NCBI GenBank assembly: GCA_017499595.2
Contig: CM038999.1
Coordinates: 806,001 to 870,000 of the forward strand
Origin: Psilocybe cubensis
Lineage: Eukaryota
Direction of reading: 5' to 3'
Length of the DNA: 64,000 nucleotides
How positions within the stretch are numbered: the stretch's first letter is position 1; every line of letters starts with the position of its first letter. The notes below the pieces were generated by a model, which made no database searches, was not told the DNA's origin, and worked only from the letters and a program-made list of their open reading frames with translations. Both the position numbers and the translations under genes were made by a program. Of this stretch, positions 1-64,000 are shown piece by piece.

Positions 1-471
1 CGCGAAGGTTGACCTGGCCATTGATCATGTTGGCGAAAGTGGGGGCGCTGGAATCTACACGACCAGAAACGACAAAAATTCAGTAAAGGATACACCAATA
101 AAAACCAAGACGATAGAAATACCTTCGAAATCCGCCATGAATGTCTTTGCACCGCTGTTGAGGGCGTTGATGACCATCTTCCTGTCTGTTGGACCAGTGA
201 TTTCGACGCGACGGTCTTCCAGACCTGGGGCAGGGGGAACGCAGTGCCATGAAGGCTCGGCACGGATGTGCGCAGTCTCCTTGGGAAAGTCGAGAGGAAC
301 TCCGGAGTCCAATCTGCGTTGAGCATCCTCGCGAGCGACAAGCAACGACTGGCGAGTAGATTCGAATGTGCGATGGAGAGCGGCGAGGAACTTGAGCGCG
401 CCGTCGGTGAAGAGCTCAGCCTGAGCTTTTGGGGCTACTTTAGAATGGATCTTAACGCCTTGGACGGTCAT
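1..471 (-). CDS. MLS1: Malate synthase (glyoxylate cycle), 5' part; runs off the left edge
   Basis: Motifs [32 protein letters not shown] and, after a GT-AG intron at 122..55, [17 protein letters not shown] are characteristic of malate synthase A. Confidence 0.95.
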
Positions 472-2374
472 GGTTGGATGTGGAGATGTGGTTGGTGAGA
501 TGGGTACTGTGGTGTGAAAGATGAAAGGTGTGCTTTGAACGACTGAGGGGTTTTGTATGGTGACTGAATCAGGCCGGCTCCCCGTGATATCCGCCTGCCG
601 TATCCCGAACGGATCGACGCCACGTTCCGAATTCGGAATGTCCTATATCACATGAAACTCCGCCTTTTGCCTCTGCTCCGTCGACTCCGTACCAATGGCA
701 GCAAAATGGCAGGCAACACAGGCAAACTCTTCGGCATCGCTGCTCACCACTAATCCACTAACCATCCACAAGTCTCCCCGCTTAGAATACAGCACCGAGT
801 GCCGGCTCCGGTATCCTTCCGGACGGAGATCCAGTTAGGCATGCCGCATCGAACGAAGATGTTCTGCATTTCGACTTGATTAACGACTAATCGTTTAAAA
901 CCTGGCTCGGTGAATGCTACAGACAACATAAATGTCTCTAAAATGATTATCCATCAGCGTAGAGGATAGGACGGATCTTGGTAGCCCAGTCGGAGTCCCG
1001 GGCACTTGTACTAACAATGGAAATGGAACGGCATAGCGGTGCGTGGGTATGAGTTGTGGATAATACAAACTGATATCATATGCTGTTCATAGTAAAGAAT
1101 TACAGCATAAATCACCACTGTACAGATGGATGCTCCATTGATTCTTAGAACCACTATTACAATGCCGGTTGGTGCTTTGACACTCGTTAGGCTATCATCC
1201 CTTTCTTGAAGATTTCGTGTTCGTTTTTGCCAGCCTGGCTCTACACCTTGTGCTACCTAATCGGACATGAGACAAGTAACCATAAAATAGGTTGATATAT
1301 TGATAAATAATATACAGAGTGGCTGAGAATGCATCATTAACATCTGGTTGATTCCCGTCCTCGTCATGGAAGGTCCCGCATTTAGGCCAGACGACTAAAT
1401 TCTCAAGAACTTGTCTTTTTACTTAGTATGTTATGGAGACACACAATTCTCCGGCGTCAAATCAGCGCCTAATTTCTGACAATCTTACGTCATTATGTTT
1501 TCTTCTGGATGTATACTCGGGCTTGGAGCTAGGCAAGGGATTCCTCTTGCTCCCCTGACAAGTCAATATGTGCCCAATTTAAATAAATCAGATATTATTG
1601 CACGTCCAAAATAAACATATTCTACTCGCTACGCTGGAAAACCGTTCAGCCTCCACTGACACCTCTGGTCCATGTAACCTGCCGGAGCCTTATGACACAA
1701 ACATTATCTGGTTATCTGATAATCGAGCTCCGCATAAAAAAACTCCGTACATACATAAATGATCTTACCGATTCCTTCTATCTGATCCGTGAACTCGACC
1801 CTTCATCTTAGTCGTAATCCTCCGTTACTGGTGCACCGCCAATCTAAATGAAATGCTTTATTGGGCAGATATTTCCAAATAGAGGTATGTATTGATCACT
1901 CCTGAATTAAGCACAATCTTTGGGAAGACCACGACTACTAGAAACTCAACAAACGCTTGAAAAACCCGAACGAATTTTACACACTGGCATACCACTTACT
2001 AGGCTGCTTCACTAAGGTTTGACCACTATATCGCCAACGTATCATATCGTTAATGTTCACTTCAACAGATCACGTAAATTGCGATTATGCAATGGAGGCG
2101 ATCCAGACAGAGTTCAGGTGTGATGAGGAGTATGAGTCGTTGGCTACTCGCGCACCCGCTCCATCTTTTTATATAGTCGTGACATGCCGTGGCGGAGTTC
2201 TAACTACGGGTTCTGCGGACGTATAAGTGTTGGCATGACAAATGTCAATCAAGGGTAGACGAACCGTCCATTGACTCGGATTCACGGTGTAGAGGTCTTC
2301 CCCATGCCAATGACTGATTTCCTGGTCAAACACAATCCGCTCTACTGAGCTTGTGAGGTACGAAGTGTGATATT

Positions 2375-4069
2375 ATGTTCTTAACATACATGCTAAAAAT
2401 GCTTCCGTGCCACTGGGTCAATAACAAAGATTCCCAAGCGACAAAAATGCTCGCAATCGAGCTACCCCTGGGTCAAAATCGCAATATATGTCCATACAAC
2501 TGCCTTGATCCCTACAGCTATGTTCCCGCGGACTGCCCTCTTCCAGTATGCACAGTTTGTGCAAACATAGCCAGTTTGGATGCAGAAATTTATGGGGTGC
2601 ACGACCAACTTGGAGAGCTGTTAAAGGAGCGTAGGGTTAACGAACGGCAGGTCAATGTCGGCCACAACATATCTATCCATCGTTTTCCAGTCGACGTTAT
2701 GGCCATCATATTCCATTTTTACGACTTGCTCAATGAACGCAAGCCGATGACGTCGCCTCTTGTACTCGGAGGCGTATGCGAAAGATGGAGAGATATTACG
2801 CTGCAGACGCCCCTATTATGGGATAGAGTTGTTGTTCTCCCGCCGAGAGACTCTACAGAGCTTGGTTTGGTTAAACTGTGGCTTGATCGCTCGGAAACAG
2901 TACCTCTTTCCTTAACGGTTCAGCATAAACACCCGAGTCCCACCCCTTGTCCCCCTTTTGAAGATCTTATCACGCTTCTCAGGCTACACTCTTCTCGTTG
3001 GACAACTCTTAAGCTCATCGCCCCTGCCTCGGTAATACATGCCTTACTTCACAATCTTGAGAATGTCCCAGATGTTATTCGCCTACGAATGGATATTCCG
3101 AGCAATGACAGAATGGAAAGCATCTCTATGCGAAAGCTATTACGGCCAAGGACATTTCATGCCAAAAAGACGTCTATCCAGCAAACCTTTTTGGCATGGG
3201 ATAACCTCACGCGCTTGGACGTGGCCGCGATAAAGATGGACGAACTGGTCCATATAATTCGCTGCGGAAAACATTTGACAGAATGTACGGCCATGTATAT
3301 TGCCAAACACGGACGGTCTTTTCCACTGCCCTCTGCGCCATTTGTTCACAAATCTTTGAAGTACGTCAAAACGACCTCCTCCTCTAACCTTTCAGACTTT
3401 TTGCGGTATCTTACTCTCCCGTCCCTGCGAAAGCTCCACTACGACTTTCTCTGGGAAAACGCATGGACGTCTGTTCCTGCGCTTAATGCATTCCTTGATC
3501 GTTCCTCGGCTTCTCCCGAGACCTTCAGCTTTACCTTCAGCCTAGAACCTCAACATCATCAACAAGTTGATTGGGTAACCTTGAGGGACCTTCCTAGGAT
3601 CACACATATGGTACTCGATATCGAACACAACACTCGATTTGATATGACGACGGCCCTTTTTTCTAGACTCAGTGATACTGCAGACGTTTATCTCCCTCAT
3701 CTTCGTGCGCTTAAAATCACTACGCCAACGATGTCACAAGAATCCTGGCGCCACTTTCATAAATTCCTCGGAGGGATACACAACAAACACGACGACCCCA
3801 ATCATCCACGAAGTAACATTCACAATCCTTTCCCTATTGTCTCCGCTACATCCTCCCTTCCCAACACCATTACTCGAAAAGCTCAGAGACCATTGGAATC
3901 GGTAATAATTCACCTAAAAGACCGTTTTACCAGCGATATGGCGAGAATGATGGATCCCTATCTTCCGTATTTTCTTGACGTCGAAAAATTTGGGGTGAGC
4001 CTCAAATTGGTCGATTCTATGGACTTTGATATGCTTCACAGGCCACCGAAGGTCACTGCGAAAGGCTGA
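2375..4069 (+). CDS. F-box-like/LRR-like protein of the expanded agaricomycete family; apparently single exon; true start may be a downstream ATG (~2447)
   Basis: 564-aa ORF with an N-terminal Cys cluster, a coiled segment, an F-box-like motif (HRFPVDVMAIIF...LGGVCERWRDITLQTPLLW) and then LxxLxL repeats. Confidence 0.75.
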   Translation: MFLTYMLKMLPCHWVNNKDSQATKMLAIELPLGQNRNICPYNCLDPYSYVPADCPLPVCTVCANIASLDAEIYGVHDQLGELLKERRVNERQVNVGHNISIHRFPVDVMAIIFHFYDLLNERKPMTSPLVLGGVCERWRDITLQTPLLWDRVVVLPPRDSTELGLVKLWLDRSETVPLSLTVQHKHPSPTPCPPFEDLITLLRLHSSRWTTLKLIAPASVIHALLHNLENVPDVIRLRMDIPSNDRMESISMRKLLRPRTFHAKKTSIQQTFLAWDNLTRLDVAAIKMDELVHIIRCGKHLTECTAMYIAKHGRSFPLPSAPFVHKSLKYVKTTSSSNLSDFLRYLTLPSLRKLHYDFLWENAWTSVPALNAFLDRSSASPETFSFTFSLEPQHHQQVDWVTLRDLPRITHMVLDIEHNTRFDMTTALFSRLSDTADVYLPHLRALKITTPTMSQESWRHFHKFLGGIHNKHDDPNHPRSNIHNPFPIVSATSSLPNTITRKAQRPLESVIIHLKDRFTSDMARMMDPYLPYFLDVEKFGVSLKLVDSMDFDMLHRPPKVTAKG

Positions 4070-4339
4070 TCTTAAATGCTGCATTTTCTTGTCGATTTCT
4101 TGTATGATATGCTGAAGATGTATTTATTATTCATATCCCTGCTAGCGCTTGTTCCAGTTTGTCCTTAGTTGTACTACTATTACCGACCACTATTACTTAT
4201 GCCTCTCATTAGATTGAATGTATCATAATCTTCAATGGCTACCAAAAAACAAAGCCTTGTCACCTATTAAACAACACGCTTGTTTCGCAAGTAGGAGCTA
4301 CGGGCTTGATTTACGCCAGATATACCATTGGTTCCCTAA

Positions 4340-5508
4340 CACGATGGGCACCTAACTGTCATGTGGCTATCTAACATGTTAGCTAGGTTGTTGCCATAAT
4401 ATTGTACTACGTTAATTGTCATGTAATTGTCATGTTAACTGTTGGTTAACTGTCATGTTTTTTGAGTCACACTCTGTCTTGTCACTCAAGACCATGGGGT
4501 CCAGTAGATACATATCCGGTTGACTTGGGGGAAAAATGAAAGGACATGTAGAGTGTATATATTAACACTGCACCACCTGGCCAATATTAAACACTAGGGG
4601 CATTGGCTTAAGAAAACAGTAATTTGTCTGAATTTTTTTGATTGATCAAGTTGCAATTAAATTTCAAGATTTATTGACAATAAAATTCATGTGGTGCACA
4701 TCATGGCGGTATTTGAATCCATCAATACCCATGCCGAACGGCCGTTCTCAAAGGTATTCCTATTCATATCAATTTCTTCCAATATGGCGCGTACTCGCGC
4801 GTTAGAGAGACAGCATGCACCTACTAGATATCAGCAAAATAAGGACAAGAATCTCACTTCCTGGGAAAAAATGGCAATTTTCCTCATTAACGATGCAAAA
4901 ACGGTCGACGAGCAAATAGTCGCAACCATGTTCTCACATCTCGCAAACTAAGATTGGAAATCACGTCGATTACAGGCTGAGAGGCTTTCTATAGATGGGT
5001 GTGATCGTTTACAGAATGCGCACCTTGCCAGGCATTGGAAAACATAGCTGAAAACGCGCGCAAAGAGGAGACGCGCCGCGAAATAAAGACGCGTTTCGAC
5101 GCGTCAAAGCTCCTTGACTACGCCGTTGCTGCGGTCGGCATGTTGGCCGCTTTTAAGCTCATTCAAACTCAGAAAAGCACACCAACAGTATATACCACAT
5201 GAATTTTACTACCAAGAACGTCAGCTAAACTGTTCCACATGGTTTTAAAAATTAAACAACATCGTAAAAAAGAGAATTGAGTAGCACTATTGTCCCCAAG
5301 TCGACCGGTTATGTAACTGCCAGTTTGGGACTTGAAGACTATTCACGGTTCACAGAGACTTACTGGGTCTTGAGTGACAAGGTAGAGTGTGACCCAAAAA
5401 ACATGACAGTTAACATGACAATTACATGACAATTAACATAGTACAATATTATGGCAACAACCTAGCTAACATGTTAGATAGCCACATGACAGTTAGGTGC
5501 CCATCGTG
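4340..5508. mobile_element. Non-autonomous TIR DNA transposon (MITE-like), CACG...CGTG termini, 3-bp TAA target site duplication
   Basis: 4340-~4493 is the near-perfect reverse complement of ~5366-5508. TAA flanks both ends (4337-4339, 5509-5511). The TGTCATGT motif recurs within the TIR. No transposase-sized ORF inside. Confidence 0.85.
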
Positions 5509-5806
5509 TAAGTCCTTGGGTCGGTAACGGAAAAATATCACAGATAGACCGATACACCGGCCCATTCAATAAGAACTTTAGATACTGAGAATACGCTAGC
5601 TGGTGCTGACACTTCGTATAAATATTTCGAGCGGTGCTATACAAGTAGTGCGACGTTTAAAATCAACAGAGTTCACAATGATGTAGCCTAAGAATGAATC
5701 TTGGCAACGTGTCTTGGTTAAAACCGCCGAAAGTCAACAATTGGCGGCTTGGTTGCTTCTTCCTTTACTTCAACGACAACGTTCTTACTGACCAAATACT
5801 AACACG

Positions 5807-6781
5807 ATGGACCACGGGGGACATGGCGGACACGACGGGCACGACATGCCCACCATGGCGCGATGCAAGATGAACATGCTCTGGTACGCCTAATTCCAGT
5901 TCTATTTACTAAGGTCGCAGCCAACAGCCATACCTGCACTTTGTTTAGGAACACCGATATCATCGACACCTGCATCGTCTTCAAGAGCTGGCACATACGC
6001 ACATCTACCGGCTTCCTCCTTTCATGCCTTGCCATCGTCGCGTTGGGTGTTCTGTACGAGTACCTTCGCGGCGTCCAACGGGATCTCGACAAGCGCATTG
6101 CGCTGTCGCTCGCTGCGGGCAAGGCAAAAGGGAGGGAGAGGAGCAGGACCAGGGACGGAGATTCAGGGCAGTCGGAAGGTAATGTCGCTACGCTTGTCGA
6201 TGTCGAGGAGGTCGATTCGGAGGAGGCGGGGTTGCTGACTGGTCGACGGGCACTGAAATCGTCTCTTACAGGGTGAGTCCGACTCTATTGGCTTATTTGG
6301 TGTTGTGCATGCCCCGTTCCATCTGTCTTGGGCTCTCGGAGCACAAGGCATGAACTCGAACCTGAATTGAACGCTTTTCTAACTGCGCATTGATCTCCAG
6401 CACCCCAGTGCCGCCTGTGTCGCGCGCCCTCCGTGCTGCCGTATACGGAGCGACGGTGTTCCTCAGCTTCTTCCTCATGCTGGTGTTCATGACATACAAT
6501 GTACGCAATATTTCTCTTCCTCTTTTTTACTCTTTCATCATAACGATGTTCTTCCTTTCGATCATCCTAAAACGCTCTGCACTGCTCTACCATCGCCTAT
6601 CACCGATGCCCAAATGGAATGACTTTCGATTTTCCGACCTCGAAATGTGTCACCACAGGCCTATCTAATTTTCGCCACCGTCCTCGGTGCTGCGCTCGGT
6701 CACTACATCTTCGGCGCAACGATCAACGTTGACGCCATCCTCTCGGAGTCGAGTGGTGGAAAGGGAATGGCATGCCATTAA
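5807..6781 (+). CDS. Ctr-family copper transporter (Ctr2-like), 4 exons: 5807-5883, 5949-6272, 6401-6500, 6659-6781
   Basis: His/Met-rich N-terminus MDHGGHGGHDGHDM, CKMNMLWN motif, MLVFMTYN (MxxxM), GxxxG in the last TM and C-terminal ACH; canonical GT-AG introns keep the frame. Confidence 0.93.
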
Positions 6782-7754
6782 TACCAGCGGTTCCGATGAC
6801 TGACTCAGGATTTACCATCCTCGACTCTTTGCCGAACGATCCATGGCCAACGGATTTTTTTGGAATTAGGCTCGCTACTTTCGGTCTATGCAATGCGTTG
6901 TGTCGTTGTGTCGGTGACTCCCGCTCTGCGGGGATCCCTGGGCCAACGTTAAATTTCTCTGGATCTCTGATTTTCTTGTTGGATCTATCTATCAGCTTGC
7001 TTATATACCTTCCTCTTGTTTGCTTGCTGTTTGCCTGCTTTCTTGCGTCGATTCATTGATCCTGTTGCCATAAGTGCGTGTGTATGACCCGTTGAGCATC
7101 TATCATTTACCTGTACGTTCGAATTCTCATCAAGATTAGACATCACATCGCATCTTCGCAAGACAAACAAACAATTTATGGCATGAATCCATGAATTATA
7201 CTCTGACTCTGTTGATGATTTTCTGGCAACCATGGACAATATCTACCAGGCTTTTGACTTTCCATGGCCACGATTGAGGGTCACTGGTGCAAACATTGAA
7301 GGCCTGAAGGCCATATCACGTTAATACAACGTTCATTTGTGTGTTGGACGCATTCTTTCCGTTTGTTCTACAGGTTCTACAACGTTGTTTCATTACAGGT
7401 ACGAACGCTGCGATAAATGTAGCAAAATAACTGGAGGCCGTCTGCCAATTTTCATTTAGACCTCTCGATATGCTCCCAGGAATAGAACCTTCCTGAATTG
7501 TATCAGAAAGGCCGCGGATCGCCAACTATTTGAACACTGATCCAGGTTTTCAATGTCCTCTCATACTGTGATGGGGTCGTCAAAATGACACGAGTTTGAC
7601 ATTCAGCACAAACACGCTCCTATGGTACGCAACATGCCATAGAGCGACCAACTACAGGACACGAGGATAATGACTTATATGCCTTTGGGATGCCCGCAAA
7701 CACAAGCTCAACAGTTTCTTTACATCTCTTTCCACTACCGCACGTTTGATTGAC

Positions 7755-10700
7755 ATGGCGAAAATACTTGCTTGGCTATCTGGAAAGCAGTCAGAGCATG
7801 CTGATGAAGCAAGCTCAGCTGACGGAGGATCGGTATGTCTATTTGACTACTACAGAATAGGTATCATTTATAGCTAACTTTCATAATTTTGGACAATAGG
7901 GCGAGAACGATGTCGTTCCTGGGGTTGAAGAGTATTTATTGGATGCAGGGATGGCAACTATTACAACTTTACAGACTCTTTCTGCACTTGCTCCGCCGCT
8001 CTCTGTCGTCTCGCCGGTCCTTGAACTAGCCGTGCGCATTGTCCGGACCTGTGAAGTATGGATGGACGATTTAAATATACTTTAAATAACCAAACTCACT
8101 GTACACCCGCAGACGATCTCGCAAATCAAGGGCGAGATAGAACAACTTCAACGACGCGTCTGTTCTCTGGGTGTCTTGGTTGTCAACAAATCGCAACAGC
8201 AACAGCAACTACCATCCAATGGCGGTAGCGATCCAGATTTTGATGAAACCATCAAAACTCTTCAGTCGTAAGCTCTGAGTGACAATCTGCGCAAATATGC
8301 TTGGTACTGACTGTCTCCTAGTACTCTCAACAGTGTTGTCAAAGATTTGGAGACAATAAAACGACAGAACAAATGGCTCCTGATTATATGGCCAGACCTC
8401 AATAGGGGCAAAGTAGTAAAACGTATGGGGGACTTGGATTACGCTCTCCAAACCTACTTTGTACGTGGTTTTTTTTTTCTTCACTGCAAGTCGGATGTTA
8501 TTTACGATAATTTATAGGTGTCCCACAACGTTCGCGTTGCAGAGGTTCTCACGAGTTTGCGGTCAACGATGAATCGCGTTGATGAAAACGTTATTATAAT
8601 GAAAGACCAGGTCCAGCGCCTGATGGATTGTACACAAACACAGCAACCGCACTGCTCAGAAAGCACTGGCAAAGACGATATCCCCACCAACTTTGACACT
8701 TTTTATGGTCGGGTAGATGATGTTGCCACCATTGTGCAATGCCTCACGGATCAGCACAATGGTAATGACTCCAGGCAACATGTCTGGATCAATGGTCCTC
8801 CTGGGATAGGAAAGACGTCCCTGGCGCTGGAGTTGATCCGTCATCCTGCGGTAGTGAAAACCTTTGGCAAATATCGATTTTGGGTGCCATGCACGAAGGT
8901 TATGTCTCACCAACACTTCATACGTATTCTTTACACTCAGCTGTCGATCACTGCGCGGTCATACGACGGTCTCGAGACGCTGATCGACGAGCTGAGCGCG
9001 ACGAACGACCGAAGATTGGTACTGCTGGATCACTTCGAAACCGTATGGGATTTGGACGGCGTCGACGAAAGCCAAAGCCGCGTGCAGGGTATCCTGTCTC
9101 GGCTTGCAAGTTTGCCAAACGTAACGTTGCTTGTCACCATCACTTCGTCCCAGCCGCCCCCCAAGCATCCGCGATTCCAATGGCTGGATACGAAGCTCGA
9201 CGTCCTTGACTCGGAATTCGCCGTCGAGGTTTTTAACTTCCACTATGAAGGACAAAATCGGGAAGAAGTCAAGAGCCTCCTGGACAAGGTCGACCGTATC
9301 CCCTTGCTTATCAAACTTATGGCCATCGATGCACGCAATTCGAAAATGTCGATTGCAGACCTAGCAGAAGAGCAGGGTAATGGTCGCTCGACATCCATGG
9401 ATAATAGGATCAAGTCCTCCTTTGATGTCATTTTGCGCGACTCGAATCCCGAAGTTTTGGAGCTCTTCGCTGTGCTGTCAATGCTCCCCGCAGGTACAAC
9501 GTTCGACAGACTGGGTAAAATATGGGCTCCAACCAGGACCGATCCAACAACAGGGCAACAAAAAACTATCGCAACAAGCTCCAACGTCTCCTCTTTACAA
9601 TCATCAGCCTTCCTGGTAAATCTAAAGGCGACAGACAAGAGCGAAAGCAACAAGCTGTTGTTATTCGCCATCTTTCGCAAATACATCCGGCAACACAATA
9701 TGGTCTCGCGCGAGGTGAAACGGCACGTCCTGGACGCATGCTACGAGTACGTAACCAAACGCCGGTCTCATCCAGACGACGCGCATTTCAAATCATACAT
9801 ATCCGAGCTCGCAAGCGAAGAGGACAACATCATCTGCCTGCTCCAAGAAACGGACTCCAGCGCGCCGGACCCCAAGCGCCGCGCACAGGCGCTCGTCGGA
9901 TTCAGCTACTACCTCTCCAAGAAAAAACAGAGCGTCGAGTGCGCACGGGTCGCCAGGGACGCGGCGCACGCTGCGAAAGACGATCGCAGCCTCGCGCAGG
10001 CGCTGGTGCTCCTCGGGAAGCTGTGCCACCGCGTGGCGAAGTACGACGAGGCGTGTGAGCACTTTGTCGGTGCACAGAGCATTTTCGCGGACAAGCTGGG
10101 CGATAAGGCGCATGCGGCCGAGTGCTTGCTTGATCTTGTGCGAACGTGGCGGTACATGGAAAAAGGCACGAAAAGTATCAGTGAGATGAAGAAAATCACG
10201 GAGAAGGCTAATAAGATGTTGACCTCTACCAAGCCGAAGCCGAACTCCAAGGAAGCAAAGAAGGGCGCTGGACAGAGCAAAGACGGTACCGACGAGGTGA
10301 ATCGCTATCGCTATAACGTCGCCCGCGGGAAACTAGGACTGGGCCGGCACTACCTGTACACTCAAGACTGGCAAAAGGCCAAGGTGTTCTTCGAGGACGC
10401 GCTCGCCGTCTTCCAAGAACTCAACAACAGCGGCAGCACATCCGAGTGTCTCCACAACCTCGCAAAGATCGAAGCCACATCAAAAGCAAACTACCAGCGC
10501 GCCATCGAGCTAGCTCGGCAGGCGCTCGTCGCCGCGGACGAGTCCGGGGAAGATACACTCGTCACCTACGCCTTTGAGCTGCTCGCGTGCTACTACCTGA
10601 TAACGCGGGACTACAAAAGCGCCACGGACGTTCTGCTCGAAAGCATCCCGAAGACGATCTCGCTGGGTGACCTGCTCATCATCTCGCGGGTCAACGAACA

Positions 10701-10893
10701 GCTCGCGTATCTGTATGCTGCTGTAGCCCAGAGAGATAAGGCGGTCAAGTGTTATGACGAGTCGCGTGTAGGGTTTGGTAAGATCCAGGGTACGCCTGGA
10801 GGAAGGGCAGGTCGCGCTCGATGCGAGCGGAACCTTGAGGTTCTCCGGCGCGAGCCATTCCACTTTGAACAAATCGAATTGAATCGCTTCTGA
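7755..10893 (+). CDS. Fungal NLR-like protein: N-terminal helical (MLKL-like) domain + STAND P-loop NTPase + TPR repeats; exons 7755-7832, 7900-8055, 8113-8267, 8322-8460, 8518-10893
   Basis: Walker A GPPGIGKT, Walker B LVLLDHFETVW, RIPLLIKLMA (GxP-like region), LSMLPAG and C-terminal TPR-like helical repeats. Four upstream exons splice in frame through canonical introns. Confidence 0.85.
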
Positions 10894-11379
10894 GCCACCG
10901 TTTGTGCTACCATCCAGCCGCCCTGCCCCCCAACTTTTTTTTTTTCATTTCATTCATGCCAGTAAACCTGACAGATCCGACATCTACTGGTACCTGTAAC
11001 ATCATGGAGTTGAACTTCTGCATTCTGCAAGCATTTTATTTACAACTTTTCACCTAGATAGCCTACAATAAAATAATTAATTTAACACTAACCATCCAAT
11101 CCATTCATTCTCCAGTCATGTCTTTGAAAAAATTGAAATCTGGCGCGACCGGTGTGTAGGTGTAGCAACAGACTAACAGACTAACAGTACAACCCTACAA
11201 CCCTACAGCCCTATAATTATAAAATTGTGCCAAGTTAGTAGCTAGTAGCTAGTGCCCTTCCGACGCACACCCGTCTTTGTCACAAAGCGGTAAAGCGGCA
11301 AAGCGAAAAAAACAGGCGCAAAGCGGGAAAAAAACAGGCGTAAAGCTGTAAAACCGTAAAAGCAGGCAAAAGGGACAAC

Positions 11380-11720
11380 ACCAATACTAATCCCAATCCC
11401 AATACCAATACCAATACCAATACTACGACGAATACTAAACACACATCCACACGAACAACCCTAAAAGTTCGAACACAACTACTACTACTAGTACAAACAA
11501 AAACAAGCACAATTACGAACACAAACACAAACACAAATAAAAACACAAACACAAATAAAAACACAAACACAAATAAAAACACAAACACAAATATAGCGTA
11601 CTAGCAGTCTGGCACAATCGCTGCTCGGCTTTCATTTCGCAATTTCGCATTGTCGCATTTCGCATTTCGCATTTTCCCAATTTCGCAATTTCACATTTCG
11701 CAATTTCGCATTTCGATCTG
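11380..11720. repeat. Compound simple repeats: (AATACC)n, ~18-nt unit AAACACAAACACAAATAA x3-4, (TTTCGCA)n-like
   Basis: Directly visible tandem units at 11395-11421, 11519-11591 and 11630-11715. Confidence 0.9.
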
Positions 11721-11914
11721 GCACACCATTCCCATTCCCAATCACATCAATCCATATGTCATGCGCATGAAAGTACAGTACAGTATAACCACAACCACAA
11801 ACCACAAATCAAGTACACACCCATCCTCCTTTCCCTTCCTCCTTTCCCCTCCTCCGTTCCCATTCCCCTCCTCCTTTCCGCCTTTCCTCTCATAAAAACT
11901 GCCACCCCTCACGC

Positions 11915-14007
11915 TCAAGCACCCGGCACCCCCTCATCCTCCTTCTTCGCCAGCCCCTCCCGCTCCAACAACGCATCGATCTCAGCGGGCCTATATATCT
12001 TTGCGCGCGGCTGCTTCGTCGTCGGATCTAGTGTGAGCACTGCGAATTCCACTGTGTGTTGTGTTTTTTGGTTGTTGTAGTTGTGATTGTGATTGTATTT
12101 TGTGTTGCGGTTGGGTAGTAAGAGGTGAGATGGGGTGGGTGTGGTGCGGTGAGGAGAATAAAAAGGGGGAAAAAAAAAGGAAAAAAGGAGGTCAGTAATG
12201 AATTCAAATTATCAAGGAACAGAAAGAGTAGCAGAAACCAGAAACGAAGGAAGCACGGAATCGAGTAGGGAGTAGATAAGCGAGTAAGAGCAAGGAGATT
12301 CAAAAAATAAGAACCCCTTTTCTTCCACCCAAATAAAAAACCACAAAAAAAAAAAAACCCAAACACTCACATTTCTCACTACTCAAACTCGTACTATCCA
12401 TAGTCTTCCCCATAGTCCTCAACACCAAGCCCACCGCCTCCTTGACCTCAATCCCATCTTTATACTCCTGCTTCAGCAAACTCTGCGCCGTACCGTTATT
12501 CGCGCCTATACAGGTGGCTTTCCACCCAGAGTAGTTGCCTGAGGGATCGGAGTGGTACAGTTGGAAGTTGTAGTGGGGGTCGTAGCCTGCGTAGAGGAGG
12601 GAGACGCCGAAGGGTCGGAGACCTGTGTATATGTGTGTGTATATGCGTATATATGCGCGGGGGCGGGCGTAGGCAAGTTAGATCTTTGTGTTTTCATAAA
12701 AAAGCGACAAGAGACACGCACCGCCAAATTGCGTATACCCCTGCTTCATATCACACAACCTCTGCGCGAGGAGCTCGACGGGGATATCCTCATTATACTG
12801 CAAAAGGTGCTGTTGGGCTGCTGAGCGCGCGTAGTTGACGAGCGAGTTGGCGTCGGCGGTGAGCCCTGCGACGCCGCCTATTACGTTGCTGTTTTATTTT
12901 GAGAAGAAGGAGGAGGGATGGAGGAAGGGGCAGAGGAAGGAGGGAGGAGAGTAGGTGGATGAGGGGCAGAGGGAGGAGGGAGAGTCAGAATCAGCGCGTT
13001 CGGCAAATATCATATAAATATAGAAAAAGAAGGAAAGGGATGGGATGGGATGGTGTCGAGAATCGAGATGAAGATCGAATACAGATCTATCGATGCTGGT
13101 CGGACCGAACCAAGCATCGCAAAGCAAAGCAAAGCAAAGAAAAACAGAAAGAGAGTAAGAAAGAAAGAAAGACAGAAAGAAGAGGGTAGGACAGATGGGT
13201 TGAGCAACCCAACCAACACACGATCAAGTCGAATCGAATCAAGAATCAAAATCGTCTCAACCCAACCCTGCCAACCCACCAACCCAAACCCAAACACACC
13301 CACACCCACAACCACCCAAAAACACCCAAAACCACCCAAAACCACAACACAAAAACCAAAAAACCCAACCCACCTATTCAACAAATAAATCTTCTCTCCA
13401 CTACCCCCATACCCGCCCTCCTTCGCACTAGACAAATCGAGGAGTTTGCCCGTAACTTTTTTCTCAGCGGCGAGGACGACGCCGTCTTTGGCGAGCACGC
13501 CGAGGACGGTGCCGGCGTGTGAGATTGCTTCCATTGCGTATTCGACTGGTGTGTGTGTGTGGGTGGGTGGGTCGGGGTTATTGTTGAAAGTTGAAGTTGA
13601 GATTGAGATTGCGATTGCGATTGAAATTGGGAGGAAGAGGAAACAGAGAATGGGAAGAGAAGGGACAGGGAAGATGAGGATCAAGGTATCACACTATTAC
13701 AAAAAGCACTGACTTTGGTATAGACGGCCTACACACCCATCGCATTCGCATTAGTATCACCCACAACTTGAAGCTCAGACGAACAAACGCACCTTCAGGC
13801 GAGAAGATCGTCGTGCGGCCTACACAAAGGTAATTGTAAATGTCCCGTTCACCTCCCGCTTGCTCAATGTACAGCTAAATGGGAGTTGTGCTCACTGTCG
13901 TATCGTCTAGCCTGTATCATAATGCGATCTCATCAGTACGGGTATCATCACATATCGTACACCCCAAGACCAGGTGTAAGAGTAAGAGTAAGATTAACAC
14001 ACACCAT
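11915..14007 (-). CDS. PRE9: 20S proteasome subunit alpha3 (PRE9/PSMA4); 8 coding exons: 14007-14005, 13911-13896, 13819-13793, 13728-13714, 13545-13374, 12888-12722, 12622-12371, 12051-11915
   Basis: Spliced translation [32 protein letters not shown]...[14 protein letters not shown]...[21 protein letters not shown]...[18 protein letters not shown] is diagnostic of alpha3. Confidence 0.95.
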
Positions 14008-14306
14008 TGTCAGAAAATAGGAATGAGGAACGAGAGAGGATAAGGATATAGATGAAAGAAGGAGGAGTAGGTGAACGATCACTGACGCGTCCCTCACCCA
14101 GAACGCACACGCGTCGCATCTCGGCATTTCCCGTGTCCAATCAGAATTCAGCTATCGATATAGACCCCCGACTAAAAATAAGTAAGCTTGAAGATAATAC
14201 TGTATTCAATATTCAATATTCAGTCGTTCGTTTATACATACGTTCCAAAAGTCCAAATCTAAATAACATCTAACATCTCTAAAATTCAATATTCAATATT
14301 CACACC

Positions 14307-15300
14307 TCACACATCCTTCACATCCAACCCCCTCTCAACCTCCTCCAAATACCTCACAAACCCCCTCCCCCTCCCCTCCTTCCCCTCCCCCGGCACCACC
14401 CCCCTCAACCCACGCAGCGCCTCCCTAACCTGCTCCCCCGTCCCCCTCTCCAAATCCACCACCACCACCCCCGGCTCCCCAGCCGGATCCTCCAGCGTGC
14501 GCAACTGCGACGCCAGCATCGGCGCTTTCATAAAGTGCCCCGGCCGCTTCTCCATCCGCTCCAGGAGCAGCGCGGGCGAGCCGGAGATGTGGACGAAGTA
14601 TGTTTGGATTTCTGCGTGCGTGGGGGTGGGGGTGGGGGCAGAGAGAGAGGAAGGAGAGGATAAGGGCCGTTTACCACGCAGAATATCGCGGTAGTACGCT
14701 TTCAGCGCCGAACAACTAACCACCACACCTCTACACCCTTTCCCCTTCTCACCCTCCACCAAAACCCTCACCCCCTCCGCCCTCACCCTGGCCAACCACG
14801 GCTCGCGATCCCCATCTCCCAACGGCACGCCCGCGCTCATCTTCTCCACGTTCGCGCGCGGGTGCAGGTCGTCGCCTTCGATGTGCGCGAATGAGAGCGT
14901 GTGTGCGAGGGCGTGCGAAAGGGTGGATTTGCCCGTGCCTGATACGCCCTGGTGTTGGGGTGGGGGGGTGCGGGTTGGGGTGCGGGTGGGGTAAGGCAAA
15001 GGCAAAGCAGAAGGCAGAAAGAAAGAAGAAATGTATGCATTAGTACATACCATATCCCACCATAACCATAACTGTAGCCCTGTAAAACAGACATACCATC
15101 ACAATAATAAGCACCTTTTCCTCCTCTTCCTCTCTCTCTTTACCCGCTTCATCGACATCGACATCAACATCGACCTCCCCCTGCCCCTGCCCCGCACTCC
15201 CAACCGCATCATCCAAAGCACACGACTCTACCTCCCTCCCCGCCTCTGCATCTACCTCCATCTGTCTCCCAGCATCCGACTCGAGCTCCATATGCACCAT
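14307..15300 (-). CDS. Gluconokinase (GntK/IdnK, shikimate-kinase fold); exons 15300-15097 and 14948-14307
   Basis: Spliced VLIIVMGVSGTGKST P-loop, EGDDLHPRANVEKM, DREPWL, VVSCSALKAYYRDIL, GHFMKAPMLASQLRTLE. Confidence 0.93.
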
Positions 15301-18300
15301 ATCTCAGATTCTGTATAGTACAACTCCCAAAGTTCGTTGGTATCGAGACGAACGAATGGACGGACGAACGAGAACGAGAACGAGCGAACGAACGAACGAA
15401 CGAACGAACGGACGAACGAACGAGATAAACACTTATACAGCTAAAAGAAAAAAAGGGAAGCACAGAACTGAGAAGAGAGCAAGAGAGAGAAATTCTACCG
15501 TCTTCATCCCGCTCATCCACTTCCGTATTCCGTATTCCATTTCCATCTTGCTCCCCTCGGATCTCGGGCCTTACACTCCGTGCACCGTACTCCCTTTCTC
15601 CGTTCCTTTTCTCCTTGTCTCCCTTTCTCCGTTCCTTTTTCTCCCTTTCTCCCTTTCTCCTTTTCTCCGTCACTTCCCTGAATTCCCTCAGGCTCAGAGT
15701 CCCAACCACACCCAACCGCACCCCTCACTCACATCCCAACCATCCGCAATCCCATATGCACCCCCTCACCTCCCCTCACCTCACCTCAACCACTATAAGC
15801 TCGAAACGGGAAATGGGAAATGGGGAAACGGGAGCATGGAAAATAGATGGAGTATCTTCGGGGGTCACTCCAATGTCCAATGTCCAAAGTACAAAGTCCA
15901 AAGTTCAACGTTCAAAGTCTATCCTGATCACAAGTGCTGAGAAGGTGCAGAGTCCTCCTGATTCCTGAATTCCTAGTTCCTAATCCCTGATGTCATCGAA
16001 CCCATTGATGCCCACTATCAAACTTCAAAGCGAAAACCCCTATCATATCTCAAAGTTAAAGTTAAAGGAGGGTAAAGTAACGTGACAACGACGTCATACC
16101 GACGCGTCCGACGCGTCCTCGGACTCGAGACTCGACGCGTCGACGGAAATTCAAAGTTCGAAGTTCGAACGCGTGGTGAGACCGATGAACCGATGAGTAT
16201 TGTTATGAATCACAATGAGCTTGCGTATATGTCTATATATGTATATGTATGTCTACTTCTGGGCTGGTGGAGGGGAGGGGGGAGGGGTTATTGTTGAAAG
16301 GCTTTTACGTATTAGTATAAATAAAACAGGATTTAGGAGAAGAAGAATACTAGTTAATGAGTATTGCATGTAGTGAGTAGTACTACTTATGAGCTTGATA
16401 CGAAATTTGATTATAATATTCTGGAGTGGCAATAAATTTACCTAAACAATTCGACTGGGATTTGACATTGAAAAGTTGAGAGGAGAAGAGAAGAGGAGTT
16501 GGGATTGGGAGTTGTGGAACAAGCTGTCATTGACAGGTGAATGCAAAAGCAAATGCAAATGCGATCACAGGGGACTGATTCTGCAGAGGATCCCGCATTA
16601 CTCTGGTTAGTTCCAAGTCTATACTTGAGAGTAGGCTGGGAATTCAAATTCAAACAATGTAGATCAAGAAAGTCAAGTCACGGTGTTATTATGAGTTTTG
16701 GTTGAAGGAGAGACTCAACTCACCTCACTTCACCCGTTGACAGAACGGAAGCGGAGATGGAGGTCCTTACTACTTGCTTACTTTTTATTTTAACTTTTCT
16801 AAAGTGCGGATCAGGGATCGCAGCACAGAGCCGCCTGCTCTCGTGTCGTATCACGTCAACTTTCAAGTCAAGTCAAGTCAAAGTCAAGTCAACAAAGTCA
16901 TTCGGGAGTAGGACTGGGAGGACGTTAAGGGGTTTCCAGTTAAAGTTAACTTGAGAGGCTCCTTGGTACTTATCATATGCGAGTATGATGAGCCCGCACG
17001 CGAGTCTGCCTTGCTTGGCTTCAAAGTTCAAGTTCAAGTTCAAGTTCAATTGATCCTGGGGATGCATGTATCATTTATCCAATGATTCGAAATTTCGGTT
17101 TCGAGTGTCGAATTTCGATTCTCTGGATTCTCTGAGAGTGTCAACGGGATCTTTTAGTTTTAGTCAATTTGTTTTGTTTGTTGTTTCAGGTAAGTACCAA
17201 CCAAGCTCGGGCTCGGGAGAAGGAGTGGTTATGCAACCTATAACCTATCCTATTGCAATCAGTAGGTGATTTACATAGAATGAAACAGGAAGTTTTTGTT
17301 CTTGTTTTCGTTTTCGTTTTCGTTCTTGTTTTCGTTTTTGGTATTGTTTTCGTTTGCGATTACGATTTCAACATTCAAATCGCAACTTGGGGACTCGGTA
17401 CTCGGGGCGGAGCGCACGCCAAAATGCAATTTTTTGCATGTTTCATGTGAATGGGGCCAGCGAGCGAGCGAACGAGCGCTTGCTAATTAGGCTTGCGGCC
17501 ATCGATGATCGCTTGCGATTTAGCCACGCGAGATCCACATGTACTGTACATGCGCCGGCGCGTCGCGCCTCGCGTATCGCCTAAGACGAGATTCATCAGG
17601 ATTTATCATTTCGATTCAGATGCGCGCCGCCGTGCGCGCGCGCGGCCAAGTATGGCCTCCTTTTATGATCTTAAAATTTAAATAAATAAGCCGCTGGTGC
17701 TCAACTGGGAAACTTCGAACTAGCGTATCGCGACATCGGCGCGGCGGCGCGATGGGGAGTTGGATGCTTCAAGCTTCAAGCGCTGAGCGCTGATCCTCTG
17801 AGCGCTAGTACGTTCACGTTGCACATGTACATGTACATGCATTAAGAAGGTATGCACTGCACAGAAGTATGGATCCTATCGAAAAAATCAAAGTAGATTC
17901 ATTCATTCATTCATTCATTCATTGGCATTCACGTATAAAACAGACAGGCGAGTACATGCGTAAACCGAGTGAATGAGCCAATGAGTAAAGGAGATTGAGT
18001 AAAGGAGATTGAGTAAGTGAGCTGAATAGATGGAGAAATAGATGGGGGAATAGATGGATGAATAGATGGTAGATGAACAGAACTGAACAGAACATTGTGA
18101 TCCATGCATAGAGAGAAAGTGAGAAAGTGAGAAAGTGTGTGAGAGAGAGAGGTGGTATCATCTGATGTCAAAAAGAAAAGAGAAGAAAAGAAATCCGAAA
18201 TCCAAAAGAAAAAAGGAAAGGAAAGGACGTATTCGATACAACGCAACACAACACAGAAAACACAAAACAAAATCGACTATTACAAAAAAAAGCAGAAAAC

Positions 18301-18460
18301 AAAGTAAGAAAAAGAATAAGAAAAGAAAAGAAAAACTCCGGGTGGGTTCGTACACTAAAACACTAAAACACCACAATATCACGTATCCGACAGAACACAA
18401 AACGCAAAGGGCATACACCCACACCCGCACCGCATCGCGCATCGAATCACTCATCACTCA

Positions 18461-21400
18461 TCACTCATCATACACATCCGCCAACGTAGGCCTCCGCGAA
18501 TACGTATACGTATACTCGATCAGCTGAGGTTGCGCTTGTGCCTGCCCCTGCTGCCCCTGCTGCTGTTGCTGGTGGGTCTGGCTTTCCTGAGCCTGAGCCT
18601 GCTCTTGTTGCTGTTCCTGCTGATGTTCATGCGACTGAGAATGCGACGCAAGCCCCTGCGTGTAAAGCGCGTATAGCTCCTGGCCTTGCGATCTCATCCC
18701 CGTCCCCGTCCCCGCCCCCGTGCCTGTTGTCAGCTGTTGCTGCTGGTGCTGATGAGGCGGTGGAGGATGATCGTACGCGTACGCATATGGATACGCGTAC
18801 GCGTACTGCGCGCCGTCGCCGTCTTCTTCACGTTCGTGTTGGTGTCCGGCTTCGCCGCCGTCCACTTCCACCTGCACCTGCCCGTGCCCGTGTGCTTCGC
18901 CATGTCCAGTCCCAGTCCCACTTCCACTCTGACTCTGACCTCCACTCCCACTCCCACTCCCACTTCCACCTCCACTCTGACTCTGACTCCCACTCGCACC
19001 CGCACCCACACCACCACCACTCCCACCATCACCACTCCCACCTCCACCCACCCCCTCCCCACTCCCACCAGCACCACCCCTACCAAAAACAATACTGCTA
19101 TACGCAGGCGGCGGCACGTCAAACGCGCCCTCGCTCTCGCCCGTGCCCAGCGCCGCGCTCATGCTCAGGTTGGGGCTGGTTATATGCGCCTGCTCAAGCC
19201 CGTGCCCCAACGCGTGTCCGTGCGCCAGAAGTGGATCCTGCTCCCGTTCCTGCGTAAATCGTGAAAGCGCTATATCGTCCCGCGATGCTTTCGCGCGCAC
19301 CTGCTGCTGCTGTTGGTGCTGCTGGCGATGCGCGTGGCTCTGTCCATGATTCGAAATGTGTGTATAACCATAACCGTAGTCATACCCATACTCATAATCA
19401 TGATCGGAAATGGGGGGTAAACTCTGCAGATGCATCTGCGGCGACGCAGCAACCGACGCCGCCACCGACGCCGCTACCGACGCAGACGCCGATCTCGCGA
19501 TGCTAGTACCACCACGTTCATACCCAACCCCAAACCCGTACCCCGAGGAAGAAGAAGCGACGAGCGGGCTAGACGGCATCGACATCGCCCCTGGACCGGG
19601 TGTAGGCGGTAGAGAGCGCAGCGGTCTTTGTTGTGGTAGGGGTGGGACGAGCTCCGTCTGTATTTGCGTTTGCGTTTGTGGGTGTGTGGAGAGCTGGCTT
19701 GAACTTTGCACGCGGCGCGCTTGGCGGGGCGCCTGCGCCTGCGCCGCGGTGGTAGAAGACGAAGACGCCCCAGCGCCAGCCCCAGAACCACCCGCCCCAG
19801 AACCAGAACCCGCCCCACCAGTAACATCAGCCAACAAAGGCACAGGCGGCGGCCGCGGCAACGGCCTCCTCACCCTCCCACCCCCACCCCCTCCAGCTCC
19901 AGCTCCGGTGCGGGATGTGGTGGACGTAACAGACCGCACACTCTCCGCGCGCCCGAAGGGCAGTGCGCGCGGGCGCTCGAGTTCGCGTTCGAGGTCGAGG
20001 TTGAGGTTGAGGTCGAGTGCTTCGGGGTATGTGTGGGTGTGGGTGTGGGCGTTTTCTTGTCTTGCGTCTTGTTGCGCGTGCGAGTGCGAGTGCGAGTGCG
20101 AATGGGAATAAGAATGCGAATGCGAGTACACACTCGCCCCGCCGCCGCCGCCACCACCACCACCACCACCGCCGCCGTGTAGAATACTACTACTCCGATC
20201 CCTCGTACTCCCACTCGCGCTCCTACTCCCTCTTATACTACTCCCGCTCCCATCTGTCGTCATCGACGGCGCCGTCATCGTCGTTGTCATCGTCATCGCA
20301 TCATCTATACCAATTCACAAAAAAGCGGAGAAGAGCGCGGGGGCGCGGTTAGATTCAGATCTTTGATACACAACACAGGACGGGCAGGGGATAAGACTTA
20401 CATGAAGGCGGGACGAATGTGCTCGACACGGGCGTTGGGGGCTGGTCCCTATCGCGTTCGCGGTCGCGGTCCTGGTCGCGCTCAGAGTCCCGCTCGCGCG
20501 CAACGAGCGACTTGGCGTATTGAACCGGGAGCGGGGGGACAGGCGGGTGCTCCGCGGAGAACTGGAACGACTCGGCGAGCGCGCTCGCGCGGTGCGGGTC
20601 CGGGAGGGAGAACGTGTCGAATTCGTCCTCGTCGTCCTCGTCGTCGGAGTTGGAGTTGTTGGAGTCGGAATCGGAGTCGGAGTCGGTCATGGGTGGAAGC
20701 ATCGTCGTTGTACGTGATGGCCCCGGGGAGGACGCTTCGGATTCGGGGTAGGGTGTGAATGTGGGCATGCCTGATTCAGGCGAGGCGGGTGTGCGCGGTC
20801 TCTCCCTCTCCCTCTCCCTCGTGCGCGCACGCGACGAGGACGACGGCACAGGCGACGCGGCCCTCCCCGTCTTATTAAAAATCGGCTCTCCATACAAAAT
20901 CTTACGAAACTTGGGATCCGAGCGAAACGGTACATCCGGCGCAAAACTCGGCGCGTGGCCCTGCTCGTGTCTCTCAAGCGACGATAGCGATAACGAACCG
21001 TCGTCGGGTTTGCGGACGAGCATCCATTCCTGGAGGTCGGTGACGAGGAGGGTGGCGGTGAGGAGGAGGTAGTCGAGGAGGAGGATGGAGACGCCTTTGA
21101 TGGTGGAGAGCAGGTCGGGGTCGTATTTGTCGTGCAGGGTTTCGTAGATTGTTAAAGTGAGCGGGCCGGGGCCTTTTGGGGTGGTTAGGGTGGCGACGGG
21201 GCCTTTGACTGAGGCTGTTGTGCACTGTTTTTGGATCGGAGGGGAGGGGAGGGGGGGAGGATTTGGGTGAGTGATGTGCGGATGGGGAGATAAGGGGGAT
21301 GGATGGAAGTGATTAGCTTACCCAGTATGTATGGCCGTATCGCTTCCACTTCATCGGCTGCGAGTAATTGGGTATGCTGAATCTGCGCGAGGCGCTAAGT

Positions 21401-21924
21401 GGAAATGAAAAGGTTCGTTAAGTACGTGCAGATCGCAGCTAGCATAATGCAAAAAGAAGGGCACAGACGTACTTGGGATGCGCACCGAGCTTGAGCAGCG
21501 TCTCGCCGCCGTACCAACGTGCATTTTTCATCTGGATAAGCACACCGTCCGTATAATCCTTGCCCGTCTTCGTCGGGAGGGCGCGGGGCCACTTGATCGA
21601 GATGGTCTTATGGAACGCCTTCTTCGCGTCCGCGCGCAGGACAGTCGTAGCCGTGCCGACGGTGTTGAATTTGTAGAACACCTCGTGGGTGCTAGCGTCC
21701 TGCACGAGCGAGTCGAGGAAGGAGCGCGAGGTCAGGGTGAGTGTGAGCAGAGGCTGTTTGGTGTGTACAGGCGGCTCGTGCTCGTGCGGGTCTTGTTTCC
21801 GCAGAGAGAATTTGACTTTGACGGAGGGCAGGATGGACATGCGCAGCGTTTTGGATTTGACTGAGCGGAGGGAGGGCGCGGGACCTGAGCCTGAGTTTGA
21901 GCGGGCACGGCTCTTCAGGTTCAT
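18461..21924 (-). CDS. Hypothetical protein with a DUF6593-like N-terminal domain and a very long low-complexity tail; 4 exons (~21924-21473, ~21394-21322, ~21225-20401, 20304-18461)
   Basis: ORFs 21439-21924, 20355-21023 and 18461-20296 join in frame via GT-AG introns. The beta-rich N-domain ends in LLDYLLLTATLLV, typical of this basidiomycete family; the family name is from memory. Confidence 0.65.
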
Positions 21925-22255
21925 GATAGTGGGAGAGCGGAAGAGGCCTCAAATTGTACTTTGCACTAGTAGCACCAGCCAGGCTGGAGGATAGCGAACG
22001 CCGACAACATAGAAATGAAGGGATCTGCTGAGGTAAGAAGTATCAAAACACGGGATGGCATGTGGGCGTTTTGCCAATGCTGGTAACCGGTTATAGTCTG
22101 CCTTCGCACACCAACCTGATACACTTCCTCCTCCGCCTATTTTTATCTCAACAGATATGAATGTCACGCTTTGCTGTCACACTGTTACACAAACAAACCA
22201 CAGCTTTTTGATCTCCCTTTCAACCCAAACACTCAACTCACGTCGCGTCCCAGCC

Positions 22256-22805
22256 ATGTCCTCCAATATCACCAGCCCCTCTAACAAATCGTATGTCATA
22301 CTCTAAAATACCTCCCACTCCCTTTTTTTAACGCGTCTCACCCCCCTCCCCCCCTAGAAACAGCGCTGTTGCTGGTGAAAACACCACCGCGTCGCCCTCG
22401 GGCAAGGGCAAGGGCAAAGCTGTAGACGTCTCCAACGAAGAGGAGGACGAGGAAGAGGAAGAGGAGGAGGAGGACGAGGAGATGCAATCTGGTGAAGAAG
22501 AGGAGGAGGAGGAAGAAGAGGTTCGTGCTCTCTCTACGCGTCTTGCTTGCATTCATGCATGCCACACACACACACGACGCGTTGCATGCATGCTCGCTCT
22601 CAACCCCAACTACCCTGCGCTGACGCTGACGCTTGACACACAGGAAGAAGACTTCGAAGAGATCGATCCAAGCGCCATTCTCCCGACCGGGCGCCGCACC
22701 CGCGGCGTCAAAGTCGACTACACCTCCCAAGAAGCACTCGCCAAAGCCGGTCTGCAGGCCAACGACGACGGCGACGATAGCGATGAGGATGTTGAGATGA
22801 AGTAG
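22256..22805 (+). CDS. CHZ1: Histone H2A.Z chaperone Chz1-like protein; exons ~22256-22290, ~22358-22520, 22644-22805
   Basis: Acidic tract followed by the CHZ motif EEIDPSAILPTGRRTRGVKVDY. Confidence 0.85.
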
Positions 22806-23514
22806 ATCGTCTTTCCACTGTTATCGTCGTCATCATCATACCTGCCGCCTGTCGCCTTTGTTTCTTTTTCTTTTTTCTCCATGCTCTCTTTTGCTGTGAG
22901 GAGAAGAGATCGAGATGTATCAGTATCAATATCAGTATCAGTATCCACCCACCAAACATCGTTGTAAACTGTGAAAGAAAAATGCTTCGTTTATCATATA
23001 ATCTGCGTATCTGCATGCGCGCTTTCTCGCTGCTTGGATTTTCATTGCACAAGCTTTTCATGGTTATGTTTATGTTTATGTTATCCGTCAACAAAGACTC
23101 GCAAAAATCGCGAAACGCTAAATACTAAGCGCTAAACACTAAACGTACGCGTACGCGTAAACTAGTACTACTACTACTAGTATAGTCGAGGAGCCTCGCA
23201 TAATTTTTTTCGCGCTAAATTAGTCTAACACTTTCAAACACGGCTTGTCAACCTAATACTACTAACTAGTATTGTAACGGCCATTCGGAATTTCGAACCG
23301 AGGTGAGATCTCATATACTTACTTACTTACTCGACATACCTTTACTTATAACTTATAACTTGTAACGTGGTATCCCAGGCCAGACCCCGGGCATGACATC
23401 GACATCGACATCTACATCGGAATCGAGTCAACACTTTGCCACTGACAGGACGGGACAGGCTCTAGAATTTCATTACTATTAGTATTTTTTGAGTATTTTT
23501 ATTTATATTTTTAT

Positions 23515-23595
23515 TAGTAAGTAAGTAAGTAAGTAAGTAAGGAAGGAAGGAAGGAAGTAAGTAAGTAAGTAAGTAAGTAAATAAATAAGGAAGTA
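23515..23595. repeat. Compound microsatellite (AAGT)n(AAGG)n(AAGT)n
   Basis: Directly visible. Confidence 0.95.
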
Positions 23596-24454
23596 GGTTA
23601 TATTCTATTTCCCTCCAATTCTCGTCGACGGTCGGAACGACTTCGTACTTCCGTACTTGCTTCACGTCTAAGTTCGGAGGACGTCAGAGGACTTCAGACT
23701 TCAGATTTCAGTAAAAACACAACCCATATGCATCAACGATCAATATTCAATGATCAATGATCAGAGCAATCGGATCCCATCCTACTTCATCTCGTTCCAG
23801 TATCCCATCCCGTCCCATCGCATCCCGTTCCAGCTGCCACTGACAGCATCCCACCCGTCCCGTTCCACCATCCCATCCATCCCAGTCCATCGTCCCGTCC
23901 CGTCATGTCCCTCCCCGCCCCGTGCTGTCCCACTCTCCCCGCCCCGCCCCGCCTCCACTTCCACTTCCATCTCACAATTCCGAGTCCAATCATAATTCTA
24001 ATGCTAACTAAGTAATACTACAACTTACAATCACGTAGCCCTACGTAGCGTCGTAGACTCGTAGTCCGTCCATCCATCCATCCACCTTACCTACTTCCTC
24101 CATCCACCCTACTTACTTCCATCCAACTTGCAGCCTCCAAGACGTCCGAGCTCAGCCTCAGGATCAGCCTCAGCCCATAAAACTCGAAACTCGAATATTA
24201 ATATATGTACATGCATATATCGAATATCGATATCATCGACCCGCGAAAGTTCCGAAGCCAAAGCCGAAGCGGTACAGGACTCATGAGGGTACAGCACAGC
24301 ACAGGACAAGGACGAGGACATGGACGAGGACAAGCCGTTTCATGTACACGCCTACCGCGTGGATTCACATTCACGTTTACGTTCACCCGCGCTATGGGCC
24401 GTGGGCGTGGCGTGGAGTGGGAGTGGCTGGCGGTGACTCGGTATTCAGCGCTCA

Positions 24455-24510
24455 GCGTCAGTATTCAGTATTCAGTATTCAGTATTCAGTATTCAGTATT
24501 CAGTATTCAC
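24455..24510. repeat. Heptamer tandem repeat (TATTCAG) x~7
   Basis: Directly visible; a (TTCTAA)n run follows at ~24710-24745. Confidence 0.95.
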
Positions 24511-27500
24511 AATTATATTCCGCAATAGCACTGGGTCTCGCCGCGCAACTCGTCCATTTGTATCTGTAAACTGCACTTGTATTATTATTAATATATACTT
24601 GATCATCATAGCCACAGCTCTGCTAAACTTATCTACTTATAATATCACTTCATCGCCATGCATTTGCATAACCCCTTAATACCCCTTATTACCCCTAATT
24701 CTCATTCTACTCTAATTCTAATTCTAATTCTAATTCTAATTCTAACGCGAACTCTAACTCAACCGTAGAGTTTCTAAATACGTCCTGGATGTATTAGTAG
24801 ATTAGCAGAATGCCAGTGCCTTCAAGTTTACTCACCCCTCACCGGCACCCCTCACCCCTCGTCATCGCTCGCTCCGATGACGACGCGTGGTCCTCGCGTG
24901 GCCGCCATCCGTCGTCCGTCGTCCATCATCCGTCGTCCGTGGTCCTCGCGTGGGCTGATACCCCGACATTCCCAAATACAAGCACCAAATACAAGCACAA
25001 GCACAAGCACAAGGCTAGCGCTAAGCGCTTAAGCCCCAAATGCAAACGCGCAACTCAAACTCACCATCTCAAACTGGCATCGTGGTATTGCGGCATTGTG
25101 GTATTGTGGTATTGGCATTGCAGCGGCAGTGAACCGTGGTCAGTGGCAAGCGCTCTTCCGCACACACCACTGGCAAATGCAAGCTCTAAGGAATAAATTT
25201 AAATCGCACTGTAATAATATTAATAGTATACTACTCTGAGTCTTAGCCAACGATTCCGCCAGACATCTTTTCGACAGTCCGACTGACTTGTATTGGAGTG
25301 GAGTGGAGTGAAGTGGAGTGAATCTGTAAGTCTGCGAGTCTGCGAGTCTATTAGTATAAGTTTGATCTATAAGTCTCGGGAGACACGACACGGGGACTCG
25401 ACACGGGGACTCGACGCGACGCGACGCGAACAATCAAACAAACTTGAATCAATCAATTCAAAATTGAAAGTATACCAATCCACCGGCAAAAATTCAGAAT
25501 CCACAATCGAGAATCGAGAATTCAGGATGATCACAGGTCCTCCAGAATTTCCAGGATTAGGAGGACTCAGTAATTATAAGCGGCGACGCGTTCAAACTTC
25601 AATGTCAATCTATATATATCAACATCGATCATCAATCATCCCCGTTCCGACAAGTCAAGTCAAGTTACTGTCAATATTAAAACATCAGACTCGTCTCGTC
25701 TTCTCCCGAATCAAATCCTCCTCCTTCTCCTTCAAGTTCCTCTCAGGAGTTTTTCATAAGCCAGCTCTCCTTTCCTTCGACTCCGAGTCCGAAATATCAT
25801 AACTTTGAAACTTTGAAACTTTGAAACTTTCAAGTCGATATGATCAGAAATCAGAAATCAGAAAATCGTTATTGAGGACAGCTATAAATGCAATGTTGTC
25901 ATGCAAAGTAGGCGTGTCATGGTCATGTCATTTCAAAGGCCCATAAAGACAGACAAATCGCGTGCGGGTGCGCCGTGCGGGGCGCACATCCGCCCGGGTA
26001 CGCTTGAATAGTTGCCTAAATTCAAACCATGTACGGTACCTAGAACCGCTGAAGCCTGAAGCTCACGCAGGCTTGCGGACTTGCATACAAATGCCAAAAG
26101 TACTGGTAAACTGTAAAGTGTAAAGCGGAGTGTTGACTGTCAAGGTCAAGTTATTGATGAGTGGATGAGACGGAGGCTCGGGAGTCGGATCAGGGTTCCC
26201 ATTAGGATAACAGAAATATTATATAGACAGCGGAGTCGGAGTTGGACTCGGAGTTGGACGTTGGACGATGGACGTTGGACGTTGGAGTTTAACGTTTCTC
26301 AGACTCGGACGCGGTATACCAGCAATGAGAATGGGTTGGGCGGGCACTGTCAAACACTAAAAAGTAAACAAAAGTAAGTGCCTTTGTTCAATGTTGTCTT
26401 TTGTGTGGGGTTTTATAATCAATGTATACATAACCCCTTAATGTTTAACGTTTTCCGAGTGACTTTCATACTTGACTTGACCTTGACGCGACTTGACGCG
26501 ACTTGACGCGACACAAGCAGCGTTGGTGTGGAAATCTGATTCTGACCCTGGGCCTGATCGAATCCCTGATCCGCGCTTTGGAAAGGTTAAAATTAAATAA
26601 ATTATAATACCAAGGTCCCCCATCTCCGTCTCCGTTTCCGTTTCCGCCTCCGTCTGTCCCTGTCAACGACTCCGAGTCTACGGTAGAAGTAGAAGTAGAG
26701 GTGAAGTGAGCTGAGCTGGGGTCTCTCCAAAGTTCATCACTCCTTCCAACTTGAAGCCTGAAGCTTGAAGGATCATAAAATCATAACATCAACATAGAAA
26801 AACTTCACCTTGTCAATCTACTTTTATTTCACTATATTCATATTCTCAAGCTTGAACCATGGAGCATGGTCTATACAACTAGTCAAAGTACATATGTATT
26901 GAGAGGTCCTCTGCGGAATCAGTCCCCTGCGATTGTATTCCCCCGTCAACTTGAATGACGACACGACATGTTCAGGAACTCCCGAGTGAGTCCCGAGACT
27001 CGAGCCTGAGCTCGAGTCTCTTGCGGGGATGAATGTTTGCCAGCACAGAGACATGACATGGGGTATATAGCTTGTCACTGTCAGTTTATAATGACAGGAT
27101 GATAACAATTTCTGCCTAGCCTAGACTACAGCTAATGCGTAGTCGCACTGGCAGTGCATTGCATTGCACTGCCGTGGGCGTGCCAGACAATTCCACACCG
27201 TTCCTCCTCTCATTGTCCAAGTTCAACACCAAATCGGAGTCAAATCGCCTTGTCAAATAAATGACACTTCAAAAATAAATAATATAATCAAATCTCGTCT
27301 TGTCTCAAGCTCACAGACACTACAAACTACTCGCCATGCACACTCTAAGCAGAGCAACTAACCGACTGCTCCTTCGTAGTAAGACATAATTTCACAGTCC
27401 GGCACAACTAGAAAAACACATGCAACCCAAAAATAAACCACCGTTCTATAAATAGATTACCTCCGGGCCATGAATTCGACGTACGTCCCCCAGGCTTCTT

Positions 27501-27998
27501 CTCCGTATCAGCTTGTGGAGCCATAGGCTATACTTACAAACTACAAAATCAGTCACGGTTAAATCCTAATTCAATCAGAGGCTAAAGCAGAAAGTCAGTT
27601 ATTCTTGCATCTTGATCCATAGATCATGTCAACTATCCAAGGACTTTTGTTCTGTAGTGGTACTGTGGTAGGTATCAAGAATAACCACCAATGACACTTC
27701 GTTTGAGTTTTCTTTTCTTGGATATGTGAGGGGAGGGTCAAACTCGACGCCGGTTGTAAACCTTGGAAAATAATGCAAGTCATGTACAGAAGAGCGCCGG
27801 TGTCATTGTGGATGTTGAATAAACCACCTCGAAAGATCTAACCTTTTACAGGTACATAAACACACGACCACCGCAAGGTCCTCATTGCAGGGTTACTCAT
27901 GACTCTACAATAACATTACAACGCACATAGATACACAACAAACTAAATACTCGTAAAATGCTGTCCAACACCAGAACTAACTAAACCCACTACAGATC

Positions 27999-29841
27999 CT
28001 AAGCCCCAGGAAGCCACCCATAGTCCTCCTCCTCCTCCTCCATCAGCGACGCAGACTCCTTCGACCGCTTGAGCTCATCAGAGCGGTAACTATTAGTCCT
28101 CGCATGCGCCGGGAGTGCCAACGCGCCATTAAACGCCGTCGGCGACGAATACACCGCCTCTCCCCCCGCACCACCACCACTCGAATGCGCATAACTATAA
28201 TTATCATAACTCGAATGCAGCCCCGACGGCGGTGGCAGTGGGGGCGGCGACGTGTTGCTGATAAGCGCATCAGTGTAGCTTTGCCCGCTGACAGCTGACG
28301 AAGGCCACGGCTCCGTGTTCGCCATCGTCGTGTTATCGCTATAGTTGTACGCGTAGTTCCGTTCAGGGAGACGCCCCAGCTTGCTGCTGTTCCCGCCACC
28401 CGTTGCGTCGAGACGCGAGACGGAGATGGATGAGGAGTCTTTGCGGTGGTGTTGGTGTAGTGGCAGCGCCTCGGACTCAATGATGACATTTGGTCCTTTG
28501 ACGAGGTCTGGGCGGGTGGAGAAGAAAAGGATGACGTTGAAGAGGCCCGAGAGGGCGAAGAGTGTTGATGCGAACAGCGTGAATTGGTACGGGGTTTGGA
28601 ATCCTGAGAAGTATAGCCATCGCGACAGACTATTGGGAAAGACGCAAAAGACATATACAGCTGGGTAGCTGCGGATGCAACAAACATGTTAACAGAATGT
28701 AAAATGACAAAGACAGTGTAACTTGGGAACTGGACGATGTACTCACAAGAGCATCAGATTTGCAATCTCCTTCGACACCTTATCTTCCTCTGTCTCCGGC
28801 ACTGCCAAATTTGCATGCTGCGGCCTATAGTTCCTATACCAATGCACACCTTCATCATCCAAGATCACCCAACCCCGCATCACCACAAACATGATCCCAT
28901 ACAAAATGACCATCAGGATCCCCGCAGACCAAACCCACAAGTACTCAGTCACAATTTGCTCAGTCTTGAATTCTTGTAGAATCCAGCACCAGTAGCCTGT
29001 GTTGCCGTAGTACACAGTGTTGCGGTGGACAGCATTGGGGATACCGATGACGAGCCCAGCAAAAATCCAGATGCCTACAACGAGGAGCTTGGATATGTGC
29101 TTTGGCGCGCGCCAGCGGAGGACGAGGATGGAGAAAGTTTGAACACCGATAGCCTGGATTCGAATCGTTTAGTTTTTATTTTGGGGGACGGGGGAACGTG
29201 TATTGATGGGACGTACGAGGGAACTGTTGGGGAGATAGGATGCTAGTTAGCGCTGCGAGTGACTTTGAACGTATGCATTGATACTCACGTTAGAGCCACC
29301 CCCACTATCCCAACCTGCTTAACAGCAGCTTGCGCAGTACAAAGTTGACCCTCTGTGATGAACTGATATCCCAAAATGCCAATCAATACCGTTGATTTTG
29401 ATAGCACTGCGAAGCCTACATACGCCATCTTCCATCCATCTGATGCTGGGCATGTTACCTAGTAAAAGTTGAATTTTATTGTGCAAAATGTTGAAGGTAC
29501 ATACCGATAGCCTGAATCATGTCCGCGAACATCAGGTTTAGGAACAAGCTCGAGTCCGTCGCATCTTTGCTGAGCACCACAGATTTTCCCCAAGTGGTTA
29601 CTGTCCTCCTCAGCCATTTATACTAAAAAACACACAGTTTAGCCAGAATACTTGAAATAGACGAGGGGAAAACATGTACAATAACGAAGCAAAGGATAGA
29701 TGCTACTGCCACTAAAGACAGACTATGAAAATGGTGATGATTAGCGCTTTGGACATGGTATTAATCATAACGATACAAATAGACGCACAAAGATGCTTCA
29801 ACGGTAAGGAAGACCCCCAGCCGCTCATTGAAGGAAAACAT
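27999..29841 (-). CDS. Git3/Gpr1-like 7-TM G-protein-coupled receptor, multi-exon
   Basis: Reconstructed MFSFNERLGVFLTVEASFLSLVAVASILCFVI...LFLNLMFADMIQAIG...YYGNTGYWCWI...EYLWVW...YPAVYVFCVFPNSLSRW...LSGLFNVILFFSTRP matches the fungal Git3/cAMP-receptor-like GPCR pattern. Confidence 0.85.
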
Positions 29842-31197
29842 CTCGCCTGATTCCTCGGATGCGTGGTAAAAGAACGAGGAAGAGGAAGAAGGTGGGGTGT
29901 ACAGCGTATTCGGGCGCCTCGTGTCAATACCATTCCGTTATATATGGCTTGTCAACCGACGTCCCACCGAGAACAGATGATTGCCAGTCAGGAACATCGC
30001 TAGTTGATTCCGAAAAGCCTTGACGTAGACAGGCACCGGTCTGGCTTTTCAGGGTCTTTCAGCAAGCAATATTGTGACTTGTGCACAGCAACACGAGTGC
30101 TGGACGGGGATATAAAGCGGGCTGCTCAATAGAGTTGGAAAGGTCCTGGACCATGTGCGAGGATAGAGATAAGTGGGCTCCGGATCAGGCCGTTTGGTAG
30201 TGTATTTGGGAATCATTTGTGCTATAGGAGCTCTGAATGTCGTCGAGAGGTCTAGAAAGCTTTTCAGAGCATTTAGTTGAGCTTTGTGTACAATGATTTT
30301 CTGCGACTTCAAGTGGAGTAAAAGTTCAAGCTCAAGGTCAAGACCAAGTCAAGACCCCGGTTGACCGAATCCTTGCCACGATTGTCACGCATGCCACCCA
30401 TTTTGGGCTGAAATCCGCTATCGACGACACTTTGACTACGGCATTTGCTTATTGAAGCTGCAAGGCGATGTATTGAAGCTTTTCGATACTTAGGAATCCA
30501 GGAATCCTCCATGGATTCCGATGCGTGCCATTGTGCATCTTGGCGTCTTGACCTCCACATATCAGCAAACATCAGGCGAATCAAATCGAGGATAAAAGCT
30601 CCAAATCCCATAAAACTGAAAGGAGAAGCGCCCTCAGATTATTACACTGCTTTACTACATAGTAGTACAATGCTTATTGCCAATCTGCTTAATTATCCGT
30701 TTGTTCAGATGACTTGCACATCCGTATTTTCAGGGTTTGTTGAATAGGCGCTATGGATTGTAATCTTGGATCGTCACCAAGTCAAGAGTCACCACAAGTG
30801 CTTTTGAAGCTAAGCGCTCGTCAACCTCCTGAAAGAGCTAGCGTTTTTCTAAAAATATGCTCAGCCGAAGGGGTGGTGTGGCTGTGAACCTTGAGGTTTG
30901 GCGAACTCGACACCAAATGTTTTGAGTGGAAAAACTTCCAACCTTCTTAGCCTGGGTGCTCGTCGAGCGGCGTAGTATAGGTTGCAAGAGTTCGCGCAAT
31001 AGTGCACGATTGAAGTCGGAATTGTATTTTCAGCTTCAGAATAGCTTCATAAAATAATGACATTTGATAGACGTGCGGACGTTGACGTTGAATCCCCATC
31101 GAAAATGGCGCTGGTCAATTGGAATATGAACCCGAGGTCCACCTATGAGGAACTACTAGCCAGGGCTGAGTATGGAGGAGGTTTATGAGGCTAAAAT

Positions 31198-32069
31198 TTA
31201 GCCGAGCAGGACACCAAAGCCGGTTTTCTCATCCAGAGGTAGGCGTTCATTGCCTCGGAAAGTGACATGTCCGGCATCAGGACGCGCAAAAAGGGGTAGG
31301 GCCCGAGATCGGCGCGGTTTCTTCTTGTTAGAAATTTGCGGAGGCCTTTCGAGAGATACTGGCGGTACAACATTAGACTCTATCGTTGCAGATGTATCCA
31401 TATCAAGCGCAACATTTGGAGTTGCACTGGAGTTTTGCGAAGGACTAGCGATGGCACCATTCGGAGGCGCAGGTATCCGTTTAGACGCTCCGCAGTGAAG
31501 GCAGGTGTACGTCAGGATATTGCCTTGACTAGAGGAACCTAAGGTAGTTCTGAGGTTGAGAACTAGTAGCACATTTATAAACAATCTCACTTTTGACGCG
31601 TATTGACGCATTAGAACCTGGAACGAGAGTTGAGCTGCATCCTGAACACAGAGAACGCTTTAAAGACGGGTCTCTACAATCACCAAAATTAATTTAATCC
31701 AGGCAGATACTAGCAGACAAACACATACATTTTGACTGTGGTTTTCTGCCCGACCACGCGCATACATTTCACGTAACTTCTCGCAAGATCTGCAGTGGTT
31801 TTTTTAGCCCCCACTTTCCGTTTGCGAGCCTTTTGTGATGCTTTTCGAGCTGTTTGCGAAGTGGATTCCGTATTGACCTGGGGAGGCTCGTCGACGTTCA
31901 TAGCGTCCACGGATCTACCGTCCTCCCGTGCCTTGCCTTTGTTAGATGGACCAGGAGCTACAGATTGCAGATATATGCTAGCTTGATAAAGAAAATTGAG
32001 TCTCTGAACGATGTCCCGGTTCGCAGTAGCGTTCACATTCGTCGTTTCGTCTTTCTGTTTCTTTGCCAT
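31198..32069 (-). CDS. RNase P subunit Rpr2/Rpp21-domain protein; 3 exons
   Basis: RDIVQRLNFLYQAS, then spliced IDPSLKRSLCSGC...TCLHCG zinc-ribbon (CxxC...CxxC), the Rpr2 signature. Confidence 0.85.
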
Positions 32070-32306
32070 CCCGATTAAGGAATTGTAATTGTGATTGTGG
32101 TTTGATGATGGTTGAAAGGAAATGAGGGAGGACGGAACAGCGAGCACGTTGTCGCCGTCGGTGCCGACGATGTCCAAATGCGGTTTTGGCCCTGTCTCGA
32201 CATTTTATTTTTTGCTCGCTCTTCCTTCGCACACTCACCCGCACCAATTAAAACGATTTTTTAAAACTTTCAGACCCGCTCAAAAGCATCGCGGGATGAC
32301 ATTATC

Positions 32307-34360
32307 ATGACACAAGGCCCTCCGTCTTCAGAAGCGAGCTCATCGAAATCGCCTGCACAATTTGCACCGCTGAACCAACCGCCTCCGGTTCCAAGGCCCT
32401 CTAACACTTACGCGCCTCCTCCTCCACCTCCTGTTCCTCAGGCGGATGTATTTACAGATGCACAGAAGAACCTATTTCGCTCTTATGTCGGGCCTGTGTC
32501 TACATCCACGGCTGCTGGAGTTCTGCCTCCGTCGAGGAGCCCAGTGTTACCCATGACCAACTCGAACCCGTACGCTCCTATGCTGCAGACTACATATAAT
32601 CCGGGCCCGCAAAGAGCTTTTTCCAACTCTATGCCCTTCCCAGCGCGTCCGGCTACAGCTAAAACGCCGCAGCCCCAACCTCAGAAGCATGTGGAAGCGC
32701 AAGCGCAACCTTCTTCAGTTACATCCCAAGCGCCTAAACCTCTGGATCCTAAAACATATAAAAATTGGGATCAGGTCGTCAGAGAGTTCCTACTGAAAAC
32801 CAAGATGACGGAGGCGTTGAAGGGTTTTGAGAATGATATGCTGGTTCTCAATCCTGATTGGGAGCGGACAGTAATGGCGGAGGCGTTGAAGGAGATGGTG
32901 GACGGTTTGCAGGTGCGTTTGTGGCTTGCCCCTGGGTTTTTCCGGATCTATTAACGCATGAAATAGGCTGTACTCCTTCAGACCTCAGCTTCGTTCGATC
33001 AGAAAGCTACTAACGACCGCGACCCTCCAGTGGATATCACCAGTACCGAAGACACTTCATTAAACGAGCGTAAGCTTGAGTACATCAAAACGTCTAACGG
33101 CACAGTCCCAAAAATACAATCATCAGTAAGACTCAAAATCACCTTCTTACCCCTCAATACAATCTCAACTCACCAGCCTTGCGTGCCCCACCTCAGATCA
33201 ACAAGTCCATCTCCCAGTTCCTCGCACGCACGCGCGCGCGGAACGACGCATCCAACCGTGCAGAATTCCTTAAAACGCTTGCGGAGAAGCGGCGCGAGCA
33301 GAGGACCGCCGAAGCTGGGAGTGTCGCCATCCCGTCGTGTGCGCGCGTCGATGCGAAGCCGATTGATAGGGACAAGCAAATCAAGTATGATATCGCGAAG
33401 TATGGGGAGGGGCCGTTGCTCAGCACGACCAAGAATCTGAATGAGTCGGTTGCGCCTGGCTCTGGTTCTTTGGCTGCCGGTGTTACATCGTTGGCGAGCG
33501 TCGTGCCTCCTACCGGAGATGTCGCACCCCTTGTGACGCATTCCCAGAGAAAACGAAAGCTTGCTGTTGAATCTGAAGGCGAAGAATCACAAGCAAAAAC
33601 GTCCAAATCAAAAATACGCAAAGGGAAGGAGAAGGAGAAGGATAAAGATAAAGAAGTGGTTCAACTAGCACCGCAAGACCTGGATGAAGATGGAGCTTCG
33701 GCGGCCACATCTGAGAGGTATCCAGGCTTGGACAATCGCCTCAACAATGTAGAAACCCATCTCGCATTACGATACGGTAGGCCCCTCTAGTTCTTTACCC
33801 CTTGCACAACTAACTCAAAGCTTGGCCTTAGTCCCGACTCCACCACGCACACTCATGGCGCGGCTGAAATTCATTGAAGACCATATCATCAAATTGGAAA
33901 AGGAATATCCACCGTGGGCGGCTCTGCATTTCAACCAACCTAATCGTGGGGTATGTTTCGGTCTCCCTCCCCTGCTTTTGTCGAATAGATGCTCATTATC
34001 AATATGTGATAGTGGCCACCACCTCCGCGCGCTACACCCATCATCGTCCCTACACATTTACGCACATTCGCTAGCACCAGCGCGACACCAGCTGTTCCGC
34101 CAGCCACAACGGGCGCGTCATATTCATCTCATACCCCTCAGACCAATGTATCTAGCGCGCCGACGTCCAGTCCCTCAGGGTCGAATATCTTAGGATCGGC
34201 ATCGGCATCGGCGGCTACTTCTACCAATGCGCCGGCTTCTGGATCTGTGGGTCCAAAGCAGAGGAAGGCAACCTCCAGTCTGCATAAAGCTGTTCTGGAG
34301 CGGTTGGAGGTGCAAAGGGCAAGGAGCGAAATGGGAGGTGGAAAAGGTGGTCGCGAGTAG
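32307..34360 (+). CDS. Conserved hypothetical protein, MBIP-like C-terminal region with an upstream LisH-like motif; exons 32307-32912, 32967-33125, 33197-33776, 33832-33950, 34013-34360
   Basis: Five exons join in frame. Motifs: WDQVVREFLLKTKMTEALKGFENDM, ISQFLAR...NRAEF...SCARVDA, RLNNVETHL...RLKFIEDHIIKLE. Confidence 0.7.
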
Positions 34361-34993
34361 CAAAGTGAGCGGTGTGGAAGGCGGCTTTGTTGGAGTGGCC
34401 AGTCTGGCTTCCAGTTTTGTATTATATCTAGGTCATGGTGGATGACCGCGTCATCTCGAACGACGGCGTTAATTCTACAGGAATGAGAATGCCACCATCG
34501 TGCCATCGCACTCCGCTGTTTGCTTGGTATTCCAATTCTTTGGTGATGCTCGGCGTGAGCGTGCATGAAGTCAGTTATCATTTCTATGAATTTCTTTTAC
34601 AACTTTTAACGATACGTCTAACACAGTTAACCCAATTGTTGTTGTAGGATCTCATTCGCATCGGGACAGGTTTGCCGGTATCTATTTTGACTGTTCGATC
34701 TTGTATGTCTAAAAAACGAGCGGTTATTACTTCTTCTAATATGTGCGGCCAAGAATACATTTCCCAGGCCAACGCTGATAACTCGTAACAACTTGAAGGC
34801 TGAAAAATTGCCACAGTTAAATTTGGGTTGGATTAGAAGAGGAGATGTAAGGTAGCGACTCGGATGTCATTGTCACTCAAAGAGGTGATGCCACAACGGA
34901 ATGTTCGCAAAGCAAAATAAATAACGCAGGGCTGACAAGAAATTACATTGAGAATGGGTTGGGAGCTTTCATAAATCATTATCCCGAAACTTT

Positions 34994-37355
34994 TCAAAGG
35001 CTCCCAACTTGAATTCGTTCAAAATCGAACCAGTTAATTTGTTCATCAGCAACACCCCGAATGATGTCTGTAGGAGAAGTCGTCCGTAGCTCTGCAGCCA
35101 AAGAAAAGAATAAGCGACTAGATTAGCCAACTAGTATAGCTATAAATGACAGATGCCCTTACCGCTGTCGATAGGAATGTATTCTAAAGTTCTGTATCCA
35201 TGATATGCCCAACGGCGTCGTAAAAGATTCTCAGGGTCTTCCGTCATCGGTTTCCATTTTTCAAGGATCGTTTTGGCCAACGCAACGTTCTTTGTGCTAG
35301 GGTATTGCGATGTTGCAATTTTGTCAAGCACAAGAATGATTCCTGAGGACTAAAGTCATTGCCTATCAACTACAACCCCGCATCAAAGATGACAAAAAAT
35401 AGAGGTTACGCACGTAAATATCCATTGCTTCGTTGACCATGACAGTGTTGATCAGAGCAAGAAGTTTTGCGACTTTCTCGTTTTCGCCAAGACTCCGGAT
35501 GTCAGTTTCTTCGCGGTACCCAAGGTATAATAAAGTCGGCAGCCTTTCCAAAAGCTGTTCCTTGAGGGCATTGAGTGTATAAGAGGTCACAGTGGGATGC
35601 CAGCCTTCTAAACGATTGAGCTGCTGCTGTAACAAAGAGCCCTCAAGCCCAGTAAAACTCAGTGTAAGCTTGTTAAGGCGAAGAAAGGGAGCCGGGTTGA
35701 TAATTAGTGGCTCACATCGGGAGTCGCAAAGTATATTGATTGCATGTGGTATAGATGCACTAAGTTCGTCTGGCCAGATGAAATCGCACCTCTCCAGTTT
35801 TGGAACAAGCGTGACATCAGCGATGTTGACGAAATCAATGTCAGATGTGGCCGGGGCGGTGCAACTTAGATGAACCAAGGACGGTGTTAACTTAAGAATT
35901 GCTGTCAAATCTCCTTCGTTGATAAACCAGAACCTGAACACCAGTGTTTTGAGAGAGAGGCATGGTGATGAATTTCGGAGCAAGCGTAGCAATGAGGGAG
36001 TCATATTATCGCTACGGGAAAGCAGACGAATTTCTCGAATAGCGGGCAGGGTAAGATTTCCAAGGCAAAGGACAACATCGTCGTTGAGATGCGGAGTAAA
36101 ACAAAATTCTGCGTAAAGCCGTACGAGGTTGGACAGTGTAGATTTCGGAAACACATATGCTTCATTGCGTGTTTTCATAGTGAGCGTCTGTAGTACTGGA
36201 GATGCGATGGCCTTCTCGATTTGGCATTCTTGTAGTGACGTGACGTATTCTTTGTAATGTTTAAGTTGTGAGAATGGAAGGGAAACCGCCCTTGAGAAGG
36301 GTGTCCCGATGTCGACAACTGTTAGTAAGGGTGCCTCTTCAAAGAAATCTATAATTTGTCCAGGGACCATGGAGGACCCGATTGATGACACGAAGAGGCC
36401 TAGGCCTTTGAGCGCATTGAGTCGGCCTTTAATTGTCCGCAGATTAGGAAAAGTAAGATGAGACGCGAAGAGCGTAAACGTCGTCCATCGCTCTGCATGT
36501 TGACAGAGCAAGTTCACAGTGGGGTGGTTGAACTGTAGATCTGCCGATTTTGGAATGAAGTTAGCTGTATTCAAGCATAAATGCAGGGTAGATCCGATCG
36601 AGCGCCTTAAGAAATCAGCGAGAATTTCTATTTGTGTGTCCGTCTTGGAACGCGATCGTTGGATGCGGATAGGCGGAAGACGACTCCAAAGCGAAGGGAA
36701 ATTCAAAGCCACATTACGCCATGAACGGCAAGTTTGGGAAACAGCCAGAGCCGGATGTTTGCTAAAATAGCCATTGTAATCGGGATTTATGCTGTCTATA
36801 ACATGAATGAGGAATATGTCTTGAAGAATCTCGACAGGAAGTTGACGGAGAAGTGACAAGAGTCCTCGGTGTAGGCGAATAAAGTTGTTGACTTCGTCAA
36901 TTGTATGCGTTACCGCACGTTCCCAACCACGTCCATTTCGTTTACAATGGTCGCTGAATTTCTGCTTTCTCAAAAGAATAGAATTCAGCCGTGATGCTTC
37001 CTCTTCAGCTCGTTTGATTGCATCTATAATAAGTTTCGCTTCGTCGTCCGTCGGGGCTTCGTTTGAACAGAAGAGATGAGGACAGGGTGGGACAAGTACC
37101 CCCGATTCTGAAGTACCAGGGAGAGATAATATCAACACGGTTTCTGGCGAGCGAAGTGAAAGCTGAGTAGAATTGTGAACAGGTTCAGACGTCCTGGAAA
37201 GCTTCGTTTTCGAGAATGCTGCGAGGCTGCGCTGCTTTACGCGATAGATAACTCGGGCAAAACTTTCGAATTTGTTCCTGACGTATCGCTGCTGAAAATT
37301 AGCTCAATGCTAGGATGGTTAATGGTGACTTTACTCTCGTCCGCTTGAGCATCAT
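34994..37355 (-). CDS. F-box-like/LRR-like protein; long main exon (ORF 35366-37138 extends upstream) plus two short 3' exons; start uncertain
   Basis: SNEAPT...RQLPVEILQDIF...AVSQTCRSWRNVALNFPSLWS F-box-like motif followed by LRR-like repeats; GT-AG introns near 35414-35349 and 35162-35093. Confidence 0.8.
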
Positions 37356-38224
37356 TCGATTCGGATGTCGGGAATCCAGTCGCAAGAATTTGGATTCTGC
37401 CAACTGGATGCTGTTGACAACAGACAATTACAACCTGCGATGAAACTTTGGTATGCCTTTTTGAGAGGTAGAAAGGGTCGTAATGTCAAGATTCGCAAGA
37501 ACAATAAGCTGTGCATCATTCATCAACGCCATTGCAACGCCTATTTTTGAATAAAAATAAATGATGTGAGATTCAAGTTGAAAGGAATCAGAGAGCTGGC
37601 AGCCGTGGAGGAGAGGTTGCTGAGTCAGCCTCGGATCTTACCGGTCAACACTTGTTTGCCCTCAAACATGAGTCCACAACTATTTCTTCAAACCAGGTCT
37701 GTCCTTCGTAAGGATCCGTTCTGATCAACGTCTTTCAACCAGAAATCTTTGCTAGCTTATTGTTCTGTCAACACCGCGGGTAAATTTGTGGTGGTTCTCG
37801 GCGCCCATATTCGCTCGATTGGGATTTTCTCTCCCAGATCTGTGGGATTCTTATCGATTTTAGAGGCTCGACTCTGATTGAATCAGGTCCATTGACGTCA
37901 ATCCTGTCTGGTGATACTGGTGCACACACTCTTACCAGCCTGCTGGAAGCCTTTTGAATGTCCGCGAGGCTTCTGATGACATGACTGGACGAGCTCAAAT
38001 ACCTCCGTCCTCGTTTTCTGGTGTCTGTTGTCTCGGATTGGAAACGATAAGACGGAAAAAAATTTCAACGAGCTTTGAGCCTCACTTTCTCCTTAATGAA
38101 GGAAAAAAGCACTCACGCACTGCGGACTCCATCGCAGACTAGGTCGCCGATTGGACGCGATGGGCATGTCATGAAATTGGGTCGTAAACTGCCTACAAAC
38201 AAGACCATATTCCAGTGAAGGGCT

Positions 38225-38962
38225 ATATAAACCTGTCCCCTCGCGCGACTCCTTTCTTCCCCAAACCACCACCATCTCGCTCGTCCCCCCATTCCACGGC
38301 GACCTCCTCTTGGTCGAAACGTTGGGGTAACTCTTCTGTCGATGGCCTCCTCTCTGCTGCCACGCCCTTCATCAGCTGCCTCCCGCTATACAATGGGAGT
38401 GGTCGATCTCGTCGGATAGTTCCATCGATGTACGCGCCCCTCTCTTCATCTTTACCACTGTATCAATTAATGACTTGCGCTTAGTCGTGTCTCTCTTTGA
38501 TGGGACATCTACTATCCACGTTCATCGATCCTTCGACGCGTCGAATTGTCGGCTCGTCTGTCTATGCCGCTACCTATATCTTCGTGTATTGGCATGAAGA
38601 ATGATCTTGACCGCTTTTCTATACTTTCGTCGAGGTATGTTTTGGCACATGAATACTGGTACATATGCTGATCATATGTGATCTATAGTATCATCAGTAT
38701 TCAACCCACTCATGAACACGAGCGCGCTATCGCCCGTGTGTACATCAGATCGCTCGACAAAGCCCTCCAATTCCACCATCGATCTTGGTCATTATTGGTA
38801 TTTTCCATTTTTGTATACGTATCGTGGGTCGCTAATGTCCTTTCAGTAGTGTTATCTTTTCTTTTGTAGTTACAATTCTCAAACCTCGGTGGGCGCCCGT
38901 CCGGAGGCGTTGGAGCTGGGTTGGTCACGCCGATCTTCCTGGGATCGCTTGCAAGTCCATAG
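38225..38962 (+). pseudogene. TATA-preceded, three-intron unit whose spliced frame has one in-frame TGA and no clear ATG; pseudogene, lncRNA or transposon-borne remnant
   Basis: TATATAAA at ~38225; introns 38430-38484, 38635-38688, 38819-38869 with basidiomycete size and branch motifs; TGA at 38498-38500; TAG at 38960-38962. Confidence 0.4.
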
Positions 38963-39217
38963 ATAAATGGCCTCTCCCTTCCCTTTCTCCGCCTCTGTGC
39001 GGCCATTGGGGAGCGGGGTACGCCGATCTTCCTGCTTGTAATGCACCTTCATAGATAATCGCCAGATGTCCATTCCCCCTCCTTCTTACTCACGGAAGTA
39101 GGTGCCCCGTGACGACACTGATAAAGTCTCATATGATCAAGTGCATACTTGCATCGTCCACCAAGTGGCGTTGCTGTGTGTAAAACTCCTCTATGTGACC
39201 GTCGTCCGAAGACCCGA

Positions 39218-39425
39218 GAAAACACCAAGGACAAAAAAACAAAAAACAAAACAAAAAAAAACAAAAAAACAAACAAACAAAAAACACAAACAACACAAAC
39301 CGGGAAGAAAAGAGTCAAAAAAATCAAAAAAAAAAAAAAAGTCAAAAACCAAACAACACCAAAAAAAACAAAAAAGACGACCAAAGGACCAAAAAAAAAC
39401 ACCGCCAATAAATTGAAATAAAACG
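39218..39425 (+). repeat. ~200-nt A-rich (A/C) low-complexity tract
   Basis: Runs of A(4-14) punctuated mainly by C. Confidence 0.9.
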
Positions 39426-39604
39426 AGACATGGAGCCTGATGGATAATGGAGCATGGCCAGCACTTTCTATCGGTCGTCGCTTCCAAACGGAATATTGGG
39501 AGATAATCAATTATAAACAAATATGTACTTTGCTTGAATACCAATGATAAAATAAGCAGTTTTTAGTCCCATCGCAGATTCGTACGCCGCCCCTTCCACA
39601 GGGT

Positions 39605-39815
39605 ATTAACTTGACGTTGACAGCGTCGATGCGTTTAAGAACATCCACGACCTTCTCTCGTCTATAAAACTGCGGGTACCACTTTCTTCGTGGTACTTTA
39701 TAAAAAAGGCGGCACCGTTTCCCATAAGAGCTCTCTATGTGCCATTGAGTTTGGAAGAGGTGCCATAGTGGGATGCCAGCGTTCTAAACGATTGAGATTT
39801 TGCTGTAGTTGAAAA
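39605..39815 (-). pseudogene. Frameshifted fragment of an F-box paralogue similar to the 35-37 kb gene
   Basis: GTGGGATGCCAGCGTTCTAAACGATTGAG (39768-) nearly matches 35592-. The minus strand reads QQNLNRLERWHPT.../TSSKLN/..ELLWETVP...YHEESGTRS versus QQQLNRLEGWHPTVTSYTLNALKEQLLERLP...YREETDIRS, with frameshifts. Confidence 0.75.
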
Positions 39816-40283
39816 ATAACAACTTTGGCCATCGGTACGTTGTAATCTGTCCCGCGAGAAGAATTCCAGAGGCATATAATGCTTGAGAGTATCTTATCTT
39901 AGCAAGGAAACAAAATACTCATCTCAGAGGTTCTACGGTTGACATTCAAGAGTTGGTGCACGGCACTGTCGGCTGACAATTTGAACGTCCGCGGTTCAGC
40001 GTAGTGATGACATCCTGTTATCATAGAGAGACTCGGACTAGAATTCAGCACAGAGCATTGAATATCATATCGAATCGACACAGGCCATCCGAAGATATGA
40101 AACTCGGAGAATACAAGACACCAAGAATCAAGAGCAAACTGGAAGCTCGGAGTTCCAACTGAGCTTCGACAGTACGTCACCGCAATGCGCCCGCGGTTCT
40201 ATCGGTTTCTCACACCTCCCAGGATCCAACAAAAATATATGTCCGGGAATCATGTTTGTTCTTTTTCCTTCTCGCCTTTATAG

Positions 40284-41957
40284 ATGTCAGAACCTCCCAT
40301 TATTGTTGTAGATGATACCGACACAAATCTAATCACCTATACTGGCTCCTGGGCCTCCACTAATACCACTGAGTTTGACTTGTTGGGCCACTCCGGCAGG
40401 CCTTTCGAAGGCACATTGCATAGAACGTCGTCAAACGCCAGTTTGACATTTACATTCAACGGTGAGATTTCCATTTTATGTAGTGATCATCTATTAACAG
40501 GCAATTTAGGAACTTTTGTTGCTTTTTATGGAACGCTCAATGAATCCTCTCCACTCCCGACCCCAGGAGTCCCATCTGTGCAATGCATCATTCTTCTTAA
40601 AAATATTTTCATTACGACGGGCTTCAGTGAAGTCGGAAACAATCAACAGTTCTGTATACTAGACCGCCCACTAGATGATGAAGAACATACAATTATCGTC
40701 AACATCATTTACCCGATCAACAACGACCACAATTCGTATCCTCACTCATTCTGGTTTGATATGATCCAATATCGAGCCTTGACACCAACACAAGTAAATA
40801 ACTCCAGAGCCCTGATACCTCCACCGGACCCTCGCATGCGATTCGGACCAGGATGGACCCCTAGCTTTAATGGACCGATTCAATTCAACTCCGGCGGAAA
40901 CAGGACGAACGTCAAAAATTCGACATTTACTATGCAGTTCATAGGTCAGTAATCATAATTTAGTACTTACTTCTAGTTTATGTGGTGTGTGTTGACGACA
41001 ATTCAAGGGACTTCTCTTTCGTGGTTTGGTTATATGGACCAGAGTATTACCACAGAAGCTACAACAGCATCGTACGCAATAGACGACGAAACGCCTACCA
41101 TTTTCAACATTAACGCAAGCAATCCGGCGCTGAAGATTCTTGACACCAACGTGTTGTTTTTTCAGACTCCAAAGTTTGCGTATGGGCATCATACGCTTAC
41201 GGTCATATACAACGGTGATGTCGAAGATAATTCTACCCCTCTGACACTTAATTACGTGGTCATTCAAAACAGCTCCTCCAGCTCCACCGTTCCTTCATTA
41301 GATTCTCCGAGTACCTCCTCGACCTCACCCAACTCGTCAAACTCGCGGAAGGATCTCGCACCCATTATAGGCGGGACGCTGGGAAGCCTTGCCTTTATCG
41401 TTGCATCTGTGGTGATTCTAATTCTTCGACGCCGGAAAATTAGTTCTTCTAAAGCCAGCTATATCTCCAACATTGACGGCTCAATATGCGATGACGTTCC
41501 ACCACCGCCATCCCCCTTTTTAGTTACGACGGACGACATCACTGGCAGCAAAGAGCTCAATGACTCGTCATCAGCGCGTGCAGCTCCAGAAACTGAACTC
41601 AGCCCGACTCCGACAGTAATTGGCAACACTCAGCAACCTCGTAAAGCTAGAACTCGCTATACATACAATCCATCTGTAATTACTACAGAACTGGGCGAAG
41701 ATTCTAGAGAAGCGACAAGAGCCATTCACGTTGAAACGTTGGCCCAATCCAAAACCGAGGATGACATCCCACCTATGCTTCAGAGGCCCACTCTGTCGCC
41801 GAGCCGCAGCACAGTGCAAAGAACCTCCTTCGACGAACCTCAACACAATTCTCCTGCTTCTAGAATTGTGCTTAGAGACGAAGATAGTGGGATTAGATTG
41901 TCTCACTCTACTGGAGGTGATATTGTATTACTACCCCCCGAATACACACTCTCTTGA
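40284..41957 (+). CDS. Single-pass membrane protein with two jelly-roll (galactose-binding-like) ectodomains; 3 exons (introns 40462-40509, 40945-41007)
   Basis: IVVDDTD...YTGSW, FTFNG/T, HTIIVN...FWFDMIQY repeat pattern occurs twice; Ser-rich stalk; TM IIGGTLGSLAFIVASVVILIL followed by RRRK; terminal LPPEY. Confidence 0.8.
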
Positions 41958-42125
41958 TTCTGAAGGATCTTCTACTGAGGTCAGAAACCCAGCTATTAAT
42001 AAGTCGATTCTACCTTTCGTCACGCAGATCAATTACCATGTGGCAATACGGTAAGCAATTACTCGTATTAATTATTTGTTACAGTGGTACTCTTTTGTTA
42101 CAATTGAGAGATATATAAGATAAAA

Positions 42126-45100
42126 TTAAGGCTGGAAGCCAATGACAGGGCTCAACCATGATTCGTAGTCCTCTTGCCTGGTCGCATCACCAGTGACCCT
42201 AAGGGCACGTAGGAGAATTCGGTACGCGCCGCTTGGCACAGCCGTTCCGTTAGCGAAGACGGGTTCTTCGATGTTAAGGAGACTGTAGGGGTCCGAACCC
42301 TGAAAGCAAAAATCAAACTTTGTAAAAAGCTGAGAAATATATGGTAGTCGTACCTCGTTCAAGCGGGTGATATAGTCAAAGGAAGCAAGGGAACCAACGA
42401 CTTTGACGCGGGCATAGGAGCCAGCTTTGTTTTTGTGGGGGAAAGTGAAGAAGGGACCACCTCGGAAACCACGCGCGCCCAAAGTGGGGACAAGGTTGAT
42501 TGCAGGATCTACAAGGTCGATGCGCAAGGCAGGCGTTCCGAAGACAAGACTGGAAAGAGAAAAAGAAATATTACAATCAGATGGGATCTGAGGTAAATTC
42601 AGCTGTGAGATACGAACCGCCACAACACAGACGGGAAGTCTCCATCGACGAAAGTATAATTAGTCGCCGCAGTTTGAATGTCACCTGTAGCATCGAGGAC
42701 AGCAGGAAGTTTGAAGCCAAAGAATGCGTCGGTGTTATCAACGACTTGTTTGTTCTTCAAGCTTCCGAGGAGACCAAGATAGGAAACGTGATAGTTCTCA
42801 GAGCCACTGACGACATCAATGAATCCACTGTATACGGGGTAGGTCGAGGCATCAAGGCCGGTGGGAGGTCTGAAACTGGCAATAACGGTTTGGCTTTGGC
42901 CGGGCCGGAGGGTGAAGGATGATGGGACGATGGAAACGCTAGCAGCTTTGGTTGAGAGGGGTACAGGACCTGTCGCAGGGAATATGGTACCCTAAATGCG
43001 ACATATATCATTGACTGCGGTAGCATGACAGAGAACAATGACTTACAGGTCGAATAGTCAAGGCGGTACCAGCAGGAGAATGGTTCAACCTGTACTGCTT
43101 AGCAGATTTTCCAGTGTTTCTTACAGTGAAAGTATGGCTAACAAAGGTAAAGGTCAGAAATACATCGATGGGAAGTATATACTTCGCAAATTATGCTTAC
43201 AGTCCCTTAAAGTTGGCAGTATCGTTGAGAATGAGTTCTCCAGGAGACACGATAGTCTGAGCATGAATAGCGTTATAGGCCTGAATCAGTCCAGCACCAG
43301 TCTGAGTGGCTGTATGCCAAGGGTCTCCATCAGTGAGGCTGGAAGGAACCTTGCTAGCGGTGGTCTCGAACAAGGTGCGTGCAGACTTTGCAACGGCAGG
43401 CGATTTGCCTTTGGCAGAAAGGAGAAGACCGGAGACACCAGCAACGAAGGGAGTAGCCATTGACGTTCCGGAAAGGACAGCGAAGCCACCGAGTGCGAGA
43501 GGCATCGTCGAGATAATGTTTCCGCCAGGAGCAGCAATAGCAGGCTTGAAGTGGAAGTCGTTGGAAGGACCATATCTGGAATTAAAAGGTGGGTACGGTT
43601 GAAATAATTTCAATGCTATGACTACTCACGTAGAGAATGTGGATACAAGACCTCCACGAGCATTAGGGAAGTTGATAGAACCGCCGGATTGAGGGAAGGA
43701 CAATGCGACTGGAACTCCGGATGCAAATTGTTGAACGAGCTTAATTTCCAAAGTCAAAAACAATGCCTGATATACGGAAGGCAATAGTACTCACGAATTC
43801 TCCATCAGCGGCTTGAATAAGAGTTGCTTTGAAGTTGCCAACGGAGATACCAGCGAAGCCAGTGCCATTACTAAGAAAGAAGAATCAGCACCAATATAAA
43901 GGTTTCCAAAATACTTTCAAACATACTCGTAGATTAACGCGACTTTGGCTCCTTTGGCTGCGATATTGTTCAACTTTTGGACCTAGGTGAAATCCCAGGT
44001 CAGATAAGAGAGATACGAATTTGCAATTATTCTTACAAAGCTGCATGTTCCACGACGAACAATCACAATCTTATCAGAAAGATCAGGAGTACTATCGGGG
44101 AGACGAGTACAGGCATCGTCGGCGATCGTTGTGTCGTTGGAAGTAGCATACACTGGCAGGATTCCGTCAACTGCAAAAGGAAGGGTGGCAAAGTAAGTGA
44201 TGGGATCATGGGTTACACCGTGGACAGTGGCGGTTTGGAGGGGTACGACGGTGCTTTGACACATTGATCAGATTAAGGGCAGCGAAACAAGGCGAGGAAT
44301 ATATACTTCTCAATGCTTGCGACTGAGATTGCGTCGTGGGCGTTTCCAGGACTGGAAGAGTACCATGATCCCTCTTCTCCCTAAAACAGTGACAGTAAAC
44401 CTTAATGAAATAGTAGTCGAAAGCAAGTAACGCACATCATTTCCAGCTGCGATAGCAACAATTATTCCAAGGTTAGCCAACCTGCTCGAAACAACAGCAC
44501 TTGAAGATGCAGCCCAGCCATCTGCCCCTCCCAGAGACAAGTTCAAAACATCATTTCCATCCTTGTAACCCCGAATTAGAGCGTCGACGAGAACTATTAT
44601 AATTTAAAATTTAGGTCAAAACAAAAAGCTAAACAAGACAGAACACCGACCATCTTCAGTAACAGAACCAACGCATCCAAAAACTCTGTACGCGTTTATT
44701 TTGGCTTCATAAGCAACGCCAGCGATGTTGAAATCATTTCCAGGCAGGGCGGAGATAATGCCCTAGAGGAAGGTCAGTATAAGACGCTATGAGATTTGGA
44801 TTGTGCATACAGCAACGTGTGTTCCGTGGCCTTAAAATATATCAACTAAGGTATCCCAAAGTAAATGAGAACAACACTAGCGCACCTTGGCATTCGTCAA
44901 GAGGATCAGAGTCGGGGACAGGGGTATTGCGTCCATCATATTCATCCCCAACGAAATCATAGCCTCCAATGACCAGACGGTCCTTTCCAATACCTCCTCC
45001 AAGAGTGGGATGGTTGTAGTCAATTCCGGTGTCAAGGCTAAGCGAAGATTAGTTACTACCGTCTTGCACATGATAATCATACATGTGAAGCTTACATTCC

Positions 45101-45817
45101 GATTTTGATACCGGCTCCTTTGATTCCTTGAGCGTGTAGTTTGTCGACTCCCTAGAACCACCACGGAATATGGTTGAGTTTAGATGAAAAAATAAATAAA
45201 CAACCCAAATCACTGACGGTCAAAAGGTGGGTCGAGAGAGGATTAGGAGGGAGTTGAGGGTCGTCCTTGCCAGTCAGGACATGCTTCTTGGCAAGTTGGG
45301 GTATCTTGAACGACCTGACGGGGCGAATGGCTTTGATACCAGGAGTATTCTCGATAGCTGCAACATCCTGCGACAAAATAAACCAAAGTTTGTAATTTGA
45401 CGGTTAAGTTCCTAACCTCAGCATTCTGAGAAAATAGTTTAGTGGTGATTTAATCATGCAAATAAATGAAGCATACATTAAGAACAACAGATGCTCCAAC
45501 AAAAATGCCTTCCGTGTCGAACTCTTTGGTAACTTCGAATTCTACGTTTCGTTCCCTCAAAGATGAATAAATAGCGTCTAAAGACTATAAAAATTGCGTC
45601 AATCAAACGCATTCAAATAATTACAGGGAGATTTACACACGCGTGGAAAGGAGCGTTTGTTTGGGATATTCGCAATGTCTTCCAATTCGACAATAAACTT
45701 GTTGGCGACATTGGGAAGGGTGGTGACCTTTTTGATATCGGCGAGAGAGAGGCCAGCGATTGTGGAGGTTGCGAGTAGCACCGAAGGAAGGAGTGACCAG
45801 AGGGAAGCTGACTTCAT
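42126..45817 (-). CDS. Secreted S8 subtilisin-like serine protease with PA and Fn3-like domains; many introns
   Basis: Signal peptide [16 protein letters not shown]; spliced catalytic motifs [39 protein letters not shown]-domain [11 protein letters not shown]. Confidence 0.93.
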
Positions 45818-46961
45818 CTTGCAACGATATACCGACACGACAGATGTCGAAGGGTTAAATGAAAGAAGAATAAAGTATTGCGTTCCCGGACTCCTGATGA
45901 TTATATAGCTGATGAGAGGTAGACAAAGGACATTGAACAGCACATTGAACACAGGAACGGTACATGTGGTTGGTAGGAAGAAGAGTACGCGATGCAGAGA
46001 AAACAGCGTGTACAGGTGCCGCCTTGTCAGCGATTCCTCGTGGAGTACCCCGGGGTCCGACGACACAGATCGTGTCAACAGATTCAAGAGCGCCGAAGAG
46101 ATCAAAAAGACCACCCAAGCCCATGGCAGCTAAGTATTATACAAGACTGCAAGCCCTGTGGGATTAGAAATTTGTCTAGTCAGCCATGTTCGTCCCATGT
46201 CGGAACAGGTGTGTGGACTAAGTAATCACAGAGATGGCAACATACCCAGAAAGTATTGGTAACCCCATGAATGCAACTTAAAAAGGATCCATGAGGGCTG
46301 CGACCTCTGATCACTAGACCATTTTGCAAGCAGATTTCGCTATTAATTTGTTAGCAGAACTGGCGCCTTGCAATTGCCACACTGTTCCATTCTTTTCCCC
46401 CGTAAATAATGCAGCAGTTTTGTAACTGCCCTCGATCGGCGTTATTCAATGATAATCTAGCCCCGGCAGCTACTGGAATTCATGCGATATCGAGTACGAA
46501 GCAACATGGCTTGTGACAACAGAATTGCACCATTCAAGCGGAGGAAAGATAAAACCAGCAGATTGGGATGGATTTTTGCTGCAACCATCGTACATCCATG
46601 TGGATGTCGACTTTTATCAAGCAGGGACTTCGTGGTTCGGAGGCAAAAGTGTCACCCAAACTTCTTGGCTCGACCATGAAGTCACGTGTTCTACAGTCGG
46701 ACAGGGGCTTTATTTTGGCACTCAATCTCACTCAATACAGGACGGTTCCAGGGCCTTGTTGTACCGTATTAGCGCCCATTAGAATCGGGGTTGAAATGAT
46801 TCTTTGAATGCATACTTTCTCTCTAATTGAAAACAGTAAAACTGATAAATGATGAGTACATGGTGGTTATTTGATTTAGTGAATTATCGCGATTCGTGCA
46901 TGCTTAGATCGAGTCCACAAATTATATATGCGATGTATTTATAGCGCTTGACTGAGGTTAA

Positions 46962-48192
46962 TTACACCGATAAAAGCATGGACACGACAAATATAACGAC
47001 AAAAATGACAGGAGGAAATGGAGATTTTAAAGAAAAAGCAGCCACAGAAACAAAACCTAGATTCATTTGGCTGGTCCCGATGTATTGTCGTCCAAGATCA
47101 TTGATTTTACCATTGTCGTCGATTAATGCATTGTCCTAGAATTAAACAGGGAGTCAGACACAAAAGATAGGGCAGGTAGAAATATCGTCTGAAAAAATCA
47201 CCTTGTTGAGTCCTTGCAAATCCTTCATCGCTCCAAACATAGCGCTCCACAAAGTCAGCTTGGTTCATGTACGTTTGAGTGATATTCAGGAACTCCTCTA
47301 CGTCATTGAAGGAGCACTGTGCTGAAAGATCCACATAATTCTGACACGCCCACTCTGTAACCCATAGTGGCTTCCCGAATGTAGCATTAAAATCTTCGAG
47401 ATAAGTGATGAATTGTGAGGCGTCCGTGCCATACCAATCTGAAAAATGTAAATAGAATGTAAAAACAGCGGGGCGCAGGTCAGTCATTGCGGCGTGGTTG
47501 ATATCGGACGAGGGCTTACGTATGGCAATAAAATCAACTGTGCAATTGTTGCCGCAAGTAGTTAGGAATTCATGTAGCCATGCCTTCCCAGCCGGGGAAC
47601 TCGAAGGTGCAGGGCTACCCAGACGGAGACCTTGATCATGAAACGGCTGAATATAAGTCAACCACATCTCCACGCCTTGTTCCGGTGTTACATTAGCCTG
47701 GCTTGGTATGTCCGGTCTATCGTTTTGATCAGTAAGGATAGGAGTACTTGTGAAATGATAAAGATACTCGACTCGTTCATGCCCAAAAGAGTTGTAACAT
47801 TATTAACATTGTTAAATAGGACTTGCTGCATTGTCGAATTAAACTGGTCAAAAGATTTGTTGCCCCAGAACATGGGTACAAATTCTATATCAGCCTCTGT
47901 CGGGAAAGCGCTCCATGTATAATACCTATGATCCAGTCAAGATCGTAACATAGCATCAAACGGTGAAATAAACGTACCATGAAACGTTTCCTGTACTTGT
48001 AAACTGTCTCATGTCTACCATATCTGCGTTGGCCCAACCTAATCCGGCCTTGGGTATAACGATTGTACCATTTCTCAGGTCGCGAGCTTGAAAAGCGTAG
48101 CTCCCCGGCACATCGCTGATGGTGAATACCAGAGGTAGGAAATATAGAATCGGGTAAAGAGTTCTTCGGAAGAAGGGAAACAATAGTTTCAT
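46962..48192 (-). CDS. Glycoside hydrolase family 128 (Asl1-like beta-1,3-glucanase), probable membrane/GPI anchor
   Basis: KAGLGW, FVPMFWG, LGMNEPD (spliced), RLGSPA, KPLWVTEWACQ, FVERY; hydrophobic N- and C-termini. Confidence 0.88.
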
Positions 48193-48690
48193 GATAAAGA
48201 GAATGTGCTGCATTTGTGGGGGGATACATCATGGTTTCTCGTCCTATGTAGGCGGTAGAGAGAGCTGGACATCATTTCACAAGATTGCTGTGTTTTGGGG
48301 TAGGTGACGTCGAGGAATCTGAAAAAATAGTAGCTCCGCCAATTCGAGCCTAATAGAATAGTGGATTTCGGACTTTATTGCTTTGGGGTCAAAATGTTAT
48401 ATTTTGCGCACGGTTGGGCTTATGCGTTGTAGTGGTCTCGGTGGATGCCACTATATAGCTGGTTGGTTGTTGTGGTGATTTTACGGACCTGTTGAGGAAG
48501 CACTGGAGAGACGGCCCATGCTGACTCAGCATACTTGCCGGCATGCCTGAATTTAAACTTCGACGCGAACCACCAAACCACATCCTTTTAACTCAGGCTG
48601 GTTGCCCATTTCGTTCATACATTTCTCTGAACGAGGATACCACCCCTCATCATACCCTGCTCTCTATACTTAAGCGCATTCCAAGGCTCA

Positions 48691-49631
48691 ATGTCGCGCG
48701 TCACCTGCCTTCGGGTGCAAGCGAAGTCTCTCAGCCAACCTGCTAGTTTCATCCACATTCCCAGGTCCATTGGTAAACTTTCATATCTCACCTCATTACA
48801 CATACAAGTGGGTCGTATATTTTCGCATCCGAATGTGGATGATAAACTTAAAAAGATAGATTTCAGGGTAAAAAACACTTTTCTGCATCGGCCGTGACGG
48901 ACGAGCCCAAACCAGATCAAACCGACATCCAACTCTGGTATAAAGCAAACAGAAAACCGACAAAGAGTCGTCGGAACATCGTCGTGCCTGATGTGATACC
49001 CTACTCGAGATTTAAGGGAAAATATTCCACCCCTTTGATAACGCGACGAGAGGCCGAAATATATCTCCGCCCATTATTCTATCGCGGATGGGATATTCAA
49101 ACAGCGGACTCAAACAATGGGGCTAATGTGGTGGTGGGCGCATGTTGATTTTTCAATCTTCGATCGTTATTAAAGAACTCAGGTTCGACAATCGCCTTCC
49201 CTAGTTGGATCATTGGTGCTCGCCTCGAGTCGTCCCATACATACTCTCATGTCGCTTCTAACAGTCATTTCTAAACGTGAAAATGTGTTAAGTATTCTTC
49301 GAAGCATGTCTTTCCTTCTCTGATCGTCTATCTATCTTAGCATCACGTCATTTCTAAAGTTGCGGATGGTCCTAGGCCTGTCCTGACTATCATCGCACAG
49401 ACACACAGTGCCAGGAACAATACATCTTCGAGTCTGCAGGATTTTGATGGCATCTATCCTGGAATAACTCTTCGAGACGTCCGATTTGCTGCACTTCTGG
49501 AAAAAAGGGCCTTTGAAATGAATTATCTTTATCAACCCAGAAACGTTTTTTGTCAAACCGACATTGATCGGTTTGTTCACGAAAAGGCTGTGGCTTGGGC
49601 GAAACTCATGACCCAATACCCATGGCTGTGA
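48691..49631 (+). CDS. Divergent pterin-4a-carbinolamine dehydratase (PCD/DCoH)-fold protein with a putative mitochondrial presequence; exons 48691-48807, 48867-49133, 49183-49284, 49341-49631
   Basis: Spliced product has RGW...ISKRENHH...QTHSA...GITLRDVRFAALLE, the PCD motif order. The N-terminus is Arg/Lys/Ser-rich with no acidic residues. Confidence 0.6.
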
Positions 49632-49689
49632 TCCCAGAATCATGTAACCACAAGCAGCTACTCTTTATCTTACAAATGTACTATTTGCA

Positions 49690-50625
49690 TTAGAATGTAA
49701 ATGCCGTACAATTAATGTACTTGAGTTCACCGCCGTAAATTCGCGTCGAGCATTGTTAAGTCAGCGTGACGGATAACACGGCCATTAATGTACCAGGTAG
49801 CTGATCTACTACGTAGTTCAACAAAAACCTGGTTAAGCTCGCCACCGTTCATGAGCCTAGCTCCCATGGAAAGAGTTCGAAGGGCTTCATAAAAACAAAA
49901 ACTTAGCCTGTACACCACAGCATGATTAATAAAGCTGAATGAACTCACGATTTACATTCGCAATGATCATTTAACAAAGTTTTCCAATTGAATATATTTT
50001 TTTCAGCAGATTGGCAGTGTTGCAGTGAGTAGTGTTGCCTGCAAATTATTTTGTGCAGTGGATAAAGAATGCCGGTAAACTATTTCCCAGTTGGGAATAG
50101 CATTACCTGACTTAGCACTCTGCCATTGGACATGAAAATGATTAACTCACAACAATATCTTTAACATTCTCTACCTGCGTTGATTCAATTTCATGAAGGA
50201 TGCCATTGACTACACGGTTTCGAGCTATTGCAGGGTGATCCGGCCTGAGATAATTGTAATCGCGTAGATCTGGAATTGCTTTGTATAACTCCGCTTTCAA
50301 TGACAACAATCTTTTAGAGGAAGAAGTCGATGGTGTCAAATTATTGAACAAGGCATGAAATTCCTGCATAGGTCCTTCAAAACGTTCAAACTCAACTGAC
50401 AGTTTGAAATCTTCAAACGCCTCAAGACGTTCGATGCACATAACATTGAAATCCGACTCAATTTTATTGCGATCCTCGGAACGGAAATAAGCAAGTTTAT
50501 TCAAGGCTTCTATTGTCGCGTTGGTGGTTTCCTTTTCATTGATGTTTTTGTAGTGACAAAAGGTGCATGTGCGCAAAAGAGGAACAAGAGGGATATTATT
50601 ATAATAACCATAAGCAAGATTCGTC
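49690..50625 (-). pseudogene. 5'-truncated tandem duplicate of the 3' part of the adjacent F-box gene
   Basis: ORF 50142-50675 aligns with the last ~170 aa of ORF 51322-53274 (PLVPLLRTC...IERLEAFEDFKLS). The last exon is also duplicated. A ~56-nt deletion lies at ~49965 relative to 51144-51199. Confidence 0.85.
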
Positions 50626-50895
50626 AGCGAGCAGCAACTACCGAATCGAAGTGTCAAGTGACAAGAATCCAACAAGAATCATTCCAAATAGAATTTCAAC
50701 TTGAACCGGCTAACACTCCACCTCTAACTACATATTTTATGAGAATCAACCACAACAGCACGTTATGTCAGACCCTTGAAACAAGTGCTCGTTTGTAAAC
50801 TTTGTGTATCGACGAGGCATGTATTAGAAGGTAGAAATGTCATACCGTGCCAAACTACCGTGTACAAAAATGTGTACAAAAGTCGAATCATTGTC

Positions 50896-53401
50896 CTAAA
50901 TGCTCTTCCAGGAATTATCATCCCAGTTCATGATCAATTTGGCGAGTGACGCTTCAGTTGATGTGCGCCAATACCATGTAACTAATCTACTACGTAACTC
51001 GAGTGAAACTTGAGAATCGAGTTCCCCGCTGTTCATGAGTATGGCACCCATGGATTGCGTCCGAAGGGCTTCATAAAACATTAGTCTAAACTGCAGACAG
51101 CGTGACTAGTAAAGTCTAACGGCTTACGATTCTCATTTGCAATGTACACCAGGGAAATTGGATCTTGGATCATCCAGTGACGATGTCGGAGACTAACAGG
51201 ATCACTTAGCAAAGTTTTCCATTTGAATAAAATTCTTTCCGCGGATTGGCAATGTCGAAGGGTCTTGTGCTGACTGCTAATCATTCTTCGTAATAGGTGA
51301 GCACTGCCAGTAAACTTTTTTTCAATTGTGTATATCAGACCCCCACCTGAGTGACATTAAAAAAAGTGAATTACTTACCACAATATCTCTAACATCCCCC
51401 ACTGGCATTGATTCAATACTGTTAAGAATATCATTGACTTTACGGTTTCGAGCTAATGCAGGGTGGTCAAGGCTGCAATACCCCTCACGTAATCTGGGAA
51501 CTACTTCGAGTAGCTCGGATTTCAATGACAATAAAGTGTTAGAAGTAGTAGTTGATGGACTCCAATTATTGAATGAGGCATGCAGCTCCAGCATAGGTCC
51601 TTCAAAATGCTCGAAGCTAATGGACAGCTTAAAATCTTCAAAGGCTTCAAGACGTTCAATGGACATAATGCTGAAATCTGATTCAATTTTATAGCGATCC
51701 TCGCAACGGGAACGAGCAAGCCTATTCAAAGCGTCCATTATGGCAGCATCGGTGGTCTCTCCTTCATTGATGCGTTTGTAATGATGGAAAGCACATGTGC
51801 GCAACAAGGGGACAAGAGGCTGATGCTTATAACCATAAGCAAGGTTGAGAATGTCGGAGGATGACATCGGTAGATTGACACTCAAGGTGTCCAACTCTGG
51901 TGCAAACAAGAGAAGTTCAGACAGCTCATTTGGCCCCACACGTTTTGGATGTCGAAGAGTTAGTTTCTTTAACGGGCAGGGAGACGAGTTATTGAGCATT
52001 CGGGCAAGACTCGGCATCGTGTTGTCATGATCCGCTGTTATGTGCAATATTTGGATTGCAGGAACCTTGAGATAATCAAAACAGCTTCGCATTGTCGGAC
52101 AGTTATAAAAAACACGTATTTCAAGGCTGACGAGGAAAGAGAGAGCAATGTGCGGAAATACATAGCCTTCGGAATAGAACGTCAGCGATAGCGTAGTCAA
52201 TGCATGGAAATCAAAATTGGGAGGGGTCCAATTTGTCGGGCTAGTCAATCCGATGCCATGATCTTCAGTGTAGTGCAGTAGTTGTTTGAATGGTAAGGGA
52301 AACATGGCCCGCAACGGACTCTCCACATACACTGTCGTTAAAAGGGGGGCCGATTGAAAACAATCGTTGGGTTCGACTACCGACCATGTCCATGACCACG
52401 AAGAAGTTGAGAGATCTATTCTCCTAAGGGCTGGAAGCCGACCTCGAAGAGAACGGAGAGCTGCGAAGGCCTTGCAAGGTAATTTCACACACAAAGTTTC
52501 CCAGCTTTCTGCATACTGGCACAGAAAATTCAACACAGGGTGTGATTCTCCTTCAAAGTCATAGCTACAAGTAATGTTCAGATGGAGGGGCTGTCCTTTC
52601 GAGCGTCGGAGCAGCTCTTTGATGCATTGCAGCTGTAATTTGGATCTCGTGCCTGAATTGTCAAGCGTAATGGACGGTAGTTTCCAGAGAGATGAAATAT
52701 TAAGAGCAATGGTCCTCCATGAATGACAGATTTGGGCAAGGTTCCACTGAGGACCTGAGTTGTAAATGACAAAAGATCTGGGGCTAGACCATGCGTTTGG
52801 TTCGAAAAGGCTTGTTCCAACCCATAAGAACACCTCTTGCAAAATTTCGACGGGAAGTCGTCGTACAATTGATATAATACCCTGGTGCTGGCGGATAAAT
52901 TGATTTGCAGCCTCGAGCTTGTAAATGGTCACCAATTCCAAAGCTCGACTAATCTCTCTGTCACTTTTCGTTTTGTTGAGGGTCTCAGACAAGCGAGTCG
53001 CTTCCGCCTGTGCAGCCTGAATCGATTCAGAGATCAATGCCAATTCGGATTCAGTGGGAGGTTGATTAGAGATGAGAAGTCTAGGAACAGGTGGATCGGG
53101 CAATATGATGTCCGTAGCTCCTGGCAAGGAAGATATTATTGCAATTTTGACCGACTGTTTTGCCCTGTGATTCGCTCTGATCAAAGTCCTAGCCATCCTG
53201 ACTACTTTTTTTTTGCTCCTTGCTGCTCCACGTCGTAGCGCTTTGCCTGCTTGTGTCTCGAGCGCCGGATCCACAACGGCCCATTTGGGCAGAAATACGA
53301 TTAGCTATTGTTGGGTATTGTAAAGTCCTTTTTAGCAAACGTTGAAAGATATAAAATACAGCCAATAAATCAACCTTTAATATATCGACCGCGACTGACA
53401 T
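50896..53401 (-). CDS. F-box-like/LRR-like protein, paralogue of the 35-37 kb gene; probable short first exon 53401-53375, main exon 53304-51379, two short 3' exons
   Basis: SNQPPT...RRLPVEILQEVF...LAQICHSWRTIALNISSLW; same 3' two-intron layout as the 35-37 kb gene. Confidence 0.8.
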
Positions 53402-53938
53402 TACACCAGGGAAATACTGCACGAAGTGTGGGCAGGCAGGGAAGAGAAGTTGGAGAACCGTAGTTTTGCCGTGGCTGTGGTTAGGTTTGGTTTGGTTTGT
53501 CGTGAAGGGGGATTTGCACCTGTTTGGCTTCCCCACAGAGTCACAAACTCACTGAGTCCTACTAATGACTTCTCGGAGTTCTCTGGAGACCTCGAGTCGT
53601 TGGAATCTGATTATTACCTCGCAACAAGCAATCGGTATGAATTGTCGGGATTTGTATATCGAAAGGTTCATGTGTGGGCGTATAGTACAGTTTTTGTAGG
53701 TGTGACAAGGTGTGATGCCGCCATATTTTACGGTAATTGAAAGAGTATAATCAGCCAAGGTTAATGGAATTCATTCTGAGGAGCCAGATCGGCTAAAACA
53801 TAAATGCTAAGTACATAAGTTGTTGAAGTAGAAATAGATGAAGTACGCAGTGTCAATGAAGTAAAGTACTTGATGGTTAAAGCCCCTAAACAGCACACTT
53901 AGGTCAGCAAAAGTTGCCGGAAGGTCAAGACTTCGGAG

Positions 53939-56900
53939 ATGGCTGCACCGTTGACATCAACCATATCCATGGCTTCGGACGAGTTGCCGCATGAAGTCAT
54001 TCTTTCGATCCAACGAGTTCTCGATATTCAACCGACAGAAGAAATAGACCGCTTAGATGGCCTTTCACAAAAATTCAATGCAATTGCAATTTTGAACGAT
54101 TTCTTCCCCGATGGTGCGTCCGTAAATCATTTCAGAAACAGATATATTTGTCAATTCATATACGCTACGCGCAGAGGCTTCTCTCGCGCACCTTGAGGCC
54201 GTGAGCGCCCATCTGGCCGAAACACATCAAGAGCTTCAGAGTGAAGTCAATTCGCTGCAATCAGAGTTGAGAGTTAGTCAGGATCCAGAGAGAATGTCCG
54301 TGATACAGGAAATGATATCGGTGCGTCCTACTTTGAATGTTGCGACTTCTTCCATTTATCACTCTTTGCTGAAGGATCTGCTGGGCCAAATGTCACGCAT
54401 AAGAGAAAAGGCTACAGAATCAGAGGCCGTGGTTCGTAATATCACGAAAGATATCCAGGTGCTAGATTTGGCAAAGAAGAATCTTATTACAAGTATGACG
54501 ATGATGAAGAGACTGCAAATGCTAGGTATGATAGACCTCAATTCTGGGACTTCTTTCTTTCTTAACTCGCAAACGTTTAGTCAATGCTTTAACACAACTG
54601 GAGGATTTAATTAAAGAGAAGAAATACAGCGAAGTTGCACAGACTTTAGCGGTAAGTAATTTGTGTAGTTTGCTGGTTTTTGTATTTTTAAGCTCATACA
54701 TATGACAGGCCGTGAAACAAATATCTTCGTCTTTCAAATCATATACCGCGGTTCCACGGATTAATCGCGTTTGGAAGCACATTCAGGATGTCCAAGCGCG
54801 ATTGAAAACTCAGCTAGATGCAGATTTTGACGCATTGTGAGCGTTCCTGAGTTTTCACCCGCTCATAGGCACTGATTATTCTTGAAGCTATCTCCAGGAC
54901 AGTAACAACAAGATCAAAGCACCGCTAATTGCAGATGCATGCCTAGTTGTCGACGTTCTGGGGCCTGATGTCAAGGCACATGTCATTGAGCGTTTCGTTG
55001 CTTTGGAACTCAAAGAATACAGACGTATATTTCGTACAAACGACGAGGCTGGTCAATTGGACAATATCTCTAGACGTTTCGCCTGGTTCCGCAGGTTGCT
55101 TCAGACGCATGAACTTGAGCAAGGCAGAGTGTTTCCAGCCGAATGGCGGGTAAGCTGGCATTTACTAGCCAAATTCACGGAGATTTCAAGGTTAGTTTAT
55201 CCCATCGTTTGAAATCCGGATGGTTGATGGCTTTTTCCAGAGACGACGTAACGACGCTTCTGACCAAAGCAGGCTCGAATCTCACTGTAAAGTCGCTTCT
55301 AGACAATTTAGCCATGACGACGGAATTCGAGCAAGCTATGTCTAAAAAATGGGCTACACCTGTGGGTGCTGTTCCGCTCTAGTATACCCAACTTCCTGAG
55401 TTTCTCTTACTTTCAGTTTAAAGAAATGCTCAAAGCGACGGACAACCCACATTCGGAGCCTGGAAAACCTATTTCTGCTGCATTCGAACCACATATGGGC
55501 ATCTTTGTAGATGCACAGGACAAGTGGGTTACAAATATCTAGCAGGCTGCTTTTTCTGACCTTGTTTCTGTAGGGTCCTTGTTGACATGCTGGCGCCTCA
55601 TCGCCGAGGCAAAGGAAGTAATATCAAAGTACCAGCGCGGGCATCGATGGAAACCACCTCTGGCACAGAAGATAACACTTCGTCGCCCATGGTTGTCTTG
55701 CCTTCATCAACCGACCTATTCTACTTCTACGCTCAGAGTTTGGAACAATGCGCAAAATTATCAACAGGTCAAGCCTTGTTTGATTTATGCACAGTACACA
55801 AGAAATGGCTGCGCATATACGCCGGTAAATATGAATATTAATCTCTCTCTCGACGTTCAATAATGTCTTTACAGAGGAAGTTCTTGCGGTTGATGTCAAA
55901 CGGTGCGACTCAGAATTGAGAAACTTGGTTTTAAATTTATCTTCCATATAGGCCTGTTGCGACCTCGAGGAAATCGACGGAGGGTCGCTTTGATCTTGAG
56001 TTGATAAAGCAAATCTGCCTTTCAATAAATACGGCTGATTATTGTCAAACCACTGCTCTTGAGGTTCGATTGATCTTCACTTTCGTTTGGCATGGTGTAT
56101 TAATCTGATATCTAGCTCGAGGAAAAGGTCAAAGAGAAAATCAATCCGGAATTCAAGGAGAAAATTACTTTCCAGGTCGAATGCGATTTGTTCGTCAGGT
56201 ATGAAACCATCTTGCCGCCGCCACAAATCCCGCCGCCTGATTTTTACCTTTAGTTCAATATCAACAGCCATCAATGTCATTTTGAGGGAGTTTGAAGCCA
56301 ACTGCGATCCATCATTTACTACACTAAGCCGGATGTCATGGTCCTCAATCAATCAAGTCAGCGGACCGTCTCCCTACACGGGAGAGCTAGTGAAATCGGC
56401 AGAACAAGTCGTTGAATACATCAAGCCAAGAATAGAACAAAAGAAGTATCTCCGAAATATTTTTGACAAAGCTTCGAGGTGCGTCATTCTGTATTCGGCG
56501 TATTGACACTTTTTTGCTCATATCTGGATTAGTATCATTCTGGTGAAGTTCACAAATTCGCTTGTACGAAGCCGGCCCCTCAAAGAAATCGGAGCTGAAC
56601 AGGTGAATATATGCGCGTCAGTGATGCGAATTTGATTGGCTCATAACACTGAAAGCTACTCATTGATCTTCAAACCATCAAAGCTTTCTTGGTCAAAATG
56701 CCTGGCGACACGTTGGCTTCCACTTCGTATTTATCATTTTTGTTCAATTGAGGGGTATCCGTTGACTCCAGGTTTATAGATATACTCGATCGTTAAATAA
56801 GACGACTACCCGACTGGAGGCGTTACTGAAAGTTATTGTGACACCTGTGGTAGGTGTCCTTTTGCCTCGTTTAATGAGCAAATGAATAATCTTTTCCGAC

Positions 56901-57408
56901 GTCTAGGACCCACCAGAGGGTTTCATTCTCAATTATACCTTATTAATAGGAGATGCATCATTTTCGAATTTCCAAAAGGTCCAAACAGCGAGACTACCAC
57001 TTTACGGAAACGACTGCTTACTCGTTTCATTTGCAGATTCTTGACCTGAAAGGCACTGCGAAAGCCACACAAAATAACCTTCTGGACTCGTTTTTGACAA
57101 TCACGAGCACGAAGACAGACCTTGAAAGCACTTCTTTCTTGTCCTCTTTAGACATGGACCCACCAATGACTGGTCATGCAGGAGGCAGTCTCGTTAGCCC
57201 AGGTGCCAGTAGAGTCTCACTGCCATTAGGTGGCAGCGAAGGCATCTTTGCGAGCATGACTGGGCCAGGACAGAGTGGGCCCACTACAGGCTCAAGCACT
57301 GCCGACAACGCTGCTGGCCGTGCTGAAAATCACCGACGCGAAGTGTTTTCAGACTTTCGTCGGTTTGTCAGCTTCGGTTTGAGGAAAGATTCGACAGCAC
57401 CGTCATAA
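53939..57408 (+). CDS. VPS53: GARP complex subunit Vps53, multi-exon
   Basis: IREKATESEAVVRNITKDIQVLDLAKKNLITSMT, EYRRIFRTNDEAGQLDNISRRFAWFRR, LPSSTDLFYFY, INTADYCQTT and GDASFSNFQKILDLKG motifs across exons. Confidence 0.93.
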
Positions 57409-57629
57409 CGTAGACTGGACTTAATGACATGATGTACAATCCCAGAGGACAGATATACCCTTATCGGAACATGAGAATGACTAAATGCAACAATATTATA
57501 CAGTTGGTTATACATAGTAGATGGAAACAAATTGTAGCAGACAATCCAGGAATGAAAGAAAAAAGATTGACAAAGGTCCCGGTGTAGATGAAAAAGAAAA
57601 AAAAAATCGCAGAGAAAGAGAGTAAGAAC

Positions 57630-60600
57630 CTAGCTAAATGGATGTCCGGAAGTACTAGAAGGGTCCAGTCGTTCGTTACTCGTGTTATTGCTCGGCCTTT
57701 GGGAAAAGGCAGAGAAAGAAGGTGTTGGTGCTGCCGTAGATGCTGACCGTGAATGGTCGGCTGATGTTAGGATTGGGGATGGTAAACCAAGAACTCTGTT
57801 CACTATGATACTGGGATCAAATGCCCGACGAGGATACTCCTCAACTGAATTTCCTGGCAACGGAGGATGAGTCGGGCCTTCGACGACCGTATTGCGTTGA
57901 GAAAGATCCTCGGAGTCGCTGTGTCGGAAGTGAAGGTCAGAAACAGAAATGGGTATGCTCTCAGTGGGCGAATCCATGTCTTCCAAGTGAGGATGAATGT
58001 GTAGATGGTCTCCAGCTTGTGTGAAGCCAGAAACGCGAGAAGTTCGCGAATGACGGGCCTGAGGAAGGTTATAATCCATGATATGATGGGGAGAAGGTGG
58101 AATGTTGACCTGAACGGCGATCGGGAAAGTGCTGGAGTCAGTAGAAAGACCTTCGGAAGGGGAAAGTTTTTGGGACTCCCCAGAGGAGTCGTTCGCTGGC
58201 GCTGGAGGTAGATTGGTCGCTATGCTCGGTACCGTCGTGTTGCTCCATCTTGATCTTGGTTCTGTGACACCAGGAAGAGAAAGTCGTCCTTCATTGATTA
58301 CTTTCTCCTGATCGGACCCTGTGAAGATTGAGCGCGACCGCATAGATCCCTCTCGCGAGACCGTCAAGTCAAGGAAGGAGGTCACCCCATCTGAATGACC
58401 TTCCGAAGGCTGTTTCGACGAACTCTGTGGACTCGTTGACATTAACGGCCTTGGAAATTTAATAGGCGTCAATCGGAACGGCAATCGTGAAGTTCCTTGA
58501 ATGAACTCTGGCATTTGTACAGTTGGAGGGACAGGAAGGCGACGTGGGGATCCAGTGGGTTGTGTTGATGCGTTTTTGCCTGTACTCGCAGTGGCGTACG
58601 CACCATCGGATGATTCGTCGCTGGCTAACCGAGCTGATCGTGAATCGAAATCGACATGGAAAGGACTAGTTGCCCTGACGCTCAGAAATACCCCGTCCTT
58701 TACTTCAACATCTTCCTCACTGGTGCTGGATGCTGGAGGCCGTGGGAGTGGACGTATTTTTAGTTCTGGCTTATTTTGCTCCTCAGCTTGTTCGTGTTCA
58801 GGGGGTACATGAACAGATGGCGATTCCACGGATGGCGGGACGAGCACAGAGTGTCGAGTTCTATTTTCGCGCCATTGCGGTTGTCGTTGTGGGGCCTCGC
58901 TTGTGCGAGGACTCAAACTTCGTAATACCTGGCGCATAGTGCTTGGTTCCGTAATGCTTGGGTTGTCTTCAGTCGTAACGCTCACACCGTCGTATCGCGT
59001 CAAAGGCCTCATGGGAATGACCTCGGGACCCGTTAATTGCTGATGAGCGTATGTGTCTTCTTGGGAATCCGGATCCGAACTGGGTTCGCCTTCATGAAGG
59101 AGAAACCCATGACTGTTCTCTCGGAAGTGGGTACGTGGGTACGAAACATTAACAGGTGAATGGGAAACAGACCGTGGGCCAGATGGAATACCTGCAGATG
59201 GATCAGACGCAGAGGTGGAGTTGGAAATAGAATTGTTGATGTGATTGAAATCTTGGGTCGAGCCACTGTTAGATACAGACATAGCATAGGATGGCGGAGC
59301 GGGATTCCGGAGAGCTTGAGGCGAAGGCTCTGCAGCGACGAATGAAGATAGATGGCCCATGGATGTTATTCTAGCTGAGTTTTGCCCAGCGGACTGGCGG
59401 TGCCCTTGCTGTTGCAGTGGGAGGTCGAGCGTAAAGCTTGGAGACCATGATCTCCCCGTTATCTGTCTTGCTTTGCCCTTGCTTTTCGCCCGTGCCTTCC
59501 GTTTGGCCGAAGAGTCTGAACTTGTGGGGAAACTTTGCTCGCTCCTGGGTCGCTCTTGAATGGTCTCGGGACTCTTTTCTTCGGCAGAACCTGAATGTCT
59601 GAAGTGGAGAGGCAAACTCATACCCCCAAAACTTCCTCGGACGGCCTCTCTTCTCCAACGCGCAAAACCACTCATACCACTAAGTCGCTGGTTATCAACA
59701 ACAGGGCTAATAGGACTGAGTTCTTCGAAAGGTTCCCCTTTGCCGTAGTTTCCTTCTCCTGTGGTATTTGCATTGTCTATGCCTCCTCCTTTGGAGTTAT
59801 CTTCTAGTCCGGTCGTAACGAAGTGGTGTACTTGTTGCCCACTTCTACGCCTTCTTGGACGATACCAAAGGAAGAAAAATAAGAAACCCGCCAACAGTAT
59901 GAAGGCAAGAATGCCTGCAAGAACAAAAGCCGCGATTGTCCCTTTAGGAAACGACATGTTGCTTGTAGCTCCAGCAGTAGGTGAGCTGTCAGGAGGGACA
60001 GGTAAACTACGAGACAAGTTAGTAAAGCTAAGCAAAGGTAGGCGATGTGAAACTTGCTTATAAGATACAAATGTGCTAAATCCGTCCACCAGCAGTGAAA
60101 GCTCGCCCCCACCCTGATTCCGGACCTCCACAGAGTGCATAGCATTGGGATCCAATCCCGATGCGAAAAACAACAGTGATTCGTAGTCCGTGAATGACGA
60201 ACGAGCGGAAAAAGAGTTCGTTACATTGTCTAAAGTCACTGAATAATTTGCGGCGCCTGGAGACGTCGTGCCCCGTATGAGGAGTGCAGTCCCTATGTGT
60301 AAACTTTGTAAATCCTACGATGGGGGGAAGTGGCAGGGCTGAAGGGGCGGCTTACCGTTAAAGGTCGCCATTGCCCTGTCTCCTACAGTACTTGATGTAT
60401 GGAAAGAGGATCCAGTAGGAATTTGCTCAAATGACCATCTTCCGAGGAAAGCTATGTCGTTGTCAACAACTATATCCTGTCGGAAGCTTGTGCTGTATGG
60501 AACGACCAAAACGGTAAGCCAAAATTGCGACAAAACGTGGCTTTCACCTTTGATGGAAAAGGCAACTCACTTTGATGAAACAGGGATTGAAGATGAAGTT

Positions 60601-61108
60601 ATTATCGCTTTATCGAAAACTAACATAGAAGAATTAGGCGGATTTTGTCCTTGTGGTATCTGAGCTGTTAATGTGATATTGTGAGCAACATCTTCCAGTC
60701 CCTGCATATTGACGAGAACGTTGCTTCCGGTTTGGGTACTATCAGTATTAACGGAAACTGATTGTCCATCGATGGTCACCGAATAAGACGCCAGAGTAAC
60801 ATTCCCTTGCAACTGGATCCCAGTTCCTGGAAGATCGATTGACATCTTTAGTGATACTATTATGATGGGAGGATGATGTGACAAAAAAACATACCACGCC
60901 ATTGGAAGGCGAGAGAAGCGCCATCAAGAGACGTGATGTGCAGACTAGTGCCATTGCCAACCTCACCTATGGAAGCGGCAAAGCCAGAGATGTTAAAATA
61001 TGGGTTCCAGCCCGCACCAAGATTTGGGGTAGTAAAGGTATCCGCAAAGGGAGAGTAGTGGATTGTAGGAGAAGTGTCGTCCACGATGAATTGAACGACG
61101 CTCTCCAT
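57630..61108 (-). CDS. Single-pass membrane protein with jelly-roll ectodomains and a ~750-aa disordered Ser/Pro-rich cytoplasmic tail; ~5 exons
   Basis: MESVVQFIVDDTSPTIHYSP..., GTGIQLQG, HNITLT...FDKAII, TM GTIAAFVLAGILAFILLAGFLFFFLWY followed by RPRRRR. Confidence 0.8.
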
Positions 61109-61947
61109 GAATTCATGGGCTCGGTCGGGTCCAGCACGAAGAGATGAAAGAAAGCGGACAAAGCAGGGATTGCTGGTTTGTATATTGCCCCTCTGTTCCC
61201 GCAAATTCGAATGAATGGCAATCAATCTGCGATAGATTGCCTGATACGCGTCAATCCAGGTCTTGCCAACAAACAGCGTCAGTAGCGAAGCCCACTGGGG
61301 TATAATGGAAGGATATCCGTGAAAACTAGACCGGACTGGTTATGAACTAAGGGCTGAACATGGAATTCCTGGAAGACCTTGAGGCGAAGGATCCGCTAAG
61401 GCTTTGACTTAGCCCTTCCCTTGATTGGTCGCATGCAATAAACCGGATTTAGAGGCTGTCAAAAGAGGAGAATGTGTGTATATTACCCATTTGGATTGTC
61501 ATACCGACCGACATAACCGTACGCCGAAGGAGGAGGACAAGTAATGAAAGAGCTAAGATTGTTACTAAACCCAAATGGCGGAATACAGTCCACTGGCTCG
61601 GTTGCAGTCCGCCGGACCTGCCGGACCTCCTAAGTACATTGTCTTGTTCTCTACAATACCATGACTTGCACTTGAATCTTGTAGCAACCAACTCTAAGAG
61701 GTGACAATACGGCTTTGACATTCCGCATGTTGGGGTGCAGCCTGGCAGGCATCCAGGATATATTTGACACCATCAGTCACATTGCTCTCAAGACTCATTC
61801 GACTCACACGTTGGAACATCTTCTGTTGGATGTCGTAGTACGGTTCTGAGGTTATTTCTACCCCCACAAGCTGCCAGCTCATCCTCTGGACACTCACGCG
61901 TATAAAGAACACAACAGGAACACGCTAACGCGTATAATAATATCTAC

Positions 61948-64000
61948 ATGTCGATTCCAGAACAGCTTCCTCTGCACTTGATTGGAACCCAGGCATTCCT
62001 GCCGGCACTACTTTCATATATACGAAGCCTTGCCAATACCACCTCTCTTCCGCTTGATCATGTCATCTTCCAATCAGTTCTTGTGTGTCTTATCGCGGGT
62101 GACAAACACCTGATCCTCCGCACACCAGAGGAGGATGTATCTTTTGTAGTAAAATTGGTCGTTTGGGTGAGTCAAAATTGTCCCCCTTTCCCCAGATTTC
62201 CTTTCTATATCAGTTATTGTGTGCTTAAAAGCATCTTGCTGCTTGCTCTATAAACTACCGGGCAACACAGCTTTGGTTGGCGCTAAGTTGTTGATACTCC
62301 ATTGTCGAGACCCGCCGAAACTTGAGGTCCCACCAGTGACCCTGCATTATTTTCGAATACATCAAACACGATTTGATATATGTCATGGTCTCCGTTGGCG
62401 CATGTCTTCCTACCTTTTCATTCGGATAAGAAATTGCGTTAACCTTGTCTGCTCACCATACCTCCTTGCTCGTCGCATCATCGTCATTTGCATTTCTGAC
62501 CATCTCTTATTATAGACTCTATCCTGTATATTCAATTTTCCAACACATAAATTAAAACTTCGGAAACAGCTCCGTTCAAAAACTGGCATCTCATCAGTGT
62601 CTGATCCGGATGCCTTTCTGCGGTCGTTGTTTTTCCCGCCGGGATCCTCTTCTTCCAACTCGAATCAAACATCGCAAGATGAAGGAACTGCTGAAAACTT
62701 GAAACATTTGGGCCACTATCGTCACCACTCCCATGCGCGTTCCTCATTGAAACCCGGGACAAAGCACCAACCAGAATACTCCCGTTCACGGTCTTTTCCA
62801 AACAATCTCGGAGCTGCACAAGACCATGGGACACCTGCTCCAGATTTTCCTGCTTCGCAAGGTGCCACCACCACCACAGGGCAACGATCTGTCGCCACTA
62901 CCCCTCATTCGCCGGGGTTGCCGTCAATATTGAAACCCCAACCGATATATCCCAACAGTATGCCCCACGCGCATACTGATCCGCTACCATTGCCCAGGCG
63001 GAAGAAAACATTATCACAGTCTAAGCCATTGCAACTTCCCCACGCCTTGGTCCTTTCGGGTCTAGAGAATGCAGCGGATAGTGTTCAACGCTCCCTGGCA
63101 AGGGTATTGGCAGATAAAAAGGTAGTATTAGAAAGTCGAAGAGATACCACTGCGCTAGATTCAGATAGAACAGGATTTGTCGAAGATGGAGTTTGGACTC
63201 TTCCCGATGGGTTTATCGTAGTGTATGTTTGTCCCTGGAATGCTCGAGAGCGGCCTGCTCTCCACAAATCACTGGTAAGATCCACTGTCATCATAGAACC
63301 GACCCATGCTTATCAGAAAACTATCACAGTTGGACAAGTTCGCCATGAGCGCAGATGTATTCATTTCTCAAAGTATACGTCGCGATTTCCATTCGCTCCC
63401 CTTTTCTTCTTCTCCTCGTGCATTCCACCCCAGTTTTGTTTCGCACTCCAATCCGGGCAGTCCATCACCTTCACATCCTACGCCACTGCCTCCTACCCAC
63501 ACGCCACCTGTATTCACAAAAGCCTTGCCTCTACCCAGAAAGTCGTCTGCCCATTTTAATCCGCCTCCTCTTCCTGATGTTGTCCTTCCTACATCATTTA
63601 TCAAGGCTCTGCAAGATGCTCGCCACAGGGTCCACATTTCATGGTCCTCATCTTTATATCTATCTGATCTTTTCTCTGCTACGCGACACCACTCACGCCT
63701 AGATGCGATGTTGCTCACTGCCAAGTCGATGAAAGATGCTGAAGATCTTATTTGCGCCTCCCGCATCATCGGGAATGATCTCACAGGGATGGAACTTGTA
63801 CGCAGCTCAGGATTGATATACGATGGCGACGCCGCCGAAGAAGACGACGATGACGATCCCTCTGGCAACGAAAATGTTGATTCGATTGCACGGGATTACG
63901 TGCGGCTTGAAGATGTTGACGAACATTCGACCATGTCTGCACCGTCGCGTATGAATGCCAAAGACACGAACGAGCAGCAGTCGCTCACTGCCACCACAAC
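61948..64000 (+). CDS. Mtc2-like / MoxR-ChlI-type degenerate AAA+ protein; runs off the right edge
   Basis: CLIAGDKHLILRT, ALVLSGLENAADSVQRSL, GFIVVYV...LLDKFAMS and the lid-like YLSDLFSATRHHSRLDAMLLTAKSMKDAEDL segment; introns near 62168-62515 and 63274-63329. Confidence 0.6.

What the first reader, a model, noticed from the sequence alone, without database searches (positions are those of the whole stretch)
7755..10893. NLR-like receptor with a hidden MLKL-like N-terminal cell-death domain
Seen: four short exons missed by the ORF track splice in frame onto the 791-aa ORF and add ~175 aa of amphipathic helices (TLQTLSALAPPLSVVSPVLELAVRIVRTCETISQIKGEIEQLQRRVCSLGVLVV...IKTLQSTLNSVVKDLETIKRQNKWLLIIWPDLNRGKVVKRMGDLDYALQTYF). 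Known: fungal NLRs are effector-NTPase-repeat proteins, and MLKL/HeLo-like helical bundles act as membrane-disrupting effectors. Inference: a self-contained sensor-executioner for allorecognition or anti-pathogen cell death; few have been tested in mushrooms.
Basis: partly seen in the sequence, partly recalled or inferred. Interest (0 to 1): 0.7.

Follow-up and report, generated by a model that had tools for sequence, protein, structure and literature searches.

The report
Mushroom immune receptor with MLKL-like domain
This is a real, spliced mushroom gene for an immune-type sensor protein that carries a domain resembling the animal cell-death protein MLKL, a kind already catalogued in mushrooms, though I found no test of whether such domains kill cells.

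Summary
Five exons (7755-10893, four GT-AG introns) give a 967-aa protein identical to the annotated Psilocybe cubensis JR316_0001761. One contig of a probable RNA run skips all four introns; two other runs show no joints. Residues 35-199 fold confidently (pLDDT 87) into an extra helix, a four-helix bundle, a short cross-helix and a brace. The best natural match is the MLKL executioner domain (Z 12.0, 2.8 A), tied with Cbl and designed bundles. Pfam MLKL_N is the top hit but below cut-off; five relatives pass it. This is the published basidiomycete MLKL-like (BaMLKL) NLR type, here on an NB-ARC-like NTPase and TPRs; that survey left its two nearest listed relatives unclassified. Killing is inferred, not shown. 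Allorecognition is disfavoured: listed strain differences are mostly synonymous. Extra lead: the family's exon-1 tail often carries a Cys/aromatic motif (19 of 41), a candidate membrane anchor, but this protein has no Cys there. Verdict: new member of a known kind; interest 0.35.

The parts
7755..7832 (+). Exon 1 (aa 1-26): start codon, short Leu/Trp amphipathic tip and acidic flexible tail. In relatives this tip often carries one or two Cys (candidate membrane anchor); here it has none
7833..7899 (+). Intron 1, 67 nt, GT..AG
7900..8055 (+). Exon 2 (aa 27-78): extra helix hG (aa 35-56, about 7924-7989), Pro turn, and helix h1 (aa 64-79, equivalent to MLKL helix 1); together the most hydrophobic stretch of the domain
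8056..8112 (+). Intron 2, 57 nt, GT..AG
8113..8267 (+). Exon 3 (aa 79-130): helix h2 (84-109, including a poly-Gln insert) and start of h3
8268..8321 (+). Intron 3, 54 nt, GT..AG, phase 2
8322..8460 (+). Exon 4 (aa 130-176): end of h3 (119-144), short cross-helix hM (147-152), helix h4
8461..8517 (+). Intron 4, 57 nt, GT..AG
8518..8679 (+). Start of exon 5 (aa 177-230): brace-like continuation of h4 and linker to the NTPase
8680..9864 (+). STAND NTPase module (aa about 231-625): Walker A at 8794-8817, Walker B at 9019-9042 (Asp and Glu kept, Asn replaced by His), sensor-1 at 9130-9150 with Thr in place of Arg, GxP-like and RNBS-D-like motifs, helical and winged-helix domains
9865..10893 (+). 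TPR sensor region (aa about 626-955; 15 long helices, 7-8 repeats), C-terminus and stop codon; no high-identity internal DNA repeats

Best explanation
An expressed 'all-in-one' fungal NLR of the basidiomycete MLKL-like (BaMLKL) type. SHOWN here: gene structure, a spliced contig, three-part architecture, MLKL-like sequence and fold of the N-domain, and purifying selection among the listed strain differences. INFERRED from STAND biology: at rest the TPR arm holds the NTPase in a closed nucleotide-bound state. A non-self or damage-linked ligand on the TPRs opens it and drives oligomerisation, which clusters the N-domains through the brace helix. INFERRED from MLKL/HeLo/RPW8/CC precedent: clustering frees the hydrophobic hG-Pro turn-h1 hairpin (aa about 44-76), which inserts into a membrane to give ion flux and death of the hyphal compartment; hG caps h1 until then, and the exon-1 tip pre-positions the protein at the membrane. 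The likely role is general defence or surveillance rather than a multi-allelic self/non-self locus. Odds by step: N-domain homologous to MLKL_N about 0.9; ligand-gated oligomer about 0.8; N-domain itself damages membranes about 0.6.
For: Splicing and identity to the annotated protein. TPR_12, NPHP3_N and NACHT over cut-off. Full-length model matches a STAND-TPR protein (6mfv, E 3e-13) and Apaf-1 best. MLKL_N is the top Pfam hit of the isolated domain (E 0.0035, aa 64-146 on profile 2-79) and is hit by 8 of 12 family members at E<=10. Of 54 profile hits scanned, 12 list MLKL_N at E<=0.01 and 5 pass its cut-off, including full-length P0069 (Coprinopsis; MLKL_N + NACHT + TPR_12; E 2.8e-33 to this family's profile). 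Model pLDDT 87 with helices matching hG, h1-h3, hM, h4. MLKL chains align from aa 59-61 to MLKL residue 0-2, close to the Pfam register: 6zz1 Z 12.0/2.8 A/116 aa, 4btf Z 11.4/2.4 A/100 aa; AtMLKL3 9.7, NRG1.1 CC-R 9.4-10.2, Rx-CC 9.4. ESM Atlas: MLKL_N-bearing cluster at 0.93; TM 0.52-0.57 to MLKL, RPW8 and a plant kinase cluster. The most hydrophobic 19-mer starts at query position 40-59 in 52 of 66 relatives. 29 of 39 changed codons are synonymous against 0.30 expected.
Against: The protein's own MLKL_N score (17.3 bits) is under the cut-off of 27. No PDB sequence hit to MLKL at E<=10; Foldseek gave nothing at E<=0.001. Z of 11-12 is within the range the tool calls unspecific for helical bundles; designed repeats (12.2-12.8), a gamma-tubulin complex chain (11.7) and Cbl's four-helix domain (11.0-11.6) tie with MLKL. 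Profile comparison with the genome's own over-cut-off MLKL_N protein was weak (probability 10%, E 0.003). h1 is not at the N-terminus: about 60 residues precede it. The hairpin is only marginally hydrophobic (1.61 here; 13 of 66 relatives reach 1.6). The protein has about three times as many unique changes as its P. cyanescens relative in the N-domain and NTPase and lacks the sensor-1 Arg. I found no functional test of a BaMLKL domain.
Confidence: 0.58

Rival explanations
1. Sensor or adaptor NLR: same switch, but the capped MLKL-like bundle is a protein-interaction surface that recruits a separate executioner or kinase (for example a stand-alone MLKL_N protein) and does not itself enter the membrane.
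For: Extra hG helix and tail ahead of h1; Cbl's adaptor bundle ties with MLKL. The genome has a separate MLKL_N gene on contig C3. Two Mycena relatives carry a kinase domain at the N-terminus instead (P0020, P0021). The mapped Coprinopsis somA locus pairs NACHT genes with kinases.
Against: No partner gene nearby: neighbours are malate synthase, F-box-like, Ctr copper transporter and a proteasome subunit. The hairpin's low charge and hydrophobicity are family-wide.
Confidence: 0.24
2. Somatic-incompatibility (allorecognition) determinant whose TPR alleles define self.
For: Fungal NLRs control incompatibility in ascomycetes (PMC12881547 passages). The P. cubensis copy sits on a long branch (1.02 against 0.26 for its sister; quick tree). 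In run X13 depth over the TPRs is about half that upstream, which a divergent second allele could cause.
Against: The three other runs that carry the gene differ by about 2% (76 other letters over 3701 in X9). Listed TPR differences are 9 synonymous to 2 replacement codons (40 of 130 differences were listed). No high-identity repeats. somA alleles are generally under 50% similar. The X13 dip falls largely on GC-rich bins (0.55-0.66 in 7 of 8). Caveat: the run search finds near-identical sequence only; X13 alone was added by species label.
Confidence: 0.1
3. A drifting, partly disabled member of a birth-and-death family: transcribed, but no longer a working switch.
For: Departures from family consensus: Walker B His (1 of 49), the Pro of the winged-helix motif lost (kept in 43 of 49), second Pro of the turn, helix-4 Cys and Phe, no tail Cys. 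Faster change than P0003 in three of four regions.
Against: Intact frame, correct splicing, core Walker residues kept, both listed coding indels in frame, strong excess of synonymous differences (p 1e-8).
Confidence: 0.08

Closest known systems
BaMLKL NLRs (basidiomycotal MLKL-likes; Wojciechowski et al. 2022, PMC9815663)
   Same: Basidiomycete NLR N-terminus with four-helix MLKL core, extra N-terminal helix hG and short cross-helix hM (section 12; model). BaMLKL + NOD + TPR occurs there: 16 TPR rows in cluster KIM77258.
   Different: Published BaMLKLs are mainly NACHT-WD (257 WD rows in the same cluster; none of 90 of 563 rows viewed had TPR or NB-ARC). The two nearest relatives found in that table, PPQ92009 and KDR84308, are 'unannotated, not-clustered'. 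This family has an NB-ARC-like NTPase and often a Cys/aromatic exon-1 tail.
Mammalian MLKL executioner domain (PDB 6zz1, 6zvo, 4btf, 6ux8; Pfam PF22215)
   Same: Four-helix bundle plus brace in the same register; Z 11-12, 2.4-2.9 A.
   Different: 13-14% identity; about 60 extra N-terminal residues; switched by a STAND-TPR module, not by a pseudokinase and RIPK3.
Plant CC and CC-R (RPW8) NLRs and plant MLKLs (Rx-CC 4m70, NRG1.1 7l7v, MLA13 9fyc, AtMLKL3 6ka4)
   Same: Helical death domain fused to an NB-ARC switch; Z 8.9-10.2. Some plant CNLs carry putative N-terminal acylation sites (PMC11467418 abstract).
   Different: TPR sensor in place of LRR; helix 1 is not terminal; no RPW8 Pfam hit listed for the domain.
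Ascomycete HeLo/HeLo-like executioners (HET-S, HELLP) and all-in-one HeLo-NLRs
   Same: Same superfamily and all-in-one layout according to the review passages.
   Different: HeLo and Helo_like_N are not listed for this domain; no amyloid-effector gene was seen among neighbours; HeLo-likes lack hG.
STAND-TPR proteins (PDB 6mfv) and Apaf-1
   Same: Best full-length structural matches for NTPase + TPR.
   Different: They lack the MLKL-like N-domain (recalled).

Membership tests
Fungal NLR (STAND) | Central NACHT or NB-ARC NTPase with Walker A/B | tested here: met
   NACHT 36.3 and NPHP3_N 38.4 bits over cut-off; Walker A and the Walker B Asp/Glu present; Foldseek 6mfv and Apaf-1
Fungal NLR (STAND) | C-terminal repeat domain (TPR, WD or ANK) | tested here: met
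   TPR_12 53.7 bits; 15 long helices at high pLDDT
Fungal NLR (STAND) | Nucleotide-dependent oligomerisation on ligand binding | not testable with these tools
   needs biochemistry; sensor-1 is Thr here and in 20 of 49 relatives, Arg in 26
NACHT versus NB-ARC class | Class of the NTPase | tested here: inconclusive
   Pfam favours NACHT for this protein (36.3 against NB-ARC 21.4 bits). Many relatives score best on nSTAND1, AAA_16 or NB-ARC. Structure hits and GxP/RNBS-D-like motifs (labels recalled) favour NB-ARC-like
BaMLKL | Basidiomycete NLR N-terminus | tested here: met
   P. cubensis; named relatives in Agaricales and Tulasnella
BaMLKL | Four-helix core superposable on MLKL | tested here: met
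   Z 11-12, 2.4-2.9 A over 100-119 aa; Atlas TM 0.52. The fold alone is not specific: Cbl and designed bundles tie
BaMLKL | Extra N-terminal helix hG ahead of MLKL helix 1 | tested here: met
   helix aa 35-56 lies outside the MLKL-aligned range
BaMLKL | Short helix hM between h3 and h4 (absent in Goodbye-likes) | tested here: met
   helix aa 147-152 in both models; its perpendicular orientation was not inspected
BaMLKL | CDD MLKL_NTD annotation or membership of a published BaMLKL cluster | tested here: inconclusive
   CDD is not on hand; two relatives are 'not-clustered' in the paper's table, which is cut when stored; the cluster alignments (supplement files 9, 10) were not searched
Pfam MLKL_N (PF22215) | Score at or above 27 bits | tested here: not met
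   17.3 bits, E 0.0035, top of 7 families; met by 5 of 54 relatives scanned
MLKL/HeLo/RPW8 executioners | Membrane permeabilisation and cell death on oligomerisation | not testable with these tools
   only indirect: hydrophobic hairpin
HeLo / HeLo-like / Goodbye / RPW8 Pfam families | Profile match of the N-domain | tested here: not met
   none among the 7 families for the domain at E<=10 or the 25 of 48 shown for its alignment
Allorecognition (het/som) loci | Highly divergent alleles, positive selection or high-identity repeats | tested here: inconclusive
   about 2% divergence, mostly synonymous, no internal repeats; only 3 other runs, 40 of 130 differences listed, and the run search is biased to near-identical sequence

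The most novel reading that the evidence does not exclude
The gene belongs to an Agaricomycete-wide NLR subfamily that the 2022 survey left unclassified: an MLKL-like bundle capped by an extra helix, an NB-ARC-like switch and TPRs, pre-tethered to a membrane by an exon-1 tip that is S-acylated in many members (Cys at residues 2-10 in 19 of 41 close relatives against about 14% expected; Trp/Phe in 30 of 41; present in all three main tailed branches of the tree and on its own exon in two raw contigs). On activation it would form a resistosome-like pore by inserting an internal hG-h1 hairpin rather than a terminal helix. That would be a fungal parallel to acylated plant CNLs, testable with the Coprinopsis cinerea member CC1G_04956. 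The window's protein would be a Cys-less version anchored by its amphipathic tip.
Probability: 0.25. Interest if true: 0.65.

Novelty: new member of a known kind. Interest (0 to 1): 0.35.

Why it matters
MLKL-like N-domains belong to the commonest effector superfamily of basidiomycete NLRs, yet my searches found no functional test of one. This locus gives a splice-confirmed example and extends the class to a STAND-TPR subfamily with a member in the genetic model Coprinopsis cinerea. The extra helix and the conserved tip make two sharp predictions: a cap on the killing helix and a membrane anchor. As it stands the gene is already annotated and the domain class is published, so a specialist would not be surprised.

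Tried and rejected
Single exons against Pfam: nothing useful. Word-based protein search with residues 30-215 found only the protein itself; the profile search was needed. PDB sequence search with the domain profile gave only coiled-coil noise at E 0.08-3. Foldseek of the domain model: no match at E<=0.001, MLKL chains at ranks 5, 24 and 33. The full-length model left the N-domain under pLDDT 60 and was not used for the fold claim. No model of an N-domain oligomer was obtained, so self-association is untested. No RNA holder is on record in the run list, and run X12 of the same study as X10 gave no contig; neither is used as evidence. NCBIfam gave only weak STAND/TPR matches far under cut-off. 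Rejected: chance splicing; a second NLR or partner gene in the window (tblastn finds only this gene; neighbours); high-identity TPR repeats; HeLo, Goodbye or RPW8 by profile. P0010, P0012, P0013 and P0015 of the first alignment were left out of the domain alignment. The maximum-likelihood tree did not finish; the quick tree is quoted (46 rows; P0051, P0093 and P0010 left out). Searches for this gene, or for acylation of fungal NLR N-termini, found no paper among those listed; subscription journals are mostly missing from the library.

Full report
OBSERVATION. Exons 7755-7832, 7900-8055, 8113-8267, 8322-8460 and 8518-10893 are separated by GT..AG introns of 67, 57, 54 and 57 nt and give 967 aa, 176 of them from the four short exons. 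The product is identical to database protein P0001, named by its source as Psilocybe cubensis hypothetical protein JR316_0001761. Of four runs laid on 7400-11100, X10 (RNA by guess) has one 2146-nt contig that skips all four introns. X9 and the DNA reads of X13 show no joint, and nothing was laid from X12. Four of 86 loci scanned (L013-L016) carry the N-domain in three pieces that break at the same positions. Among 55 partial hits of the profile search, 29 start at profile positions 90-96, 20 end at 141-143 and 12 end at 48-50; I read these as single-exon ORF calls (inference).

NTPASE AND REPEATS. The long exon matches TPR_12, NPHP3_N and NACHT over cut-off, NB-ARC just under. The full-length model (pLDDT 71; N-domain under 60) matches a STAND-TPR crystal structure (6mfv) and Apaf-1 best. 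Among 49 family members, Walker A is intact here and Walker B keeps its Asp and Glu but has His where 43 have Asn. Sensor-1 is Thr here and in 20 rows, Arg in 26, and the winged-helix Pro kept in 43 rows is lost (motif labels recalled). I call the NTPase NB-ARC-like; its class is not settled.

N-DOMAIN. Close relatives keep it at 18-43% identity. Alone, residues 30-200 have MLKL_N as top Pfam hit (E 0.0035, 17.3 bits, cut-off 27), and 8 of 12 family members hit MLKL_N at E<=10. A profile of those 12 finds 482 representatives at E<=0.001. I scanned 54 of the 149 new ones listed, chosen from 72 that cover the domain: 12 list MLKL_N at E<=0.01 and 5 pass the cut-off; only the best five families were shown per protein. 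One of the five, P0069, is a full-length MLKL_N-NACHT-TPR protein of Coprinopsis cinerea in one cluster with CC1G_04956. With 67 sequences the domain folds at pLDDT 87 into helices 35-56, 64-79, 84-109, 119-144, 147-152 and 154-199. Against 48,161 solved chains, MLKL scores Z 11.4 (2.4 A, 100 aa) and 11.1, AtMLKL3 9.7, Rx-CC and NRG1.1 9.4; a second look gives the MLKL executioner domain Z 12.0. Designed repeats (12.2-12.8), a gamma-tubulin complex chain (11.7) and Cbl (11.0-11.6) tie, and the tool warns that Z under about 13 is common for helical bundles. The fold is therefore not decisive alone. What carries the assignment is agreement: Pfam and structure both place MLKL's first residues at aa 59-64, the Atlas points the same way by features and by structure, and the family runs into proteins that pass the cut-off. 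Against: no PDB sequence hit, no significant Foldseek hit, and a weak profile match to the genome's own MLKL_N protein.

TWO FEATURES AHEAD OF THE BUNDLE. First, helix 35-56 lies before the MLKL-aligned part, joined to h1 by a Pro turn (Pro in 60 of 66 and 64 of 67 rows). This hairpin is the least charged element and holds the most hydrophobic 19-mer in 52 of 66 relatives, though only 13 of 66 reach 1.6. Second, the tail. In 41 close relatives with an 18-90-residue tail, 19 have Cys at residues 2-10 (0.081 per residue against 7 in 1271 in the rest of the tail) and 30 have Trp or Phe there; among 9 more distant ones only 1 has Cys. 110 other sequences were left out as partial or with no tail in that range, and the rows are related, so the p-value overstates. 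The Cys tip occurs in all three main tailed branches of a quick tree and is followed by a splice donor in raw contigs L014 and L016, which are nearly alike there. The window's protein and its P. cyanescens relative have Leu/Trp tips without Cys. S-acylation is my inference; plant precedents are acylated CNLs (PMC11467418, abstract) and flax M (search listing).

CONTEXT AND VARIATION. The gene stands alone in the window, between a Ctr copper transporter and a proteasome subunit gene. The genome has at least six other STAND-TPR matches, one (L008) with the same N-domain layout, and a separate MLKL_N gene. Other runs differ by about 2%. Of 130 differences 40 were listed; they touch 39 codons, 29 synonymous against 0.30 expected, and 9 of 11 in the TPRs. 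There are no high-identity repeats. The protein has about three times the unique changes of P0003 in the N-domain, NTPase and helical regions. X13 depth halves over the TPRs, largely on GC-rich bins; a divergent second allele is not excluded.

MECHANISM. Most likely (0.58): a TPR-gated STAND switch that oligomerises on sensing and clusters its N-domains, releasing the hG-h1 hairpin into a membrane to kill the hyphal compartment. Architecture, splicing and fold are shown; gating, pore formation and death are inferred from STAND, MLKL, HeLo and CC precedent. Rivals: adaptor for a separate executioner (0.24), allorecognition determinant (0.10), drifting copy (0.08).

KNOWN SYSTEMS. Wojciechowski et al. 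2022 (PMC9815663; passages, section 12 whole, and searches of supplementary table S1, which is cut when stored; files 9 and 10 not searched) describe about 600 BaMLKL N-termini with a four-helix core, extra helix hG and short helix hM, and ask for experiments before death activity is assigned to N-terminally extended forms, naming Goodbye-likes. The model has these three features. In their table BaMLKL rows are mainly NACHT-WD, 16 rows of one cluster have TPR, and the two near relatives I found there are unannotated and unclustered. A 2025 review (PMC12881547, passages) treats all-in-one MLKL-like NLRs as known. The first mapped mushroom incompatibility locus, somA (10.64898/2026.06.24.733965, parts 1-2 of 4), has NACHT-kinase pairs with alleles under 50% similar, unlike this locus. 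PMC13439941 (passages) notes that homology says little about NLR function. PMC4986451 (passages) reports that NB-ARC pairs preferentially with TPR. It works like an MLKL/CC-type NLR. It is best filed as a BaMLKL-type NLR by structure, with the paper's cluster criterion untested and the Pfam cut-off missed.

VERDICT. Interest 0.35. The most novel open reading, a membrane-tethered subfamily that inserts an internal hairpin, has probability about 0.25 and would merit 0.65.

Noticed in passing
window 9756-10747, run X13: Read depth over the TPR region is 17-25 against 25-42 upstream; GC is high in most of these bins, so GC bias and a divergent second allele are both possible.
   Followed up: partly
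window 8197 and 10231: In-frame length variants among runs: 3 nt in the poly-Gln loop (X13, 12 of 43 reads) and 6 nt in the Lys/Pro-rich insert inside the TPRs (X10).
   Followed up: no
L008 and L010 (G000:C8, about 878-885 kb): Two STAND-TPR genes tail to tail; L008 has upstream exons with the same N-domain layout as the window gene.
   Followed up: partly
L011:1219-3324 (G000:C3): A long open frame with MLKL_N over cut-off (33.6 bits) preceded by an hG-like helix and Pro turn; rest of the gene not examined; candidate stand-alone executioner.
   Followed up: partly
L003, L005, L006, L007 (G000:C9, C5, C6): Further STAND-TPR genes of the same NTPase type with no N-domain match in the stretch fetched.
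   Followed up: no
proteins P0020, P0021 (Mycena sanguinolenta): Same NTPase-TPR body with a protein kinase domain at the N-terminus: apparent effector swap, or fused gene models.
   Followed up: no
window 2357-4069 (+), 35369-37303 (-), 51325-53304 (-): Three long open frames with F-box-like matches, only the second over cut-off.
   Followed up: no
window about 11180-21300: Long stretch rich in short tandem and low-complexity repeats, in and around a proteasome-subunit gene and a small kinase-like (AAA_33) gene.
   Followed up: no
window 57633-60314 (-): An 894-codon open frame with no Pfam match at E<=0.001.
   Followed up: no
window 58-642 (-) and 5803-6276 (+): Malate synthase N-terminal exon and a Ctr copper-transporter exon upstream of the NLR gene.
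   Followed up: partly
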